Shown here: one piece after another, positions 1 through 46,220 of the stretch
Position numbering within the stretch: the stretch's first letter is position 1
Layout of the letters: each line of letters starts with the position of its first letter
NCBI GenBank assembly: GCA_902790405.1
Contig: CADARW010000001.1
Span: 1-46,220, forward strand
DNA length: 46,220 nucleotides
From: an uncultured Bacteroidia bacterium
Lineage (GTDB): Bacteria; Bacteroidota; Bacteroidia; Bacteroidales; ML635J-15
Direction of reading: 5' to 3'
Position numbers and translations under genes: made by a program
Notes under the pieces: model-generated
Seen by the model: only the letters and a program-made list of their open reading frames with translations
The model's database searches: none
What the model was told of the DNA's origin: nothing

Positions 1-160
1 ATGATGGAATAAAAATATCACAGCATATTAACCGTTCGATTTTACAACGACACTTGCCATAAACAAATTTTCTTCTGTTTCCATTTTCTGCAAGCCTTGT
101 AATGGTTGTGAATTTTTCAAAAAAAATCCCAAGATTTATTTCCCCTGTACATATTTTTTG

Positions 161-168
161 TACTTTTG
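161..168 (+). promoter_or_regulatory. Bacteroidetes -7 promoter box (TACTTTTG) for the orphan cassette
   Basis: Exact TAnnTTTG consensus in an AT-rich context, followed directly by a hairpin that could mark the transcript 5' end. Confidence 0.6.
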
Positions 169-171
169 TCT

Positions 172-486
172 CGTCATACATTGCTTTTCGTTATGATGGG
201 CGGTATGGCAGACATATAGAAAGACGTTTACTGACGTTTTCCTTTGACGCTTCAAAACTTCGCAACTTTTGGAACATCTGTCAAAGAAAAAGCAGCGGTG
301 AATATCTGCGTTAGTGTATATTGGTAATGCATCAATAATAACACAGCGTGGGCTTCGCGTTGCTCAATCTTACAGATGTAGGCAATGCGAAGGCCGTGAA
401 GCGTGGGAGCGAGTAACAAGATTCCCACGTTTTTCTTTTTTGTAGTTACCGTTCTGGGGAGTCGGCGGAGAAAAAAAGAACATACA
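172..486 (+). ncRNA. Putative structured 5' leader / attenuator RNA
   Basis: Stems: CGTCATA/TATGATG (172-198); CTTTGAC 242-248/GTCAAAG 280-286 with inner TTCAAAA/TTTTGGA; GGCTTCGCGTTGC 351-363/GCAATGCGAAGGCC 382-395; AAGCGTGGGA 399-408/TCCCACGTTT 423-432 followed by a T-run. GC-richer than the downstream genes. Confidence 0.55.
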
Positions 487-1152
487 ATGACTTTAGAAGA
501 AATTTTCGGTTTTAATCCAAATTGTGTAAAAGTAGAGAAAGAATTGCTTAGTGATGGTTCAATCTATACAGGAGAAGCCAAAATAATAAATGCTAATTAT
601 TTACCAAACGGTTTCGGCAAAAAATACATAAGCAAAGAAGTCGAAATTACTGGTTTTTGGCGCGATGGATATATGAATGGGGTGTGTTATATAAATATGC
701 ACCACTCAATGGTAACAGGGCATTTCGTAAACAACAGACCAGATGGATGGTGTTTTAGTGTTGATAAGCGTGGTTTCATATTTGGCGTATTCAAAATAGA
801 TGATTGCGTTTGTTCTTTAGGAGATGCTGTTACTTGGATGGTAAGAAACACGGATGGCGGATTAAAAATCAGTTCTGCCAAAAAACAAATTCTAATAGGA
901 GAAATTGAAAACAATCAAGCCAAAGGATTTCACTTTATGAATAATGGTGATTTGTATGTGGGTACGGATAATTCTAATTTGGACAAAACTGGATATTTTT
1001 TCAAGTTTACGAACGACGGATATATACAGATTGGATATTTTGAACATGGCAATTTTGTCAAACGTTTATCTCCCAAAGATGTTGTAGAAGCAAATGGAAT
1101 TTCGTCTAGTTTGTTGACTGTTAGCATTGATACTAATAAAAAATATTTTTAA
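487..1152 (+). CDS. Hypothetical protein with MORN-repeat-like motifs
   Basis: DGSIYTGE...PNGFGK, ITGFWRDGYMNGVC, VTGHFVNNRPDGWC and NGDLYVG resemble MORN repeats. ATG at 487 is preferred over GTG at 403, which lies inside the terminator-like hairpin. Confidence 0.65.
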   Translation: MTLEEIFGFNPNCVKVEKELLSDGSIYTGEAKIINANYLPNGFGKKYISKEVEITGFWRDGYMNGVCYINMHHSMVTGHFVNNRPDGWCFSVDKRGFIFGVFKIDDCVCSLGDAVTWMVRNTDGGLKISSAKKQILIGEIENNQAKGFHFMNNGDLYVGTDNSNLDKTGYFFKFTNDGYIQIGYFEHGNFVKRLSPKDVVEANGISSSLLTVSIDTNKKYF

Positions 1153-1167
1153 CATATATTCGAGATT

Positions 1168-1998
1168 ATGGGAATTTTAGACTTTTTTAGTAGCGAGAAG
1201 CAAAATAATAACCAAAATAATTTGTTTTCAAAATCAGAATTAGAAAACCTAATTCAGATCCTTTCGAAAATAAGTTACATTTTTCAAGAATCAGGAAGTA
1301 TTATTGGAGGAAGAAGCGAAAAAATGATGAGTACAACTCGTTCATACGCAGGCATTCTCGGTTATTTTTATGAAATAGAATATGGGTATGGAAAAATGAT
1401 AGACATAGTAGATAATAATATTGCCAACCATTATCTTTTAGTAAAGTCTGCAATGTTTAATAATGAACATAAGAAAAGAACAATCAGTGAATTGTCTAAC
1501 AATTGGTCGGATATATTGCAAGTGATTTTTAATTTTGAATTGGATTCAAATCCGATTGGAAATAAGTTTAAAACAATGCAAAACGACATTCAAAAAGTAA
1601 CTGAAGCCTTTGAAAAACTTTCGGGAACAAAATGCAGGAAACCGCAAAATCCGCTAGACACAAAGCCCAAAAACATAACATACAATCCATATAATATTAC
1701 AGAAGATCCTATGCTTTCCCGAGGACATACAATTCCTGATATTACTAGTGTTTTTGCTCAAGAATTGATTCCGTTATTATCGTCAGCACAGTCATACGGT
1801 AGATTATCAAAAGACACGGTCGCTAATTATGCAATATCTATGGTAAAGTCATATTATGAAAATGCAGGTTTTGTTCCAATGGTAATTATAGACCAAATTA
1901 CGGGACAAATTAATCAAGTAACGGATATGTTTCAAAAAATATCATATTCACCGTATTCGTCTCTAAAAGAATATGTTTTAAGCAAAATTTACAGATAA
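1168..1998 (+). CDS. Hypothetical protein (AT-rich orphan)
   Basis: 276-aa ORF, 15 bp after the previous stop, AT-rich codon usage; no family recognised. Confidence 0.7.
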   Translation: MGILDFFSSEKQNNNQNNLFSKSELENLIQILSKISYIFQESGSIIGGRSEKMMSTTRSYAGILGYFYEIEYGYGKMIDIVDNNIANHYLLVKSAMFNNEHKKRTISELSNNWSDILQVIFNFELDSNPIGNKFKTMQNDIQKVTEAFEKLSGTKCRKPQNPLDTKPKNITYNPYNITEDPMLSRGHTIPDITSVFAQELIPLLSSAQSYGRLSKDTVANYAISMVKSYYENAGFVPMVIIDQITGQINQVTDMFQKISYSPYSSLKEYVLSKIYR

Positions 1999-2030
1999 CA
2001 AAAATATTATTAATAAAAAAAGTAAACAAA

Positions 2031-2660
2031 ATGACAGAAACCGAACAATTTGTTGTGGAAGCAATGGCACAACTTTCAATGGGAAATGATGGTGATGCAA
2101 CATACCATCCGCTTTATAAGGCTTGGCGCTCTTATACAAATAATCCTGGACAGTTAAATCGCATTCAAGATTATGCACGTTACGGAATGGGATTGTCAAT
2201 ATTTTTATCATACGAAACCATTTCAGATATTGACATAAAACAACAGATAGCATCTATTTCGTATATGTGTATTAGTAAAGCAATAAGGAACAATCCTTCT
2301 AATGTGAATTACCGTAAGAATCGTTTAATTCTGATGCTTTGTAATCATGAAGCATTTGAATATACAGTATCATCTGTTGTAAACAAAGGCAGAAGTATTA
2401 TTTTTGCAAATAACATGCGATTTAAAGCAAGGGATGCTATGTTCAAAATGGAATTTTATGACCTTTCTTCTAACAAAACCTTGCTCAATATTGATATGTT
2501 TTATTCAAAATATATTGACTTGAAAGAAAAGATATCAAATAACTTTTTTGGGTATAACGAAACTGAAGCAACGTTTATTAGAGATGGCGAAAAATTGCAT
2601 AAGGATATTTTAGATTATATTGAGGACAAAGTTTTGGTTGATGGTGACATTGATTTCTAA
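2031..2660 (+). CDS. Hypothetical helical protein (possible single TPR-like hairpin)
   Basis: 209-aa ORF with an A-rich translation initiation region; YMCISKAIRNNPSNVNYRKNR loosely resembles a TPR turn. Confidence 0.65.
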   Translation: MTETEQFVVEAMAQLSMGNDGDATYHPLYKAWRSYTNNPGQLNRIQDYARYGMGLSIFLSYETISDIDIKQQIASISYMCISKAIRNNPSNVNYRKNRLILMLCNHEAFEYTVSSVVNKGRSIIFANNMRFKARDAMFKMEFYDLSSNKTLLNIDMFYSKYIDLKEKISNNFFGYNETEATFIRDGEKLHKDILDYIEDKVLVDGDIDF

Positions 2661-2704
2661 ATGACATTGTTTTTTATATTGATCATGTAGGATTTTCAGT
2701 TCGT

Positions 2705-2756
2705 CGTGTCGGATTTGTACTCCGACACGGTTGAATATAAGCATTTGTAATGTGCA
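2705..2756. repeat. Small palindromic repeat element
   Basis: Perfect 9-bp stem CGTGTCGGA-TTTGTAC-TCCGACACG followed by a degenerate second ATTTGTAAT unit. Confidence 0.5.
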
Positions 2757-3018
2757 TATCGCTAAAAACAATGTCTTTTACAAAATGATATGATGCAATT
2801 TATTTTTAAATTTTCCATCTTCCACCACGAGACTGGCGGTGTTTCTCCCACTAAAATATGTTACGGTTGCACTTCCCACAGACTAAAATTGATTACTCTT
2901 GACAGGACGATGGTAAGCGATGATTCGGGGATTTTGTAGATAATGCTGTGCACCGCAGATTGCGGAGATTTCGCAACGGAAAATCGTGAAGGAATAAAAA
3001 TATTTGTGTAAAACAATC

Positions 3019-3048
3019 TGTAGCGACACAATGCATTGCGCCGCTACA
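3019..3048. repeat. GTAG-type REP-like palindrome, copy 1
   Basis: TGTAGCGACACAATGCATTGCGCCGCTACA, an imperfect palindrome similar to 21476-21505. Confidence 0.7.
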
Positions 3049-3108
3049 ATATTGTGTAACAATTAATAATTCGAGGTAAAAATCTTTTCCTTCAGTACAT
3101 TTTTTATG

Positions 3109-3116
3109 TATTTTTG
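3109..3116 (+). promoter_or_regulatory. -7 promoter box TATTTTTG for the GH92 gene
   Basis: TAnnTTTG consensus 20 bp before ATG 3136. Confidence 0.5.
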
Positions 3117-3135
3117 CGGTTGTCACAAAATTGTT

Positions 3136-6090
3136 ATGATGTTAAATAAATTACGCTTTTTTGTCGTAGTGCTTCTAATGGGAAGCCTTATGGTTTCGTG
3201 CAGCAAGAAGGCTGAACGCTTCGAACTGCCAGAAGAAAATCTTGTGGAATATGTAAACCCGATGGTGGGAACCGCCGAACACGGTCACACTTTCCCGGGT
3301 GCAGTTATGCCTTTTGGTATGGTTCAGCTTAGCCCCGATACCCGCCTCGATGGCTGGGACGGTTGCAGCGGATACCATTACACCGATTCCGAAATTTACG
3401 GTTTCACGCATACCCACCTCAGCGGAACTGGCTGTTCCGACTACGGCGATGTGCTGCTTATGCCGATGTGCGGAAAGTTCTCGACCGACAACAAGGAATA
3501 TTCGTCGCATTTCTCGCACGATACCGAAATCGCCGAGCCAGGCTATTACGCCGTGAAACTCTCCGACGACGACATCGATGTGGAACTCACCGTTTCTCCG
3601 CGCGTCGGTATGCACCGCTACAAGTTCAACCGCGAAGGCAAGCGCTACATTGTCCTCGACCTTGAACACCGCGATGTTGTTCTTGAGGCCGGCCTGCGCA
3701 AGCATTCCGACAACTGCTATACTGGCGTCCGCCGTTCGCACGCTTGGGCCGACAACCAGCACCTGTACTTTGCAATGCAATTCTCGACCGATGTCAGCGT
3801 TGTAGAACCTGCCGACTTCGACTGGGAAAGCGATTCGCTCTGCCGTCCCGACAAGGCCGTGTATGTCTTTGAGGTTGCCGATAGTGCTGTAAATGAGGTA
3901 CTTGTAAAGGTTTCCATTTCACAGGTTGACGAGGAAGGTGCGCTGAAGAATATGGAGCAGGAAGTTCCCAACTGGGATTTCGATGCTTTGCGCAAGGATG
4001 CTTCCGACGCTTGGAACCGCGAACTCAACAAGATTGTCGTTAAGGGCGGAAGCGAGGAACAGCGCAAGGTTTTCTACACCGCAATGTATCATTCGTTCAT
4101 ACAACCGACTTTGGCTCAAGATGTTGACCGTCGCTATCGCGGCACCGACCTGCAGGTTCACTCGAGCGACGACTTTACCACATATACCGTTTTCTCGCTG
4201 TGGGACACCTACCGCGCTGCACATCCGCTATATACCATAACGCAACAGGCACGCACGGTCGATTTCATCAAGACTTTCATTGCCGAATACTCGCAGGGCG
4301 GAAGGTTGCCAATGTGGGAACTTTCGTCGAACTACACGGGCTGTATGATTGGCTATCACTCTGTTCCGCCAATTGTTGATGCATATTTCAAAGGCATAAA
4401 GTTCAAAAATCTTGAAAGTCTTGCACTCGAGGCTATGCTTTCGACAGCAACCGCCGACGAACTTGGCAAGCGCGATTTTGCCCGTCACGGCTTTATGTCG
4501 GTGAACGAGGAGCACGAGTCGGTATCGAAAAACCTCGAATACGGCTTCGACGACTGGTGCATTGCCCAGTTTGCAAAATCGCAGGGCGACAATGAAACCT
4601 ATCGCGAATATATGATTAGAAGTCAGGCTTACAAGCATATTTTCGACAAGAGTTGCGGCTTTATGTGTCCTCGTCAGAACGGTTCGTGGAAGGAGAATTT
4701 CGACCCGAAAGAAATTGATTTCAACTTCACGGAGGCCAATTCGTGGCAATATACCTTCTATGTTCCGCACGACATTCTCGGTTTTATCGAGCTGATGGGC
4801 GGTAACGAGGCATTCGAGGCAAAACTCGACGAACTTTTCTCGACTGGCAGCGAAACCCACGGCAAGGATTTGAAGGACATAACCGGACTTATTGGCCAGT
4901 ATGTACACGGAAACGAACCGAGCCACCACATTGCCTATATGTACAACTATTGCGGAAAGCCTACCAAGACGCAGAAGGTTGTCCGCCAGATAATGTCGGA
5001 GATGTACAACACAACACCTGCCGGCAGTTGCGGAAACGAAGACTGCGGTCAGATGTCGGCATGGTATGTCCTCAGCGCAATGGGATTTTATCCGATAAAT
5101 CCTGCAAACGGCGTATATGATATTGGCAGCCCGATATTCGACACCGTGCAGATTAACCTCGAAAACGGCAATAAATGCCTGATTGTCACTCACGACAATA
5201 GCCCCGAAAATATCTATGTCGGCAAGATGGAAATAAACGGAAAGCCCTACACTAAGTCTTATATTTTGCATTCCGACATTGCCGATGGTGCACGAATCGA
5301 CTTTTATATGACTGCCGACCCGCAGAACGGATTCGGCACCAACAGCGCCGACATTTATCCGTCGCGCATCGATGAGTTCAAGGTTGTTCCTGCTCCGTAT
5401 GCGTTGACTAGTGACCGTACTTTCCACGATTCGTTGAAAGTTGAGTTGGCATGCAGCGACGACAGCGCACGTATTTACTATTCGATAGGCGACAGCGAAG
5501 CGAAACTTTATTCCGAACCTATAATTTTAAAGGAAACAACTACGCTCAGTTTCTATTCTGAGCGCGACGGTTATGTGTCGTCGAAACCGGTTAGTGCCAA
5601 ATATATATTGATTTCGGCCGACCGTCGCATAAAACTGATAAGCAAATACAACAAAATGTATAGCGCTGGCGGCGACGATGCTCTTGTAGATTGTTTGCGT
5701 GGTGGCAACGATTTCCGTACTGGCGAATGGCAGGGATATCATGGACAGGACTTCGAAGCTATTGTCGATTTGTGCGGAGAGAAAGACATTAAGTCAATCG
5801 AAACCGGATTTATTCAGGATGTGGGTTCGTGGATAATGTTCCCTAAGTATGTAGAGTACTACACTTCGAACGATGGCGTTAATTTTAAGAAGATAGCTAC
5901 CGTAAACCATAATGTAGCCGATAATGATTACCGCCAGCAGATTTATAATTTCCGTTGCGAACCGAGCAACTGCAAGGCGCGTTATGTGAAGGTTTTTGCA
6001 AAATATTACGGTACGCTTCCCGAATGGCATTGGGGTGCTGGTGGCGAAACACATCTGTTTGTTGATGAGATTGAAATTGTTGAAAAATAG
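3136..6090 (+). CDS. GH92 family alpha-1,2-mannosidase-like lipoprotein with C-terminal Fn3-like/chitobiase and F5/8-type domains
   Basis: YVNPMVGTAEHGHTFPGAVMPFGMVQLSPDT, GFTHTHLSGTG, FSLWDTYRA, EANSWQY, HGNEPSHH and GNEDCGQMSAWY are GH92 motifs; lipobox LMVSC. Start moved to 3136/3139 because the promoter box overlaps ATG 3106. Confidence 0.93.
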   Translation: MMLNKLRFFVVVLLMGSLMVSCSKKAERFELPEENLVEYVNPMVGTAEHGHTFPGAVMPFGMVQLSPDTRLDGWDGCSGYHYTDSEIYGFTHTHLSGTGCSDYGDVLLMPMCGKFSTDNKEYSSHFSHDTEIAEPGYYAVKLSDDDIDVELTVSPRVGMHRYKFNREGKRYIVLDLEHRDVVLEAGLRKHSDNCYTGVRRSHAWADNQHLYFAMQFSTDVSVVEPADFDWESDSLCRPDKAVYVFEVADSAVNEVLVKVSISQVDEEGALKNMEQEVPNWDFDALRKDASDAWNRELNKIVVKGGSEEQRKVFYTAMYHSFIQPTLAQDVDRRYRGTDLQVHSSDDFTTYTVFSLWDTYRAAHPLYTITQQARTVDFIKTFIAEYSQGGRLPMWELSSNYTGCMIGYHSVPPIVDAYFKGIKFKNLESLALEAMLSTATADELGKRDFARHGFMSVNEEHESVSKNLEYGFDDWCIAQFAKSQGDNETYREYMIRSQAYKHIFDKSCGFMCPRQNGSWKENFDPKEIDFNFTEANSWQYTFYVPHDILGFIELMGGNEAFEAKLDELFSTGSETHGKDLKDITGLIGQYVHGNEPSHHIAYMYNYCGKPTKTQKVVRQIMSEMYNTTPAGSCGNEDCGQMSAWYVLSAMGFYPINPANGVYDIGSPIFDTVQINLENGNKCLIVTHDNSPENIYVGKMEINGKPYTKSYILHSDIADGARIDFYMTADPQNGFGTNSADIYPSRIDEFKVVPAPYALTSDRTFHDSLKVELACSDDSARIYYSIGDSEAKLYSEPIILKETTTLSFYSERDGYVSSKPVSAKYILISADRRIKLISKYNKMYSAGGDDALVDCLRGGNDFRTGEWQGYHGQDFEAIVDLCGEKDIKSIETGFIQDVGSWIMFPKYVEYYTSNDGVNFKKIATVNHNVADNDYRQQIYNFRCEPSNCKARYVKVFAKYYGTLPEWHWGAGGETHLFVDEIEIVEK

Positions 6091-6096
6091 GGAATT

Positions 6097-6510
6097 ATGA
6101 AAAATATTAGATTTTTTTTGATTGTTGCTTTGTGCATTCTGCTTTTCTCCTCATGCGAAAAGGACGAAAACAAACTTGTGGCTACAAATCTTGAATATAC
6201 AGAGTGTAACGAGCATCCAAAAGCTATGAAAACCAGAATCTCATTTGTTGAAAACACCATTGAGGTTTTTCACGACAATATCCCTGCGAACTGCAATTTC
6301 GAGGGCGTACTGGTTTCCCCAACAATCGACGATGAAAACAAGATAATTGAGATAGATGTTGACCCGATAGTAGTTCAAGCTTCGTTGGACTGCGAGTGCG
6401 TTATAAATGTGTCATATACTTTCGAAAATTTCAATAAACCAGCTTCCGACTATACATTTATAATTCGGGACAACAACGAGGAAATATATAGGGGAGGAGT
6501 GAATTATTAA
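6097..6510 (+). CDS. Hypothetical lipoprotein
   Basis: Signal peptide with lipobox FSSC; further Cys residues (PANC, DCEC); 6 bp after the GH92 stop. Confidence 0.75.
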   Translation: MKNIRFFLIVALCILLFSSCEKDENKLVATNLEYTECNEHPKAMKTRISFVENTIEVFHDNIPANCNFEGVLVSPTIDDENKIIEIDVDPIVVQASLDCECVINVSYTFENFNKPASDYTFIIRDNNEEIYRGGVNY

Positions 6511-6527
6511 AATATATTCATGCTAAT

Positions 6528-7553
6528 TTAGTGCCTCTCGCTTAATTCCTTTTCCCATTTCCAGGCCGATAAAGTTGTATCGTCAAGCGTTTTTTCGGCT
6601 TTCCAACCGAGAACTTTGTTCGCCTTTGTGGTGTCAGCCCAAACCTTTTCGATGTCGCCGGCACGACGACCAACAATTTTGTAGTTCAGTTTTAAGCCTG
6701 TGCTGCGTTCAAACGAATCGATAACTTCCAATACCGTAGAGCCTTTGCCTGTGCCGATATTGAAAAAGTCGAACTGATTGTTGTTCTTTGATGATAGCAA
6801 ATATTTTACTGCTGCAACATGTGCCTTCGCCAGATCAACAACATTTATGTAGTCGCGGATGGGCGTGCCATCGGGTGTGTTGTAGTCGTTGCCGAAAACG
6901 CTGAGGCATTCGCGGATTCCCATGGCGGTCTGTGTGATGTATGGCATAAGGTTGTTGGGAGTGCCATTGGGCAGTTCGCCGATGAGTGCCGACGGATGTG
7001 CTCCAATAGGGTTGAAGTAGCGCAAGGCTATTGCCTTTAGTGATGGTGTCGCCTTGAGCATATCCTGAATTATTTCCTCCGAGATTTGCTTTGTGTTTCC
7101 GTATGGCGATTCGGCTTTTGCGAAAGGAGTATCTTCGGTTACTGGCAGAGTTTCAGGTTGACCATAAACAGTGCAGCTTGACGAAAAAACAAGTCCGTTT
7201 ACACTATGTTTTTCCATCATTTCCAGAACGTTGATAAGCCCGTTGAGGTTGTTGCGGTAGTACATCAATGGTTTCTGTACCGATTCTCCAACAGCCTTGC
7301 TCGCAGCGAAATGCACTACGGCAACTGCATCGCTGTTGTCGTAGAAAATTTTCTCCATGGCAAACACGTCAGTTACATCTGCTTTGTAAAAAGTAGGCTT
7401 TTTGCCTGTAATTTTCTCAATTCCATCAAGAACATTGATATTCGAATTGGAAAGATTGTCGATTATTATCGGTTCGTAGCCTGCATTTATAAATTCTACA
7501 ACTGTATGTGAGCCAATGTATCCTGTGCCACCGGTGATTATTATTTTTTTCAT
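6528..7553 (-). CDS. galE: UDP-glucose 4-epimerase
   Basis: TGGTGYIGSHT, HFAASKAVGES, FSSSCTVYG, YGNTK, LRYFNPIGAH. Confidence 0.96.
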   Translation of the reverse strand: MKKIIITGGTGYIGSHTVVEFINAGYEPIIIDNLSNSNINVLDGIEKITGKKPTFYKADVTDVFAMEKIFYDNSDAVAVVHFAASKAVGESVQKPLMYYRNNLNGLINVLEMMEKHSVNGLVFSSSCTVYGQPETLPVTEDTPFAKAESPYGNTKQISEEIIQDMLKATPSLKAIALRYFNPIGAHPSALIGELPNGTPNNLMPYITQTAMGIRECLSVFGNDYNTPDGTPIRDYINVVDLAKAHVAAVKYLLSSKNNNQFDFFNIGTGKGSTVLEVIDSFERSTGLKLNYKIVGRRAGDIEKVWADTTKANKVLGWKAEKTLDDTTLSAWKWEKELSERH

Positions 7554-7564
7554 CTTGGATTCAA

Positions 7565-8575
7565 TTAAATGTAAGATTCTGCAAGTTTTTTCATTTCGCT
7601 GTTGACGTTCTTTGCTTCGTAAAGTATTCCGTATATTGTTTCGGCAATTGGAATGTTGAAGTTAGTCTTCTTGTTTATCTCGTGTACGCAACGACATGCG
7701 TAGTAGCCCTCCGCCACCATGTTCATTTCTAGCTGTGCCACACGCACCGAAAGACCGTGTCCTATCATGTTTCCAAACAAACGGTTGCGGCTGTAGCGTG
7801 AGTATGCTGTTACAAGCAAGTCGCCAAGGTATACCGAATCGTTCAAGTTGCGTTTGCCAGGATACATGCTTTCAACGAAGTTTTTCATTTCGTTTACACA
7901 GTTGGCAATATAGGCGGCAAGGAAGTTGTCGCCGTAGCCGAGACCACTGTAGATGCCAGCGCCGAGAGCGTATATGTTTTTCATTACGATTGCAATTTCG
8001 GTGCCAAGCATATCGCTAGATGTGGTTGTGTGTACATATCTGTTTGCAAACATCTTAGCAACGGTATGTGCTAGGTCTTCGTTTTCCGAGACTGCGGTAA
8101 GGAAGGTGTATTTTTCCTGTGCAATTTCTTCGGCGTGCGACGGACCGCTAATCATCGACATGTTTGTCAGCGGGATATTGAATTTGCTGTGCAGGTAGTC
8201 GGAAATGAGTTGCATGGTTTCGGGGATTATACCCTTTACTGCTGTGATTATCTTCTTGCCGGAAATGTCGATATTTTTCAGCGGTTTTAGCGACTCGTGG
8301 AGGAATGCAGCTGGTGTGACAATCACCAGATATTCTGCCTTCGATGCAATTCCTTCGAGGTCGGTGCTTATTTCAACGCTGTCGGGATTGATAAAAGTTG
8401 AACTCAGGTATCTGGGATTGTGTCCGTATTTTTGGATTCCTTCCACAATTTCATCTTTCCTTACCCACCACGATGTTCGTTCGAGGTTGGCTGTAAGTAT
8501 CTTGACTATTGCCGTTGCCCAGCTTCCGCTGCCGATTACTGCGGTATTGTATTTTAGTTTTTCGTTGGTTATCAT
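7565..8575 (-). CDS. gpsA: NAD(P)H-dependent glycerol-3-phosphate dehydrogenase
   Basis: IGSGSWATA, AVKGI, SGPSHAEE, KNIYALGAG, LGDLLVTAYS..SRNR, VAEGY. ATG 8575 chosen over TTG 8581. Confidence 0.93.
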   Translation of the reverse strand: MITNEKLKYNTAVIGSGSWATAIVKILTANLERTSWWVRKDEIVEGIQKYGHNPRYLSSTFINPDSVEISTDLEGIASKAEYLVIVTPAAFLHESLKPLKNIDISGKKIITAVKGIIPETMQLISDYLHSKFNIPLTNMSMISGPSHAEEIAQEKYTFLTAVSENEDLAHTVAKMFANRYVHTTTSSDMLGTEIAIVMKNIYALGAGIYSGLGYGDNFLAAYIANCVNEMKNFVESMYPGKRNLNDSVYLGDLLVTAYSRYSRNRLFGNMIGHGLSVRVAQLEMNMVAEGYYACRCVHEINKKTNFNIPIAETIYGILYEAKNVNSEMKKLAESYI

Positions 8576-8617
8576 CTCCAATTATTTTTTTGCAAAGGTA
8601 AGACTTTATTTGCAAAC

Positions 8618-8648
8618 AAAAAAAGGCTGTCGTTTCTTGACAGCCTTA
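8618..8648 (-). terminator. Intrinsic terminator after the dipeptidase gene
   Basis: AAGGCTGTC/GACAGCCTT stem followed by a T-run on the minus strand. Confidence 0.8.
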
Positions 8649-8667
8649 CATATCATTTGATTGCGTT

Positions 8668-10035
8668 TTACTTCGTTTCTGCAAAATACTTGTAGAACAG
8701 CGGAATAGTTTCGATTCCCTTGAGGAAATTCTCGATAGGATAATTCTCGTTCGGTGAGTGTATTGCGTCCGATTCAAGACCAAAGCCCATAAGAATCGAC
8801 TTTATGCCAAGCACTTCTTCGAAACGCGAGATGATAGGAATACTTCCACCGCTGCGAACAGGAATCGGGCGTTTGCCGAATACTTCGATGTATGCCTTTT
8901 CGGCTGCCTTGTATGCAGGAAGGTCTATTGGACAAACGTATCCCTGTCCTCCATGTAGCGGACGAACTTCGACCTTTACATATTCAGGAGCAACCTTTTC
9001 GAAGTATTCTTTGAAAAGCTGAGCAATCTTCTTGTGGTCCTGGTTTGGAACAAGGCGGGTCGAAATCTTTGCAAATGCCTTCGATGGAAGTACGGTCTTG
9101 GAACCTTCGCCAGTATAGCCACCCCAAATTCCGCATACGTCCAGACACGGACGGATACCTGTGCGTTCGCAAGTTGTAAAGCCCTTTTCTCCCTTCAGTG
9201 CCTTAACATCGATAGCTTTCTTGTATTCTTCCTCGTTGAACGGCTTGCCAGCAAGCAATTCTCTTTCCTCTGCCGAAACTTCGAGAACATCATCGTAGAA
9301 TCCTGGAATTGTAATCTTGCCGTTTTCATCGTGAAGTTCGGCTATCATCTTGCAAAGCACGTTGATAGGATTTGCTACTGCTCCGCCGAAAATTCCACTG
9401 TGAAGGTCGTGGTCGGGACCAGTAACTTCAACTTCCCAGTATGCAAGACCGCGAAGTCCTGTGGTAACGCTCGGAATGTCCGATGCGATCATTCCTGTGT
9501 CGGAAACAAGTATAACATCGCCCTTCAACAGGTCCTTTTGTTCTGCGCACCATTCGGTAAGGCTCGGTGAACCAATTTCTTCTTCGCCTTCGAGCATAAA
9601 CTTGACGTTGCAAGGCAAGGTGTTGGTCTTTACCATAAGTTCGAATGCCTTTGCATGCATAAAGCTCTGTCCCTTGTCGTCGTCGGCACCGCGAGCCCAG
9701 ATCTTACCTTCTTTGATAACTGGTTCGAAAGGTTCTGTCTTCCAAAGTTCTATCGGGTCAACCGGCATAACATCGTAGTGTCCGTAAACTATAACTGTTG
9801 GCTTCGACGGGTCGATGATTTTTTCACCGTAAACTATTGGGTTGCCCTTGGTTGGCATAACTTCTGCCTTGTCGGCACCAGCCTGCTTGAGCAAGTATTT
9901 CCAGTGTTCTGCACACTTTATCATGTCCGACTTGTGCGATGCTTCCGAGCTTATTGACGGAATGCGAATCAAACCGAAAAGTTCCTCGAAGAACCTTTCT
10001 CTGTTTTCCTTGATATAATCCTTGATGTAAGTCAT
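8668..10035 (-). CDS. M20 family dipeptidase
   Basis: YGHYDVMP, ARGADDDKGQ, EGEEEIGS, DLHSG, GGSIP, IHSPNE. Confidence 0.92.
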   Translation of the reverse strand: MTYIKDYIKENRERFFEELFGLIRIPSISSEASHKSDMIKCAEHWKYLLKQAGADKAEVMPTKGNPIVYGEKIIDPSKPTVIVYGHYDVMPVDPIELWKTEPFEPVIKEGKIWARGADDDKGQSFMHAKAFELMVKTNTLPCNVKFMLEGEEEIGSPSLTEWCAEQKDLLKGDVILVSDTGMIASDIPSVTTGLRGLAYWEVEVTGPDHDLHSGIFGGAVANPINVLCKMIAELHDENGKITIPGFYDDVLEVSAEERELLAGKPFNEEEYKKAIDVKALKGEKGFTTCERTGIRPCLDVCGIWGGYTGEGSKTVLPSKAFAKISTRLVPNQDHKKIAQLFKEYFEKVAPEYVKVEVRPLHGGQGYVCPIDLPAYKAAEKAYIEVFGKRPIPVRSGGSIPIISRFEEVLGIKSILMGFGLESDAIHSPNENYPIENFLKGIETIPLFYKYFAETK

Positions 10036-10065
10036 AGTGTTATTGTTTTTTCTGAGTTTGAAGTT

Positions 10066-10101
10066 GTTTCTAAGTTTCTAGGTTTCTGAGTTTCTAAGTT
10101 T
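10066..10101. repeat. Octamer tandem repeat (GTTTCTRR)x4.5
   Basis: GTTTCTAA GTTTCTAG GTTTCTGA GTTTCTAA GTTT. Confidence 0.8.
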
Positions 10102-10125
10102 ATTGAAATAGAATCGTATATACTT

Positions 10126-10782
10126 TTAGTATTTTCTCTTGTATGCGCTCGAGAAGTAGAAATGCCCCTGCACACCAATTACCTGATAATACTTGTTGAA
10201 GCTGCCAAATAGCGAAACGCCAATTCCTAAGTCGTATAGGAATTTGAATGTTGTCTGAACTTCCACATGTCCGCCTACAGTGTGTTTAACAATCGAACCG
10301 CTTGGATTGTCGGGGTTTGGAATCATTGCTATTGCCCATGCTGGACCAATGAAAAAAGCAAAGTTGTACCATCTGTCCTCAAATCGCAACCCGGCACCTA
10401 CATGAAAGTCGTTGAGTTGGTGTGTTGCACGCGAATTCAGGTTTTTGTTATACCAGTATTCTATGAAGTAGTATTCCCCTGAGAAATGCCATCCGACGTT
10501 GAAGTACATGGCTTTGTAGCGGAAATGGTAGGCTAGGGCGGCTGTTCTGTTGAGGCCTTTTTCGTAAGTGGGTTCGTAGTTAATCTTGTAGCTTACCCCC
10601 AAACCGAATGTTAGCCAGTTGCTGCCTTTCTTGTATATCTTTTCTCCATACTGAACCTCGCCGAACATCTTTTCGTACTTTGTCTTTTCTCTAGTGGCAC
10701 GAGGAGTTGTGTTGTCGGTCTGTGCGACAATCACCATTGTGCATAGTGCGAATAATATGGTAAGTATCAGTTTTTTATTCAT
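10126..10782 (-). CDS. Hypothetical exported, probably outer-membrane beta-barrel protein
   Basis: Signal peptide; alternating aromatic/Gly beta-strand pattern; start overlaps the nitroreductase stop. Confidence 0.7.
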   Translation of the reverse strand: MNKKLILTILFALCTMVIVAQTDNTTPRATREKTKYEKMFGEVQYGEKIYKKGSNWLTFGLGVSYKINYEPTYEKGLNRTAALAYHFRYKAMYFNVGWHFSGEYYFIEYWYNKNLNSRATHQLNDFHVGAGLRFEDRWYNFAFFIGPAWAIAMIPNPDNPSGSIVKHTVGGHVEVQTTFKFLYDLGIGVSLFGSFNKYYQVIGVQGHFYFSSAYKRKY

Positions 10783-11524
10783 TTGGCAAAAATCCTTGTT
10801 TCTTCAATACTTCGAGCAGGCATTTAGATGCTTGTTCGTTGCCTTCCTTTGTGTATCTTACTTCTGCAAAAACTTGAGCAAGTGTCTGTTTATTGTTCTC
10901 GGCAACGAATTTTTTGTTCGATTCGAGCTTTTCGGTTTCTGTGTAAATCCTGTCGATGTCGCTTGCGCTAAAGTTGTGATAAGTCTCGCGATGAACTATC
11001 GCCTCAAGCGGAAGTCGTTCGGTAAGTGGCTGTTGCTGTTCCGGGTAGCCCATTGTTACTGTCGCAACAGGAACAACGCCTTTCGGAAGTTTCAGAATCT
11101 CAATAATCTTGTCGGCATTGTAGATGACCGTACCTAAATAGCAAATTCCCAATCCGTTGCTTTCGGCTTCGAGGCAGGCGTTTTGTGCTGCAATTATGGC
11201 ATCGGTGGCAGCCGTCATAAAAGTTAGGAAATTGTCGAATCCAGCCTTGGCATTCCGATTTTCGCACCAGATTTTAAAGCGGTTGATGTCGGCGCAGAAT
11301 GTGAGCACTGCCTTTGCGTTAGTTATTGCTGGCTGGCAGAAGTGCGTTGGTGCCAACTTTTCTATCATTTCCTTGTCGGTGTTGACAATGATGCTGTAAA
11401 TCTGCATGTTGCCAGTGTTCGATGCCCTTGATGCGGCTTCGAGAACCTTATTTAGAACGCTTTCGGGAATCTCCTTGTCGGCATATTCCCTTACCGATAC
11501 GTGGTCGAAAATTTCCTTTACCAT
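10775..11524 (-). CDS. Nitroreductase family protein (NfsA/Frp-like)
   Basis: HVSVREY, ASNTGNMQIYS, DAIIAAQN...AESNGLGICYLG, TMGYP, RLPLEAIVH. Confidence 0.9.
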   Translation of the reverse strand: MVKEIFDHVSVREYADKEIPESVLNKVLEAASRASNTGNMQIYSIIVNTDKEMIEKLAPTHFCQPAITNAKAVLTFCADINRFKIWCENRNAKAGFDNFLTFMTAATDAIIAAQNACLEAESNGLGICYLGTVIYNADKIIEILKLPKGVVPVATVTMGYPEQQQPLTERLPLEAIVHRETYHNFSASDIDRIYTETEKLESNKKFVAENNKQTLAQVFAEVRYTKEGNEQASKCLLEVLKKQGFLPNE

Positions 11525-11526
11525 AA

Positions 11527-12498
11527 TTATTTCAACTTTTCTGCTATTACCTTATTGAGTATTTCTGTCATGTTTTTGCCCATGGTGCGAATCTGCTTAG
11601 GCACAATGCTTTCGGCGCTCATGCCCGGAATGGAGTTTACCTCTATGAAATACGGTGTTCCTTCCTTGATAATGAAGTCGATACGAACGATTCCGCTGCA
11701 ACCGATAATGTCGTAAATGCGCGATACGGCTTCCTGCACCTTGCGTGTTTCGTCGTCGCTGATGCGGGCAGGGGTGATTTCGTTGGTGACACCTGGCGTA
11801 TATTTTGCTTCGGTGTCGAAATAGTCGTTCTTGGTCGATATTTCCGTTACGGGGAAAACCTGCTCGTAGTCGGCAGTCTTGAGTACGCCGCACGAAACTT
11901 CGGTACCCTTGATGTATTCCTCGACGATAATGTTTGTATCTTCGGTACGTGCAAGGTTTATTGCATCGATGAACTTGTCCTTTTCGTAAACTTTTGTAAC
12001 ACCGAAGCTTGAGCCTGCTGTAGCTGGTTTTACGAAGCAAGGCAGACCGACCTTTTCGATGATTTCGTCAACATCGAAAGGATTTTCGCCACGGATTATT
12101 GCCATCTTTGCCATTGCAATGCCTTCGTCGGCAAGCATTTTCTTTGCGGCAATCTTGTTGAAAGTTATCATCGACGAGAAAACATCACAGGCGGAATAGG
12201 GGATACCAAGCATATCGAGCCAAGCCTGAACTTTACCGTCTTCGCCGGGAGAACCGTGGAGAGCAAGGTAAGCATAGTCGAATTTTGTCGGTTTGCCTTC
12301 GATTTCTACGGCAAACTTATTAAGGTCAACGCTGTATTCCTTTCCGTTGAAAATGCAGAAGAAACCATCTTTCCTTACATCTACGAGGTAGGCGTTGTAA
12401 AGATTCCTGTCGATGTTTTCAAGAATCTGGCTTCCCGAATTGAGGCTTATCTGTCGTTCCGAAGTGTAGCCTCCTGCCAATACTGCAATGTTTTTCAT
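11527..12498 (-). CDS. ddl: D-alanine--D-alanine ligase
   Basis: GGYTSERQISLNSG, LHGSPGEDG, FVKP..AGSSFG, RIDF, EVNSIPGM. Confidence 0.95.
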   Translation of the reverse strand: MKNIAVLAGGYTSERQISLNSGSQILENIDRNLYNAYLVDVRKDGFFCIFNGKEYSVDLNKFAVEIEGKPTKFDYAYLALHGSPGEDGKVQAWLDMLGIPYSACDVFSSMITFNKIAAKKMLADEGIAMAKMAIIRGENPFDVDEIIEKVGLPCFVKPATAGSSFGVTKVYEKDKFIDAINLARTEDTNIIVEEYIKGTEVSCGVLKTADYEQVFPVTEISTKNDYFDTEAKYTPGVTNEITPARISDDETRKVQEAVSRIYDIIGCSGIVRIDFIIKEGTPYFIEVNSIPGMSAESIVPKQIRTMGKNMTEILNKVIAEKLK

Positions 12499-12499
12499 T

Positions 12500-13984
12500 T
12501 TACTTTTTCCTTATCTTTAGTTTTTGTCCAACTCTTAATTTTGATGGGTCGACACCATTAAGACCGATAATGTCGCTTGCCGAAACTCCATTGTACTTGG
12601 CTGCTATTTTTGCCGGGGTATCGCCTTGCTGCACAGTATAATATTCGTATGCAGGGTCGAGTTTCTGCGGCGTGGTGCTTCCCGAACTTGCGGTTGTCGG
12701 GGTTGTAGTCTTCGGTGCGCCCTTGGTATATATTTTCAGTTTCTGACCAATCTGCAATCTGTCGCTATACAAGCCGTTCCAGCTCTTGATGTTGGCAACC
12801 GTTGTGCCATATCGTTTTGCAATGCTTCCGAGCACGTCGCCCGACTTTACCGTGTATATTGTTGCGTTTGTGCCTGCCGGTTGTCCCGAAGGAACGCCAT
12901 ATTTGCTGTCGGCGATTGCCTGGGTGATTTTCTGCTTGTTGAACATCAACGAATCCTGGAAATGATAAATCGAGTCTTCGAGTTCCATGAACTTGCTGAT
13001 GTATTTGCGTTGCATCTTTAGTGGATAGTATTGTGCTGTTGCTGGTACGATGTCGAGTTTGTACTGCGGATTGAGTTCACGAGTTTCTTCGACAGGTATT
13101 CCGAGAACTGAGTCGAGCTGTGCGAAATGCATCTGCTGCTTTATCATTACGGTATCGACATCTTCGTAGAAATCAATCTTTTCTGGTTTGAAATTGTGCA
13201 ACTTGTGGTATTCGAACATATACATCATAGCGATGAAACCGGGCACATAGTTGCGAGTTTCTTCGGGCAGGTAAGGGTAAATTTCCCAATATGTCGATTT
13301 GCCGGAACGTTTCATTGCACCGTTGATTCTGCCAGGACCTGCATTGTAGGCCGCCAGAGCCAGAGTCCAGTCGTTGTATGTGGTGTATAATAGTTTAAGG
13401 TAACGGCAGGCTGCATCGGTTGATTTCTCGGGGTCCATTCTTTCGTCGATGTACGAAGTTATTTCAAGTCCCATATTAAGACCTGTCTTGTACATGAATT
13501 GCCATAGGCCTACTGCTCCTGCTGGTGATTTTGCTTTCGGGTTGAGGGCTGATTCGATTACAGCCAAGTATTTTAGTTCCAGAGGAATGCCGTAAGCATC
13601 GAGTTTTTCCTCGAACATCGGGAAATACTGGTGCGAAAGTCCAAGCAGTTTGGGCGCCAGTCTGTGTCCACGTTTTACATACTTGTCGATATATTTCTGG
13701 ACATTTGCGTTGTAAACTACGTTTATAGGAGTAGCTATTTTTTCTACTCGTTCCTTAAAAATAGAGTCGGGCAGGTCGGTGTCGAAATAATATCTGTCGT
13801 TGTCCTCGAGGTAGCAGACGGTGTCGCGTCCAGTGTAGTAGTACCATTGCTTTAGGAATACTTCGAGGCTGTCAACCATGTCGAAAGTCTTTTTCCTGCT
13901 GTTGCCTCCTGTTGTGTCGGCGTTCTGTGCCCGAAGCATTCCGGTTGTCAATAATATGAGGAATATGATAAATATTTTTTTCAT
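12500..13984 (-). CDS. mltD: MltD-like lytic transglycosylase with two LysM domains
   Basis: LAVIESALNP, AVGLWQFM, LALAAYNAGPG, ETRNYVP; LysM starts YTVKSGD and YTVQQGDT. Confidence 0.9.
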   Translation of the reverse strand: MKKIFIIFLILLTTGMLRAQNADTTGGNSRKKTFDMVDSLEVFLKQWYYYTGRDTVCYLEDNDRYYFDTDLPDSIFKERVEKIATPINVVYNANVQKYIDKYVKRGHRLAPKLLGLSHQYFPMFEEKLDAYGIPLELKYLAVIESALNPKAKSPAGAVGLWQFMYKTGLNMGLEITSYIDERMDPEKSTDAACRYLKLLYTTYNDWTLALAAYNAGPGRINGAMKRSGKSTYWEIYPYLPEETRNYVPGFIAMMYMFEYHKLHNFKPEKIDFYEDVDTVMIKQQMHFAQLDSVLGIPVEETRELNPQYKLDIVPATAQYYPLKMQRKYISKFMELEDSIYHFQDSLMFNKQKITQAIADSKYGVPSGQPAGTNATIYTVKSGDVLGSIAKRYGTTVANIKSWNGLYSDRLQIGQKLKIYTKGAPKTTTPTTASSGSTTPQKLDPAYEYYTVQQGDTPAKIAAKYNGVSASDIIGLNGVDPSKLRVGQKLKIRKK

Positions 13985-13987
13985 GGT

Positions 13988-14539
13988 TTAGAAGTTTAAG
14001 GTGCAACCTACACCAAATATAGGCGTTTTGGTGTAGATGGAGTTAAAAGTTTGTGGGTAGAAGCAGGCCGACAGGTCGTCGCCAACATCGAAATAAAACA
14101 GATGAGCGTCGACGTTAGCATCGACAATTTGCAGGGCATAGAACAGAACAGCGCCAGCGATTGTATAATCGCGTATTTTTCGGTTGCGGTCCATGTTGTT
14201 CATTAGGGCTTCCTTCGAAAGCATGCCGTAGAATTCGTCGTGTTCGCCATTGTCGCGTTGCATGTAGGCCTTCTTGAACCTACTGAACTGCTGCTGGTTG
14301 CTGATAGCAAAGTAAATGCAGGTGCCCATTGTGGCGTATACTATTGGCATCTTCCAATATTTGCGGTTGTATGCCTGACCTGCGCTGGGGATTAATGCCA
14401 GGAGCGTAGCTGTCTTTGGAGAATGGAATTTTTCCTTCTCTTTGGCTTGCTCCCTGCTTATTGTGTCAATTTGTGCATTTGTGCTTAATGCAAAGATAAT
14501 CAAACCGATAGTGAATAATATTTTTTTCGCAATTTTCAA
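13988..14539 (-). CDS. DUF5683-family protein
   Basis: SPKTATLLALIPSAGQAYNRKYWK and IVDANVDAHL; typical position between parB and mltD in Bacteroidales; TTG start. Confidence 0.75.
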   Translation of the reverse strand: MKIAKKILFTIGLIIFALSTNAQIDTISREQAKEKEKFHSPKTATLLALIPSAGQAYNRKYWKMPIVYATMGTCIYFAISNQQQFSRFKKAYMQRDNGEHDEFYGMLSKEALMNNMDRNRKIRDYTIAGAVLFYALQIVDANVDAHLFYFDVGDDLSACFYPQTFNSIYTKTPIFGVGCTLNF

Positions 14540-14549
14540 TTTCCGATTG

Positions 14550-15452
14550 CTAAGAGTTTAGTTTGTCAAGGATTGAAATAATGCGTTCGAATTCGCTGTC
14601 GTTCTTGAATGGGATTACTATCTTGCCTTTGCCCTTTGCGTTGCGCTTGAGTTCTACGTCGGTTGCAAAGCAGTTCGAAAGGCCTTTCTGAAGCAATGCA
14701 TAGTCTTCGCTGGTTGCAAGCACTTTCTTCTTCTCCTTTTTTTCTGCTTTTCCGCCGGAGTATTCCTTTATGATTTCCTCGACCTTGCGTACCGAGAAGT
14801 CGTATTTCAGTATTTGGTCGTAGATCATGAGCATTGTCTCCTCGTCCTTTGCGCCGAGCAGTGCGCGTGCGTGTCCCATCGAGATTTTCTCGTCGCGGAT
14901 GCCGGTCTGGATTTTTGGCGGAAGGTTGAGCAGACGCAGGAAGTTGGCAATTGCCGAACGCGATTTTCCGACGCGAGTGCTTAGTTGTTCCTGTGTCATC
15001 TTGCATTCGTCGATGAGTTGCTGGTATGTTTGTGCCACCTCTATTGCGTTGAGGTCCTCACGCTGAATGTTTTCAACTAGAGCCATTTCCAACATCGACT
15101 GGTCGGTGACATCGGTACGGATGTATGCCGGAATCTTTTTCAGTCCGGCCATCTTGGATGCACGCAGACGACGTTCTCCCGAAATGAGCTGGTATTTGCC
15201 ATTGCCCATGTCCTTAACCGAAATTGCTTGGATTACACCGAGTTCCTTTATTGAGTCGGCTAATTCCTGCAAAGCGGTTTCATCAAAGTCCTTACGAGGC
15301 TGGAATGGGTTTACCTCGATTGAGTCTATTGCGATTTCGTTCTGTTGTGTAGCCTTGTTCCTTATGGCTGATGCATCGGTGTCAATTAGAGAACCAAGTC
15401 CACGTCCGAGACCACTTTTCTTATTTTTCTTTGTATCTTTCTTGTCTGTCAT
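14550..15452 (-). CDS. parB: Chromosome partitioning protein ParB
   Basis: GLGRGLGSLI, NPFQPRK, SGERRLRA, ALVENIQREDL, HTH region, GHARALL. Confidence 0.96.
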   Translation of the reverse strand: MTDKKDTKKNKKSGLGRGLGSLIDTDASAIRNKATQQNEIAIDSIEVNPFQPRKDFDETALQELADSIKELGVIQAISVKDMGNGKYQLISGERRLRASKMAGLKKIPAYIRTDVTDQSMLEMALVENIQREDLNAIEVAQTYQQLIDECKMTQEQLSTRVGKSRSAIANFLRLLNLPPKIQTGIRDEKISMGHARALLGAKDEETMLMIYDQILKYDFSVRKVEEIIKEYSGGKAEKKEKKKVLATSEDYALLQKGLSNCFATDVELKRNAKGKGKIVIPFKNDSEFERIISILDKLNS

Positions 15453-15453
15453 A

Positions 15454-16230
15454 TTACTTAGTCATATTGTTACGTTGCAGAAGTTCCTTTGCGAGGTTCA
15501 TGTAGTTTATTGCACCAGTAGAGCTAACATCGTATTCCACAATCGACTGTCCGTAGCTTGGAGCTTCGCTTAGTTTTACATTTCTGTGTATTATCGTATT
15601 GAAAACCATATCGTCGAAATGATGCCTTACCTCGTCGAGCACCTGTTCTGAAATCTTCACGCGCTTGTCGTACATTGTCATAACAAAGCCTTCGATGTCG
15701 AGATCGGGGTTTGTGTTGCTCTGGACTATGCGGATTGTATTTAACAGTTTGCCAAGTCCTTCGAGGGCGAAGTACTCGCATTGTACAGGAATAAGTACTG
15801 AGTCGGATGCAGTAAGTGCGTTGATTACAATTATTCCGAGCGATGGCGAGCAGTCGATGAGGATGAAATCGTACTTGTCGCGAATTTTGTCAAGAACATT
15901 CTTTAATATGTATTCTCGGTTTGGCATATCGAGCATTTCGATTTCAGCACCAACAAGGTCGATGTTGGTCGGAAGTATCGACAGACCATCGAGTTCTTCG
16001 GATGTAAGTATTACTTTTTCAGGATCTTCATCCTTTACAAGGCAGTCGTAAAGACCTGTGCGAATGTTCTTTACATCAAAACCAAATCCCGATGTGGTGT
16101 TTGCCTGCGGGTCGGCATCGACGAGCAGCACCTTGTACTCAAGAGCTACGAGGCTTGCTGCGAGGTTTATGGCTGTGGTGGTCTTCCCAACTCCACCTTT
16201 CTGATTGGCTAATGCTATTATCTTACCCAT
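15454..16230 (-). CDS. parA: Chromosome partitioning ATPase ParA/Soj
   Basis: NQKGGVGKTTT, DADPQAN, IDCSPSLG, PVQCEYFALEG, LSEAPSYG. Confidence 0.96.
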   Translation of the reverse strand: MGKIIALANQKGGVGKTTTAINLAASLVALEYKVLLVDADPQANTTSGFGFDVKNIRTGLYDCLVKDEDPEKVILTSEELDGLSILPTNIDLVGAEIEMLDMPNREYILKNVLDKIRDKYDFILIDCSPSLGIIVINALTASDSVLIPVQCEYFALEGLGKLLNTIRIVQSNTNPDLDIEGFVMTMYDKRVKISEQVLDEVRHHFDDMVFNTIIHRNVKLSEAPSYGQSIVEYDVSSTGAINYMNLAKELLQRNNMTK

Positions 16231-16386
16231 TTTGTTTCGTTATAAATTCAAATGTCAAAAGTAATATTTATTGGTGAAATAGCCGCTGTTTTGGCAGACA
16301 GATTTTCCAACTTGTTCATAACTTTTTTGTATGTCGCTAATAATCAGCACCGATATTTTTCGGGCTGTGAATGGCTTTTTGCCTGT

Positions 16387-16851
16387 TCAAAGTTTGATTT
16401 CGCTGTCGGGCGAATGTGGATTTTCGGTCGTCGTGGTTATTTCGGTGCTATCCTTTGCCGGTTTGTTTTTGTCGCCAGTGTTGAGGAAGGCGAAGAATAC
16501 CGCTAATATTATAAAGCCGAATGCCACAAGGTGATTCCATTTTATAGGTTCTCCCTTGAAAACCAGTGCGACAATAGCAGTGAAAACCGTTAACGAGATG
16601 GCTTCCTGTATGATTTTTAGCTGCATAAGTGAGAATGGACCACCGTTAATCTGCGAACCTAGGCGGTTGGCGGGAATCATTGCGCAGTATTCGAAGAAAG
16701 CAAGCCCCCACGAACATAATATTATCAGTATCAGCGGCCACGAGGTGGAAATGTCCATCTGCTGCAGTTTCAGGTTGCCGTACCACGCGAATGTCATAAA
16801 TATGTTGGATACTAGCAATAGTAATATCGTAAATATTCCGGCTGTTGTCAT
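16387..16851 (-). CDS. DMT-family small membrane protein (DUF486-like)
   Basis: SNIFMTFAWYG, SWGLAFFEY...IPANRLG, QLKIIQEAISL; start could be 16872. Confidence 0.8.
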   Translation of the reverse strand: MTTAGIFTILLLLVSNIFMTFAWYGNLKLQQMDISTSWPLILIILCSWGLAFFEYCAMIPANRLGSQINGGPFSLMQLKIIQEAISLTVFTAIVALVFKGEPIKWNHLVAFGFIILAVFFAFLNTGDKNKPAKDSTEITTTTENPHSPDSEIKL

Positions 16852-16976
16852 ATTTCGTTTCCTTTGTGTCATCGTTAAAATGAAAAATCGTGCAAAGATA
16901 TTGCAAAAATCGTTGCGATGAGATTTTTTTGTTGAATAGCGCTATGGTATGTATTTACTGTGAGTGGCTGCGGCGC

Positions 16977-17007
16977 AAAAAAAAAAGGTCGCACGAAAGC
17001 GACCTTG
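16977..17007 (-). terminator. Intrinsic terminator of adhesin gene 1
   Basis: AAGGTCGC-ACGAAA-GCGACCTT followed by a long T-run on the minus strand. Confidence 0.85.
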
Positions 17008-17027
17008 TCTATTTTGTGTTGCATAAA

Positions 17028-20000
17028 TTATTCAACAACAATCTGCTCAACGTAAACCTTGTCGCCGCTGATGATTCTTATGAAGTAAGTGCCAGCATGT
17101 AGATTGTGGTTGAAGTTCATGGTTTCACCATCCATCACGTTGATGTCGCGAGTTTCAACAACAGCACCGCGAGCGTCGATGAGCTGGTAGGTTGCCTCTC
17201 CTTCGAAGTTGCTGAAGTCGATGCTGAAAGTACCATTATTGGGATTCGGATAAACTACCATATACCCAGCTTCGGACATATTAACCGAACTTATAAAGAC
17301 GAATGTTACAGCAAGAGTGTGGTTTGCATTTACAGGCTCGAATGTATATGTGAAAGATTGGTTTTCGGAGAATTCTCCGCTTACCTCAACTTCTTCGTCA
17401 TCAATAGTAAGTGTTCCTATAATATACCTGTCTCCATTTGTTGTAGTATAACCGACGATTTCGAATGATGGAGTTGCTCCTTCCTGCACCGTAACAGTTT
17501 CATTGTCTTGTAGTTCTGTGCCATTGTAAGTTACAGAGCCATATTCCTCTTTTCTAATAGTAATAGTATAGGTAGGTATTGCTTCGAAGGTTGCTGCAAT
17601 AGTGTGGTTTGCATTTACGTTTGTGAAAGTGTAAACACCATCGACAAGCTGGTCAATTGCTTCAGCACCGTCGACCATGACACTTGCTAGACGATAGTCG
17701 GCGTTGGCTGTAATTGTAAACGACTGGCTTGTAGTTTCGTAAACGGTCACATTTCCCGACGGGGTGATGGTTCCGCCATCGCCAGCTGTTGCTGTGATAG
17801 TGTATCCAAACGGCAAAGTGGTGAATGTGTTTACGGCAGTCCAATTGTCGTCGTCGCTGCCACATACGCCATTAATCTGGTAGTAATATGTAGTATTCGA
17901 TGGCAATCCTGTCAATTCGAAGGGCGGAGTGGCAGAAGTAACCTCTGTCCAATCGAGAGTTTCTATTGTAGCCACAACCGCAATATCATCCAAATTGAAA
18001 TAGAACATGTTTGAACTGTTGAAATGGCGTATTGCAACATAAACCGTCTGTCCGGCGTATGCGGTAAGGTCGGTGTTCTTTTCGCCCCACGCGCCCTGGG
18101 TTCTGTGAGTGCCACCTGCAGCATTCAAATCCTCTTCCCACAGCAATGTGAAAGCGTCGAGGTCGGTTGTGGTGGTTGAAATGTAAACGCCATAATGTTC
18201 GCTAGGATATGCCACGTCCTGAACGTTCACATAGAATCTGAAATTGATGCTTTCGGCATTTTCGGGCAATGCGACAGCGGGAGTAATAAGCCAGTTGTCG
18301 GGAGTAAGCGTACCTGCCGTAAAATCGAAACTTTGCGAAGAGAGCATATCGCTACCGCTATGTGCCACATAACCCGACATCAACTCCGACGACAGTCCCC
18401 AGGTGAATCCGGCGCCATCGGCATCAACAATAGTCCATTCGTCCGAAATGCCGTTTTCGAAACTTTCCGACAACAAAGTCTGTGTTCTGGAATCTCTGTA
18501 ACGCAAGACATAGCTGTCGCTGGCTCCTGTCCATGTTATACTAGCAGAGTTAACTGTAGTTACCACATTGAGATTTGACGGTTGCGGGCATTCTGCGACA
18601 GTAGTAAATGTGTTTATTTCTGACCAGTTGTCGTTGATATTGCCACAAATTCCGTTAACCTGATATTCGTAGGTAGCTCCTGGTGTCAATTCAGCCAAGT
18701 CAACAAGAGTATACGTTGCCGTTAGCACAGTCCATACACTATTATATTCTACATTTATACTGAATTCGTCAATATTCAAAAAGAACATATCATAGCAATT
18801 GAAATGGCGGATTGCGATATATACGGTCCGTCCTGCGTATGCGGTAAGATCGGTATTCTTTTCGCCCCATGCGCCAGGAACTCCTCTGTGAGAACCGCCC
18901 TCGGCAGTCATATTTTCCTCCCACAGCAATGTGAATGCAGCCGTATCAACCGTAGTTGTCGAAATATAAACTCCATAGTGATCTTCGGCAAACTCAGAAT
19001 CCTGAGCATTTGCATAAAACTTAAGATTAATGTTTTCTACTCCCTGCGGCAATGCGACAGCAGGAGTTATTATCCAGTTGTCTGGACTAAGAGCTCCAGC
19101 CGAAAAATCGTAACTTCCAGAAGTAATACAATCACTTCCACCATAACCACCGGAAGTCTCCCCCCAAGTGTATCCGTCACCGTCTGAGTCAATATTTGTC
19201 CATCCTTCCGGAATGCCATTTTCGAATCCCTCAGAGAATATAACCTGCTGGGGCTCTGATATTTCTCTTCTGTATCTTATTTCATAACTTTCGTTATTAC
19301 CAGTCCAACTAATAGTCGCAGTGTTTTCCGACACATCGTTTGCCCGCAAATCTGCAGGGACTCTACAATACGAACAGCTTACAATATATGTTACGGCAGA
19401 CGACATTGTCCCTGAACCCGAAAATATCTCCTCTTCGTTTGTCCCATATACGACATAAGAACATTCGTTATCATAACTGCCAGAAACCCAGCTAAATGCT
19501 AATTCCATGCCGCTTTGAACTGGAAAATAAACAATATTAACCTCGTTCTCACCTGAGCCAGAAATACCATTTAGGTTCTGGTTAGTAACCGTTCCCAAAA
19601 CCTCCCCCGTTGCAACATTTGTTATGCTAATAGCAGCGCCATTCCAACTATCGCCATAGCTATCGGTAAGTTCGAAACGTATTTTGCACAAATCCTCATA
19701 AGTTTCAAAAGAAACTGCCTCAGACCACTTACTTATGCCATTTTCTCCGCCGCAAACTGCACGCACCTTTACCGAATAAGAAGTAGCCTCGTCCAAACCG
19801 CTCAATACATACTGATTTGTATTTACATCTATAAGATTGTCCTCATCATCGTTTATACAAATCTGCCAAGAAGTTTCGTCAGAACCAGGAGTCCATGATA
19901 CTACAGCAGAACGATCGGTCACATTAGAAACATTCAAATCGGTAGGATCATGGCAAAGACCTGCATCTATTACCATAAAATTATTCAACTTAATTTCATA

Positions 20001-21302
20001 GGGAGTCGGATTTTCTCCTCGTATTATAATGTAGCATGGACCTGTTGATATAGGAATATTCACCTCGTAGGTGTACCAACCTGTACTAGTTTCAGCGGGG
20101 ATTATTCCGCTTGCTGCACTATATTGAACACTAGCAAAAGCCAATTCTGTAGCGCCCTCTATTTGTCCATCAACACTTGCAAAAATTCTGACACCTCCTT
20201 CTGGCATATAAAAATTGGTACGATATATAGCAAAAACGAACTTATGAAATACACCCCCGAAATTCATTTCTGGAAGGACTAGTTTTACCATATTTCCGCT
20301 TGCCATAGTGTGCAAATACAACAGGTGATAATATATCTCGAAAACATATGAATAATACCCCAATATATGCTCGTTAACCCAGCACGGTGCAGTAAAGTTA
20401 CCATTATCATATGAGTCGAAATTCTCTTCCCATGGAAAAGTTGTAATTAAACAACTTGAAGTTCTAAAAGTCGTCTTTTGCCAACTGCTTTCATCGCCTT
20501 CGCTGCAAACAGCCTTTACATAAACATCGTATGAAGTATTATCGGCAAGTCCTGTTAAACTATATGTTGGTTCTGTGAGTTCAACCGATGTGCCTTCAGT
20601 TGCGACATTAAAACCAGAAAGGCCGTACTTTAGAACCCATGCAGTCTCTTCTCCACCAGCAGTCCATGATAGTGTTGCGCTAGTGTAACCCACATTGCTT
20701 ACAGCAAGTTCTGTAGGCTTTGTACATGATCCGTCGTATGTAAAAGTTGTCTTGGGGATAAAGTTTCTTTGATTAGGTGCCACGCCTTCCAATGAGGAAT
20801 AAGAATATCCCTGTATGCTAGATCCATCAACTGTTGTTCCCAAAAAAGAAACACTCTTATAATTTCCCGTTGCTGTTTGATAAAAACCAACCAACAAATT
20901 GCCTCCCTGATAAACATAATTCTCGGAAAAATCAACAGTCATTGTACTTCCTGTACCATCAAGTGTTCCTGTATAAACAATAGTTGCATTTTCAGTGCCA
21001 CTATATGCACTTAGCGTAGTTGCATCTACTTCTTTCAAAAACACCTGAAAAGTACCTGTCCATGCCTCCGCTGCTGGAGAGCTCAAATAGAACTCCATTC
21101 CTGAAATAGTTCCACCGTTCATTTCGTCCAAGTCTGAAGACGGGATAACAAATTCAGCTTTCAAGTAGGCATCGCAGTAAAAACCATAAACAGGCACATG
21201 ATTGCTTGTCTCCGTTCCATCGTAAACCGTCAAGGTTTCCTGTGCGGCAGCTCCAATTGCCATCGCAAGCAACAATAAGATATTTAATATCAGCTTCCTC
21301 AT
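17028..21302 (-). CDS. Large T9SS-secreted modular surface protein 1 (Fn3, two cleaved-adhesin/choice-of-anchor-J-like domains, beta-sandwich repeats, type A CTD)
   Basis: Signal peptide; Fn3 (CTKPTELAVSNV..SATLSW); two FSEGFENGIP..W...D.DGDG..W..PDNW.ITP..YVAIRH domains; C-terminal VYPNPNNG..GTYFIRI..EQIVVE. Confidence 0.88.
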   Translation of the reverse strand: MRKLILNILLLLAMAIGAAAQETLTVYDGTETSNHVPVYGFYCDAYLKAEFVIPSSDLDEMNGGTISGMEFYLSSPAAEAWTGTFQVFLKEVDATTLSAYSGTENATIVYTGTLDGTGSTMTVDFSENYVYQGGNLLVGFYQTATGNYKSVSFLGTTVDGSSIQGYSYSSLEGVAPNQRNFIPKTTFTYDGSCTKPTELAVSNVGYTSATLSWTAGGEETAWVLKYGLSGFNVATEGTSVELTEPTYSLTGLADNTSYDVYVKAVCSEGDESSWQKTTFRTSSCLITTFPWEENFDSYDNGNFTAPCWVNEHILGYYSYVFEIYYHLLYLHTMASGNMVKLVLPEMNFGGVFHKFVFAIYRTNFYMPEGGVRIFASVDGQIEGATELAFASVQYSAASGIIPAETSTGWYTYEVNIPISTGPCYIIIRGENPTPYEIKLNNFMVIDAGLCHDPTDLNVSNVTDRSAVVSWTPGSDETSWQICINDDEDNLIDVNTNQYVLSGLDEATSYSVKVRAVCGGENGISKWSEAVSFETYEDLCKIRFELTDSYGDSWNGAAISITNVATGEVLGTVTNQNLNGISGSGENEVNIVYFPVQSGMELAFSWVSGSYDNECSYVVYGTNEEEIFSGSGTMSSAVTYIVSCSYCRVPADLRANDVSENTATISWTGNNESYEIRYRREISEPQQVIFSEGFENGIPEGWTNIDSDGDGYTWGETSGGYGGSDCITSGSYDFSAGALSPDNWIITPAVALPQGVENINLKFYANAQDSEFAEDHYGVYISTTTVDTAAFTLLWEENMTAEGGSHRGVPGAWGEKNTDLTAYAGRTVYIAIRHFNCYDMFFLNIDEFSINVEYNSVWTVLTATYTLVDLAELTPGATYEYQVNGICGNINDNWSEINTFTTVAECPQPSNLNVVTTVNSASITWTGASDSYVLRYRDSRTQTLLSESFENGISDEWTIVDADGAGFTWGLSSELMSGYVAHSGSDMLSSQSFDFTAGTLTPDNWLITPAVALPENAESINFRFYVNVQDVAYPSEHYGVYISTTTTDLDAFTLLWEEDLNAAGGTHRTQGAWGEKNTDLTAYAGQTVYVAIRHFNSSNMFYFNLDDIAVVATIETLDWTEVTSATPPFELTGLPSNTTYYYQINGVCGSDDDNWTAVNTFTTLPFGYTITATAGDGGTITPSGNVTVYETTSQSFTITANADYRLASVMVDGAEAIDQLVDGVYTFTNVNANHTIAATFEAIPTYTITIRKEEYGSVTYNGTELQDNETVTVQEGATPSFEIVGYTTTNGDRYIIGTLTIDDEEVEVSGEFSENQSFTYTFEPVNANHTLAVTFVFISSVNMSEAGYMVVYPNPNNGTFSIDFSNFEGEATYQLIDARGAVVETRDINVMDGETMNFNHNLHAGTYFIRIISGDKVYVEQIVVE

Positions 21303-21344
21303 TTTTTACGCCCCCTGTTATATGCCATCGGGGGCTTCGGCTTT
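21303..21344 (-). promoter_or_regulatory. Conserved 5'-UTR motif, copy 1
   Basis: AAAGCCGAAGCCCCCGATGGCATATAACAGGGGGCGTAAAAA directly before the ATG. Confidence 0.75.
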
Positions 21345-21405
21345 ACGAATTCCAATTTAGTTACGACTAAAAAATATTTTCCTCATATATATTTTTTAGT
21401 CAGCG

Positions 21406-21413
21406 CAAAAATA
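21406..21413 (-). promoter_or_regulatory. -7 promoter box TATTTTTG of adhesin gene 1
   Basis: TAnnTTTG ~105 bp upstream of the ATG, at an equivalent position in all three paralogs. Confidence 0.6.
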
Positions 21414-21475
21414 ATGTTTATTTGTGTATATATGAAATATTTGTAACAAAAAAATGGGATATGTGTATATTTTAT

Positions 21476-21505
21476 TGTAGAGACGTAATGCATTACGTCT
21501 CTACA
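21476..21505. repeat. GTAG-type REP-like palindrome, copy 2 (perfect 30 bp)
   Basis: TGTAGAGACGTAATG|CATTACGTCTCTACA. Confidence 0.8.
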
Positions 21506-21509
21506 TAAC

Positions 21510-21538
21510 AAAAAAAGGCCGCCGTTAGGCAGCCTTTG
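21510..21538 (-). terminator. Intrinsic terminator of adhesin gene 2
   Basis: AAAGGCCGCC-GTTA-GGCAGCCTTT (one G-U pair on the minus strand) with T-run. Confidence 0.8.
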
Positions 21539-21559
21539 CTATTTACGATGTGTTTTTGA

Positions 21560-24500
21560 TTATTCAACAACAATCTGCTCAACGTAAACCTTGTCGCCGG
21601 TGATGATTCTTACGAAGTAAGTACCAGCATCGAGGTTGTGGTTAAAGTTCATTGTTGCACCATTTGCAACGTTGATGTCAAGGGTTTCGATGATAGCTCC
21701 GCGAGCGTCGATGAGCTGGTAGGTTGCATCACCTTCGAAATTGCTGAAGTTTATGCTAAACATACCGTTGTTCGGGTTCGGGTAAACGCTCAATGCAGAG
21801 AGGGCGTTCTCTTCTACCGAGTTGGGGAAGAATGCTATCTTAACATGATGGTCTGCCTGTACATTCCGGAAAGAGATTTCATTTATTGCTGTGCTACCAA
21901 TAATACTGCCATCGATTTCCAACTGAGAAATATGATATCCTTCGTTAGGCATTACCTGTATTGTTATGTCGGAACCAGCAAGAACAGATGTATCCCTTGG
22001 CGTTGCATCACCGCCTGCTGTTTGAAGCTCAACATGGACATTGTAGTAAGTCCTTATATCCTTATATTTGACAGTTATTGTGTAATTTTCCGAAATATTG
22101 GTAAGCGAATACACATTGTTTGTTATATAGCCAGTTCCTTCAACAGGATATTTAATCAAACCGTTTACTCTTACAGTATCCAAAGCGTATCCCTCGTCAG
22201 GAATAAAAGTAACATCATAATTGGAACCTTCGTTAACAGTGATTTCTCCGTCGGGATCCATTGTTCCGTGGCCACCGATTACTGTTCCTGTGATTGTGTA
22301 GGTAACAGCAGGAATTTCTTCGAATGTTACGTCAATTGTATGGTCTGCTGTTACATTTTCGAATGTGTAGAAGAAAACGCCATCACCAGCGACAATAGAT
22401 TCAGTGACATTAGCAGCATCAACCGTTACGCTTGCTACGCGGTAGCCACCATCAGGAGTGATTGAGAATATCTGGTCTTCGCCATCTGTTACATCTACAT
22501 TTCCACTCGGAGAAATAATTCCATGTTCACCTGCACTTGCTACGATTGTATGGGTAACTGGTATCAGTTCAAACGTTACCGAAAGAGTATGAGCTGCCGT
22601 AACTGGCTCGAATGTGTAGGTATAACCGCCCAACTGTACCGGCGTAAGATCTATAGCATTTTCATCTACTGTGAGAACTGCTATCTGGTAATTTGTAGCA
22701 GGTGTGATTACAAATTCCGGAGTATCACCTTCATATACTGCTACATGATCGGAAGCCAATACGTCGTTATAATAAACGTTACCATTTTCGCCAACTTCTA
22801 CTGTTATTAAATAGGTAGGAATTTCTTCGAATGTTACGTCAATTGTATGGTCTGCTGTTACATTTTCGAATGTATATAAGAATACGCCATCACCAGCAAC
22901 AAGACTTTCGGCAACATTATTTGTTGCATCAACCATTACGCTTGCTATTCTGTAGCCGCCATTAGCTACAATTGTGAATTCGGCATCTTCACCTTCGTAA
23001 ACTGTTAATTCGGCAGGGCTGATTGTACCATTTTCACCAGCAGTTGCTGTTATTGTGTACGATGGCAATAAAACATTGAAGTTATCGACAATGAAAGAAT
23101 AATGATCAGCCTCCGATTCGCACTTGATACCAATGTAAATATCCTGTCCTGCATATTCAGAAAGGTCGATGTCAGTTATCGACACGAATTCATCATTATT
23201 TACAATCTGTGTTGCAAGAATCTGTGTTGCAGTTTCGTAGTTTTCCGGATCATCCATTACATATACCGAGAATCTTTCCGAAATAGTAGTAGAGTTTACG
23301 GCATAATCGAATGTCAGAAACGCATTTTCAACTATTGCAATCTTAGGAGAAATCAACCAGTCGTTGGCATCATTAAATGAATCGAAATTATAATATGCTG
23401 ATTCTCCATTACCAGTAATCATATTATCATAACTCCAAGTGGTATTATCATCATTTGCATCCACTATAGTCCAGCATTGTCTTGATCCCGAAACTTCTTC
23501 GAATGTCTCGACAAATGGGAGACGATATGCAGAACTGCCGCATTCTGTAATAAAGAAGGTTTCGTACCAATCATCGGTGCTACAATTAGGCTGAAGGTAC
23601 ACAAAGTAAGTTGTGGCGGCCGTCAATCCGGTAAGATCAACGTTAATCTCGTCACCATTAACAGCAATCGTTCCGTCATATACATCGGCTTCTGCATCCA
23701 TATCTGTCATTTCGGTTGTAGAAACCTTCAGGAGGTAAGATGTTTCCGTATAAATCCTATACCATGCCAAAGATGCAGTTGTAGCTGTTATATTGTCAAT
23801 ATCAATGTAATATGGCATAATACAAGCATTCGGGTCGTTGATGATTGTTACAGTCCAGTTGGCAGTACTTTCGCCATCTTCGGCTACAACAGTATATACA
23901 ACCGGTGCGTTGAAATATTGATCCGTACCGCTTTCGGGGCTGATGGTAGCCATTGGCGAAACCTCGATATTCGGTATTATAGGATTTATGAGGTCGTAAT
24001 CCCATTCCGCATACGCTAAGACGGTTTTATTTTCTGTATCTATTACCGACTCTCCTACCTGATTGTCGAATGTGAACGAAACAATATCGTTAGCGGTACT
24101 TGCAGATTCTGCCTTTGTAACAACAACAGTCCAGTCCTTGGTGGTTGTCCTATCTTCTGCTGTAACGGTGTATGTATATGTTTTTTCATTGTCTAATATG
24201 GTTGCACTATTCTCGACATAAATAGCATCAACCGAAAGAGCAAGACTTTCGGCAAGGTTTTCAAGGTCTGTCCGATACGAAGCGATTGCAGTAACCGTTG
24301 CATTTTCGCTGTCGATTAGAGGAGCGGCCATACGTGTTGGGAATCTGAAATCAACAATTTCTGCATCGTGGAGTGCATCACGAAGTTCAAAGTTATCCAA
24401 GAACAAATACCATCCATCAATACCGCCCTGAGGAACATGAATAGCGACATATACTATTCCGTGATAATCTGGCAATGGAATATTTTTTCTCTGAAATGAT

Positions 24501-25744
24501 GTATTGTTAACCGTTTCAAGGGGCTGCAGTACCACTGTAAAATCTTCAATACTTGATGATGTTGTGGAAAGAAGGACCTCGTAGTCATTGGGTTCGTCTG
24601 CGCTTTCAACGCGCACATCGAAACTAAATCCATAGTTACCGTCAAGCTCAAAGGGAGGAAGTATGAGGTAGTCGTCATTGTTTCCATCATTATAATCTGT
24701 ATAAATAGCAGCCTGAATATTATCCGGATTATAATTGTCTATATACCAATAATCGTCATCTTGATTATTATTAATAATCGACCAGCAGTCTGGGAAATTT
24801 AAATCTGGCAAAGAATCAAAGTCTTCTGTCCATGGGAAATCAGCAATTGGTTCGCATTCTGTTTCAAATGTAAGCATTCTCATTCCGCTTTCGTTATCAT
24901 CTCCACAAACAGCCATTACATATACATCATATAAAGTCCTTGTCTCAAGGCCTTCCAATGTATAGCTTGTACTTGTCAGTTCCACGGTAGTACCTTCGGT
25001 TTCTATATCAAACCCATGAGTTCCATACTTGAGCACCCATGTGGATTCGCTACCAATCGGCCTCCACGAAGCATTTGCAGTTGAAGAAGTAACATTGTTA
25101 ACAGCAAGTTTTCTAACCTTCGGACATGCAGGATTTTCTTCTACATCAATAACGAGTCTAATATCGCTATGTCCCCTGAAAACCTCCTTATTTCCACCAA
25201 ACGATGACAAATCGTCAATGTTAGGAACATCAGTATCACTATAATAGGTAATTGCCGTGTATCCACTAGTTGTTGTATAATAAAATTTATAATTCGACCC
25301 AGGATAATCAAAAATCGGATCGTATATGCATACAATAAGATTGTCTGTACCATTGTAATAAAATTCATCATCGAGGTTAATAGTCATCCAACCGACATCA
25401 GAAGCTGCAAAGTCGCCAGAGTACACCAATGTGGCATCTGTTAAAGGAACTATATCACCATAATAACTAAACGAGCTCTTACTCGTAGTCATCATGTATA
25501 TCTTAATATTTGACAGGTTGAAAGAATTAACGAAATCATAATAGTAACTGATGGAGGTAATTGTTCCTGCCACACCAATTTCTTCTGCAGTATAAATCTG
25601 CTCCGTAAGCGAATAATTGTAAAACATGTTTACAGGAAAATAAAAGTCCGTTCCTGAACCATCACCAATCGTCACTTCTGTTTGTGCGACCGCTCCAAAT
25701 GCCATTGCCAGCAATAGGAGCACACTAAATAATAGTTTTTTCAT
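21560..25744 (-). CDS. Large T9SS-secreted modular surface protein 2 (Fn3, cleaved-adhesin-like, DUF5018/cadherin-like, beta-sandwich repeats, type A CTD)
   Basis: Signal peptide; Fn3; NDDYLILP and ANDWLISP adhesin-like domains; YTVTAED repeats; YTITATAGENGTISP..GYRIASV.VD repeats; CTD VYPNPNNG..EQIVVE. Confidence 0.88.
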   Translation of the reverse strand: MKKLLFSVLLLLAMAFGAVAQTEVTIGDGSGTDFYFPVNMFYNYSLTEQIYTAEEIGVAGTITSISYYYDFVNSFNLSNIKIYMMTTSKSSFSYYGDIVPLTDATLVYSGDFAASDVGWMTINLDDEFYYNGTDNLIVCIYDPIFDYPGSNYKFYYTTTSGYTAITYYSDTDVPNIDDLSSFGGNKEVFRGHSDIRLVIDVEENPACPKVRKLAVNNVTSSTANASWRPIGSESTWVLKYGTHGFDIETEGTTVELTSTSYTLEGLETRTLYDVYVMAVCGDDNESGMRMLTFETECEPIADFPWTEDFDSLPDLNFPDCWSIINNNQDDDYWYIDNYNPDNIQAAIYTDYNDGNNDDYLILPPFELDGNYGFSFDVRVESADEPNDYEVLLSTTSSSIEDFTVVLQPLETVNNTSFQRKNIPLPDYHGIVYVAIHVPQGGIDGWYLFLDNFELRDALHDAEIVDFRFPTRMAAPLIDSENATVTAIASYRTDLENLAESLALSVDAIYVENSATILDNEKTYTYTVTAEDRTTTKDWTVVVTKAESASTANDIVSFTFDNQVGESVIDTENKTVLAYAEWDYDLINPIIPNIEVSPMATISPESGTDQYFNAPVVYTVVAEDGESTANWTVTIINDPNACIMPYYIDIDNITATTASLAWYRIYTETSYLLKVSTTEMTDMDAEADVYDGTIAVNGDEINVDLTGLTAATTYFVYLQPNCSTDDWYETFFITECGSSAYRLPFVETFEEVSGSRQCWTIVDANDDNTTWSYDNMITGNGESAYYNFDSFNDANDWLISPKIAIVENAFLTFDYAVNSTTISERFSVYVMDDPENYETATQILATQIVNNDEFVSITDIDLSEYAGQDIYIGIKCESEADHYSFIVDNFNVLLPSYTITATAGENGTISPAELTVYEGEDAEFTIVANGGYRIASVMVDATNNVAESLVAGDGVFLYTFENVTADHTIDVTFEEIPTYLITVEVGENGNVYYNDVLASDHVAVYEGDTPEFVITPATNYQIAVLTVDENAIDLTPVQLGGYTYTFEPVTAAHTLSVTFELIPVTHTIVASAGEHGIISPSGNVDVTDGEDQIFSITPDGGYRVASVTVDAANVTESIVAGDGVFFYTFENVTADHTIDVTFEEIPAVTYTITGTVIGGHGTMDPDGEITVNEGSNYDVTFIPDEGYALDTVRVNGLIKYPVEGTGYITNNVYSLTNISENYTITVKYKDIRTYYNVHVELQTAGGDATPRDTSVLAGSDITIQVMPNEGYHISQLEIDGSIIGSTAINEISFRNVQADHHVKIAFFPNSVEENALSALSVYPNPNNGMFSINFSNFEGDATYQLIDARGAIIETLDINVANGATMNFNHNLDAGTYFVRIITGDKVYVEQIVVE
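22310..22873. repeat. 57-bp identical direct repeat inside adhesin 2 (22310-22366 and 22817-22873)
   Basis: AGGAATTTCTTCGAATGTTACGTCAATTGTATGGTCTGCTGTTACATTTTCGAATGT occurs twice, encoding TFENVTADHTIDVTFEEIP. Confidence 0.9.
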
Positions 25745-25786
25745 ATTCCAAACCTCCCGTTATATGCCATCGGACCCCTCGGCTTT
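25745..25786 (-). promoter_or_regulatory. Conserved 5'-UTR motif, copy 2
   Basis: AAAGCCGAGGGGTCCGATGGCATATAACGGGAGGTTTGGAAT before the ATG. Confidence 0.75.
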
Positions 25787-25849
25787 AAAAAACCTCAATT
25801 AATTACAAACTAAAAAATATATAAACCTCATATATTATATTTCGGGCTA

Positions 25850-25857
25850 CAAAAGTA
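25850..25857 (-). promoter_or_regulatory. -7 promoter box TACTTTTG of adhesin gene 2
   Basis: TAnnTTTG consensus ~105 bp upstream of the ATG. Confidence 0.6.
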
Positions 25858-25929
25858 AACGTTTTTTTCTGAAAGAAAAACTCTTTTTCTGATTTTATGG
25901 ATGTACAGGAAAAGAAGAAAACGAAAATG

Positions 25930-26012
25930 CTTCGATACTTCGACAACACTTCGATTTCACTCAGTGCGACGGCTCAGTACGCCGCAGGCTCAGAGAGCGA
26001 AGCTCAGTGACC
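25930..26012. repeat. Degenerate CTTCGA.../GCTCAG repeat cluster
   Basis: Three CTTCGA units then five (G/A)CTCAG-like units in a GC-rich patch within AT-rich intergenic DNA. Confidence 0.5.
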
Positions 26013-26078
26013 GGAAACCAGAACGGCGAAGCCATAAACGAAGTTAAACGTTGAACATTGGACTTTGAACCAGAAACA

Positions 26079-26109
26079 AAAAAAGGCCGCCCGAAAGCGA
26101 CCTTTTTTG
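26079..26109 (-). terminator. Intrinsic terminator of adhesin gene 3
   Basis: AAAAAAGGCCGC-CCGAAA-GCGACCTTTTTT. Confidence 0.8.
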
Positions 26110-26126
26110 TTTTTAATGTATGCTGA

Positions 26127-29100
26127 CTATTCAACAACAATCTGACCAACGTAAACCTTGTCGGCATTGATGATTCTTACGAAGTATGTGCCGGGAACGA
26201 GGTTATGGTTGAATGTCATTGTTTCACCGTTTGCAACGTTGATGTCGCGAGTTTCGATGATAGCACCGCGAGCATCGATAATCTGGTAGGTTGCATCACC
26301 TTCGATGTTGCTGAAGTCGATGCTGAACATACCGTTGTTCGGGTTCGGGTAAACCGACATCGAAGCGGCTTCATTCTCGTCAACAGAAACTGACGGTACG
26401 AATGTAACGCTAAGGGTATGGTCGGTTGACACAGAGGTGAAAGTATAAGTTTCTCCTGCAACATCACAATATATAGGATTACCGTCAATGTATATGGCTT
26501 CGATTTGATAACCATCGTCTGGAGCGATAGTAAATTCTGCATCGGCGCCATCACCTACGGTTACCACACCATTTTCACCACATGGGGTAACAGAACCGTG
26601 TTCACCAACTGTAAGAGTGATTGTGTGAGTTATTACTTCAATCTTGAAGTTGTCGATAAACAAGGACTCTTGATCTGCTTCAGATTCACACTTGATGCCT
26701 ATATAGATTTCCTGTCCGGCGTATGCTGTTAGATTGATGCTCGGAATAGTAGAAATAAATGAGCTGTTTGCTATTTGTGTAGAAAGAACCTGAGTTGCCG
26801 ATGCGTAGTTAGCAGGATTATCCATTACATAAACAGAGAACCTTTCTGGATAATCCCGTTCGCACCAGTATTCAAATGTTAAGTTCGCACCTTCAACAAT
26901 AGCAAGTTTTGGCGAGATCAACCAGTCGTTAGCATTATAATAGGAATAATTATATCTTGCTACTTCTTCGTAATAAATATAATCGTAATCGTAACTCCAT
27001 GTGTAATAATCATGATTGACATCAATAATATTCCAGCACTGTCTGGTAGCCGATGTCGCATCGAATGTTTCGATAAACGGAAGCGAATGTGCGGAACCAT
27101 CACATTCTGTCATGAAGAAAGTTTCTACCCATTCGTCTGTACCACAGTTAGACTGTACATATACATAGTATGAAGTTGATGCTGCCAGCTCGGTAAGATC
27201 AAGCTCAATCTCATCGCCAGCAAGAGCAACTTCGCCATCGTAAACATCGGCAGTTGCTGTCATGTCATCCATTTCGGTAGTAGAAACCTTTACATGGTAT
27301 GAAGTTTCGTTAAATGACGGTTCCCATTGCAAAGTTGCACTTGTCTCCTCAACATTGTAAACATTCAAATTAAATGGATTTACACATGCATTCGGGTCGG
27401 TAGTTATTGTGACTGTCCATGTTGCAACACTTTCGCCATCTTCGGCCGTAACCGTATATTGTACAGGCTCGTTGAATATCTGTGCAACACCGCTTTCCGG
27501 AGTAATAGTAGCCATTGGCGAAACGATTATTTCTGGACTAATATAATCATCAAGGTCGATATACCATTCTGCGTATGCTGTAACGGTCTTTGCTGTTGTG
27601 TCAATAATCGATTCTCCATGCTGACCATCGAATGTGAAAGAAAGAATATCGTTTGCAGTGCTTGCAGCCTCGGCCTTGGTTACGGTTACGGTCCAGTCCT
27701 TGGTAGTTGTTTCGTCTTCTGCAGTAACTGTATAAGTGTAAGTCTTTGTTGTTCCTGCAATGTTTGCTGTATTTTCTACGTATGTAGCATAGTCCGATAC
27801 AATAACAGTTTCTTCAAGATCATCAAAGTCTGCCTGATACGAAGCGACAACTGCAACGGTTGCATTTGCTGTGTCGATTACAGGAGCAGACATGCGGGTC
27901 GGGAAGTCGAAGTCAACGATTTCGGCTTCATCGGAAACATAACGTACAACAACATCGTCAACAAACCAATACCAATTATGTGAATTAGCCTTATGGTTGA
28001 ATGCAAAATAACTGCCAGCAGGAACCGATGACATATTTACAACCTTTCTCTCATGTTGGTTATCTGACCAATCATCGTATGAATATGTTTCTAATGTTGT
28101 AAATGTAGTTGCATCGTTAAGATCGGTGATATATCCTACCTCAAAAGTACCACAATTTGAATTAGTATAGCTCTCTGGTTTAGTATAGAAATCCAGCATT
28201 ATCGCCGATCCATTCGTTTCAAATTGCGGCAATGCAAGTATATTTCCGTTTGTTGTTCCACCAAATATTACAGAATTAGTACCTGTATTTCCGTTATAGT
28301 CAGTAATCATCGCATATCCGTCGCCGACTTTTGTCCAGCAAACTGGAGTCATAAATGGAAAATAATTTTCAAAACCTTCTTCATACGGCAATACGGAAAT
28401 TGGTTCACAAGCTGTCGTAAAATCAATGTATTCCCAATCCTCGGCATTTTCGCAGTTCGACTGGATATATACATAATACAATGTACCTGGTGTCAAACCT
28501 TCAATGTCCTTGGTTGTAGTATCAACAATTCCATCAAATACATCGGCGGTTAATGTCATGTCGCGCATGGATTCGGTTGACACTTTTATGCGGTACGAAG
28601 TTTCGATATATGCCTGTTCCCACAACACGGTTGCCGAATTAGTCGTAATATTTGAAACATATATATTCCATGGGGTTATACAAGCGTCGGGGTCGTTTAC
28701 TATTGTAACTGCGTAAGTGTGAGTAGTTTCTCCATCTTCTGCTGTTACCGTATAGTTAACCGGATTTGTGAAATCATGAGATGTCTCGCTTTCAGGGGTC
28801 ATAGTCGCAGCAACTGAAACTGTTACTGTTGGAGCAATGTCATAAAGTTCAAGATCCCATTCTGCAACTGCATTTACGGTATAAATGCCGTTTTCAGTGT
28901 CGCTAACGATTGTAGCCTCTGTTCCTTCCTTCTGACCGTAGAATGTAAATCCGGTAATGAAAGCGTTGTGGCTTACAGGAGCTCTCGTAACGGTAATCGT
29001 CCAATCCTTGGTATTTCCTGCTTCAGCGGTAACTGTGTATGCAAAAGTACGTACATTTCCTTCGCCCGTGATTGTCGGATCGCTGATTTCTGCAAAATCA

Positions 29101-30650
29101 GAAATTGTAATTTCCGGAACAAGTGCATCCATGTCGGTCGAATTTGCAACCGATACTGCAATAGTTCCGTTTCCGCTATTGATTGTAGCTTCTGACATCT
29201 GGGTAGGTAATGTAAATGTAAGAATCTCGGCTTCGCTATAAGCTTCACGAACAACAAAATTATCCATATATGTGCCACTTCCATACTGGCTTTCTCCTCT
29301 CAATATGATATAGCATGTTCCTGAGAAAGGAATTGTGAACGCGTATGTGTACCACCCGTAATCATCTTCCTCTGTCACTACGCCGCCATCGGATTGTGTA
29401 TAGTCACGCGATACGAATCCCAGCTCTGTAGCTCCTTCTATTTCTCCATCGGTACTTGCAAAAATTCGTATGCCTTCATTTGCATAACTGTCAGAATTTC
29501 GCAACACATCAATTGAGAATTTGTAAATGCCTTCGTCGGGTATTGTCATTCCCGGCAGAACCAGCTTGGTCAATGTCCCGCTTGTCATATTGGGCAGATA
29601 AATTAATCCTGTATTATTCGATTCATTACCGTACGGATATATCCAGAAAATACCAGAACCATAGCCTTCTAAGTGTTCGTTTTCCCAGCATGGAGCAGAA
29701 AAAGGGCCACTATCGTAGGTATTAAAATCTTCACTCCATGGGAAAGAAACAATTGCGTCACATTCTGTGCGGAATGTTACCCTTTTCCATCTGCTTTCGT
29801 CATCGTTACTGCAAACTGCCTTTACAAATACATCGTATGGAGTATTATCCGCAAGACCATTTATTGTATAGTTTGTACTTGTAAGTTCTACGGTAGTACC
29901 TTCGGTTTCAACATCAAAGCCATGAACACCATACTTGAGCACCCAAGCGGTTTCGCTGCCGCCAGGCATCCACGAAACATAGGCAGTCGAGGTAGTAATA
30001 TCGCTTACTGCAAGACTATTTACTTTATGGCATGAAGTACTTGCATTAGGATCAATCGTTAGCTTAATGTTGTTACGATAATTATATATATATTTATTTC
30101 CAGAATACGATGTCAAATTATCAAAATCGGGGCAATAAGTATCGCTGTAATAGCTAATTGACATATAATCGGTAGTTTCGGTGCATCTATATGTATAACT
30201 TGAACCAGGATAACCATAGATGTGATCATACATACAAACCAAAAGGTTGTCGTTGCCATTATAATAGAATTCGTCATCAAGTTCAATGGTTATCCAGCCT
30301 CTGCCAGCTGCACTGACATTGCCTTCATACACCAATGTAGTTCCTGTCATATCAACAATATCGGCATCAGATTCGAATGAATTTTTATCAATATTCATCA
30401 TGTACACCTTGATTCCTGGCAAGCTGAATGCATCAGTGTAATCATAATAGAAACTGATAGAGGTAATTGTTCCTGCCGAACCAATTTCTTCAGCCGTAAA
30501 AATCTGCTGATTAAGTGAATAATTGTACCACATGTTTATTGGCAAATGATAATACGAATCAGTACCATTGCCAATCGTCACTTCTGTCTGAGCGACCGCT
30601 CCAAATGCCATTGCTAGCAGTAGAAGCACACTAAATAATAGTTTTTTCAT
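26127..30650 (-). CDS. Large T9SS-secreted modular surface protein 3
   Basis: First 27 aa identical to protein 2; Fn3, adhesin-like and two pairs of YTVTAE(D/A) domains; CTD VYPNPNNG..GQIVVE. Confidence 0.88.
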   Translation of the reverse strand: MKKLLFSVLLLLAMAFGAVAQTEVTIGNGTDSYYHLPINMWYNYSLNQQIFTAEEIGSAGTITSISFYYDYTDAFSLPGIKVYMMNIDKNSFESDADIVDMTGTTLVYEGNVSAAGRGWITIELDDEFYYNGNDNLLVCMYDHIYGYPGSSYTYRCTETTDYMSISYYSDTYCPDFDNLTSYSGNKYIYNYRNNIKLTIDPNASTSCHKVNSLAVSDITTSTAYVSWMPGGSETAWVLKYGVHGFDVETEGTTVELTSTNYTINGLADNTPYDVFVKAVCSNDDESRWKRVTFRTECDAIVSFPWSEDFNTYDSGPFSAPCWENEHLEGYGSGIFWIYPYGNESNNTGLIYLPNMTSGTLTKLVLPGMTIPDEGIYKFSIDVLRNSDSYANEGIRIFASTDGEIEGATELGFVSRDYTQSDGGVVTEEDDYGWYTYAFTIPFSGTCYIILRGESQYGSGTYMDNFVVREAYSEAEILTFTLPTQMSEATINSGNGTIAVSVANSTDMDALVPEITISDFAEISDPTITGEGNVRTFAYTVTAEAGNTKDWTITVTRAPVSHNAFITGFTFYGQKEGTEATIVSDTENGIYTVNAVAEWDLELYDIAPTVTVSVAATMTPESETSHDFTNPVNYTVTAEDGETTHTYAVTIVNDPDACITPWNIYVSNITTNSATVLWEQAYIETSYRIKVSTESMRDMTLTADVFDGIVDTTTKDIEGLTPGTLYYVYIQSNCENAEDWEYIDFTTACEPISVLPYEEGFENYFPFMTPVCWTKVGDGYAMITDYNGNTGTNSVIFGGTTNGNILALPQFETNGSAIMLDFYTKPESYTNSNCGTFEVGYITDLNDATTFTTLETYSYDDWSDNQHERKVVNMSSVPAGSYFAFNHKANSHNWYWFVDDVVVRYVSDEAEIVDFDFPTRMSAPVIDTANATVAVVASYQADFDDLEETVIVSDYATYVENTANIAGTTKTYTYTVTAEDETTTKDWTVTVTKAEAASTANDILSFTFDGQHGESIIDTTAKTVTAYAEWYIDLDDYISPEIIVSPMATITPESGVAQIFNEPVQYTVTAEDGESVATWTVTITTDPNACVNPFNLNVYNVEETSATLQWEPSFNETSYHVKVSTTEMDDMTATADVYDGEVALAGDEIELDLTELAASTSYYVYVQSNCGTDEWVETFFMTECDGSAHSLPFIETFDATSATRQCWNIIDVNHDYYTWSYDYDYIYYEEVARYNYSYYNANDWLISPKLAIVEGANLTFEYWCERDYPERFSVYVMDNPANYASATQVLSTQIANSSFISTIPSINLTAYAGQEIYIGIKCESEADQESLFIDNFKIEVITHTITLTVGEHGSVTPCGENGVVTVGDGADAEFTIAPDDGYQIEAIYIDGNPIYCDVAGETYTFTSVSTDHTLSVTFVPSVSVDENEAASMSVYPNPNNGMFSIDFSNIEGDATYQIIDARGAIIETRDINVANGETMTFNHNLVPGTYFVRIINADKVYVGQIVVE

Positions 30651-30692
30651 ATTTCAAACCTCCCGTTATATGCCATCGGATCCCTCGGCTTT
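30651..30692 (-). promoter_or_regulatory. Conserved 5'-UTR motif, copy 3
   Basis: AAAGCCGAGGGATCCGATGGCATATAACGGGAGGTTTGAAAT before the ATG. Confidence 0.75.
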
Positions 30693-30751
30693 AAAATCAA
30701 ACAATCCAAATTTAATTTAATTACCTCAAATACAATCTTGAAGCAAGCGCA

Positions 30752-30759
30752 CAAAGGTA
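30752..30759 (-). promoter_or_regulatory. -7 promoter box TACCTTTG of adhesin gene 3
   Basis: TAnnTTTG consensus ~102 bp upstream of the ATG. Confidence 0.6.
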
Positions 30760-30924
30760 AGTGTTTTTTTTTATACGAATAATTAAATAGAGGAAAAATA
30801 TTATACAAAAATTCAAGGATTTAAAGATTGGCGAATTCAAAGAAATTTATGCTGGCAGATGTTGTTTTTTTTGTCGTCTCGAGCAGATTGATTATTTTTG
30901 TGAAAAATTAAATGATGTTTTGAT

Positions 30925-31326
30925 ATGAAAAGATTGATTTTATTGTTTTTTTCTATTGTTTGCCTTTCGATGGCTGCATTTGCCGACCAGTTGGAGTACA
31001 TTTCTGAGCAGGATGCACAAGAAGCAGTGAAGCTTCTCAAGAAGCAGAAGTATGTTCTTTTGTATTGCGGTTGTTGTGCCGACGGTTACGATGCAAAGCA
31101 ATATGTGAAGATTAATTCGGTTTCGTACCGCTATACGAACTACATGGATTTCTACGAAGTTGTGGTAGAGGGCGTTGATGCCAACGGCAACAAGGTTTCG
31201 GAAACTATCGACCTTGCGTATTCCCACATCAAAAAAGGGAAAAATGCGCAATGTATTGGGCTTGCCCTCAATTTGGGATGCGACCCTTGCGTTGAGAATT
31301 TGAAATGGGAATGCCCGAAATTCTAA
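30925..31326 (+). CDS. Small exported Cys-rich hypothetical protein
   Basis: Signal peptide ending AAFA; YCGCC, IDLAY, GCDPC motifs. Confidence 0.8.
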   Translation: MKRLILLFFSIVCLSMAAFADQLEYISEQDAQEAVKLLKKQKYVLLYCGCCADGYDAKQYVKINSVSYRYTNYMDFYEVVVEGVDANGNKVSETIDLAYSHIKKGKNAQCIGLALNLGCDPCVENLKWECPKF

Positions 31327-31340
31327 AAAGTTGATATTTT

Positions 31341-31388
31341 AATACCCTGTGGTGCCGCGGCGAGCCACGGCTCAACAGGGTATTTTTT
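31341..31388 (+). terminator. Terminator-like hairpin
   Basis: AATACCCTGT/ACAGGGTATT outer stem, GC-rich inner stem, T-run. Confidence 0.65.
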
Positions 31389-31461
31389 CATTTCAAAAAA
31401 ATATTCCAAATAACCTTTAAAAACATTAAATTTGCGCCCTTAAAATTGTAAATATTTCAAT

Positions 31462-34083
31462 ATGGAATTATCAGCCAAATACGAACCGCAAGAGATTGAA
31501 AAGAAATGGTACGACTACTGGACAGAACATAAGTTCTTCCACTCGGAACCCGATAACCGTGAACCTTACGTTGTCGTGATTCCGCCGCCAAACGTTACGG
31601 GAATCCTCCACATGGGACACATGCTCAACAATACTATCCAGGATATTCTTGTCCGCCGTGCCCGCATGTCGGGAAAGAATGCAATCTGGGTGCCCGGTAC
31701 CGACCACGCATCCATTGCAACCGAAGCAAAGGTGGTCAACAAACTTGCTCAGCAAGGCATAAAGAAAACCGACCTCAGCCGCGACGAATTCCTCAAGCAC
31801 GCTTGGGACTGGACTCACGAACACGGTGGTATCATCCTTCAGCAGCTTCGCAAGCTCGGTGCTTCGTGCGACTGGGACCGTACCGCTTTCACTATGGACG
31901 AAAAGCGCTCGAAGAGCGTTATCAAGGTTTTCTGCGACCTTTACGACAAGGGGCTGATTTACCGTGGCGTTCGTATGGTCAATTGGGACCCGCAGGCAAA
32001 GACGGCTCTGTCCGACGAGGAAGTAGTTTACAAGGAACAGAACGGAAAACTTTACTACCTGCGCTACAAGATTGAAGGCGAAGACGGTTACGCTATCGTT
32101 GCAACCACTCGTCCCGAAACAATAATGGGTGATACTGCAATGTGTATCAACCCCAACGACCCGAAAAATACCCACTTGAAGGGTAAAAAGGTGATCGTTC
32201 CGCTCGTAAACCGCGTAATTCCTGTAATTGAGGACGAATATGTTGATATAGAGTTTGGTACTGGTTGCTTGAAGGTTACGCCGGCTCACGATGTCAACGA
32301 CTATATGCTTGGAGAAAAGTACAACCTTGAAAGCATAGACATCTTCAATGATGATGGTACTTTGAGTGAGGCGGCAGGTTTGTATGTTGGCATGGACCGT
32401 TTTGCAGTACGCAAGCAGATCGAAATCGACCTGCAGAATGCTGGACTTCTCGAAAAGGTTGAAAACTACACAAATAAGGTTGGCTACTCGGAGCGTACAA
32501 ATGTTGCTATCGAGCCAAAGCTTTCGATGCAGTGGTTCCTCAAGATGCAAGACCTTGCAAAACCAGCCCTCGATGCTGTTATGAACGACGACATCAAGTT
32601 CTATCCTGCAAAGTACAAGAACACATACCGTCACTGGATGGAAAACCTCAAGGACTGGTGCATCAGCCGTCAGTTGTGGTGGGGACATCAGATTCCAGCA
32701 TACTTCCTGCCAAAGGGCGGTTATGTTGTTGCCGAAACTCCAGAACTCGCACTCGAAAAAGCGAAAGCAAAGACTGGCGACAACAACCTTACAATGAGCG
32801 ATTTGCGTCAGGATAGCGATTGTTTGGACACTTGGTTCTCATCGTGGTTGTGGCCTATTTCGCTTTTCGACGGCATCAACAATCCCGACAACGAGGAAAT
32901 CAAATACTATTATCCGACATCAGACCTTGTAACCGCTCCCGATATTATTTTCTTCTGGGTGGCCCGAATGATTATGGCTGGCTACGAATATAAAGGTCAG
33001 ATGCCGTTCAAGAATGTGTATTTCACAGGTATCGTTCGCGACAAGATCGGACGTAAGATGTCGAAGTCGCTTGGCAACTCGCCCGACCCGATTGAACTCA
33101 TGGACAAGTATGGCACCGATGGCGTTCGTATGGGTATGATGCTTTCGGCTCCTGCTGGAAACGACATTCTTTTCGATGAGGCTTTGTGCGAGCAGGGACG
33201 TAACTTCAACAACAAGATTTGGAACGCACTCCGTCTTGTAAAGGGCTGGAATGTCGCCGATATTGAACAGCCTGCTGAAGCAAAGGTTGCTGTCGACTGG
33301 TTCAACTCGAAGCTCAGCGAAACCATTGCCGACCTTGACGAGGATTTCTCGAAGTACCGCATTTCGGAAGCCTTGATGAGAGTTTACAAGTTGTTCTGGG
33401 ACGAATTTTCGGCATGGTACCTCGAACTTATCAAGCCGGCATACGGACAGCCAATCGACCGTACGACCTACGATGCGACAATAGGTTTCTTCGAGAAGCT
33501 GGTTCTTCTGTTGCATCCGTTCATGCCGTTCATCACCGAGGAAATCTGGCAGTCGATAGCCGAACGCAAGGAAGGCGAAAGCATTGTTGTTGCAAATTTG
33601 CCAAAGGCAATGCCTGTCGATGCCAATATGCTTGCTGGTTTTGAACTTACCAAGGAAGTTGTTGCAAATATCCGTACCGTAAGAAAGGAAAAGAACATTC
33701 CGCAGAAGGAAAAGCTTACAATGTCGGTTATCAAGCACGAAAAGTACTACGATGCACTCGACTGCGTTATTATGAAACTCTGCAACATGGAAAAGATTGA
33801 CACTATTGCCGAAAAACTTCCGATGGCAGCAGGTTTCATCGTTAACAAGAACGAATATTTCATTCCTGTTGGCAACCTTATTAACAAGGACGAAGAATTG
33901 AAGAAGTTGCGTGAAGAACTTGCCTACACCGAAAGTTTCCTTGAATCGGTAATGAAGAAGCTCTCGAACGAGAATTTCGTAAGCCACGCACCTGCGGCTG
34001 TAATCGACAAAGAACGCAAGAAACAAAGCGATGCCGAAACAAAAATTAAGATTCTGAAGGAACAGATTGCTGGATTGGAATAA
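31462..34083 (+). CDS. valS: Valine--tRNA ligase
   Basis: [46 protein letters not shown]-terminal coiled coil. Confidence 0.98.
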
Positions 34084-34104
34084 TCCAAGAATACAATCAT
34101 AGAG

Positions 34105-34159
34105 TAAACCCCGAGAATGTCATGCTGGACTTGTTTCAGCATCTGATTCTCGGGGTTTA
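34105..34159. repeat. Long hairpin enclosing a GTCATGCTG..CTTGTTTCAGCATCT palindromic unit
   Basis: Perfect 14-bp arms TAAACCCCGAGAAT/ATTCTCGGGGTTTA plus inner ATGCTG/CAGCAT. Confidence 0.65.
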
Positions 34160-34183
34160 TTACGATAGAATAAATGCATAACA

Positions 34184-34213
34184 AAAGAGCGAAGGCAAAA
34201 ACCTTCGCTCTTT
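34184..34213. terminator. Probable bidirectional terminator between valS and the efflux operon
   Basis: AAAGAGCGAAGG/CCTTCGCTCTTT 12-bp stem between convergent genes. Confidence 0.8.
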
Positions 34214-34233
34214 CTACTTATTTTGTTTTCCTT

Positions 34234-34527
34234 TTATATCATCTGCTCGATGTTCCACACAAAAGCCTTTACACCGACTTCACGATTTCTGTTGTCGAGT
34301 TTCTTGACTGTTTCGAGAAGTTCGGGAACTTTTTCGTCGGGAACAACGGTCATAATGGCTGAATTCATTTCCGGCCAGGTGTGAGTGCCACGGCGGGGCT
34401 CGCCTATCTTTGTGCCTCGTCCCTGCACATTCTCCCAATATGTGAAACCTCTGATGTTCAGCGCATCAAGAATATATTCAACACGCTCGGTGTTTGCTTG
34501 GTTATATACTATGAATACTGATTTCAT
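34234..34527 (-). CDS. P-II-like transporter-associated protein (PG0541-like)
   Basis: RGFTYWENVQGRG..GEPRRGTHTWP; 97 aa; last gene of the RND operon. Confidence 0.8.
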   Translation of the reverse strand: MKSVFIVYNQANTERVEYILDALNIRGFTYWENVQGRGTKIGEPRRGTHTWPEMNSAIMTVVPDEKVPELLETVKKLDNRNREVGVKAFVWNIEQMI

Positions 34528-34529
34528 TG

Positions 34530-37500
34530 CTAATCGTTTTTAGGTTCTTCATTCTGATTAATTACAACCTCCATGTTTTCTTCTTCCTTGTCAAGGTATT
34601 CGTAGTCGGCATTGTTGATGTCCATGAATACGAATGTCTTGCGGAGCTTAGCCTGGTCGTCGCGTTCGCCCTTGCGCGAGAAGATTGCGTAAAGCACCGG
34701 AACGACAATCAAGGTTACGAAGGTCGATACGGTAAGACCGCCGATTACTACAACACCCATGCCGTGCCACAATTCGGAGCCTTCGCTGGTACTCATTGCC
34801 ATTGGCACCATACCGAGGATTGTGGTGAATGCCGTCATAAGCACTGGACGCAGACGCGACTGTCCCGAAAGTGCAATTGCTTCCTTAAGTTCGTAGCCAC
34901 GGTCGCGCATAAGGTTGATGTAATCGACAAGCACGATACCGTTCTTGACAACGATACCAATAAGAAGTATCAAGCCCAATGCACCCATCATATCGAGAGT
35001 TGTGCCCGTAATAAGCAATGCGAGGATAGTACCGGTAATTGCGAACGGGATTGACATCATTATGATGAACGGCTTGGAGAATGATTCGAACTGCGATGCC
35101 ATAACAATGTAAACCAACATCATGATGAGCAGTGCCAGGGTAACCATATCCTTGAAGGTATCCTGCTGGGTTTCGTACGAACCGCCAAGTCGTGTTGAGA
35201 TGCCGAGCGGAATATTTGTCTGGTCGATAACTCCCTGAACATCCTTTGCGAGGTCGCCCAACGAAGCGTTGTAAGGTGTTACGCTGACGGTAAGGTAACG
35301 CTGGCGGTTCTTGCGCTCGATGTTTGGAGGACACCAGTATTCGCTTATTTCGGCAAGTTCGCTCAACTTTATCTTTTCGCCTCTCGGGCTCATGATTGTA
35401 AGTTCTTCGATGTCGGTGAGACTATTGCGGAATTCCTCCTTTAGCCTTACTACAATGTCGTATTCCTCGCCGTCTTCCTTTAGGAATCCGGCAGTCATTC
35501 CGTTTACACGGTAGCGTACATACATTGCAGCTTGTGAGGTGCTAAGTCCGTGGCGTGCAAGCTTTTCCTTGTCGAAAACTATCTGAAGTTCAGCACGGTC
35601 TTCCTCACGGCTGATGGTCACGTCGCGTGCCGACGGCAATTCCTTGAACTTGTGTTTCAACTCGTTGGCAAGGATATTGGTTTCGTCGAAGTCGTATCCG
35701 TAGATTTCAACCGAAACATTGTTGTTGCCCATACCGCCACCGCCGCCGCTGCTTGTCGAAACCGAGTAGTTGATGATTTCGGGGTAACTCTTCAGTTCTT
35801 CACGGATAATTTCGGCCATTTCGAAGATTGTGCGCTTACGCTCGTACTTCTTCGAGGTACGAACCGTCATGTTGATCTTGTTGTTGGTTGTTCCCGAGAA
35901 CAATGCCGAAATACTTGATTCGTCGTTCGAACCTGCCGAGGTAGAGATAACCTTTGTTTCGGGGATAAGTTCGTGAATGCGGCACTCTATTCTACGGGCA
36001 GTCTTCAGGGTTTCCTCGATTCTGGTACCACGCTGGAGTTCAATCTTGATTGACATATTGCCGTTATCCTGCTGCTGCATGAAGTCGGTTCCGATTGTGC
36101 CGTTGGTAAACGGAATCAGCGAAACTACGAATATTGCAAGAGCAATGAGCATGGTGACAAGCTTGTGGTCGAGGCATACGCGGAGCAGTTTAGAATACCA
36201 GAGGTCAATCTTGTCGAACAGCTTGCCGATAGTATTCTTGTGAGAGAAAATTTTCTTCTTCTGCTTTGCAAGATATTCCTTTTCTTCCTCCTTGTTGACG
36301 AAGAACTTGTTGGCCTTCAACATCTTTGAACAAAGCATCGGGATAAGCGTGATAGCTGTTGCCGTTGAGGTGCAGACTACTATTGTAACAATCCATCCGA
36401 GTTCCTTGAACATGATACCAGCCATACCGGTAAGCATTGTCAGCGGGACGAACACGGCAACGATAACAAGGGTGGTTGCGATAACCGAAACCCATACCTC
36501 GTTGGTTGCGTAAATTGCAGCTTCGCGCGGGCTTGAGCCTCGTTCGATGTGCTTGGTAATGTTTTCAAGTACAACGATAGCATCATCCACCACCATACCG
36601 ATTGCAATGGTAAGAGACGCAAGCGAGACTATGTTGAGCGAGCTGTCGGCCATGAGCAGGTAGATGAATGAAACGATAAGCGAAATAGGAATTGTCAAGC
36701 TGATAATCAATGTAGAACGCCAGTTGCCGAGGAATACTAGCACAACCAGTACCACGAACAGCAAAGCGTAGAATATTGAGTCGGCAAGACCGAAGATTGC
36801 ATTCTTGATTTCGATTGAACCATCGCGGATTACAGTACATTTGATGTCGGGAGGAAGGATTTTCATAATCTTTTCCATTTCCTCGTTCACCTTTTTACAT
36901 ATTTCCACGGTGTTTGCTCCTGTCTGCTTACTTATCTGCAAACGAACGCCTTCCTTTCCGAGAACTTCCTGACCGTCTTCGAGGATGCTTATTCTTTCGT
37001 CGAGCGACAGGTCCTTGATGGTATCGCGCACTGTTGCAAGGTCGCGGACGAAAACCTGCTTGCCGTCGGGGGTGGTTGTTACAACTATGTTGTTGATTTC
37101 GGAACTTTCAATGTATTCACTTTCAACGCGGAGCTGGTACTGTTCCTTTCCCATCTTCACGGTTCCCGATGCAAGGTTGAGGTTGTTGCCTGCAATTGCA
37201 TTTCCGACTACTTCAACCGAAAGGTTGTAGGCGTCGAGCTGGTTGGGGTCAAGGTCAACATACACATAACGGTCGGGGGCTCCCGAAAGCGATATGTTTC
37301 CGATACCATCGATGCGGTTCAGCGTATTTACTACATTGTCCTCCAATATTTTGTCCAAGCCGGCATAACTTTCCTCAGCGGTGAATCCGAGCTGCATGAT
37401 TGGCATTGCGCTCGAGTTCAACTTGATAATCATTGGTCGGCTTACACCGTCGGGCAGATTGTCGTAAACCAAATCGACATAGGAGCGGATGTCGTTCATC

Positions 37501-37811
37501 ACATCATCGATGTTGACTCCCCACTCAAATTCGAGCGTTACAATGGAAAGGTTATCCTTCGAGGTGGAAAACAAGTTTTTAAGTCCATCGACGGAGTTAA
37601 GTGCATTTTCGAGAATCTTGCTTATGTTGGTTTCGATTTCGCTGGCGTTTGCACCCGGATATGTTGTCATAATGGTAACATACGGCGGGTCGATTTCGGG
37701 GAACTGGTCGATTGGCAGTCGCGACAGCGAGAACAAGCCCATCACAATTACGGCGACAAAGATAAGTCCCGTAGTGATAGGTTTTTGTATTGCGGTTTTG
37801 TAGATACTCAT
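34530..37811 (-). CDS. RND efflux permease (AcrB/AcrD/AcrF family)
   Basis: YPGANASEIE, IGMVVDDAIVVLENI, GIVVKNGIVLVD, RLRPVLMT. Confidence 0.95.
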   Translation of the reverse strand: MSIYKTAIQKPITTGLIFVAVIVMGLFSLSRLPIDQFPEIDPPYVTIMTTYPGANASEIETNISKILENALNSVDGLKNLFSTSKDNLSIVTLEFEWGVNIDDVMNDIRSYVDLVYDNLPDGVSRPMIIKLNSSAMPIMQLGFTAEESYAGLDKILEDNVVNTLNRIDGIGNISLSGAPDRYVYVDLDPNQLDAYNLSVEVVGNAIAGNNLNLASGTVKMGKEQYQLRVESEYIESSEINNIVVTTTPDGKQVFVRDLATVRDTIKDLSLDERISILEDGQEVLGKEGVRLQISKQTGANTVEICKKVNEEMEKIMKILPPDIKCTVIRDGSIEIKNAIFGLADSIFYALLFVVLVVLVFLGNWRSTLIISLTIPISLIVSFIYLLMADSSLNIVSLASLTIAIGMVVDDAIVVLENITKHIERGSSPREAAIYATNEVWVSVIATTLVIVAVFVPLTMLTGMAGIMFKELGWIVTIVVCTSTATAITLIPMLCSKMLKANKFFVNKEEEKEYLAKQKKKIFSHKNTIGKLFDKIDLWYSKLLRVCLDHKLVTMLIALAIFVVSLIPFTNGTIGTDFMQQQDNGNMSIKIELQRGTRIEETLKTARRIECRIHELIPETKVISTSAGSNDESSISALFSGTTNNKINMTVRTSKKYERKRTIFEMAEIIREELKSYPEIINYSVSTSSGGGGGMGNNNVSVEIYGYDFDETNILANELKHKFKELPSARDVTISREEDRAELQIVFDKEKLARHGLSTSQAAMYVRYRVNGMTAGFLKEDGEEYDIVVRLKEEFRNSLTDIEELTIMSPRGEKIKLSELAEISEYWCPPNIERKNRQRYLTVSVTPYNASLGDLAKDVQGVIDQTNIPLGISTRLGGSYETQQDTFKDMVTLALLIMMLVYIVMASQFESFSKPFIIMMSIPFAITGTILALLITGTTLDMMGALGLILLIGIVVKNGIVLVDYINLMRDRGYELKEAIALSGQSRLRPVLMTAFTTILGMVPMAMSTSEGSELWHGMGVVVIGGLTVSTFVTLIVVPVLYAIFSRKGERDDQAKLRKTFVFMDINNADYEYLDKEEENMEVVINQNEEPKND

Positions 37812-37829
37812 CGTCTTGTCCTTTCTGCT

Positions 37830-38861
37830 TTATTTGGAAATGTTAAGTTTTACGCCATCGACGAGTTTTGCCTGACCGACAACAACAAGTTCGTCGCCTT
37901 CCTTAAGTTCGTCTGATATTATTTCAATCTTGTCGTCGAAACGCTTGCCCATTTCAACAACAATGCGCTTTGCATAGCCGTCGTTGTTGATGAACACATA
38001 CCTTTCGTTTGCACCTTGCAGTTTCAGTACCGACTGATATGGAACGATTATTGCTTCGATGTTGTTGAGGTCGATGTTTACGCTCATGTACATACCTGGG
38101 CGAAGTTCTTCCTTTGCGTTCGGAATTCTAACCTTTGCCTGGAAAGTATGGGTATTGGGGTCAATTGTCGGGTAGATGATTTCGATTGTTCCTTCGAAAG
38201 TGCGTCCCTTGTAGATGTCGGAACTGAGTTGAACTTTTGTTCCGGTCTTTATCATTGGGAAGTAGGCTTCGGGAATGTTTACTATTGCCTTCAGCGTGTT
38301 AATCTGTATCAATGTAAGTATTGGCATTCCGCTGTACAGTTCGCCCGACTCGAAGTTCTTTGCCGAAATTACACCCGAAAAATCTGCCTTTACATAAGTG
38401 TTCTTTTCGAGAAATTCAAGGTTTTCCTTTGTAAGGTCGTACTGCACCTTGGTCTGGTCGTAGGTCTGCTGCGATACGCTTCCGCTCTTTAGCAAGGCTT
38501 CTACGCGACCAAGTTCCTTTTCGAGGTTGGCAAACTGCAAACGAGTGGTTTTCAACTGCGTTTCGTCCATCTGCACAAGTGTCTGACCTTTGCTGACACG
38601 CGATGCCACATCAACATTTATCTTCTTTATGATACCTGTTACCGACGGCGAAATGTTCATAGTCTCGTATGGCTGCAACACTGCCGAGATGCTTATGCTC
38701 TTGGAGATAGTCTCCTTTGCAAGTGTCTGTACCGAAACCAATTCCGTCTTTTCTTCCTGAACATTGGCAACATTTGTCTCTTCTTTCTTCTCTTTGCATC
38801 CAGTTGCCGTCAGCATCATTGCTGCGATTAAGGCAACACCTATCAAATTCTTTATATTCAT
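37830..38861 (-). CDS. RND periplasmic adaptor (MFP) lipoprotein
   Basis: Lipobox ATGC; ISPSVTGII..V.KGQ.L, ADFSGVI, LRPGM. Confidence 0.92.
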   Translation of the reverse strand: MNIKNLIGVALIAAMMLTATGCKEKKEETNVANVQEEKTELVSVQTLAKETISKSISISAVLQPYETMNISPSVTGIIKKINVDVASRVSKGQTLVQMDETQLKTTRLQFANLEKELGRVEALLKSGSVSQQTYDQTKVQYDLTKENLEFLEKNTYVKADFSGVISAKNFESGELYSGMPILTLIQINTLKAIVNIPEAYFPMIKTGTKVQLSSDIYKGRTFEGTIEIIYPTIDPNTHTFQAKVRIPNAKEELRPGMYMSVNIDLNNIEAIIVPYQSVLKLQGANERYVFINNDGYAKRIVVEMGKRFDDKIEIISDELKEGDELVVVGQAKLVDGVKLNISK

Positions 38862-38870
38862 TGTTTTGAC

Positions 38871-40169
38871 TTATTTTCTATTCAACAGTTGTTCAAATTC
38901 TATCTGTGCGTTCACGAGGTTCAGCACGGCCGAAATGTAGTTGCTCTGTGCCGAAATGATGTCGCTGCTTGCGGTTGTGAGCTCAAGGCTTGATGCCATT
39001 CCGTGTTCAAACTTGTTCGAAACATTGGTAAACACACGTTCGGTGACTTCGAGGTTAAGTTTCTGAGCCTCGTAGGTTTCGTAGTTTGAGGTTACATTGT
39101 AGCGCAGCTGGCGTTCCTGAACGAGGAGGGCATCGCGGGTTGTTTCGATGGTGTTCTGGAACTTCTCGTATTCTATTTTTGCCTGCTTCACATCCGACCA
39201 AGTCTTTCCGCTGCTCCATATCGGGACATTAAGCGTAAGACCGATGAGGTTTGGAGGCGTCATGTTGAAACCTTCCTTCTTTCCGAAATATGTTCTTCCC
39301 GAATACTGGTAGTATGCGCTCAAGGTCGGGACATAACCCATAATTTTGAGGTCAATCTGCTTCTTGAGCAGTTTTGAGTTTTCTTGGAGCAACTGGTAGT
39401 TGTAGTTGTTCTCCACATTGAAGGTTTCGTTTTGCAGAGCGAGAATTGCTTCGGGCTTCAGAATGTCGTCAACAGTCTGGGTGAGAGTGAGTTTTGTATT
39501 TACACCGCAGCCAAGTTGCAGGCGCATTGAGTTTTCGAGCATTTCGAGCGACCTATTTGTCGAGCTTATGCTTGTGCGGAGCGACAGAACCTGAACCATC
39601 AGCTTGTCGGCATCGGTTTGTTCGGCGGCGCCAACATCAACGGCATTTTGTGTTGTTTCTTGCAGGCTTTCAAGGTTTTCGAGACTGCGTTCAAGCAATT
39701 CGGTGGTGTTCTGCATCACAAGAATCGACATGTAAATCTTTGCCACCTGGTAGCGTATTTCGTCTTCGGACTGCTGGGTAGTAATGTCGGCGAGGGTTTT
39801 GGACATTTCGGCCATTTGTATGCCAATTATTTGCTGTCCTGTAAGAGCTACCGAGGCGGTAATTCCGAGGGTTCCAGTTGCCGGCATCGACATTGACATT
39901 GGACCGAGATTCATTTCGTATCCGCAATAGTTTGAGTATCCGAGGCTTGCGCTGACTTGCGGAAGCATTGAAGCTATTGTGCCCCATTTGGCGGCTTCGG
40001 CCTTGCGGATGTCGAGACTTGAGTTTTTCAATGTCTTGTTGTGCTCAACTGCGTAGTCCTGAGCCGATTTTAGCGAAATTGATAACGCTCCGTCTTCGTT
40101 TTGTGCAAATGAATGTGCAGCCGACAGCAGCATAAGCACTGCGGTTGTAATTAATGCAATTCTTCTCAT
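38871..40169 (-). CDS. TolC-family outer membrane efflux protein
   Basis: Signal peptide; LPQVSAS, LNVPIWSSG, FEHGMASSLEL; operon context. Confidence 0.9.
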   Translation of the reverse strand: MRRIALITTAVLMLLSAAHSFAQNEDGALSISLKSAQDYAVEHNKTLKNSSLDIRKAEAAKWGTIASMLPQVSASLGYSNYCGYEMNLGPMSMSMPATGTLGITASVALTGQQIIGIQMAEMSKTLADITTQQSEDEIRYQVAKIYMSILVMQNTTELLERSLENLESLQETTQNAVDVGAAEQTDADKLMVQVLSLRTSISSTNRSLEMLENSMRLQLGCGVNTKLTLTQTVDDILKPEAILALQNETFNVENNYNYQLLQENSKLLKKQIDLKIMGYVPTLSAYYQYSGRTYFGKKEGFNMTPPNLIGLTLNVPIWSSGKTWSDVKQAKIEYEKFQNTIETTRDALLVQERQLRYNVTSNYETYEAQKLNLEVTERVFTNVSNKFEHGMASSLELTTASSDIISAQSNYISAVLNLVNAQIEFEQLLNRK

Positions 40170-40795
40170 TTGTTATCTTTGCTTTTTATGAGTTTCTTTA
40201 CCTTTTCGTTAATTATTTCCTGTCCCTGAGGTGTTGATATTCCGAGCAGTATTGGAATTGTAAGAGTGTGATGGAAAGCTACTGGAGGCTTGCTCTTGAC
40301 AAATTCCTGTTCGTTTTCGTAGATTTCGACAAGTTTCTGTAGTGTGAAAATCAGAATGTCGGTATCCACATCTTTTTTGAAGTAGTTTTCAATTTTGCCA
40401 CGTTCAATAAGCTTGAATATTGTGGTATAGGTTTCTTCTCTGATTTTCTTATAGGCAGACGAGTATATTGCTGGGTGGTATTTTATCAAATCCTCCAATG
40501 TCTTGGGATTAGTCTTCGATTTTGCGCTGGCTTGTACCTTCTCCTCGGCAATGCTGAAGATAGCATCGAGCACATTGTCGCTTTCGGAAATGATTTTTTT
40601 GATTTTTTCGTCGGCCTTTTTCATCTCGTGCTGCATTACCTGCATCACAAGGTCGTCCTTGTCCTTGAAAATTTCGTAGAGAGTTCGCTTCGATATTTTC
40701 ATGTCCATCGATATGCTGTCCATAGTTACCGACTTGATACCGTTGGCGTTGAACATCTTTGCGACCTCTTCCAATATGGTTTCCTTTTCTATCAT
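40166..40795 (-). CDS. TetR/AcrR family transcriptional regulator
   Basis: F..NGIKSVTMDSI..MKISKRTLYE.FKDKDDL HTH; ATGA overlap with tolC. Confidence 0.92.
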   Translation of the reverse strand: MIEKETILEEVAKMFNANGIKSVTMDSISMDMKISKRTLYEIFKDKDDLVMQVMQHEMKKADEKIKKIISESDNVLDAIFSIAEEKVQASAKSKTNPKTLEDLIKYHPAIYSSAYKKIREETYTTIFKLIERGKIENYFKKDVDTDILIFTLQKLVEIYENEQEFVKSKPPVAFHHTLTIPILLGISTPQGQEIINEKVKKLIKSKDNK

Positions 40796-40825
40796 AAAGT
40801 GTCCGTTAAATAATGGCGCGAAATT

Positions 40826-40856
40826 AGAAAACTTTTGTGTAGTGAAAACGTTTTCT
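40826..40856. promoter_or_regulatory. Candidate TetR operator
   Basis: AGAAAAC(40826)...GTTTTCT(40856) inverted repeat and a perfect GAAAACGTTTTC palindrome, next to a TAATTTCG -7-like box. Confidence 0.4.
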
Positions 40857-40968
40857 GTGGTTAAAGTTTTGTTAATAGAAAAAGGCTTGCAGTAGAGTAG
40901 GCGTACAGTCGAAAATGCCTATATTTTCAAACGGCATCAGCCATTGAACTTCAAATAATATATTCGAT

Positions 40969-41036
40969 TGTACAGACGCAATGCATTATATTTTGCGCAA
41001 ATTATTTCTAACGGCGCAAATCATTGCGTCGCTACA
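40969..41036. repeat. REP-like palindrome doublet, copy 3
   Basis: TGTACAGACGCAATGCATT...GGCGCAAATCATTGCGTCGCTACA. Confidence 0.65.
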
Positions 41037-41039
41037 ATT

Positions 41040-41087
41040 TTCAAATTGTTGAATCTTTAAATTTTCAAATCTTTGAATCTTCAAATG
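41040..41087. repeat. Degenerate octamer tract (TTYRAATY)x6 overlapping the dacA 3' end
   Basis: TTCAAATT GTTGAATC TTTAAATT TTCAAATC TTTGAATC TTCAAATG. Confidence 0.65.
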
Positions 41088-41907
41088 CCTTATCGGCATC
41101 TTTTTCTGCCTTGTGTTCCTTTTTGTTTTCAGTTTTTTTGCGCAGGTAGGCGAGGATTGCTTTTTTCAGGTAGTCGCGTCCCGATGCCTTGTGTATTTGT
41201 GCGTTTTGGGCTATTGAAATGTTGCCCGACTGTTCCGATACGATGATTACCAATGCGTCGGAGGTCTCGGAAATGCCGAGTCCGGAGCGGTGGCGCAGAC
41301 CATATTCGTTTGGCAGGTTGGGGTTTTGTGATACTGGCAGAATGCACTTTGCAGCGACAATCCTATTTTTCTCAATTATCATTGCTCCGTCGTGGAGTGG
41401 AGCGTTTTTGTAGAATATTGCCTTGATTAGCTGGGTGTTGATGTCGGCGTTTACGGTTTCGCCAGTCTGGATGATTGTTTGCAGCGATGTTTCGCGAGTT
41501 ATTACGATAAGAGCGCCAGTTTTGCTTTCCGACATTTCCATACATGCCTGCACTATGCTTTCGACAGCTTCGAGCGAAAAGTCGTTGCGCAGTTTCACCT
41601 TGCCGACAAGAAAGCCCCGCTTAAAATATTTGTCGCCAAGCATAAGTAGGAACTGTCTTACTTCCTGCTGGAAAACTACAATCAGCGCAATAACACCAAC
41701 GCCAATTACTTGTCCCATAATCGATTCCACAAGTTCCATCTTGAGAGCCTTTACAATCAGCCACACAAGATATACAATGGCAATTCCGAAGAAAATCTTC
41801 ATGGCTGCCGTACCTTTAATCATCTGGTAGAGTTTGTACAGCAGGAATGCGACAATGAGAATGTCGATAACATCAATGATGGTAATATGTATCAGCGACA
41901 ATAACAC
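41065..41907 (-). CDS. dacA: Diadenylate cyclase (CdaA/DacA)
   Basis: Three N-terminal TM helices, VVFQQEVR, GALIV, PLHDGAM, GLRHRSG, IVSEQSG; GTG start. Confidence 0.93.
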   Translation of the reverse strand: MLLSLIHITIIDVIDILIVAFLLYKLYQMIKGTAAMKIFFGIAIVYLVWLIVKALKMELVESIMGQVIGVGVIALIVVFQQEVRQFLLMLGDKYFKRGFLVGKVKLRNDFSLEAVESIVQACMEMSESKTGALIVITRETSLQTIIQTGETVNADINTQLIKAIFYKNAPLHDGAMIIEKNRIVAAKCILPVSQNPNLPNEYGLRHRSGLGISETSDALVIIVSEQSGNISIAQNAQIHKASGRDYLKKAILAYLRKKTENKKEHKAEKDADKAFEDSKI

Positions 41908-41940
41908 CTATTATATATTATGGCGCAAAAGTAAGAAATA

Positions 41941-41968
41941 TTTACGAAGTACGATTTACGATTTTTGA
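41941..41968. repeat. Heptamer tandem repeat
   Basis: TTTACGA AGTACGA TTTACGA TTTTTGA. Confidence 0.65.
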
Positions 41969-42907
41969 TTATTCCGTAAGCCCAGCAATTATTTCCTTTA
42001 TCGGCTTTACTTCGTGTACGTGCTCTATTGCAACACCTGCGCACCATACTGTCTTGTAGGTTGCCTTGAATGCTGAGTCGTAGAGTTTTTTCATTCCGGC
42101 CTTCATCATTACCGACTTGGCAAACTTCTTTAAAGCAGAATTGCTATTTATAAGCCGTTCCCAGATGTTTGGCTTGTTGCCAATCTGTTGCAAGTAGGGG
42201 GTGTTTATCACTGCCGTCGGACTGCCCGAAAGTTTGCGCGTCATTACAATGTCCTTGGCTCCGTATTCGACGACGGCCTTTTTGTATTCGTCCGAAACCT
42301 TGCATTCGTCGCTGGCAATGAATATGGTGCCTACCGAAACTCCTGCCGCACCCATTCCCAATGCCTTGTCAACATCCTGCTTGCGGGCTATGCCACCTGC
42401 ATATATAATAGGTATGTGGCAGTTGTCGACTAGGTTGGGCATTAATTCGTCGGGAGTGAGCATTCCTGAATGTCCGCCAGCAAGCGAGTTGACTGCGATA
42501 ATTGCATCAGCACCAAGACTTTCGACTTTTTGTGCAAACTTTAAATCTACCACATCGCAGAAAACCTTGATGCCGTTTGCGTGGGCAATTTCTATTGCCT
42601 GCCTGGGACTTCCAAGCGATGTGATTATGAATGCAGGTTTGGCTTCAACTATTTCGGCAAGTTGCTGCTTGTAGCGCGTGTTCGACTTGTTTACCACAAG
42701 GTTTATTCCGAAAGGCTTGTCTGTTTTTGCCTTGATGCTGGCGATTGCGGTGGCAATTTCGCCTTTTTTGCGGTAGTTGGCGGCCGGGATGGCGGCAGTA
42801 ATTCCACATTGGAGTGCAGCGACAACCATTTCCTCGTTACTGACGAGGAACATCGGAGCCATGATTATGGGATGCTCGATATGTAATATGTCGCAGAGTG
42901 TTTGCAT
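41969..42907 (-). CDS. Nitronate monooxygenase / FabK-like FMN enzyme
   Basis: PIIMAPM, KPFGINL, AGGHSG, PIIYAGGI, GVSVGTIFIASDEC. Confidence 0.88.
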   Translation of the reverse strand: MQTLCDILHIEHPIIMAPMFLVSNEEMVVAALQCGITAAIPAANYRKKGEIATAIASIKAKTDKPFGINLVVNKSNTRYKQQLAEIVEAKPAFIITSLGSPRQAIEIAHANGIKVFCDVVDLKFAQKVESLGADAIIAVNSLAGGHSGMLTPDELMPNLVDNCHIPIIYAGGIARKQDVDKALGMGAAGVSVGTIFIASDECKVSDEYKKAVVEYGAKDIVMTRKLSGSPTAVINTPYLQQIGNKPNIWERLINSNSALKKFAKSVMMKAGMKKLYDSAFKATYKTVWCAGVAIEHVHEVKPIKEIIAGLTE

Positions 42908-42909
42908 TG

Positions 42910-43413
42910 CTATAGACCGAGAGAGTTGTTGGTTTCGGTTGACTCGAAATACTCATCTACGAGCAGGTTGGCGCCAGTGGCGGCGGCAACGGCAAGCTGG
43001 TCGCAACGGTTGTTGTATGGATTGTCGGCGTGGCCTTTTACCCAGACGAACTTTACGTTGTGTTGCTTGTATATACGAACAAATCTTGACCATAAGTCGG
43101 GATTCTTAACCTTGTTGAACCCTTTTTTTATCCAGCCATAAATCCAGTTTTGGTTTATTGCGTCGGCAACGTATTTGGAATCGGTGTAGATTGTAACGTT
43201 CGAATTTGGAATTTTCAGCATTTCGAGGGCAGTGATGACACCGAGCAGTTCCATGCGGTTGTTGGTGGTACGGCGGAATCCGCAGGCTACATCCTTACGG
43301 AATTTTCCGCTCATGAGTACGATTCCGTATCCGCCTGGACCAGGATTTCCGCGCGATGAGCCATCGGTGTAGATTGTTATTGTAGGCGGTGTAGCCGTTT
43401 TTTCTTCTGCCAT
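42910..43413 (-). CDS. rnhA: Ribonuclease HI
   Basis: IYTDGSSRGNPGPGG, TTNNRMEL, YTDSKY, KNPDLW, WVKGHA, N.RCDQLA. Confidence 0.96.
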   Translation of the reverse strand: MAEEKTATPPTITIYTDGSSRGNPGPGGYGIVLMSGKFRKDVACGFRRTTNNRMELLGVITALEMLKIPNSNVTIYTDSKYVADAINQNWIYGWIKKGFNKVKNPDLWSRFVRIYKQHNVKFVWVKGHADNPYNNRCDQLAVAAATGANLLVDEYFESTETNNSLGL

Positions 43414-45398
43414 TACCTTGCAATAAGAACCTTTTCGGTTACGCTGTGTCCGTCGATGTTCATCTTTATGAAATACAAGCCTTCGCTGTAGTCGCTTACG
43501 TTCAGCTCGATGCTGCCTTCACTGCTGTTGGTGTTTTGTGTAGCGACTTTGCGACCGAGCATGTCGTAGATGTCGATGGTTATGTCCTTGCCATATTCAA
43601 CGGTGCCAAGGTTGATGTTGACAATGCTGCTGGCTGGGTTAGGGTAGATGCTTATATCGTGGTCGGCAGCATAGTCCTCGATGTCGACGATGCAAGTTAC
43701 GGGGCGTATTGCTGTTGACGTTCTGATTCCGAACTTCTCGAAAGCGGTTAGCCATTCGTCTCCACTCTTCACATACAAGGTGTTGGAGCCAGATTCGCTT
43801 CTATTTGGGGCAATGCTTACTACAAACCAGTCGCCTTCGCCATTTTGGTTAGTTCCGTTGTAGTTTATTTTGTATCCTGCATAGAAAGGACCATCGATGA
43901 TTGCAGGGTCGTCGAATTCGACAACGTAGTTGTAATTTTCGGGAATGTCGCGCAGGTAAATTTTCTTTTCGGCAAGAATAGATTCGGGAGTCTGTGTGTT
44001 TCCGTCCCAGATGTAGAACGTTACATACGAATTGTAAGTGCCTGCTTGCGATTTGAAAACAGGGACAATTATTGCGTCAACCCTCTCGAAAGAATATTGG
44101 TTAAATTTGTCGGCGTAAACTTTGGTTCTCTGTCCGTTGTGTCCGCCTACGAATCCCCATGAACCGCTAACTAGCGGGTTGCTAGGAATTTCGTTTGGAC
44201 GAATGTTTGATATTGTGTCGCAGTATTGAGGCACAGGTCCCGAGAATACCATTATATAGTCTTCCTTTGTAATCGATGTTACACCGCATTCGTTTGAAAC
44301 AGAGTGGAAAACATCGTAGAAACCTGCTGCGTTGTATTCGATACCATTAATAATATTGGCTGTTGCGGCGGTGGTTGGATAACCTCCTTCAAATTCCCAT
44401 GCCCATGCAGTCGGGTTATTTGTTGATAGGTCTTCGAAGTAAACTCTTGTGCCTGAGCGGATAAGACGTGGTGTAGCCTTGAAGTCGGCTTCGGGGATTG
44501 CCACGCATGGGTCGGTATTGGCAACGGTGATATAGTTTTCGCGGCGTAAAGTATCGAGTCCCAAGCTACTTTCGATAACGAGTTCAACATCGTAGGTGCC
44601 TGGCATAGGGAACATAATTCCAGTTGGGTTTTGTACGTTTGATGTTGTTGGAACAGCGCCTTCGAAGAACCAGTGCCAGATGTATGGCGTTCCGAGGCTT
44701 CGATCGGTGAAGTTGATGGCATCGCCTGGAGCAATGTATGTCCTGTCGGCCATAAAGTTGGCTTCGGGACGTGTGGTTGCTTCGGGAACAACGTTGATAT
44801 AGAAGTTTTTCGTTTCGGTGTCACTGTTGCCGTTCATGTCGGTAACGGTAAGTTCGACGTTGTACTGTCCCGCATGCGGATAGGTGATAGGCGTTGGGCG
44901 TTCATCTGTCGATGTCGATGGCATACCGCCTTCGAACGACCACTGGTATGTTACGAACGGTCCGTTTTGCGACAGGCTTGTGAACTGCACTATGCTATTT
45001 TCGGGAATTGTCGTAAAGTTGGCGGTGAAATCGGCAATTGGCGTTTCGGTGTTTGGAAGCACTGTGATGCACTCGGGTATAACTTCGGTGTTGACCATTG
45101 CTCCGTTCTGAACTTCAAGGATTACCGAATATGTGCCTGGGTAGTAGTAGCATATATTTTGTGGGTGCTGTTCGTTTGATGTTGTTGTTTGTGCACCTTC
45201 GAATGTCCACTGCCAGTGAGTTGGGTTGCCAGTAGTCATGTCGGTGAAGTAAACGCATTCGCCAGCGGTTATTTCGTACGAAGAAACGAGAAACTGTGCG
45301 TCGAGTCCAGCTCTGTCTTTGCCTTTTTGCGAGAATGCGTTGACGGACAGCACTACGAGTGCTATTATTATTGCCGTGATTTTCAGTATGTTTTTCAT
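43413..45398 (-). CDS. T9SS-secreted protein with four PKD domains
   Basis: Four F.D.S...PT.W.W.FEGG/A...G.Y.V.L repeats; CTD IYPNPAS..GLYFIK..KVLIAR; signal peptide from ATG 45398. Confidence 0.88.
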   Translation of the reverse strand: MKNILKITAIIIALVVLSVNAFSQKGKDRAGLDAQFLVSSYEITAGECVYFTDMTTGNPTHWQWTFEGAQTTTSNEQHPQNICYYYPGTYSVILEVQNGAMVNTEVIPECITVLPNTETPIADFTANFTTIPENSIVQFTSLSQNGPFVTYQWSFEGGMPSTSTDERPTPITYPHAGQYNVELTVTDMNGNSDTETKNFYINVVPEATTRPEANFMADRTYIAPGDAINFTDRSLGTPYIWHWFFEGAVPTTSNVQNPTGIMFPMPGTYDVELVIESSLGLDTLRRENYITVANTDPCVAIPEADFKATPRLIRSGTRVYFEDLSTNNPTAWAWEFEGGYPTTAATANIINGIEYNAAGFYDVFHSVSNECGVTSITKEDYIMVFSGPVPQYCDTISNIRPNEIPSNPLVSGSWGFVGGHNGQRTKVYADKFNQYSFERVDAIIVPVFKSQAGTYNSYVTFYIWDGNTQTPESILAEKKIYLRDIPENYNYVVEFDDPAIIDGPFYAGYKINYNGTNQNGEGDWFVVSIAPNRSESGSNTLYVKSGDEWLTAFEKFGIRTSTAIRPVTCIVDIEDYAADHDISIYPNPASSIVNINLGTVEYGKDITIDIYDMLGRKVATQNTNSSEGSIELNVSDYSEGLYFIKMNIDGHSVTEKVLIAR

Positions 45399-45517
45399 TT
45401 GAGCCAATTTTGATGATGAAACATAAAATATCAATTTGCAAATATAAAATTTAATTTGGAAATCGAGATGGGTTTTAAGAAAAAAAGAAAATTGCGTATG
45501 CGTTGCAGTATATAATG

Positions 45518-45542
45518 AGACGCAATAAATTGCGTCTGTACA
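45518..45542. repeat. REP-like palindrome, copy 4
   Basis: AGACGCAAT-AA-ATTGCGTCT-GTACA. Confidence 0.65.
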
Positions 45543-45587
45543 GATTTCTTTTTTTCGTCTTCCAGCCTTTTCGCCTGTCAGCCTCTT

Positions 45588-46184
45588 TTATTCGAATGGT
45601 TTTCTGTTTTTGATTGCCTGCGACAGTGTGATTTCGTCGGTGTACTGCAGTTCTTCGCCTACGGCGATACCCTTGGCGATTACGGTTACCTTTACGCCGG
45701 TTGACAGCAGTTTTTTATTTATGTAGTAGTTGGTTGTTTCGCCTTCCATGGTAGTTGGCAGGGCGAGGATAATTTCGTTGATTTCGCCGGAGGATGCCCG
45801 TTCTACGAGGTCGGCGATGTGAAGGTCGGTTGGGCTGATGCCGTCCATAGGCGAAATTACACCGCCAAGCACGTGGTAGGTGCCGTTGTATTGTGCTGTG
45901 GCTTCGATTGCCATCACGTCGTTGATGTTTTCGACAACGCATACGGTTGTGTGGTCGCGGTTTGGGTTAGCGCAGATTTCGCAGATGTCGTTTTCGGAGA
46001 TGTTGTTGCACACGTGGCAGAACTTGATGTTCTCCTTCATGCGCTGAATTGTTTCGGTGAAGTTGGTGACGTCGTCGAGTGATTTGCGCAGCAGGTGTAG
46101 CACGAAGCGTTGGGCGGTCTTGCGTCCTATTCCAGGCAGTGTCATGAACTGCTGTATCGATTCGTCGATGAGTTTGTTTTGCAT
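45588..46184 (-). CDS. recR: Recombination mediator RecR
   Basis: LPGIGRKTAQR, C..C.N.....CEIC zinc finger, CVVE, YHVLGGVISP, EGETT, YTDEITL. Confidence 0.97.
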   Translation of the reverse strand: MQNKLIDESIQQFMTLPGIGRKTAQRFVLHLLRKSLDDVTNFTETIQRMKENIKFCHVCNNISENDICEICANPNRDHTTVCVVENINDVMAIEATAQYNGTYHVLGGVISPMDGISPTDLHIADLVERASSGEINEIILALPTTMEGETTNYYINKKLLSTGVKVTVIAKGIAVGEELQYTDEITLSQAIKNRKPFE

Positions 46185-46200
46185 GGGACAAAGATAATTA

Positions 46201-46220
46201 AAAGTTAGGAGTTAAGAGTT
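46201..46220. repeat. Heptamer tandem tract running off the window edge
   Basis: AAAGTTA GGAGTTA AGAGTT. Confidence 0.5.

Follow-up and report, generated by a model that had tools for sequence, protein, structure and literature searches.

A candidate bistable leader RNA upstream of accessory genes in gut and rumen Bacteroidales

Organization of the locus

The window, by which we mean the whole 46,220-nt stretch of DNA that was analysed, carries near its beginning three co-directional ORFs preceded by a non-coding stretch at 161-486 (Table 1). The genes (487-2660) are of low GC content, 0.28-0.37, and are separated by gaps of 15 and 32 nt that hold no repeat; the first ATG, at 487, opens an ORF of 221 aa. 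An earlier note, made from the sequence alone, had described the leader as GC-richer than the genes that follow it, which is borne out by values of 0.41 (151-450) and 0.28-0.37 (600-2700), with about 0.50 in the host genes from 3150 on. Searches of these three genes gave only weak matches in Pfam, to MORN (E 0.098) and to Ntox35 (E 9.2e-5, 23.5 bits, the cut-off being 23.6), and nothing in NCBIfam. In the protein atlas ORF1 was grouped with MORN-type clusters at 0.93, and ORF2 obtained no usable match.

Table 1. Features of the leader and its genes, in window coordinates (all on the + strand).
Feature	Position	Strand	Basis
-7 promoter box TACTTTTG (TAnnTTTG)	161-168	+	read in sequence
P1, 5' hairpin, variable in sequence and length among copies	169-212	+	MFE
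Ha, local hairpin (221-228/233-240)	219-240	+	covariation
Helix A, 5' strand of Ha with 427-435, alternative to Ha	219-227/427-435	+	covariation
Hb, local hairpin (242-248/280-286); loop holds V1a, Pb 5' strand and V2a	242-286	+	98.7% of cells paired
Rod	247-404	+	covariation
Rod helix V1	247-254/397-404	+	covariation
Rod helix Pb	258-264/386-392	+	covariation
Rod helix V2	274-281/372-379	+	covariation
Rod helix R4	284-287/368-371	+	covariation
Rod inner helices	292-297/358-363, 304-311/346-353	+	covariation
Rod apical hairpin, variable	~319-337	+	covariation
H3, local hairpin with V2b in loop; rivals Pb for 386-392	350-395	+	inverted repeat I6
T, terminator-like hairpin (403-408/423-428), then U-run 430-441	402-441	+	covariation
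S1, terminator loop end and 3' arm (420-426) with downstream loop (457-463)	420-463	+	covariation
DS, conserved hairpin past terminator, stem 449-452/465-468, loop with GGGGAGUC	449-468	+	covariation
ORF1, MORN-like	487-1152	+	ORF list; protein atlas
ORF2, function unassigned	1168-1998	+	ORF list
ORF3, function unassigned	2031-2660	+	ORF list

Every item that the earlier note listed within 161-486 is present in the sequence. The box has the form TAnnTTTG, which we take to be the Bacteroidetes -7 consensus, and it is followed by three pairs of inverted-repeat arms (237-248/280-291, I9, 92%; 350-363/382-395, I6, 86%; 399-408/423-432, I17, 90%) and by a T-run at 430-441. The direct repeat D8, AGCGTGGG, occurs at 345-352 and at 400-407, and ACATCTGT (274-281) is the exact complement of ACAGATGT (372-379; I21). 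The minimum free energy (MFE) of 169-445 is -97.1 kcal/mol, compared with -68.67 +/- 5.03 kcal/mol in 200 shuffles (z = -5.65, none of the 200 as good), so the structure exceeds chance. The general picture drawn from the letters, a structured plus-strand RNA with its own promoter and with alternative pairings, ending in a hairpin and U-run before the genes, agrees with our results. The four hairpins proposed do exist locally, but the conserved fold is a long rod instead; the first of them, placed at 172-198, is better drawn as P1, which has a median z of -3.35 against mononucleotide shuffles (61 copies folded, 50 distinct sequences), and the conserved hairpin at 221-240 was missing from the list.

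An RNA family with patchy distribution

Comparative searches show that 161-486 belongs to a multi-copy RNA family of gut and rumen Bacteroidales that has not been catalogued, probably a leader, about 270 nt long to the U-run and about 300 nt with the downstream hairpin. The earlier reading hung on the existence of homologs. An exact-motif scan yielded 43 loci in genomes and 34 in metagenomes; loci from other genome searches bring the total to 93 instances, among which 67 distinct cores were found, in genomes and metagenomes of rumen and gut Bacteroidales. A second copy is present in the window's own genome, which has two in total. Of 38 further genomes in the same genus, 12 have a match at E <= 1e-8, and none of 18 genomes from four sister genera does. 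When 151 genomes drawn from across the order were scanned with a covariance model of the 3' domain, 18 gave a match; leaving aside the window's own genome, nine of these reached E < 1e-10, and a single genome held up to seven copies. Occurrence of the family is patchy and island-borne. One copy (L004) is a chimera of two variants.

The RNA had not been recognised as a named family, and the whole window indeed gives no match at gathering thresholds in Rfam 15; at E <= 10, window positions 1-700 give only rox1, ceN53 and permuted tmRNA, all far under threshold. Ten other copies gave only DUF805b, in the divergent copy L052 and outside the core. No match was obtained among plasmids and phages (blastn) or viral contigs (exact-motif scan). 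A full-text search of main texts in the literature returned no similar RNA, and the available running text of a 2026 preprint on noncoding families describes nothing like it.

Promoter, downstream genes and genomic context

In 62 of 67 copies the core motif is preceded, at a distance of 45-70 nt (median 64), by a TAnnTTTG box, and no such box occurs within 70 nt past the terminator in any of 49 copies. A same-strand ORF with an ATG start begins 49-176 nt past the hairpin in 38 of 44 copies; two further copies have a GTG-start frame there, overlooked by the ATG-only search, and the remaining four are unparsed or truncated. A hairpin and U-run thereby stand between the promoter box and the first gene with no promoter box after them, as would be expected of a leader, and the fixed position of the downstream ORF together with the lack of an intervening box argues that the RNA acts as one.

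The genes that follow are diverse. Pfam searches of 29 first ORFs recovered BspA-type LRR proteins in seven cases, MORN_2 in three, a DNA methylase in one and no domain in 16, and other searches of the cargo identified HxsD and a PIN-plus-helicase set; there is no common function that would indicate a signal. Upstream genes likewise vary by locus in the five contexts examined (ParA-like; AAA ATPase and HTH; nucleotidyltransferase; core genes). One locus adjoins an integrase and a resolvase, and there HTH and resolvase genes separate the integrase from the leader. The region around the start codon (-20 to +10) showed no consistent pairing of the U-run with A-rich sequence, and its mean unpaired probability is 0.43.

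Covariation of two alternative folds

In alignment A2 (40 sequences, 51 pairs), 92.5% of the cells of the rod are paired, compared with 82.1 +/- 0.4% after shuffling (none of 500 shuffles as high) and 41-49% in slid controls. Two-sided changes occur in 27 of the 51 pairs and amount to 241 cells, against 70 +/- 6.9 cells in shuffled alignments (again 0 of 500). These figures demonstrate a conserved secondary structure with compensatory changes, of the kind expected of an attenuator- or riboswitch-type leader. The pairing 274-281/372-379, proposed earlier from complementarity in one sequence, proved to be real: V2 is among the strongest covarying helices, with 20 distinct arm combinations (32 of 44 copies parsed), and both V1 and V2 were also checked by an alignment-free approach. 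Cells with G.U pairs greatly outnumber those with A.C (193:4 in the inner helix, 116:0 in Ha, 84:10 in helix A and 42:13 in S1; 67 copies), indicating that the strand that folds is the plus strand.

Conservation extends to the local hairpins. Over 67 copies, Ha is paired in 95.7% of cells and helix A in 93.9%, and position 224 changes from A to G along with both of its partners (224:237 is AU in 49 copies and GC in 18; 224:430 is AU in 46, GC in 16 and GU in two). The Hb helix is kept with other sequences in divergent copies (CUUAGC/GCUAAG, UCUUCGGC/GCCGGAAGA and CUUUGG/CCAAAG). The inner part of H3 (356-363/382-389) is conserved and its outer part is not, breaking where Pb covaries (353:392 is paired in 39 of 63 copies, with 45 A.C cells).

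Five relay sites, 372, 281, 247, 404 and 427, connect the two folds. The window has A, U, A, U and A at these sites, three other copies (L121, L123 and L130) have G, C, G, C and G, and a fourth (L114) is intermediate, with G372, C281 and G247 but U404, which gives a G.U pair, and A427. These changes retain 281:372 and 247:404 of the rod and 247:281 and 404:427 of the local fold at once. Because the five-site changes preserve four pairs, and because position 224 covaries with both 237 and 430, both folds appear to be kept by selection, the relay covariation coming from three full copies and one intermediate in few lineages. The antiterminator pairs 247:404 and 248:403 are otherwise invariant: positions 247 and 248 are paired with 404 and 403 in 65 and 66 of the 67 copies, respectively, 247 changes together with 404 and 427 solely in the three full copies, and the pairing removes only two to three terminator pairs.

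The hairpin T has a short stem, 403-408/423-428, which extends at most to 402-410/420-429 with a bulge, and a loop of 9-14 nt that is longer than textbook; it is absent from the output of a simple terminator scan that allowed loops of 3-8 nt. Across 67 copies 95.1% of its cells are paired, with two-sided types in four of six pairs, and 62 copies have at least 7 T in the 11 nt after its 3' arm. S1, which joins this hairpin to the sequence beyond it, is paired in 93.4% of cells with two-sided types in all seven pairs of the 67-sequence alignment; it is weaker in alignment A3, where two-sided changes are found in three of the seven pairs (five cells) and a -1 slide is still 91.1% paired. By the alignment-free approach, a partner 21-47 nt farther on (< -6 kcal/mol) exists in 59 of the 62 copies that were parsed, in at least four sequence types, with mean energies of -10.28 kcal/mol for cognate, -8.01 for non-cognate and -5.35 +/- 1.92 for shuffled partners. 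In 52 of the 59 copies the S1 partner falls inside a hairpin loop closed by a stem of at least 4 bp, and this hairpin, DS, occurs with 25 distinct stems (CCGC/GCGG, UUGC/GCAA, GCAGA/UCUGC and GUCUU/AAGAC, for example). The covariation of S1 and DS links the terminator to the sequence beyond it, which is a further argument that the RNA acts as a leader.

Altogether the covariation suggests alternative pairing against the terminator, with three candidate competitors: the base of V1 (247-248/403-404), helix A (219-227/427-435) and the downstream loop (457-463/420-426). The competitor that the earlier note had proposed, in which the upstream copy of AGCGTGGG serves as a second partner of CCCACG (345-352/424-431), is not supported by alignment A3, which contains no two-sided changes for it, 89.6% of its cells being paired compared with 88.9% after shuffling (53 of 500 as high). 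It fares better in the 67-sequence alignment, with two-sided types in three of its eight pairs.

Several other pairings were considered and rejected. Helix 222-233/296-307, the RNAalifold consensus of the first 20-sequence alignment, has no cognate advantage (-10.97 versus -11.48 kcal/mol) and is at most a transient fold of the 5' half, and a long antiterminator 233-248/403-419 has none either (-6.65 versus -6.27 kcal/mol). The pairing of UCUUAC (368-373) with GUGGGA (403-408) consists mostly of G.U pairs and is weak. Pairing of the Ha loop UACU with the terminator loop AGUA (5 bp) occurs in most types with one possible compensatory change and is too short to call.

Proposed mechanism

Our preferred reading, to which we assign a probability of roughly 0.55, is that the RNA is a bistable attenuator with a -7-type promoter of its own, from which transcription leads into low-GC accessory genes. 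Since two competing folds are arranged around a transcription stop signal, the leader most likely decides whether the accessory genes are transcribed. We infer that the choice of fold sets termination, which of the two folds is ON, and that some factor or condition biases the choice.

In the local fold each half of the RNA would fold on itself, into Ha (221-240), Hb, H3 and T (402-429) with its U-run, so that transcription would stop and a short RNA would be released. In the rod fold V2, Pb and V1 would join the 5' half to the 3' half, and the last pairs of V1, A247-U404 and C248-G403, would take the bottom of the terminator 5' arm; the remaining hairpin would then end three bases farther from the U-run, and the polymerase would read through. 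A first contact between V2a in the Hb loop and V2b in the H3 loop probably nucleates the rod. Once the read-through RNA has been made, helix A and S1 would between them consume what is left of the terminator and lock the rod.

The two folds are predicted to be close in energy in the window copy. Predicted values for the local fold and the rod are -74.1 and -73.2 kcal/mol at transcript end 395, -75.6 and -84.7 at 404, -86.7 and -91.2 at 429, and -102.7 and -103.7 at 486. Constraining the RNA to the rod is predicted to leave the terminator just 405-410/420-426, with 427-429 unpaired. By these predictions the rod is already 9-11 kcal/mol more stable once V1b has been made, and fast refolding would make read-through constitutive, with no regulation.

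The bistable attenuator also explains an otherwise puzzling conservation pattern. Nearly invariant stretches alternate with hypervariable V1 and V2 cores; segments with two partners are the nearly invariant ones and the V1 and V2 cores, with one partner each, are hypervariable yet paired.

A more specific version, which we offer tentatively as a possibility, is that the leader represents a new class of portable kinetic RNA switch, low-GC cargo islands of Bacteroidales bringing along a promoter and a leader of some 300 nt, in which isomerisation from a kissing loop to a rod is timed against the polymerase. A state of the host, for instance elongation speed, a NusA/NusG-type factor, an alarmone or temperature, could then decide whether foreign surface and defence genes are transcribed. 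The hypervariable V1 and V2 cores would serve as 'zip codes' that keep several copies in one cell from cross-pairing, and the released rod might act in trans on sibling leaders through its 420-426 seed.

Alternative explanations

An independent trans-acting sRNA, in which the rod of about 270 nt released at the terminator is the product and downstream genes are expressed by leak only, is the best surviving alternative, although we consider it unlikely. In one variant the exposed bulge at 420-426 would pair with the downstream-hairpin loops on sibling mRNAs, for example. Such an sRNA would account for the hairpin and U-run, present in 62 of the 67 copies. Folding predictions for the released RNA give a closed rod, the U-run pairing with 214-227 in 24-54 of the 67 copies, with 418-426 unpaired. 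Expression data come from four public runs of assembled contigs, in which contig ends and uncovered stretches are not informative. The sole metatranscriptome contig, of 222 nt, spans just 209-420 with four differences, as an sRNA might, but it may be DNA carry-over and gives no transcript ends; a contig from a run merely guessed to be RNA spans 445-658. The orientation and spacing of the downstream ORF (38 of 44 copies) and the lack of an intervening promoter box (0 of 49) are at odds with an sRNA. The complementary loop moreover lies merely 21-47 nt downstream on the same strand, where cis pairing would beat trans, and the covariation of the terminator 3' arm with a hairpin beyond the terminator lowers the likelihood of this explanation further.

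Somewhat more doubtful is a leader of the processive-antitermination type (like put/EAR, or dependent on a NusG paralogue), where the RNA or a factor bound to it makes the polymerase resist its own terminator and those inside the AT-rich cargo operon. The position at the head of multi-gene low-GC islands, the large nearly invariant stretches, which would suit a binding surface for protein or polymerase, and a terminator immediately past the folded domain are all consistent with this. Nevertheless, the five contexts examined have no recurrent partner gene beside the element, pairing with two RNA partners already accounts for the invariant segments, and no Rfam family of that type was matched at E <= 10 (window 1-700).

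We regard a metabolite- or ion-sensing riboswitch as improbable. The internal loops of the rod would be the aptamer and the hairpin with its U-run the expression platform, and the conserved covarying core, the nearly invariant internal loops and the alternative pairings next to a terminator would fit; the heterogeneous first ORFs (BspA-type LRR, MORN_2, a methylase, and most often no domain) and the patchy, island-borne occurrence do not. A DNA-level element (an integron- or rAID-1-like recombination site, a single-strand promoter or origin, a transposon end or a MITE) is very improbable, since a long imperfect multi-copy palindrome before low-GC cassettes, one copy beside integrase and resolvase and the L004 chimera are outweighed by the strand asymmetry of the pairing (G.U far above A.C, which are mismatches on the other strand), by a promoter and U-run always on the same strand, by the lack of plasmid, phage and viral-contig matches with only two copies in the window's genome, by the absence of a recombinase directly upstream in four of five contexts, and by repeat-free gaps between the window's ORFs.

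Significance

Bacteroidales dominate gut and rumen communities, and to our knowledge very few cis-regulatory RNAs are known from the order. The family described here, new to Rfam 15, heads islands with BspA- and MORN-type surface proteins, a DNA methylase, PIN-plus-helicase sets and many unassigned genes, and the leader may thus serve as a general gate on genes gained by horizontal transfer. It would also provide a clean natural case of a large bistable RNA: coordinated substitutions reveal both folds, so a few point mutants should suffice to test terminator control and folding during transcription.

Comparison with known systems

The rAID-1 orphan-immunity clusters of Bacteroidales resemble the leader islands, as far as the available text describes them, in their low-GC co-directional accessory genes on islands, a conserved non-coding stretch before the first gene and MORN-type cargo (Ross et al., bioRxiv 10.1101/471110). 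A XerD-like recombinase directly upstream, which that text treats as defining, is not seen in the contexts examined here, the window contig starting 160 nt upstream of the -7 box, and the window lacks repeated inter-ORF sequences. On this comparison of gene content and gaps a rAID-1 or integron-like array is not supported, the neighbouring genes differing between loci and the window gaps being only 15 and 32 nt; correspondence of the leader to the post-recombinase motif of rAID-1 clusters is conceivable.

In L052, a DUF805b RNA motif (RF02914, clan CL00115; 45.7 bits, gathering threshold 35.6) follows the hairpin with its U-run and precedes the start codon, where other copies have the downstream hairpin. 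The window's downstream hairpin gives no DUF805b match at E <= 10, and its loop consensus, GGGGARUC, differs from DUF805b. The rod shape and length of about 200 nt recall 6S RNA, but no 6S is found among the Rfam matches, and the present RNA is multi-copy, stands directly before same-strand genes and covaries with the downstream mRNA.

The RNAs put and EAR mediate processive antitermination, and the NusG paralogues UpxY and LoaP have dependent leaders. As in those systems, a structured RNA stands at the front of an operon that was acquired horizontally or is surface-related, and a terminator must be passed; unlike them, there is no sequence or model match, and no NusG-like gene in the contexts examined.

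Similar in layout are the terminator/antiterminator leaders, which include trp- and pyr-type attenuators, riboswitch platforms and T-box leaders. The element shares with them a 5' leader with a hairpin and U-run before the first gene, and what appear to be mutually exclusive pairings, here in the chain 372:281, 281:247, 247:404, 404:427. It matches none of them in Rfam, and features of a leader peptide, tRNA binding or a known aptamer were not seen in the leader RNA. It also differs in that a rod with a span of about 190 nt provides the competing fold, that sequence past the terminator (helix A, S1) participates, and that it occurs in multiple copies before unrelated accessory genes.

RNAs that convert a kissing loop into an extended duplex include the HIV-1 dimerisation site and CopA/CopT, and the likeness to these is mechanistic only. 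Here the loops of Hb and H3 (V2a and V2b) are exactly complementary over 7-9 nt and, as in those RNAs, extended pairing would replace both hairpins, with the difference that both loops of the predicted isomerisation belong to one molecule.

Features of the leader in the window

The features listed in the earlier note were all found in the sequence: the -7 box, the repeats, the duplicate, the complementary pair, the T-run and the ATG, which are collected in the table together with the helices described below. Window position 1 is the end of the contig (G000:C1:1), and the leader locus is visible only from there downstream. The stretch 169-445 folds at -97.1 kcal/mol, as compared with -68.67 +/- 5.03 for 200 shuffled sequences (z = -5.65). 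The minimum-energy fold is a single long rod and not the four hairpins first proposed, which hold as an alternative state. GC content falls from 0.41 in the leader to 0.28-0.37 across the three genes that follow, and is about 0.50 from position 3150 onward. The low-GC island (window 1-3100, 0.28-0.41) adjoins host DNA, with a terminator-like hairpin on the - strand at 3018-3049; the long ORF that starts at 3106, in DNA of about 0.50 GC, may be GH92-like.

Elements of the leader, in window coordinates, with pairing across 67 distinct copies
Element	Position	Cells paired	Pairs with two-sided types
-7 box TACTTTTG	161-168		
Inverted repeats	237-248/280-291, 350-363/382-395, 399-408/423-432		
AGCGTGGG, direct duplicate	345-352 and 400-407		
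ACATCTGT and ACAGATGT, exact complements	274-281 and 372-379		
T-run	430-441		
Downstream hairpin, 3' of the U-run	449-468		
221-aa ORF	first ATG at 487		
V1	247-254/397-404	95.3%	6 of 8
Pb	258-264/386-392	99.3%	4 of 7
Inner helix	304-311/346-353	90.6%	4 of 8
Terminator stem T	403-408/423-428	95.1%	4 of 6
Helix A	219-227/427-435	93.9%	2 of 9
Ha	221-228/233-240	95.7%	
Hb	242-248/280-286	98.7%	
S1	420-426 (terminator loop end and 3' arm) with the downstream-hairpin loop (GGGGARUC, main type)	93.4%	7 of 7

A new RNA family and its distribution

The leader represents a genuine new RNA family whose two-state design is unusually legible. A second copy, 72% identical, lies on another contig of the window's genome (L002, C116). 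Of 61 genomes in an initial sample of relatives, 24 gave matches at E <= 0.01, at up to six places per genome, some of these matches being weak or limited to the promoter module. Within the genus, the core alone (212-470) matched 12 of 38 further genomes at E <= 1e-8; in four sister genera it matched none of 18. An exact scan of species-representative genomes with the most conserved 24-mer returned 43 loci, mostly in rumen or ruminant-gut MAGs titled Paludibacteraceae, Salinivirgaceae, Bacteroidales or Bacteroidia; the others include two Alloprevotella MAGs and a short Neisseriaceae-binned contig that duplicates another locus. The same scan found 34 loci in metagenomes and no leader locus in viral contigs, and blastn against plasmids and phages gave no leader match. 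The homologs that the earlier note had proposed to collect amount to 93 instances (4 truncated ones removed), which yield 67 distinct cores. A roughly calibrated covariance model of the 3' domain (342-472), searched against 151 genomes that represent families throughout the order by roughly one genome each, matched in 18, nine of them besides the window's genome at E < 1e-10, with up to seven copies in one genome; given the rough calibration, matches near E = 1e-3 may be due to chance.

Neither the window nor the cores of ten further copies match any family in Rfam 15, in agreement with the initial impression that no named family was involved. Literature searches at the level of listings and abstracts found no description of the leader RNA, and passages of one 2026 preprint contain none. 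The leader belongs to no catalogued family (Rfam 15).

Covariation supports the rod

In the alignments, near-invariant blocks are broken by two short hypervariable blocks per side. These pair mutually: the 32 of 44 copies readable by a simple anchor parse hold 20 different arm pairs each for V1 and V2, and almost all of these are perfectly complementary, with L004 as the exception. This copy (L004:611-902, - strand) is a chimera whose 5' half resembles L005 and whose 3' half resembles L026, with mismatched V1 and V2 (duplex energies -0.4 and -1.7 kcal/mol), and arose either by recombination between copies or in assembly.

Across 40 sequences and the 51 nested pairs of rod plus terminator, 92.5% of cells are paired, versus 82.1 +/- 0.4% after shuffling (0 of 500 as high). 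The covariation that the earlier note had suggested looking for is present, with two-sided changes in 27 of the 51 pairs and 241 cells, versus 70 +/- 6.9 cells after shuffling; the covariation score is 0.375, versus 0.058-0.092 with partners slid by 1-3 columns. In the 67 copies G.U cells are far more frequent than A.C cells (193 to 4 in the inner helix, 116 to 0 in Ha and 84 to 10 in helix A), which indicates that the folded strand is the + strand, the same as that of the promoter, U-run and genes. Folding of this one strand argues for an RNA rather than a DNA palindrome.

Two mutually exclusive folds

The helices Ha and Hb of the local fold are also paired in nearly all cells. Residues 280-287 can pair with 242-248, forming Hb, or with 368-373 (the V2 base and the adjacent rod helix R4), which makes Hb and the rod mutually exclusive; 403-404 has 247-248 and 427-428 as competing partners, so that the bottom pairs of the terminator and the end of V1 cannot coexist. 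At the relay sites 372, 281, 247, 404 and 427 the window has A, U, A, U, A and three divergent copies (L121, L123 and L130) have G, C, G, C, G, while L114 has G, C, G followed by U404 (a G.U pair) and A427. The relay changes retain four pairs, 281:372 and 247:404 of the rod and 247:281 and 404:427 of the local fold. These copies were found with the covariance model, and their segment order and adjacency were checked. At the level of sequence, they indicate that both alternative pairings matter, the relay change being seen in few lineages.

In 20 parsed copies the same segment pairs with both partners despite differing sequences, the lone exception being L135, for which no Hb duplex was obtained, and position 224 changes from A to G jointly with both of its partners, 237 (Ha) and 430 (helix A). 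The two folds also account for the conservation pattern, in which two-partner segments are frozen and single-partner segments (the V1 and V2 cores) vary freely with compensation. The outer part of H3, the third local hairpin (350-395), is broken where Pb covaries: 353:392 is paired in 39 of 63 copies, with 45 A.C cells. Taken together, the comparisons support the helices, the alternative pairings and their joint conservation.

The Ha loop UUACU (window 228-233) additionally complements AGUAA of the terminator loop (411-417) in most types, with one possible compensatory change (UACUG:CAGUA versus UACUU:AAGUA); this match is too short to judge.

A probable pairing that spans the terminator

Without reference to an alignment, the S1 partner was found 21-47 nt further on in 59 of 62 parsed copies, and in 52 of 59 it sits in a hairpin loop closed by 4 bp or more; 25 distinct stems occur. 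There are at least four sequence types (AGAUUCCC:GGGGARUC, ACGAACUCC:GGGAGUUUGG, ACGGRUUCC:GGAAUCCGU and CAGGUUCUC:GGAGAACYU), and the mean energy is -10.28 kcal/mol for cognate partners, versus -8.01 for non-cognate and -5.35 +/- 1.92 for shuffled ones. The signal is weaker on the smaller alignment A3, where both-sided changes occur in only 3 of 7 pairs (5 cells) and, because of the G-run, a slide of -1 still leaves 91.1% of cells paired. We consider this predicted pairing well supported but not beyond doubt. Since S1 spans the terminator, it implies that a read-through RNA exists and is under selection.

Proposed attenuation mechanism

Upstream of the leader, 62 of the 67 copies have a TAnnTTTG box; within the 70 nt past the terminator, 0 of 49 have one. 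A U-run comes directly after the hairpin in 62 of the 67, and the five copies that deviate are divergent or truncated. A same-strand ATG ORF starts 49-176 nt past the hairpin in 38 of 44 copies; two of the remaining six have a GTG-start frame there and four are unparsed or truncated. The leader is likely to function as an attenuator.

For the window copy, the local fold and the rod have energies of -74.1 versus -73.2 kcal/mol when the transcript ends at 395, -75.6 versus -84.7 at 404, -86.7 versus -91.2 at 429, -92.5 versus -96.0 at 441 and -102.7 versus -103.7 at 486. With the rod constrained and the end at 429, the terminator retains only 405-410/420-426, with 427-429 unpaired, and its hairpin ends three bases farther from the U-run. 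Such an increase in distance should weaken intrinsic termination. Unconstrained folding of the 67 copies gives Hb in 59-64 when the 5' half is folded alone, and the rod in 53-60 for the full RNA.

During synthesis, Ha and Hb would form first and H3 could follow, displaying the 3' arm of V2 in its loop so that it faces the 5' arm in the Hb loop. If the rod zipped from V2 through Pb to V1 before the terminator 3' arm emerged, G403 and U404 would be occupied and the polymerase would read through; helix A and S1 would then use up the rest of the terminator and lock the rod. If the rod came too late, the terminator would form and an RNA of about 270 nt would be released. We infer that the choice of fold controls termination and that something biases this choice. 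The rod is much more stable once the 3' arm of V1 has been made, so read-through might alternatively be constitutive. The one hint of expression comes from a bovine metatranscriptome, in which a 222-nt contig spans 209-420 with 4 differences; as an assembled contig it is not informative on transcript ends, and it could be DNA.

Cargo and genomic context

Pfam searches of 29 first ORFs identified BspA-type LRR_5 in seven, MORN_2 in three, and DNA methylase, Lcl_C and DUF6565 in one each, with no family in 16; NCBIfam adds HxsD and a phage non-structural family. Many first ORFs have signal-peptide-like N-terminal starts. Of the three cargo ORFs in the window, ORF1 is MORN-like, ORF2 matches Ntox35 below threshold and ORF3 has no match in Pfam or NCBIfam. 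Two well-assembled relatives of different species (L111:9188-17190 and L112:7045-14059) have the leader at one shared chromosomal position, beside genes for flavin reductase, ferritin and rubrerythrin, yet the cargo behind it differs: one has a 911-aa MORN_2 protein, and the other a PIN-domain protein and a helicase, preceded by genes for an AAA ATPase and an HTH protein. The position has the look of a hotspot for islands. In another locus, integrase, HTH and resolvase genes precede the leader and lipoprotein-like genes follow it. No gene recurs beside the leader in the loci examined, so no dedicated partner is evident.

A promoter module of about 60 bp (window 100-170) recurs without the RNA core at 86-94% identity (G009:C90:3027-3077, G034:C21:6891-6946 and G028:C6:75870-75936), and cores are combined differently between copies with modules of promoter plus the 5' hairpin P1. 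In the window's own genome, tandem TTGGCAATTTGAGG copies about 60-150 nt upstream of the second leader's promoter (L002:920-1010, C116) may serve as binding sites or iterons. In another genome (G010), the two leader copies are separated by 47 kb, which holds a reverse-transcriptase gene (RVT_1) followed by a VWA-domain gene (L110:10810-13798), and a Zeta-toxin-like gene lies nearby (L110:5828-6403).

Comparison with known systems

As far as the text of their published description goes, rAID-1 clusters (Ross et al., bioRxiv 10.1101/471110) share with the leader loci a low-GC cargo and a conserved non-coding head. They differ in their defining recombinase directly upstream, which the leader loci examined lack, and in their inter-ORF repeats, which are absent from the cargo in the window.

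In the divergent copy L052, the Rfam DUF805b motif (RF02914; L052:1770-1804, - strand, 45.7 bits, E 4.4e-10) lies between the hairpin with its U-run and the start codon, the place taken by the downstream hairpin in other copies. In its working principle the leader resembles terminator/antiterminator leaders, and in its change from loops to rod it resembles kissing-loop RNAs.

Follow-up and report, generated by a model that had tools for sequence, protein, structure and literature searches.

Results

Three T9SS cargo genes carry the same element directly upstream of the start codon

The window analysed here, meaning the whole stretch of 46,220 nucleotides, carries three large T9SS cargo genes on its minus strand: gene 1 (17028-21302, ATG at 21302-21300) encodes 1424 aa with fn3, two Cleaved_Adhesin and Por_Secre_tail matches; gene 2 (21560-25744) encodes 1394 aa with fn3, DUF5018, Flg_new_2 and Por_Secre_tail; gene 3 (26127-30650) encodes 1507 aa with fn3, DUF5018 and Por_Secre_tail. 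A pattern search of the whole window for AAAGCCGA-N5-CCGATGGCATATAAC returned minus-strand matches at 21317-21344, 25759-25786 and 30665-30692 with 0 mismatches, against 0.00 matches expected by chance (100 dinucleotide shuffles of the window). AAC and ATG lay 14 nt apart at 3/3 copies. The initial annotation had described these copies as 42-nt blocks (21303-21344, 25745-25786 and 30651-30692), whose two ends are the first A of AAAG and the last base ahead of ATG; its positions, variable blocks and equal distance from the start codon were all found as quoted.

The covariance model matched each copy over a 44-nt footprint on the minus strand. Copy 1 (21305-21348, 54.8 bits) consists of the invariant CC (21340-21339), the 5' strand of a stem that we call P2 (21333-21330, here extending to 21335), the loop AUGG-C-AUAUAAC (21328-21317, with its GG at 21326-21325) and the 3' strand of P2 (21315-21312). 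The corresponding parts of copy 2 (25747-25790, 59.3 bits) are CC 25782-25781, P2 5' strand UCC 25774-25772, loop 25770-25759 and P2 3' strand GGA 25757-25755, and those of copy 3 (30653-30696, 61.0 bits) are CC 30688-30687, UCC 30680-30678, loop 30676-30665 and GGA 30663-30661. The exchange of C-G in gene 1 for U-A in genes 2 and 3, pointed out in the initial annotation, is real in the alignment.

Upstream of each copy we found a match to TAnnTTTG, which we take to be the Bacteroidetes-type -7 promoter box (the consensus being that of the Bacteroides promoter literature). These minus-strand matches, at 21406-21413, 25850-25857 and 30752-30759 for genes 1, 2 and 3, end 65, 67 and 63 nt ahead of CCGA, in line with the earlier proposal that the motif lies downstream of the box. 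Across the family, the end of the box was separated from CCGA by either 20-34 nt or 44-69 nt. Judged from these promoter matches, the element is part of the 5'UTR. A 5'-proximal hairpin predicted in the leader of gene 1 (21366-21400, minus strand; gene 3 counterpart at about 30721-30746) would belong to a long-leader, T9SS-type variant and lie outside the core motif. Weak evidence of transcription came from one assembled metatranscriptome contig covering 30586-30736, including the motif of gene 3, from a library that may contain DNA; the three metatranscriptome runs contained 6% of sampled words, and their contigs covered parts of genes, without start-site or level information.

In a three-way alignment of the window genes conservation was higher in the motif block than in the leader ahead of it, which bears out on that side the earlier statement that it surpasses the neighbouring leader in conservation. 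The leaders and signal peptides of genes 1-3 aligned throughout, indicating that the three genes are paralogues. Because the window copies are paralogous, the window alone cannot separate a functional element from a relic of duplication; the wider data described below do. The initial annotation, which spoke of three T9SS adhesin genes, needs one correction: the window has a fourth T9SS cargo gene (43413-45434, minus strand), for which the pattern search found no copy.

The motif is concentrated in one clade and matches no Rfam family

The genome from which the window derives contains 8 copies of the motif. Covariance model searches of the family genomes gave a match in 20 of 57 at E<=0.01, and 15 of those had 6-14 matches each; this motif-rich clade comprises 15 related species, all in one genus. 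Real copies were also present in two other families of the same order, and the motif-bearing relatives were Bacteroidales or Paludibacteraceae MAGs from gut and rumen. A pattern scan of all species likewise returned matches mostly in Bacteroidales MAGs, and none of the 80 listed records with a credible copy came from an isolate. Outside Bacteroidales, model scores did not exceed 18.5 bits, except for locus L215 (27.4 bits), which we judged to be a misbinned real copy, and locus L238 (25.6 bits), which lies inside a coding sequence and was judged a chance match. Among 2.9 million viral contigs there were 3 pattern matches, 1 of them credible (33 bits) and located before a protein without a signal peptide. 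No perfectly complementary antisense or sRNA partner was found in the window's own genome, where all full matches to the loop were the 8 sense copies.

None of the 4227 models of Rfam 15 reached its gathering score anywhere in the window. At E<=10, a search with 4 of the 8 loci of this genome returned 15 weak matches, none of which overlapped the motif. The models covered preQ1-I/II/III, SAM-II/V, guanidine-III, c-di-GMP and the lysM and M23 motifs, so the earlier remark that the sequence matches neither preQ1-I nor SAM-II was upheld. A search of article texts, exclusive of the supplements to Weinberg et al. 2017 and to subsequent motif surveys, gave no published description of the motif.

Stem P2 covaries and closes an invariant loop

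The consensus of the family reads AAA-R-CCGA-N3-5-[stem 5']-R-AUGG-N-AUAUAAC-N-[stem 3'], followed by 8-10 A/U-rich nucleotides and AUG. The invariant loop R-AUGG-N-AUAUAAC spans 13 nt and the motif has about 20 invariant bases overall, an invariance that is in part ascertainment, as many loci were gathered with patterns demanding these bases. Since the model-fitted alignment gaps the short variant badly, we used an anchor-based, gap-free alignment and built no second covariance model. Read in this way from the invariant anchors, 226 unique instances, most of them from one clade of one genus and so not independent, were paired in 204, 207 and 211 cases at the three core positions of P2, with CG, GC, UA, AU, UG and GU all represented. 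Pairing reached 91.7% in register, compared with 45% at +/-1 and 55.9 +/- 1.5% after shuffling (1000 shuffles). The covariation score was 0.678, versus 0.213 for shuffled strands (0/500 reached 0.678) and at most 0.109 for slid ones (150/188 unique rows). There were 30 distinct fully paired cores. At paired positions, G-U type cells outnumbered A-C type cells by 34 to 8, which places the pairing on the sense RNA strand rather than on DNA. The folding prediction for P2 alone was energetically marginal (median -0.8 kcal/mol). By covariation, P2 is a real helix of 3-5 bp closing the invariant 13-nt loop. The covariation noted between the window genes was thereby sustained on the wider family, and the description of a transcribed-side, strand-specific, structured 5'UTR element gained support.

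The initial annotation had further proposed an H-type pseudoknot with a first stem, P1, made of GCCG and UGGC. In such a fold the GG of the loop would pair back to the invariant CC of CCGA, leaving an L1 of 3 nt and an L3 rich in A and U. The CC:GG core of P1 is invariant across the family, and because it never varies the pseudoknot rests on the single pair that flanks it. This pair was canonical in 49 of the 53 instances whose 5' base is other than A. Its mutual information of 0.485 bit was the highest among non-adjacent, distinct column pairs outside P2, a signal that relatedness may inflate, the G-C state being concentrated in the T9SS-type subfamily. Over 210 instances we counted GC 33, AU 29, GU 11, CG 4 and UA 1; the commonest state, A with G (117/210), is a non-standard pair. 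As a form for the whole family GCCG/UGGC was not supported, the outer combination being most often A with G and not G-C. The pseudoknot topology itself is plausible, P2 being carried by covariation and the putative P1 suggested by its flanking pair.

The element takes the place of an A-rich tract before the start codon

The spacing between AAC and AUG was 14 nt in 93 of 210 instances, 15 nt in 62, 13 nt in 21, 12 nt in 13 and 16 nt in 10, so that 176/210 fell within 13-15 nt. Shine-Dalgarno-like words showed no enrichment ahead of 1108 ORFs of the window's own genome (6.7% of -18..-5 windows versus 7.2% in the control window), and A occupied positions -14..-11 in 51-57% of genome ORFs. Motif genes had G at -13, -12 and -11 in 72, 56 and 37%. 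The 3' strand of P2 lies at -13..-10, where it replaces the usual A-rich -14..-11 tract, and ends about 9 nt before AUG; neither AUG nor the -9..-1 region was ever sequestered. GGAG is the sequence of this strand in the T9SS-type subfamily alone; elsewhere it is GGC, GAG, GAC or similar. The earlier idea that the 3' strand covers the translation initiation region has to be recast: a Shine-Dalgarno signal was absent, and an A-rich tract was what the strand replaced. The combination that defines a Shine-Dalgarno-sequestering platform, an organism using such sequences and a sequestered strand that is one, was not found.

Downstream genes mostly encode exported proteins

At least 63 protein families (<50% identity over the first 80 residues) have the motif ahead of their genes, among them lipoproteins and membrane proteins with no relation to adhesins. 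An N-terminus resembling a signal peptide or TM segment was present in 58/63 of these families versus 45-49% of 1907 genome ORFs under the same crude rule. Pfam searches with the 63 representative proteins identified 24 large surface multidomain proteins, 1 protein with a TM2 domain and 38 without a Pfam family; the scan returned no transporter, biosynthetic enzyme or regulator, and nothing of a catalytic type beyond weak matches to Redoxin in three of the T9SS cargo proteins. Most of the genes behind the motif therefore code for proteins that leave the cytoplasm: cargo of the T9SS, lipoproteins, and small proteins that are exported. The proposal of an element co-regulating an adhesin family does not agree with the distribution in the window's own genome, where only 5 of 93 Por_Secre_tail matches carry the motif and 3 of its 8 copies precede proteins other than T9SS cargo. 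The search of genomes and MAGs suggested in the initial annotation did recover further copies; T9SS cargo was expected downstream, but in relatives most copies stand before genes for small lipoproteins, or for exported proteins of another kind that have no Pfam family.

Discussion

The data presented indicate that the motif is an undescribed RNA family; as far as sequence comparison can tell, its most probable role is translational control, as an element of a new type. We favour, with somewhat better than even confidence, a model in which this multi-copy 5'UTR motif, formed by P2 and a putative P1 pseudoknot, acts at translation initiation through a trans-acting effector. The fold would act there because the 3' strand of P2 occupies the place where other genes of this SD-less genome hold their A-rich tract. 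A protein or small ligand would recognise the invariant loop together with CCGA and would stabilise an otherwise marginal fold, changing 30S access; we lean towards repression as the direction of the effect. Besides the invariant P1 core, the relatedness of the instances, the ascertainment and the single RNA contig noted above, two observations speak against parts of this model. Nothing among the downstream genes, whether transporter, enzyme or regulator, points to a ligand, and the very tight spacing to AUG suits ribosome positioning no less than it suits an operator that occludes the start.

The latter point leads to a reading, in our judgement rather unlikely, in which the folded pseudoknot is a constitutive start signal that needs no ligand and places the 30S subunit on AUG, with P2 in the space of a Shine-Dalgarno duplex. 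The spacing is as tight as that of a Shine-Dalgarno sequence, the P2 3' end stops at a suitable distance from an AUG that the fold leaves free together with -9..-1, motif genes lack the A-rich signal of other genes, and an invariance of about 20 nt over dozens of unrelated genes would suit a conserved ribosomal surface. Against it, bS21 is found inside and outside the motif-rich clade and no clade-specific change of the ribosome is obvious, only about 8-14 genes per genome use the motif, and phages, which usually copy the initiation signals of their host, provided a single credible copy among all the viral contigs. A more specific form, a bacterial IRES-like device for exported-protein messages in which P2 and the invariant loop dock on the 30S platform 9-10 nt from AUG, strikes us as a distinctly unlikely possibility. 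We are equally doubtful of a small-molecule riboswitch, that is, a 36-nt pseudoknot aptamer of preQ1-I size whose ligand closes P1 and P2 and thereby switches translation of a surface-protein regulon. A strongly conserved core around a short covarying stem, a pseudoknot topology with an A/U-rich L3 directly adjoining the initiation region, and a P2 energy that calls for extra stabilisation would all be expected of such an aptamer; yet transporters and biosynthetic enzymes are absent from the 63 downstream families, the taxonomic range is narrow and the copy number high, and known riboswitch models gave no match even at E<=10.

The remaining explanations can be rejected. That the leaders are alike merely through recent paralogy of three adhesin genes is suggested by their alignment, with the signal peptides, over the whole length, but the motif stands before at least 63 families, some of them lipoproteins and membrane proteins that have no relation to adhesins, and the 30 distinct fully paired P2 cores indicate that pairing was kept by compensatory change and not by shared descent; the duplication relic raised in the initial annotation is extremely improbable. 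Hardly more credible is an element of coding or DNA-level nature, either a uORF starting at the loop AUG (M-[AGV]-Y-N...) or a palindromic protein-binding DNA site. The loop AUG is invariant and, in the three window genes, opens a 9-codon frame whose TGA stop codon overlaps the main ATG. Its phase relative to the main AUG, however, is not kept (101/77/32 of 210, counts that merely follow the spacing preference), its length varies from 4 codons upwards with 92/226 instances lacking a stop in the stretch read, and the variation is the reverse of what coding constraint would leave, with no change at third codon positions but with change at the second position of codon 2. For the palindromic site, the excess of G-U over A-C at paired positions is contrary evidence.

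The effector-dependent model can be compared with known systems. PreQ1-I riboswitches are H-type pseudoknots of about 35 nt in which L1 is short, L3 is A-rich and the 3' strand of the second stem adjoins the initiation region. The motif resembles them (RF00522) in size, proposed topology and 3' strand placement, but it has no match to the model at E<=10, its covarying stem is P2 and its invariant one P1, and no que-related (queuosine) family occurs among the 63 representative downstream proteins. SAM-II, SAM-V and guanidine-III riboswitches are likewise small classical pseudoknots controlling translation initiation; the motif differs from them in giving no Rfam match and in preceding genes for exported proteins rather than methionine or guanidine genes. 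The lysM-Prevotella, lysM-Actino and M23 motifs of Weinberg et al. 2017 (PMC5737381) are orphan candidate structured RNAs in the 5'UTRs of genes for exported proteins, here secreted cell-wall proteins, with no known ligand. Our motif is likewise an orphan 5'UTR candidate before exported-protein genes; those families are, however, in Rfam and none matches here, and the genes downstream of our motif have no LysM or M23 domains. Protein-binding operators, such as ribosomal-protein pseudoknots and BglG-type RAT hairpins, combine conserved sequence with a short helix, sometimes recur before several operons of a genome and are bound by a trans-acting protein. The motif shares with them the conserved sequence, the short covarying helix and the repetition within one genome.

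Both ribosome recruitment without Shine-Dalgarno sequences and post-transcriptional control are poorly understood in Bacteroidota, and the motif, being compact and defined by sequence, gives access to the two questions. Its genes build the cell surface (T9SS adhesins and lipoproteins) of Bacteroidales that are abundant in rumen and hindgut. Binding of a ligand or protein would make it the mark of a new surface-protein regulon, and binding of the ribosome would make it an initiation signal of a kind new to bacteria. Either way, the motif is a new orphan RNA family, of which more than 200 unique examples are at hand.

Two possible correlates of the motif were considered and rejected. RRM_1 had 0 matches in 15/15 motif-rich genomes versus 1-2 in the other 23 of the genus; RRM-type proteins, being absent from the entire motif-rich clade, are not the partner there. 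The motif and an RRM protein do occur together in one genome beyond the genus (G058), so this pattern is most simply a single-clade effect, uninformative on the partner. Loss of bS21 in the motif clade was discarded as well: bS21 was present in 54/57 genomes, and the window's own genome gave a partial match only (21.6 bits, below the 27-bit cut-off). The 16S rRNA gene was not found in G000 with two primer-like words, nor in G027 and G029 with RF00177. In a comparison of orthologues with motif-free relatives, the membrane-protein family of motif locus L127 was confined to the motif clade, bar weak partial matches.

A leader motif precedes three large T9SS cargo genes

The three motif copies described in the initial annotation were located on the minus strand at 21317-21344 (gene 1), 25759-25786 (gene 2) and 30665-30692 (gene 3), each matching AAAGCCGA-N5-CCGATGGCATATAAC with 0 mismatches. 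No match to this pattern is expected by chance in the window (100 dinucleotide shuffles), and the ATG starts 14 nt past the end of each copy (3/3 large genes). The corresponding genes (17028-21302, 21560-25744 and 26127-30650, minus strand) encode large T9SS cargo proteins, each of which has the C-terminal sorting domain of that system in addition to domains of the fn3, adhesin or DUF5018 type. Matches to the Bacteroidetes -7 box, for which we took TAnnTTTG as the consensus, as in the Bacteroides promoter literature, end 65, 67 and 63 nt upstream of CCGA in genes 1, 2 and 3, respectively. This places the motif within a leader about 95 nt long. A sheep-gut RNA-library contig spanning 30586-30736 crosses the gene 3 motif and stops near the expected start; it hints at transcription of the motif, contig ends being no proof of a start and DNA being possible in the library.

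Long (T9SS-type) leaders also contained a predicted hairpin a few bases past the -7 box, found in the window at 21366-21400 (-), at about 30721-30746 (-) and in the gene 2 leader, as well as at loci L069, L071, L078, L085, L087, L098, L104 and L105 in relatives. Its arms vary between genes yet are self-complementary (e.g. CCAAAA/UUUUGG, GCUCAAGAA/UUUUUGAGC and CGUUAAGAA/UUUUUAACG). This hairpin may be a 5'-end stabiliser or an additional part of the motif.

The motif folds into a covarying helix

Using two invariant anchors, 226 unique instances were gathered. The general pattern is AAA-R-CCGA-N-G-N-(P2 5' strand)-R-AUGG-N-AUAUAAC-N-(P2 3' strand)-(8-10 A/U-rich nt)-AUG; among 138 family matches, a shorter form was commoner than that of the window. 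Pairing in P2, the stem closing the AUGG-N-AUAUAAC loop, was read gap-free outwards from the loop, each base ahead of AUGG being compared with its equidistant counterpart beyond AAC. Standard pairs stood at the three core positions in 204/226, 207/226 and 211/226 instances, with 30 distinct fully paired 3-bp cores; the standard forms of the fourth pair, for example, were CG (80), GC (78), UA (31), UG (11), GU (9) and AU (2). In register, 91.7% of P2 cells were paired versus 45% one base off; shuffling the partners 1000 times gave 55.9 +/- 1.5%, with a maximum of 60.5%. Covariation, counted on a gap-free alignment of the first 150 of 188 unique 28-nt rows, scored 0.678 for P2 against 0.213 +/- 0.016 after shuffling (0/500 reached it) and at most 0.109 in slid registers. 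Cells of the G-U type outnumbered those of the A-C type (34 vs 8), indicating that the helix forms as RNA, on the sense strand. By these sequence comparisons, the P2 helix is established. P2 alone was predicted to be marginal, with a median of -0.8 kcal/mol and its core in the predicted MFE structure of 121/210 leaders; given this modelled energy, something more must stabilise the helix.

The initial annotation had proposed a pseudoknot stem, P1 (GCCG/UGGC). Since its core (CC of CCGA with the loop GG, G with U) is invariant, it lies outside the reach of covariation; the flanking pair, formed by the base before CCGA and the base after AUGG, did covary. With G, C or U as the 5' base, 49/53 pairs were standard (GC 33, GU 11, CG 4, UA 1); with A, the partner was G (117), U (29), A (9) or C (2). 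This pair had the highest mutual information outside P2 (0.485 bit), in a ranking that left out adjacent columns and one pair of labels that coincide in the short form. With an invariant core, a frequent but non-standard A with G, and a G-C state concentrated in the T9SS-type subfamily, the comparisons give moderate support to a candidate H-type pseudoknot. In this fold, P1 would pair R-CC with GG-N, L1 would be 3 nt, L3 would be N-AUAUAAC-N and almost no linker would join the P2 5' strand to the P1 3' strand. The loop segment U-G-G-N-A could take a putative T-loop-like turn, offering GG to CC. Overall, the observation made in the initial annotation was confirmed and its structural idea largely borne out.

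The Rfam scan suggested initially found no Rfam 15 family matching the window at gathering score; at E<=10, none matched the motif (four loci). In the literature as searched by 13-mer or topic the motif was not found, and the supplements of PMC9723704 and PMC5737381 could hold unnamed motifs. The motif is a new RNA family; its general type, the small pseudoknot-like leader element, is a familiar one. Its comparative support is unusually clean and its mechanism is testable.

The P2 3' strand takes the place of the usual A-rich upstream tract

A start codon was found for 210/226 instances, with none assigned in the other 16. Among these, the AAC-to-start distance was most often 14 nt (93 instances), followed by 15 nt (62), 13 nt (21), 12 nt (13) and 16 nt (10), which places the P2 3' strand at about -13 to -10. 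Initiation in Bacteroidetes has been described as SD-independent, and the pattern of the window's own genome fits: among 1108 long ORFs, SD-like words were no commoner at -18 to -5 than in a control window (6.7% vs 7.2%), and A peaked at 51-57% at -14 to -11. Motif-bearing genes had G at 72, 56 and 37% at -13 to -11, then an A/U-rich run up to AUG. As read from the sequences, the motif puts a paired G-rich strand, in strict AUG register, where the usual upstream initiation signal sits. Mainly because the P2 strand replaces this signal in strict register, we would place motif action at 30S binding.

We are confident that the motif is a genuine structured cis-acting RNA of the 5'UTR, and it probably acts on translation initiation. 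Within the latter reading, an effector-dependent operator takes the largest share and is slightly favoured overall; as its possible effector, a protein is only marginally ahead of a small ligand. Tight spacing to the AUG and the missing A-tract of motif genes favour a constitutive ribosome-docking structure, a less likely reading. A regulated operator is favoured by the marginal stability of the fold, by the few genes that carry the motif in any one genome and by its scarcity in phage contigs.

The loop of every copy contains an invariant AUG (e.g. window 21328-21326 (-)), which P1 would partly sequester. In the three window genes, a 9-codon frame from this AUG ends at a TGA overlapping the main ATG. 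The loop AUG was rejected as a start or uORF: its phases relative to the main AUG (101, 77 and 32 of 210) mirror the spacing preference, frame lengths vary, and it is a 'second position' that changes, the 'third codon positions' being fixed.

The motif recurs in genomes across Bacteroidales

The own-genome assembly (2.75 Mb, 229 contigs, 93.7% complete) contained 8 copies: besides the three of the window, contigs C6, C25, C96, C137 and C174 had a single copy apiece. A covariance model, R1, made from 30 sequences, matched 20/57 genomes of the family at E<=0.01. Nineteen of these 20 belong to the window's genus (18/38 other species and the own genome), in which 15 genomes had 6-14 matches apiece. 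Identical bS21 scores suggest that the motif-rich genomes form one clade. Across 151 sampled genomes of the order, family f3 supplied the strong matches outside the family (three in G058, one in G205); G144, of family f89, had one weaker, well-formed match, and four further weak matches lay within coding sequence and lacked the loop. The motif is a family of copies, not a local repeat.

When all prokaryotes, represented by one genome per species, were scanned for the exact pattern, at least 120 stretches matched. Among the 80 matches listed, most were from uncultured Bacteroidales, Paludibacteraceae or 'Prevotellaceae' MAGs of rumen, horse or other gut samples. Matches in other phyla scored at most 18.5 bits with R1, with two exceptions. 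L215, on a contig titled Candidatus Limiplasma sp., combines a 27.4-bit copy with a Bacteroidetes-type -7 box and a lipoprotein gene, and is probably a Bacteroidales contig misbinned into a Firmicutes MAG. The other exception lay inside coding sequence and was dismissed as a chance match. The viral collection yielded a single credible copy, L353 (5718-5760 (-) of a viral contig), which precedes a protein without signal peptide and may lie in a prophage or in host DNA misclassified as viral. Some short-variant loci (L178, L189 and L204; L180, L182, L184 and L197) share an extra conserved block upstream of the motif, in which a GC-rich stretch comes after a terminator-like hairpin; the block could represent a further RNA element or else a small mobile insertion.

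Comparison of RRM-type proteins and bS21 across the 57 family genomes found no partner for the motif. Within the genus, none of the 15 motif-rich genomes had an RRM_1 protein, and the other 23 had 1-2. This absence was rejected as the sign of a partner and is best read as shared ancestry, because G058, outside the genus, has both motif and RRM protein; it was probably a single clade event. bS21 was present inside and outside the motif-rich clade.

Motif-bearing genes mostly encode exported proteins

The 63 representative downstream proteins (<50% identity over the first 80 residues; Pfam at E<=1e-4) comprised 24 large multidomain surface proteins of T9SS-cargo type, one TM2 domain protein and 38 without a Pfam family. 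These 38 were mostly 70-320 aa long with signal peptides or lipoprotein boxes, and included recurring small Cys-rich lipoproteins and one clade-specific membrane protein. A crude N-terminus rule (12 uncharged residues in a row, at least 7 of them strongly hydrophobic) held for 58/63 representatives versus 45-49% of 1907 genome ORFs; one of the five misses, L167, has a wrongly called start. The genome and MAG search proposed in the initial annotation recovered further copies with T9SS cargo among the downstream genes, many of which encode other exported proteins. Its framing of the motif as a T9SS adhesin regulator proved too narrow, given these 38/63 representatives and the own genome, where the T9SS tail domain had 93 matches (89 above cut-off) and only 5 of the 93 genes carried the motif. 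The motif was likewise rejected as a T9SS mark; a fourth T9SS cargo gene of the window (43413-45434 (-), C-terminal sorting domain at 71.5 bits) is without it. Genes for small exported Pfam-less proteins, of a 160-aa and a 271-aa family, rank with those that bear the motif most often, and a recurring lipoprotein family of ~77-80 aa has a Cys-rich motif just past the lipobox (L121, L130, L140, L148, L161, L186 and others).
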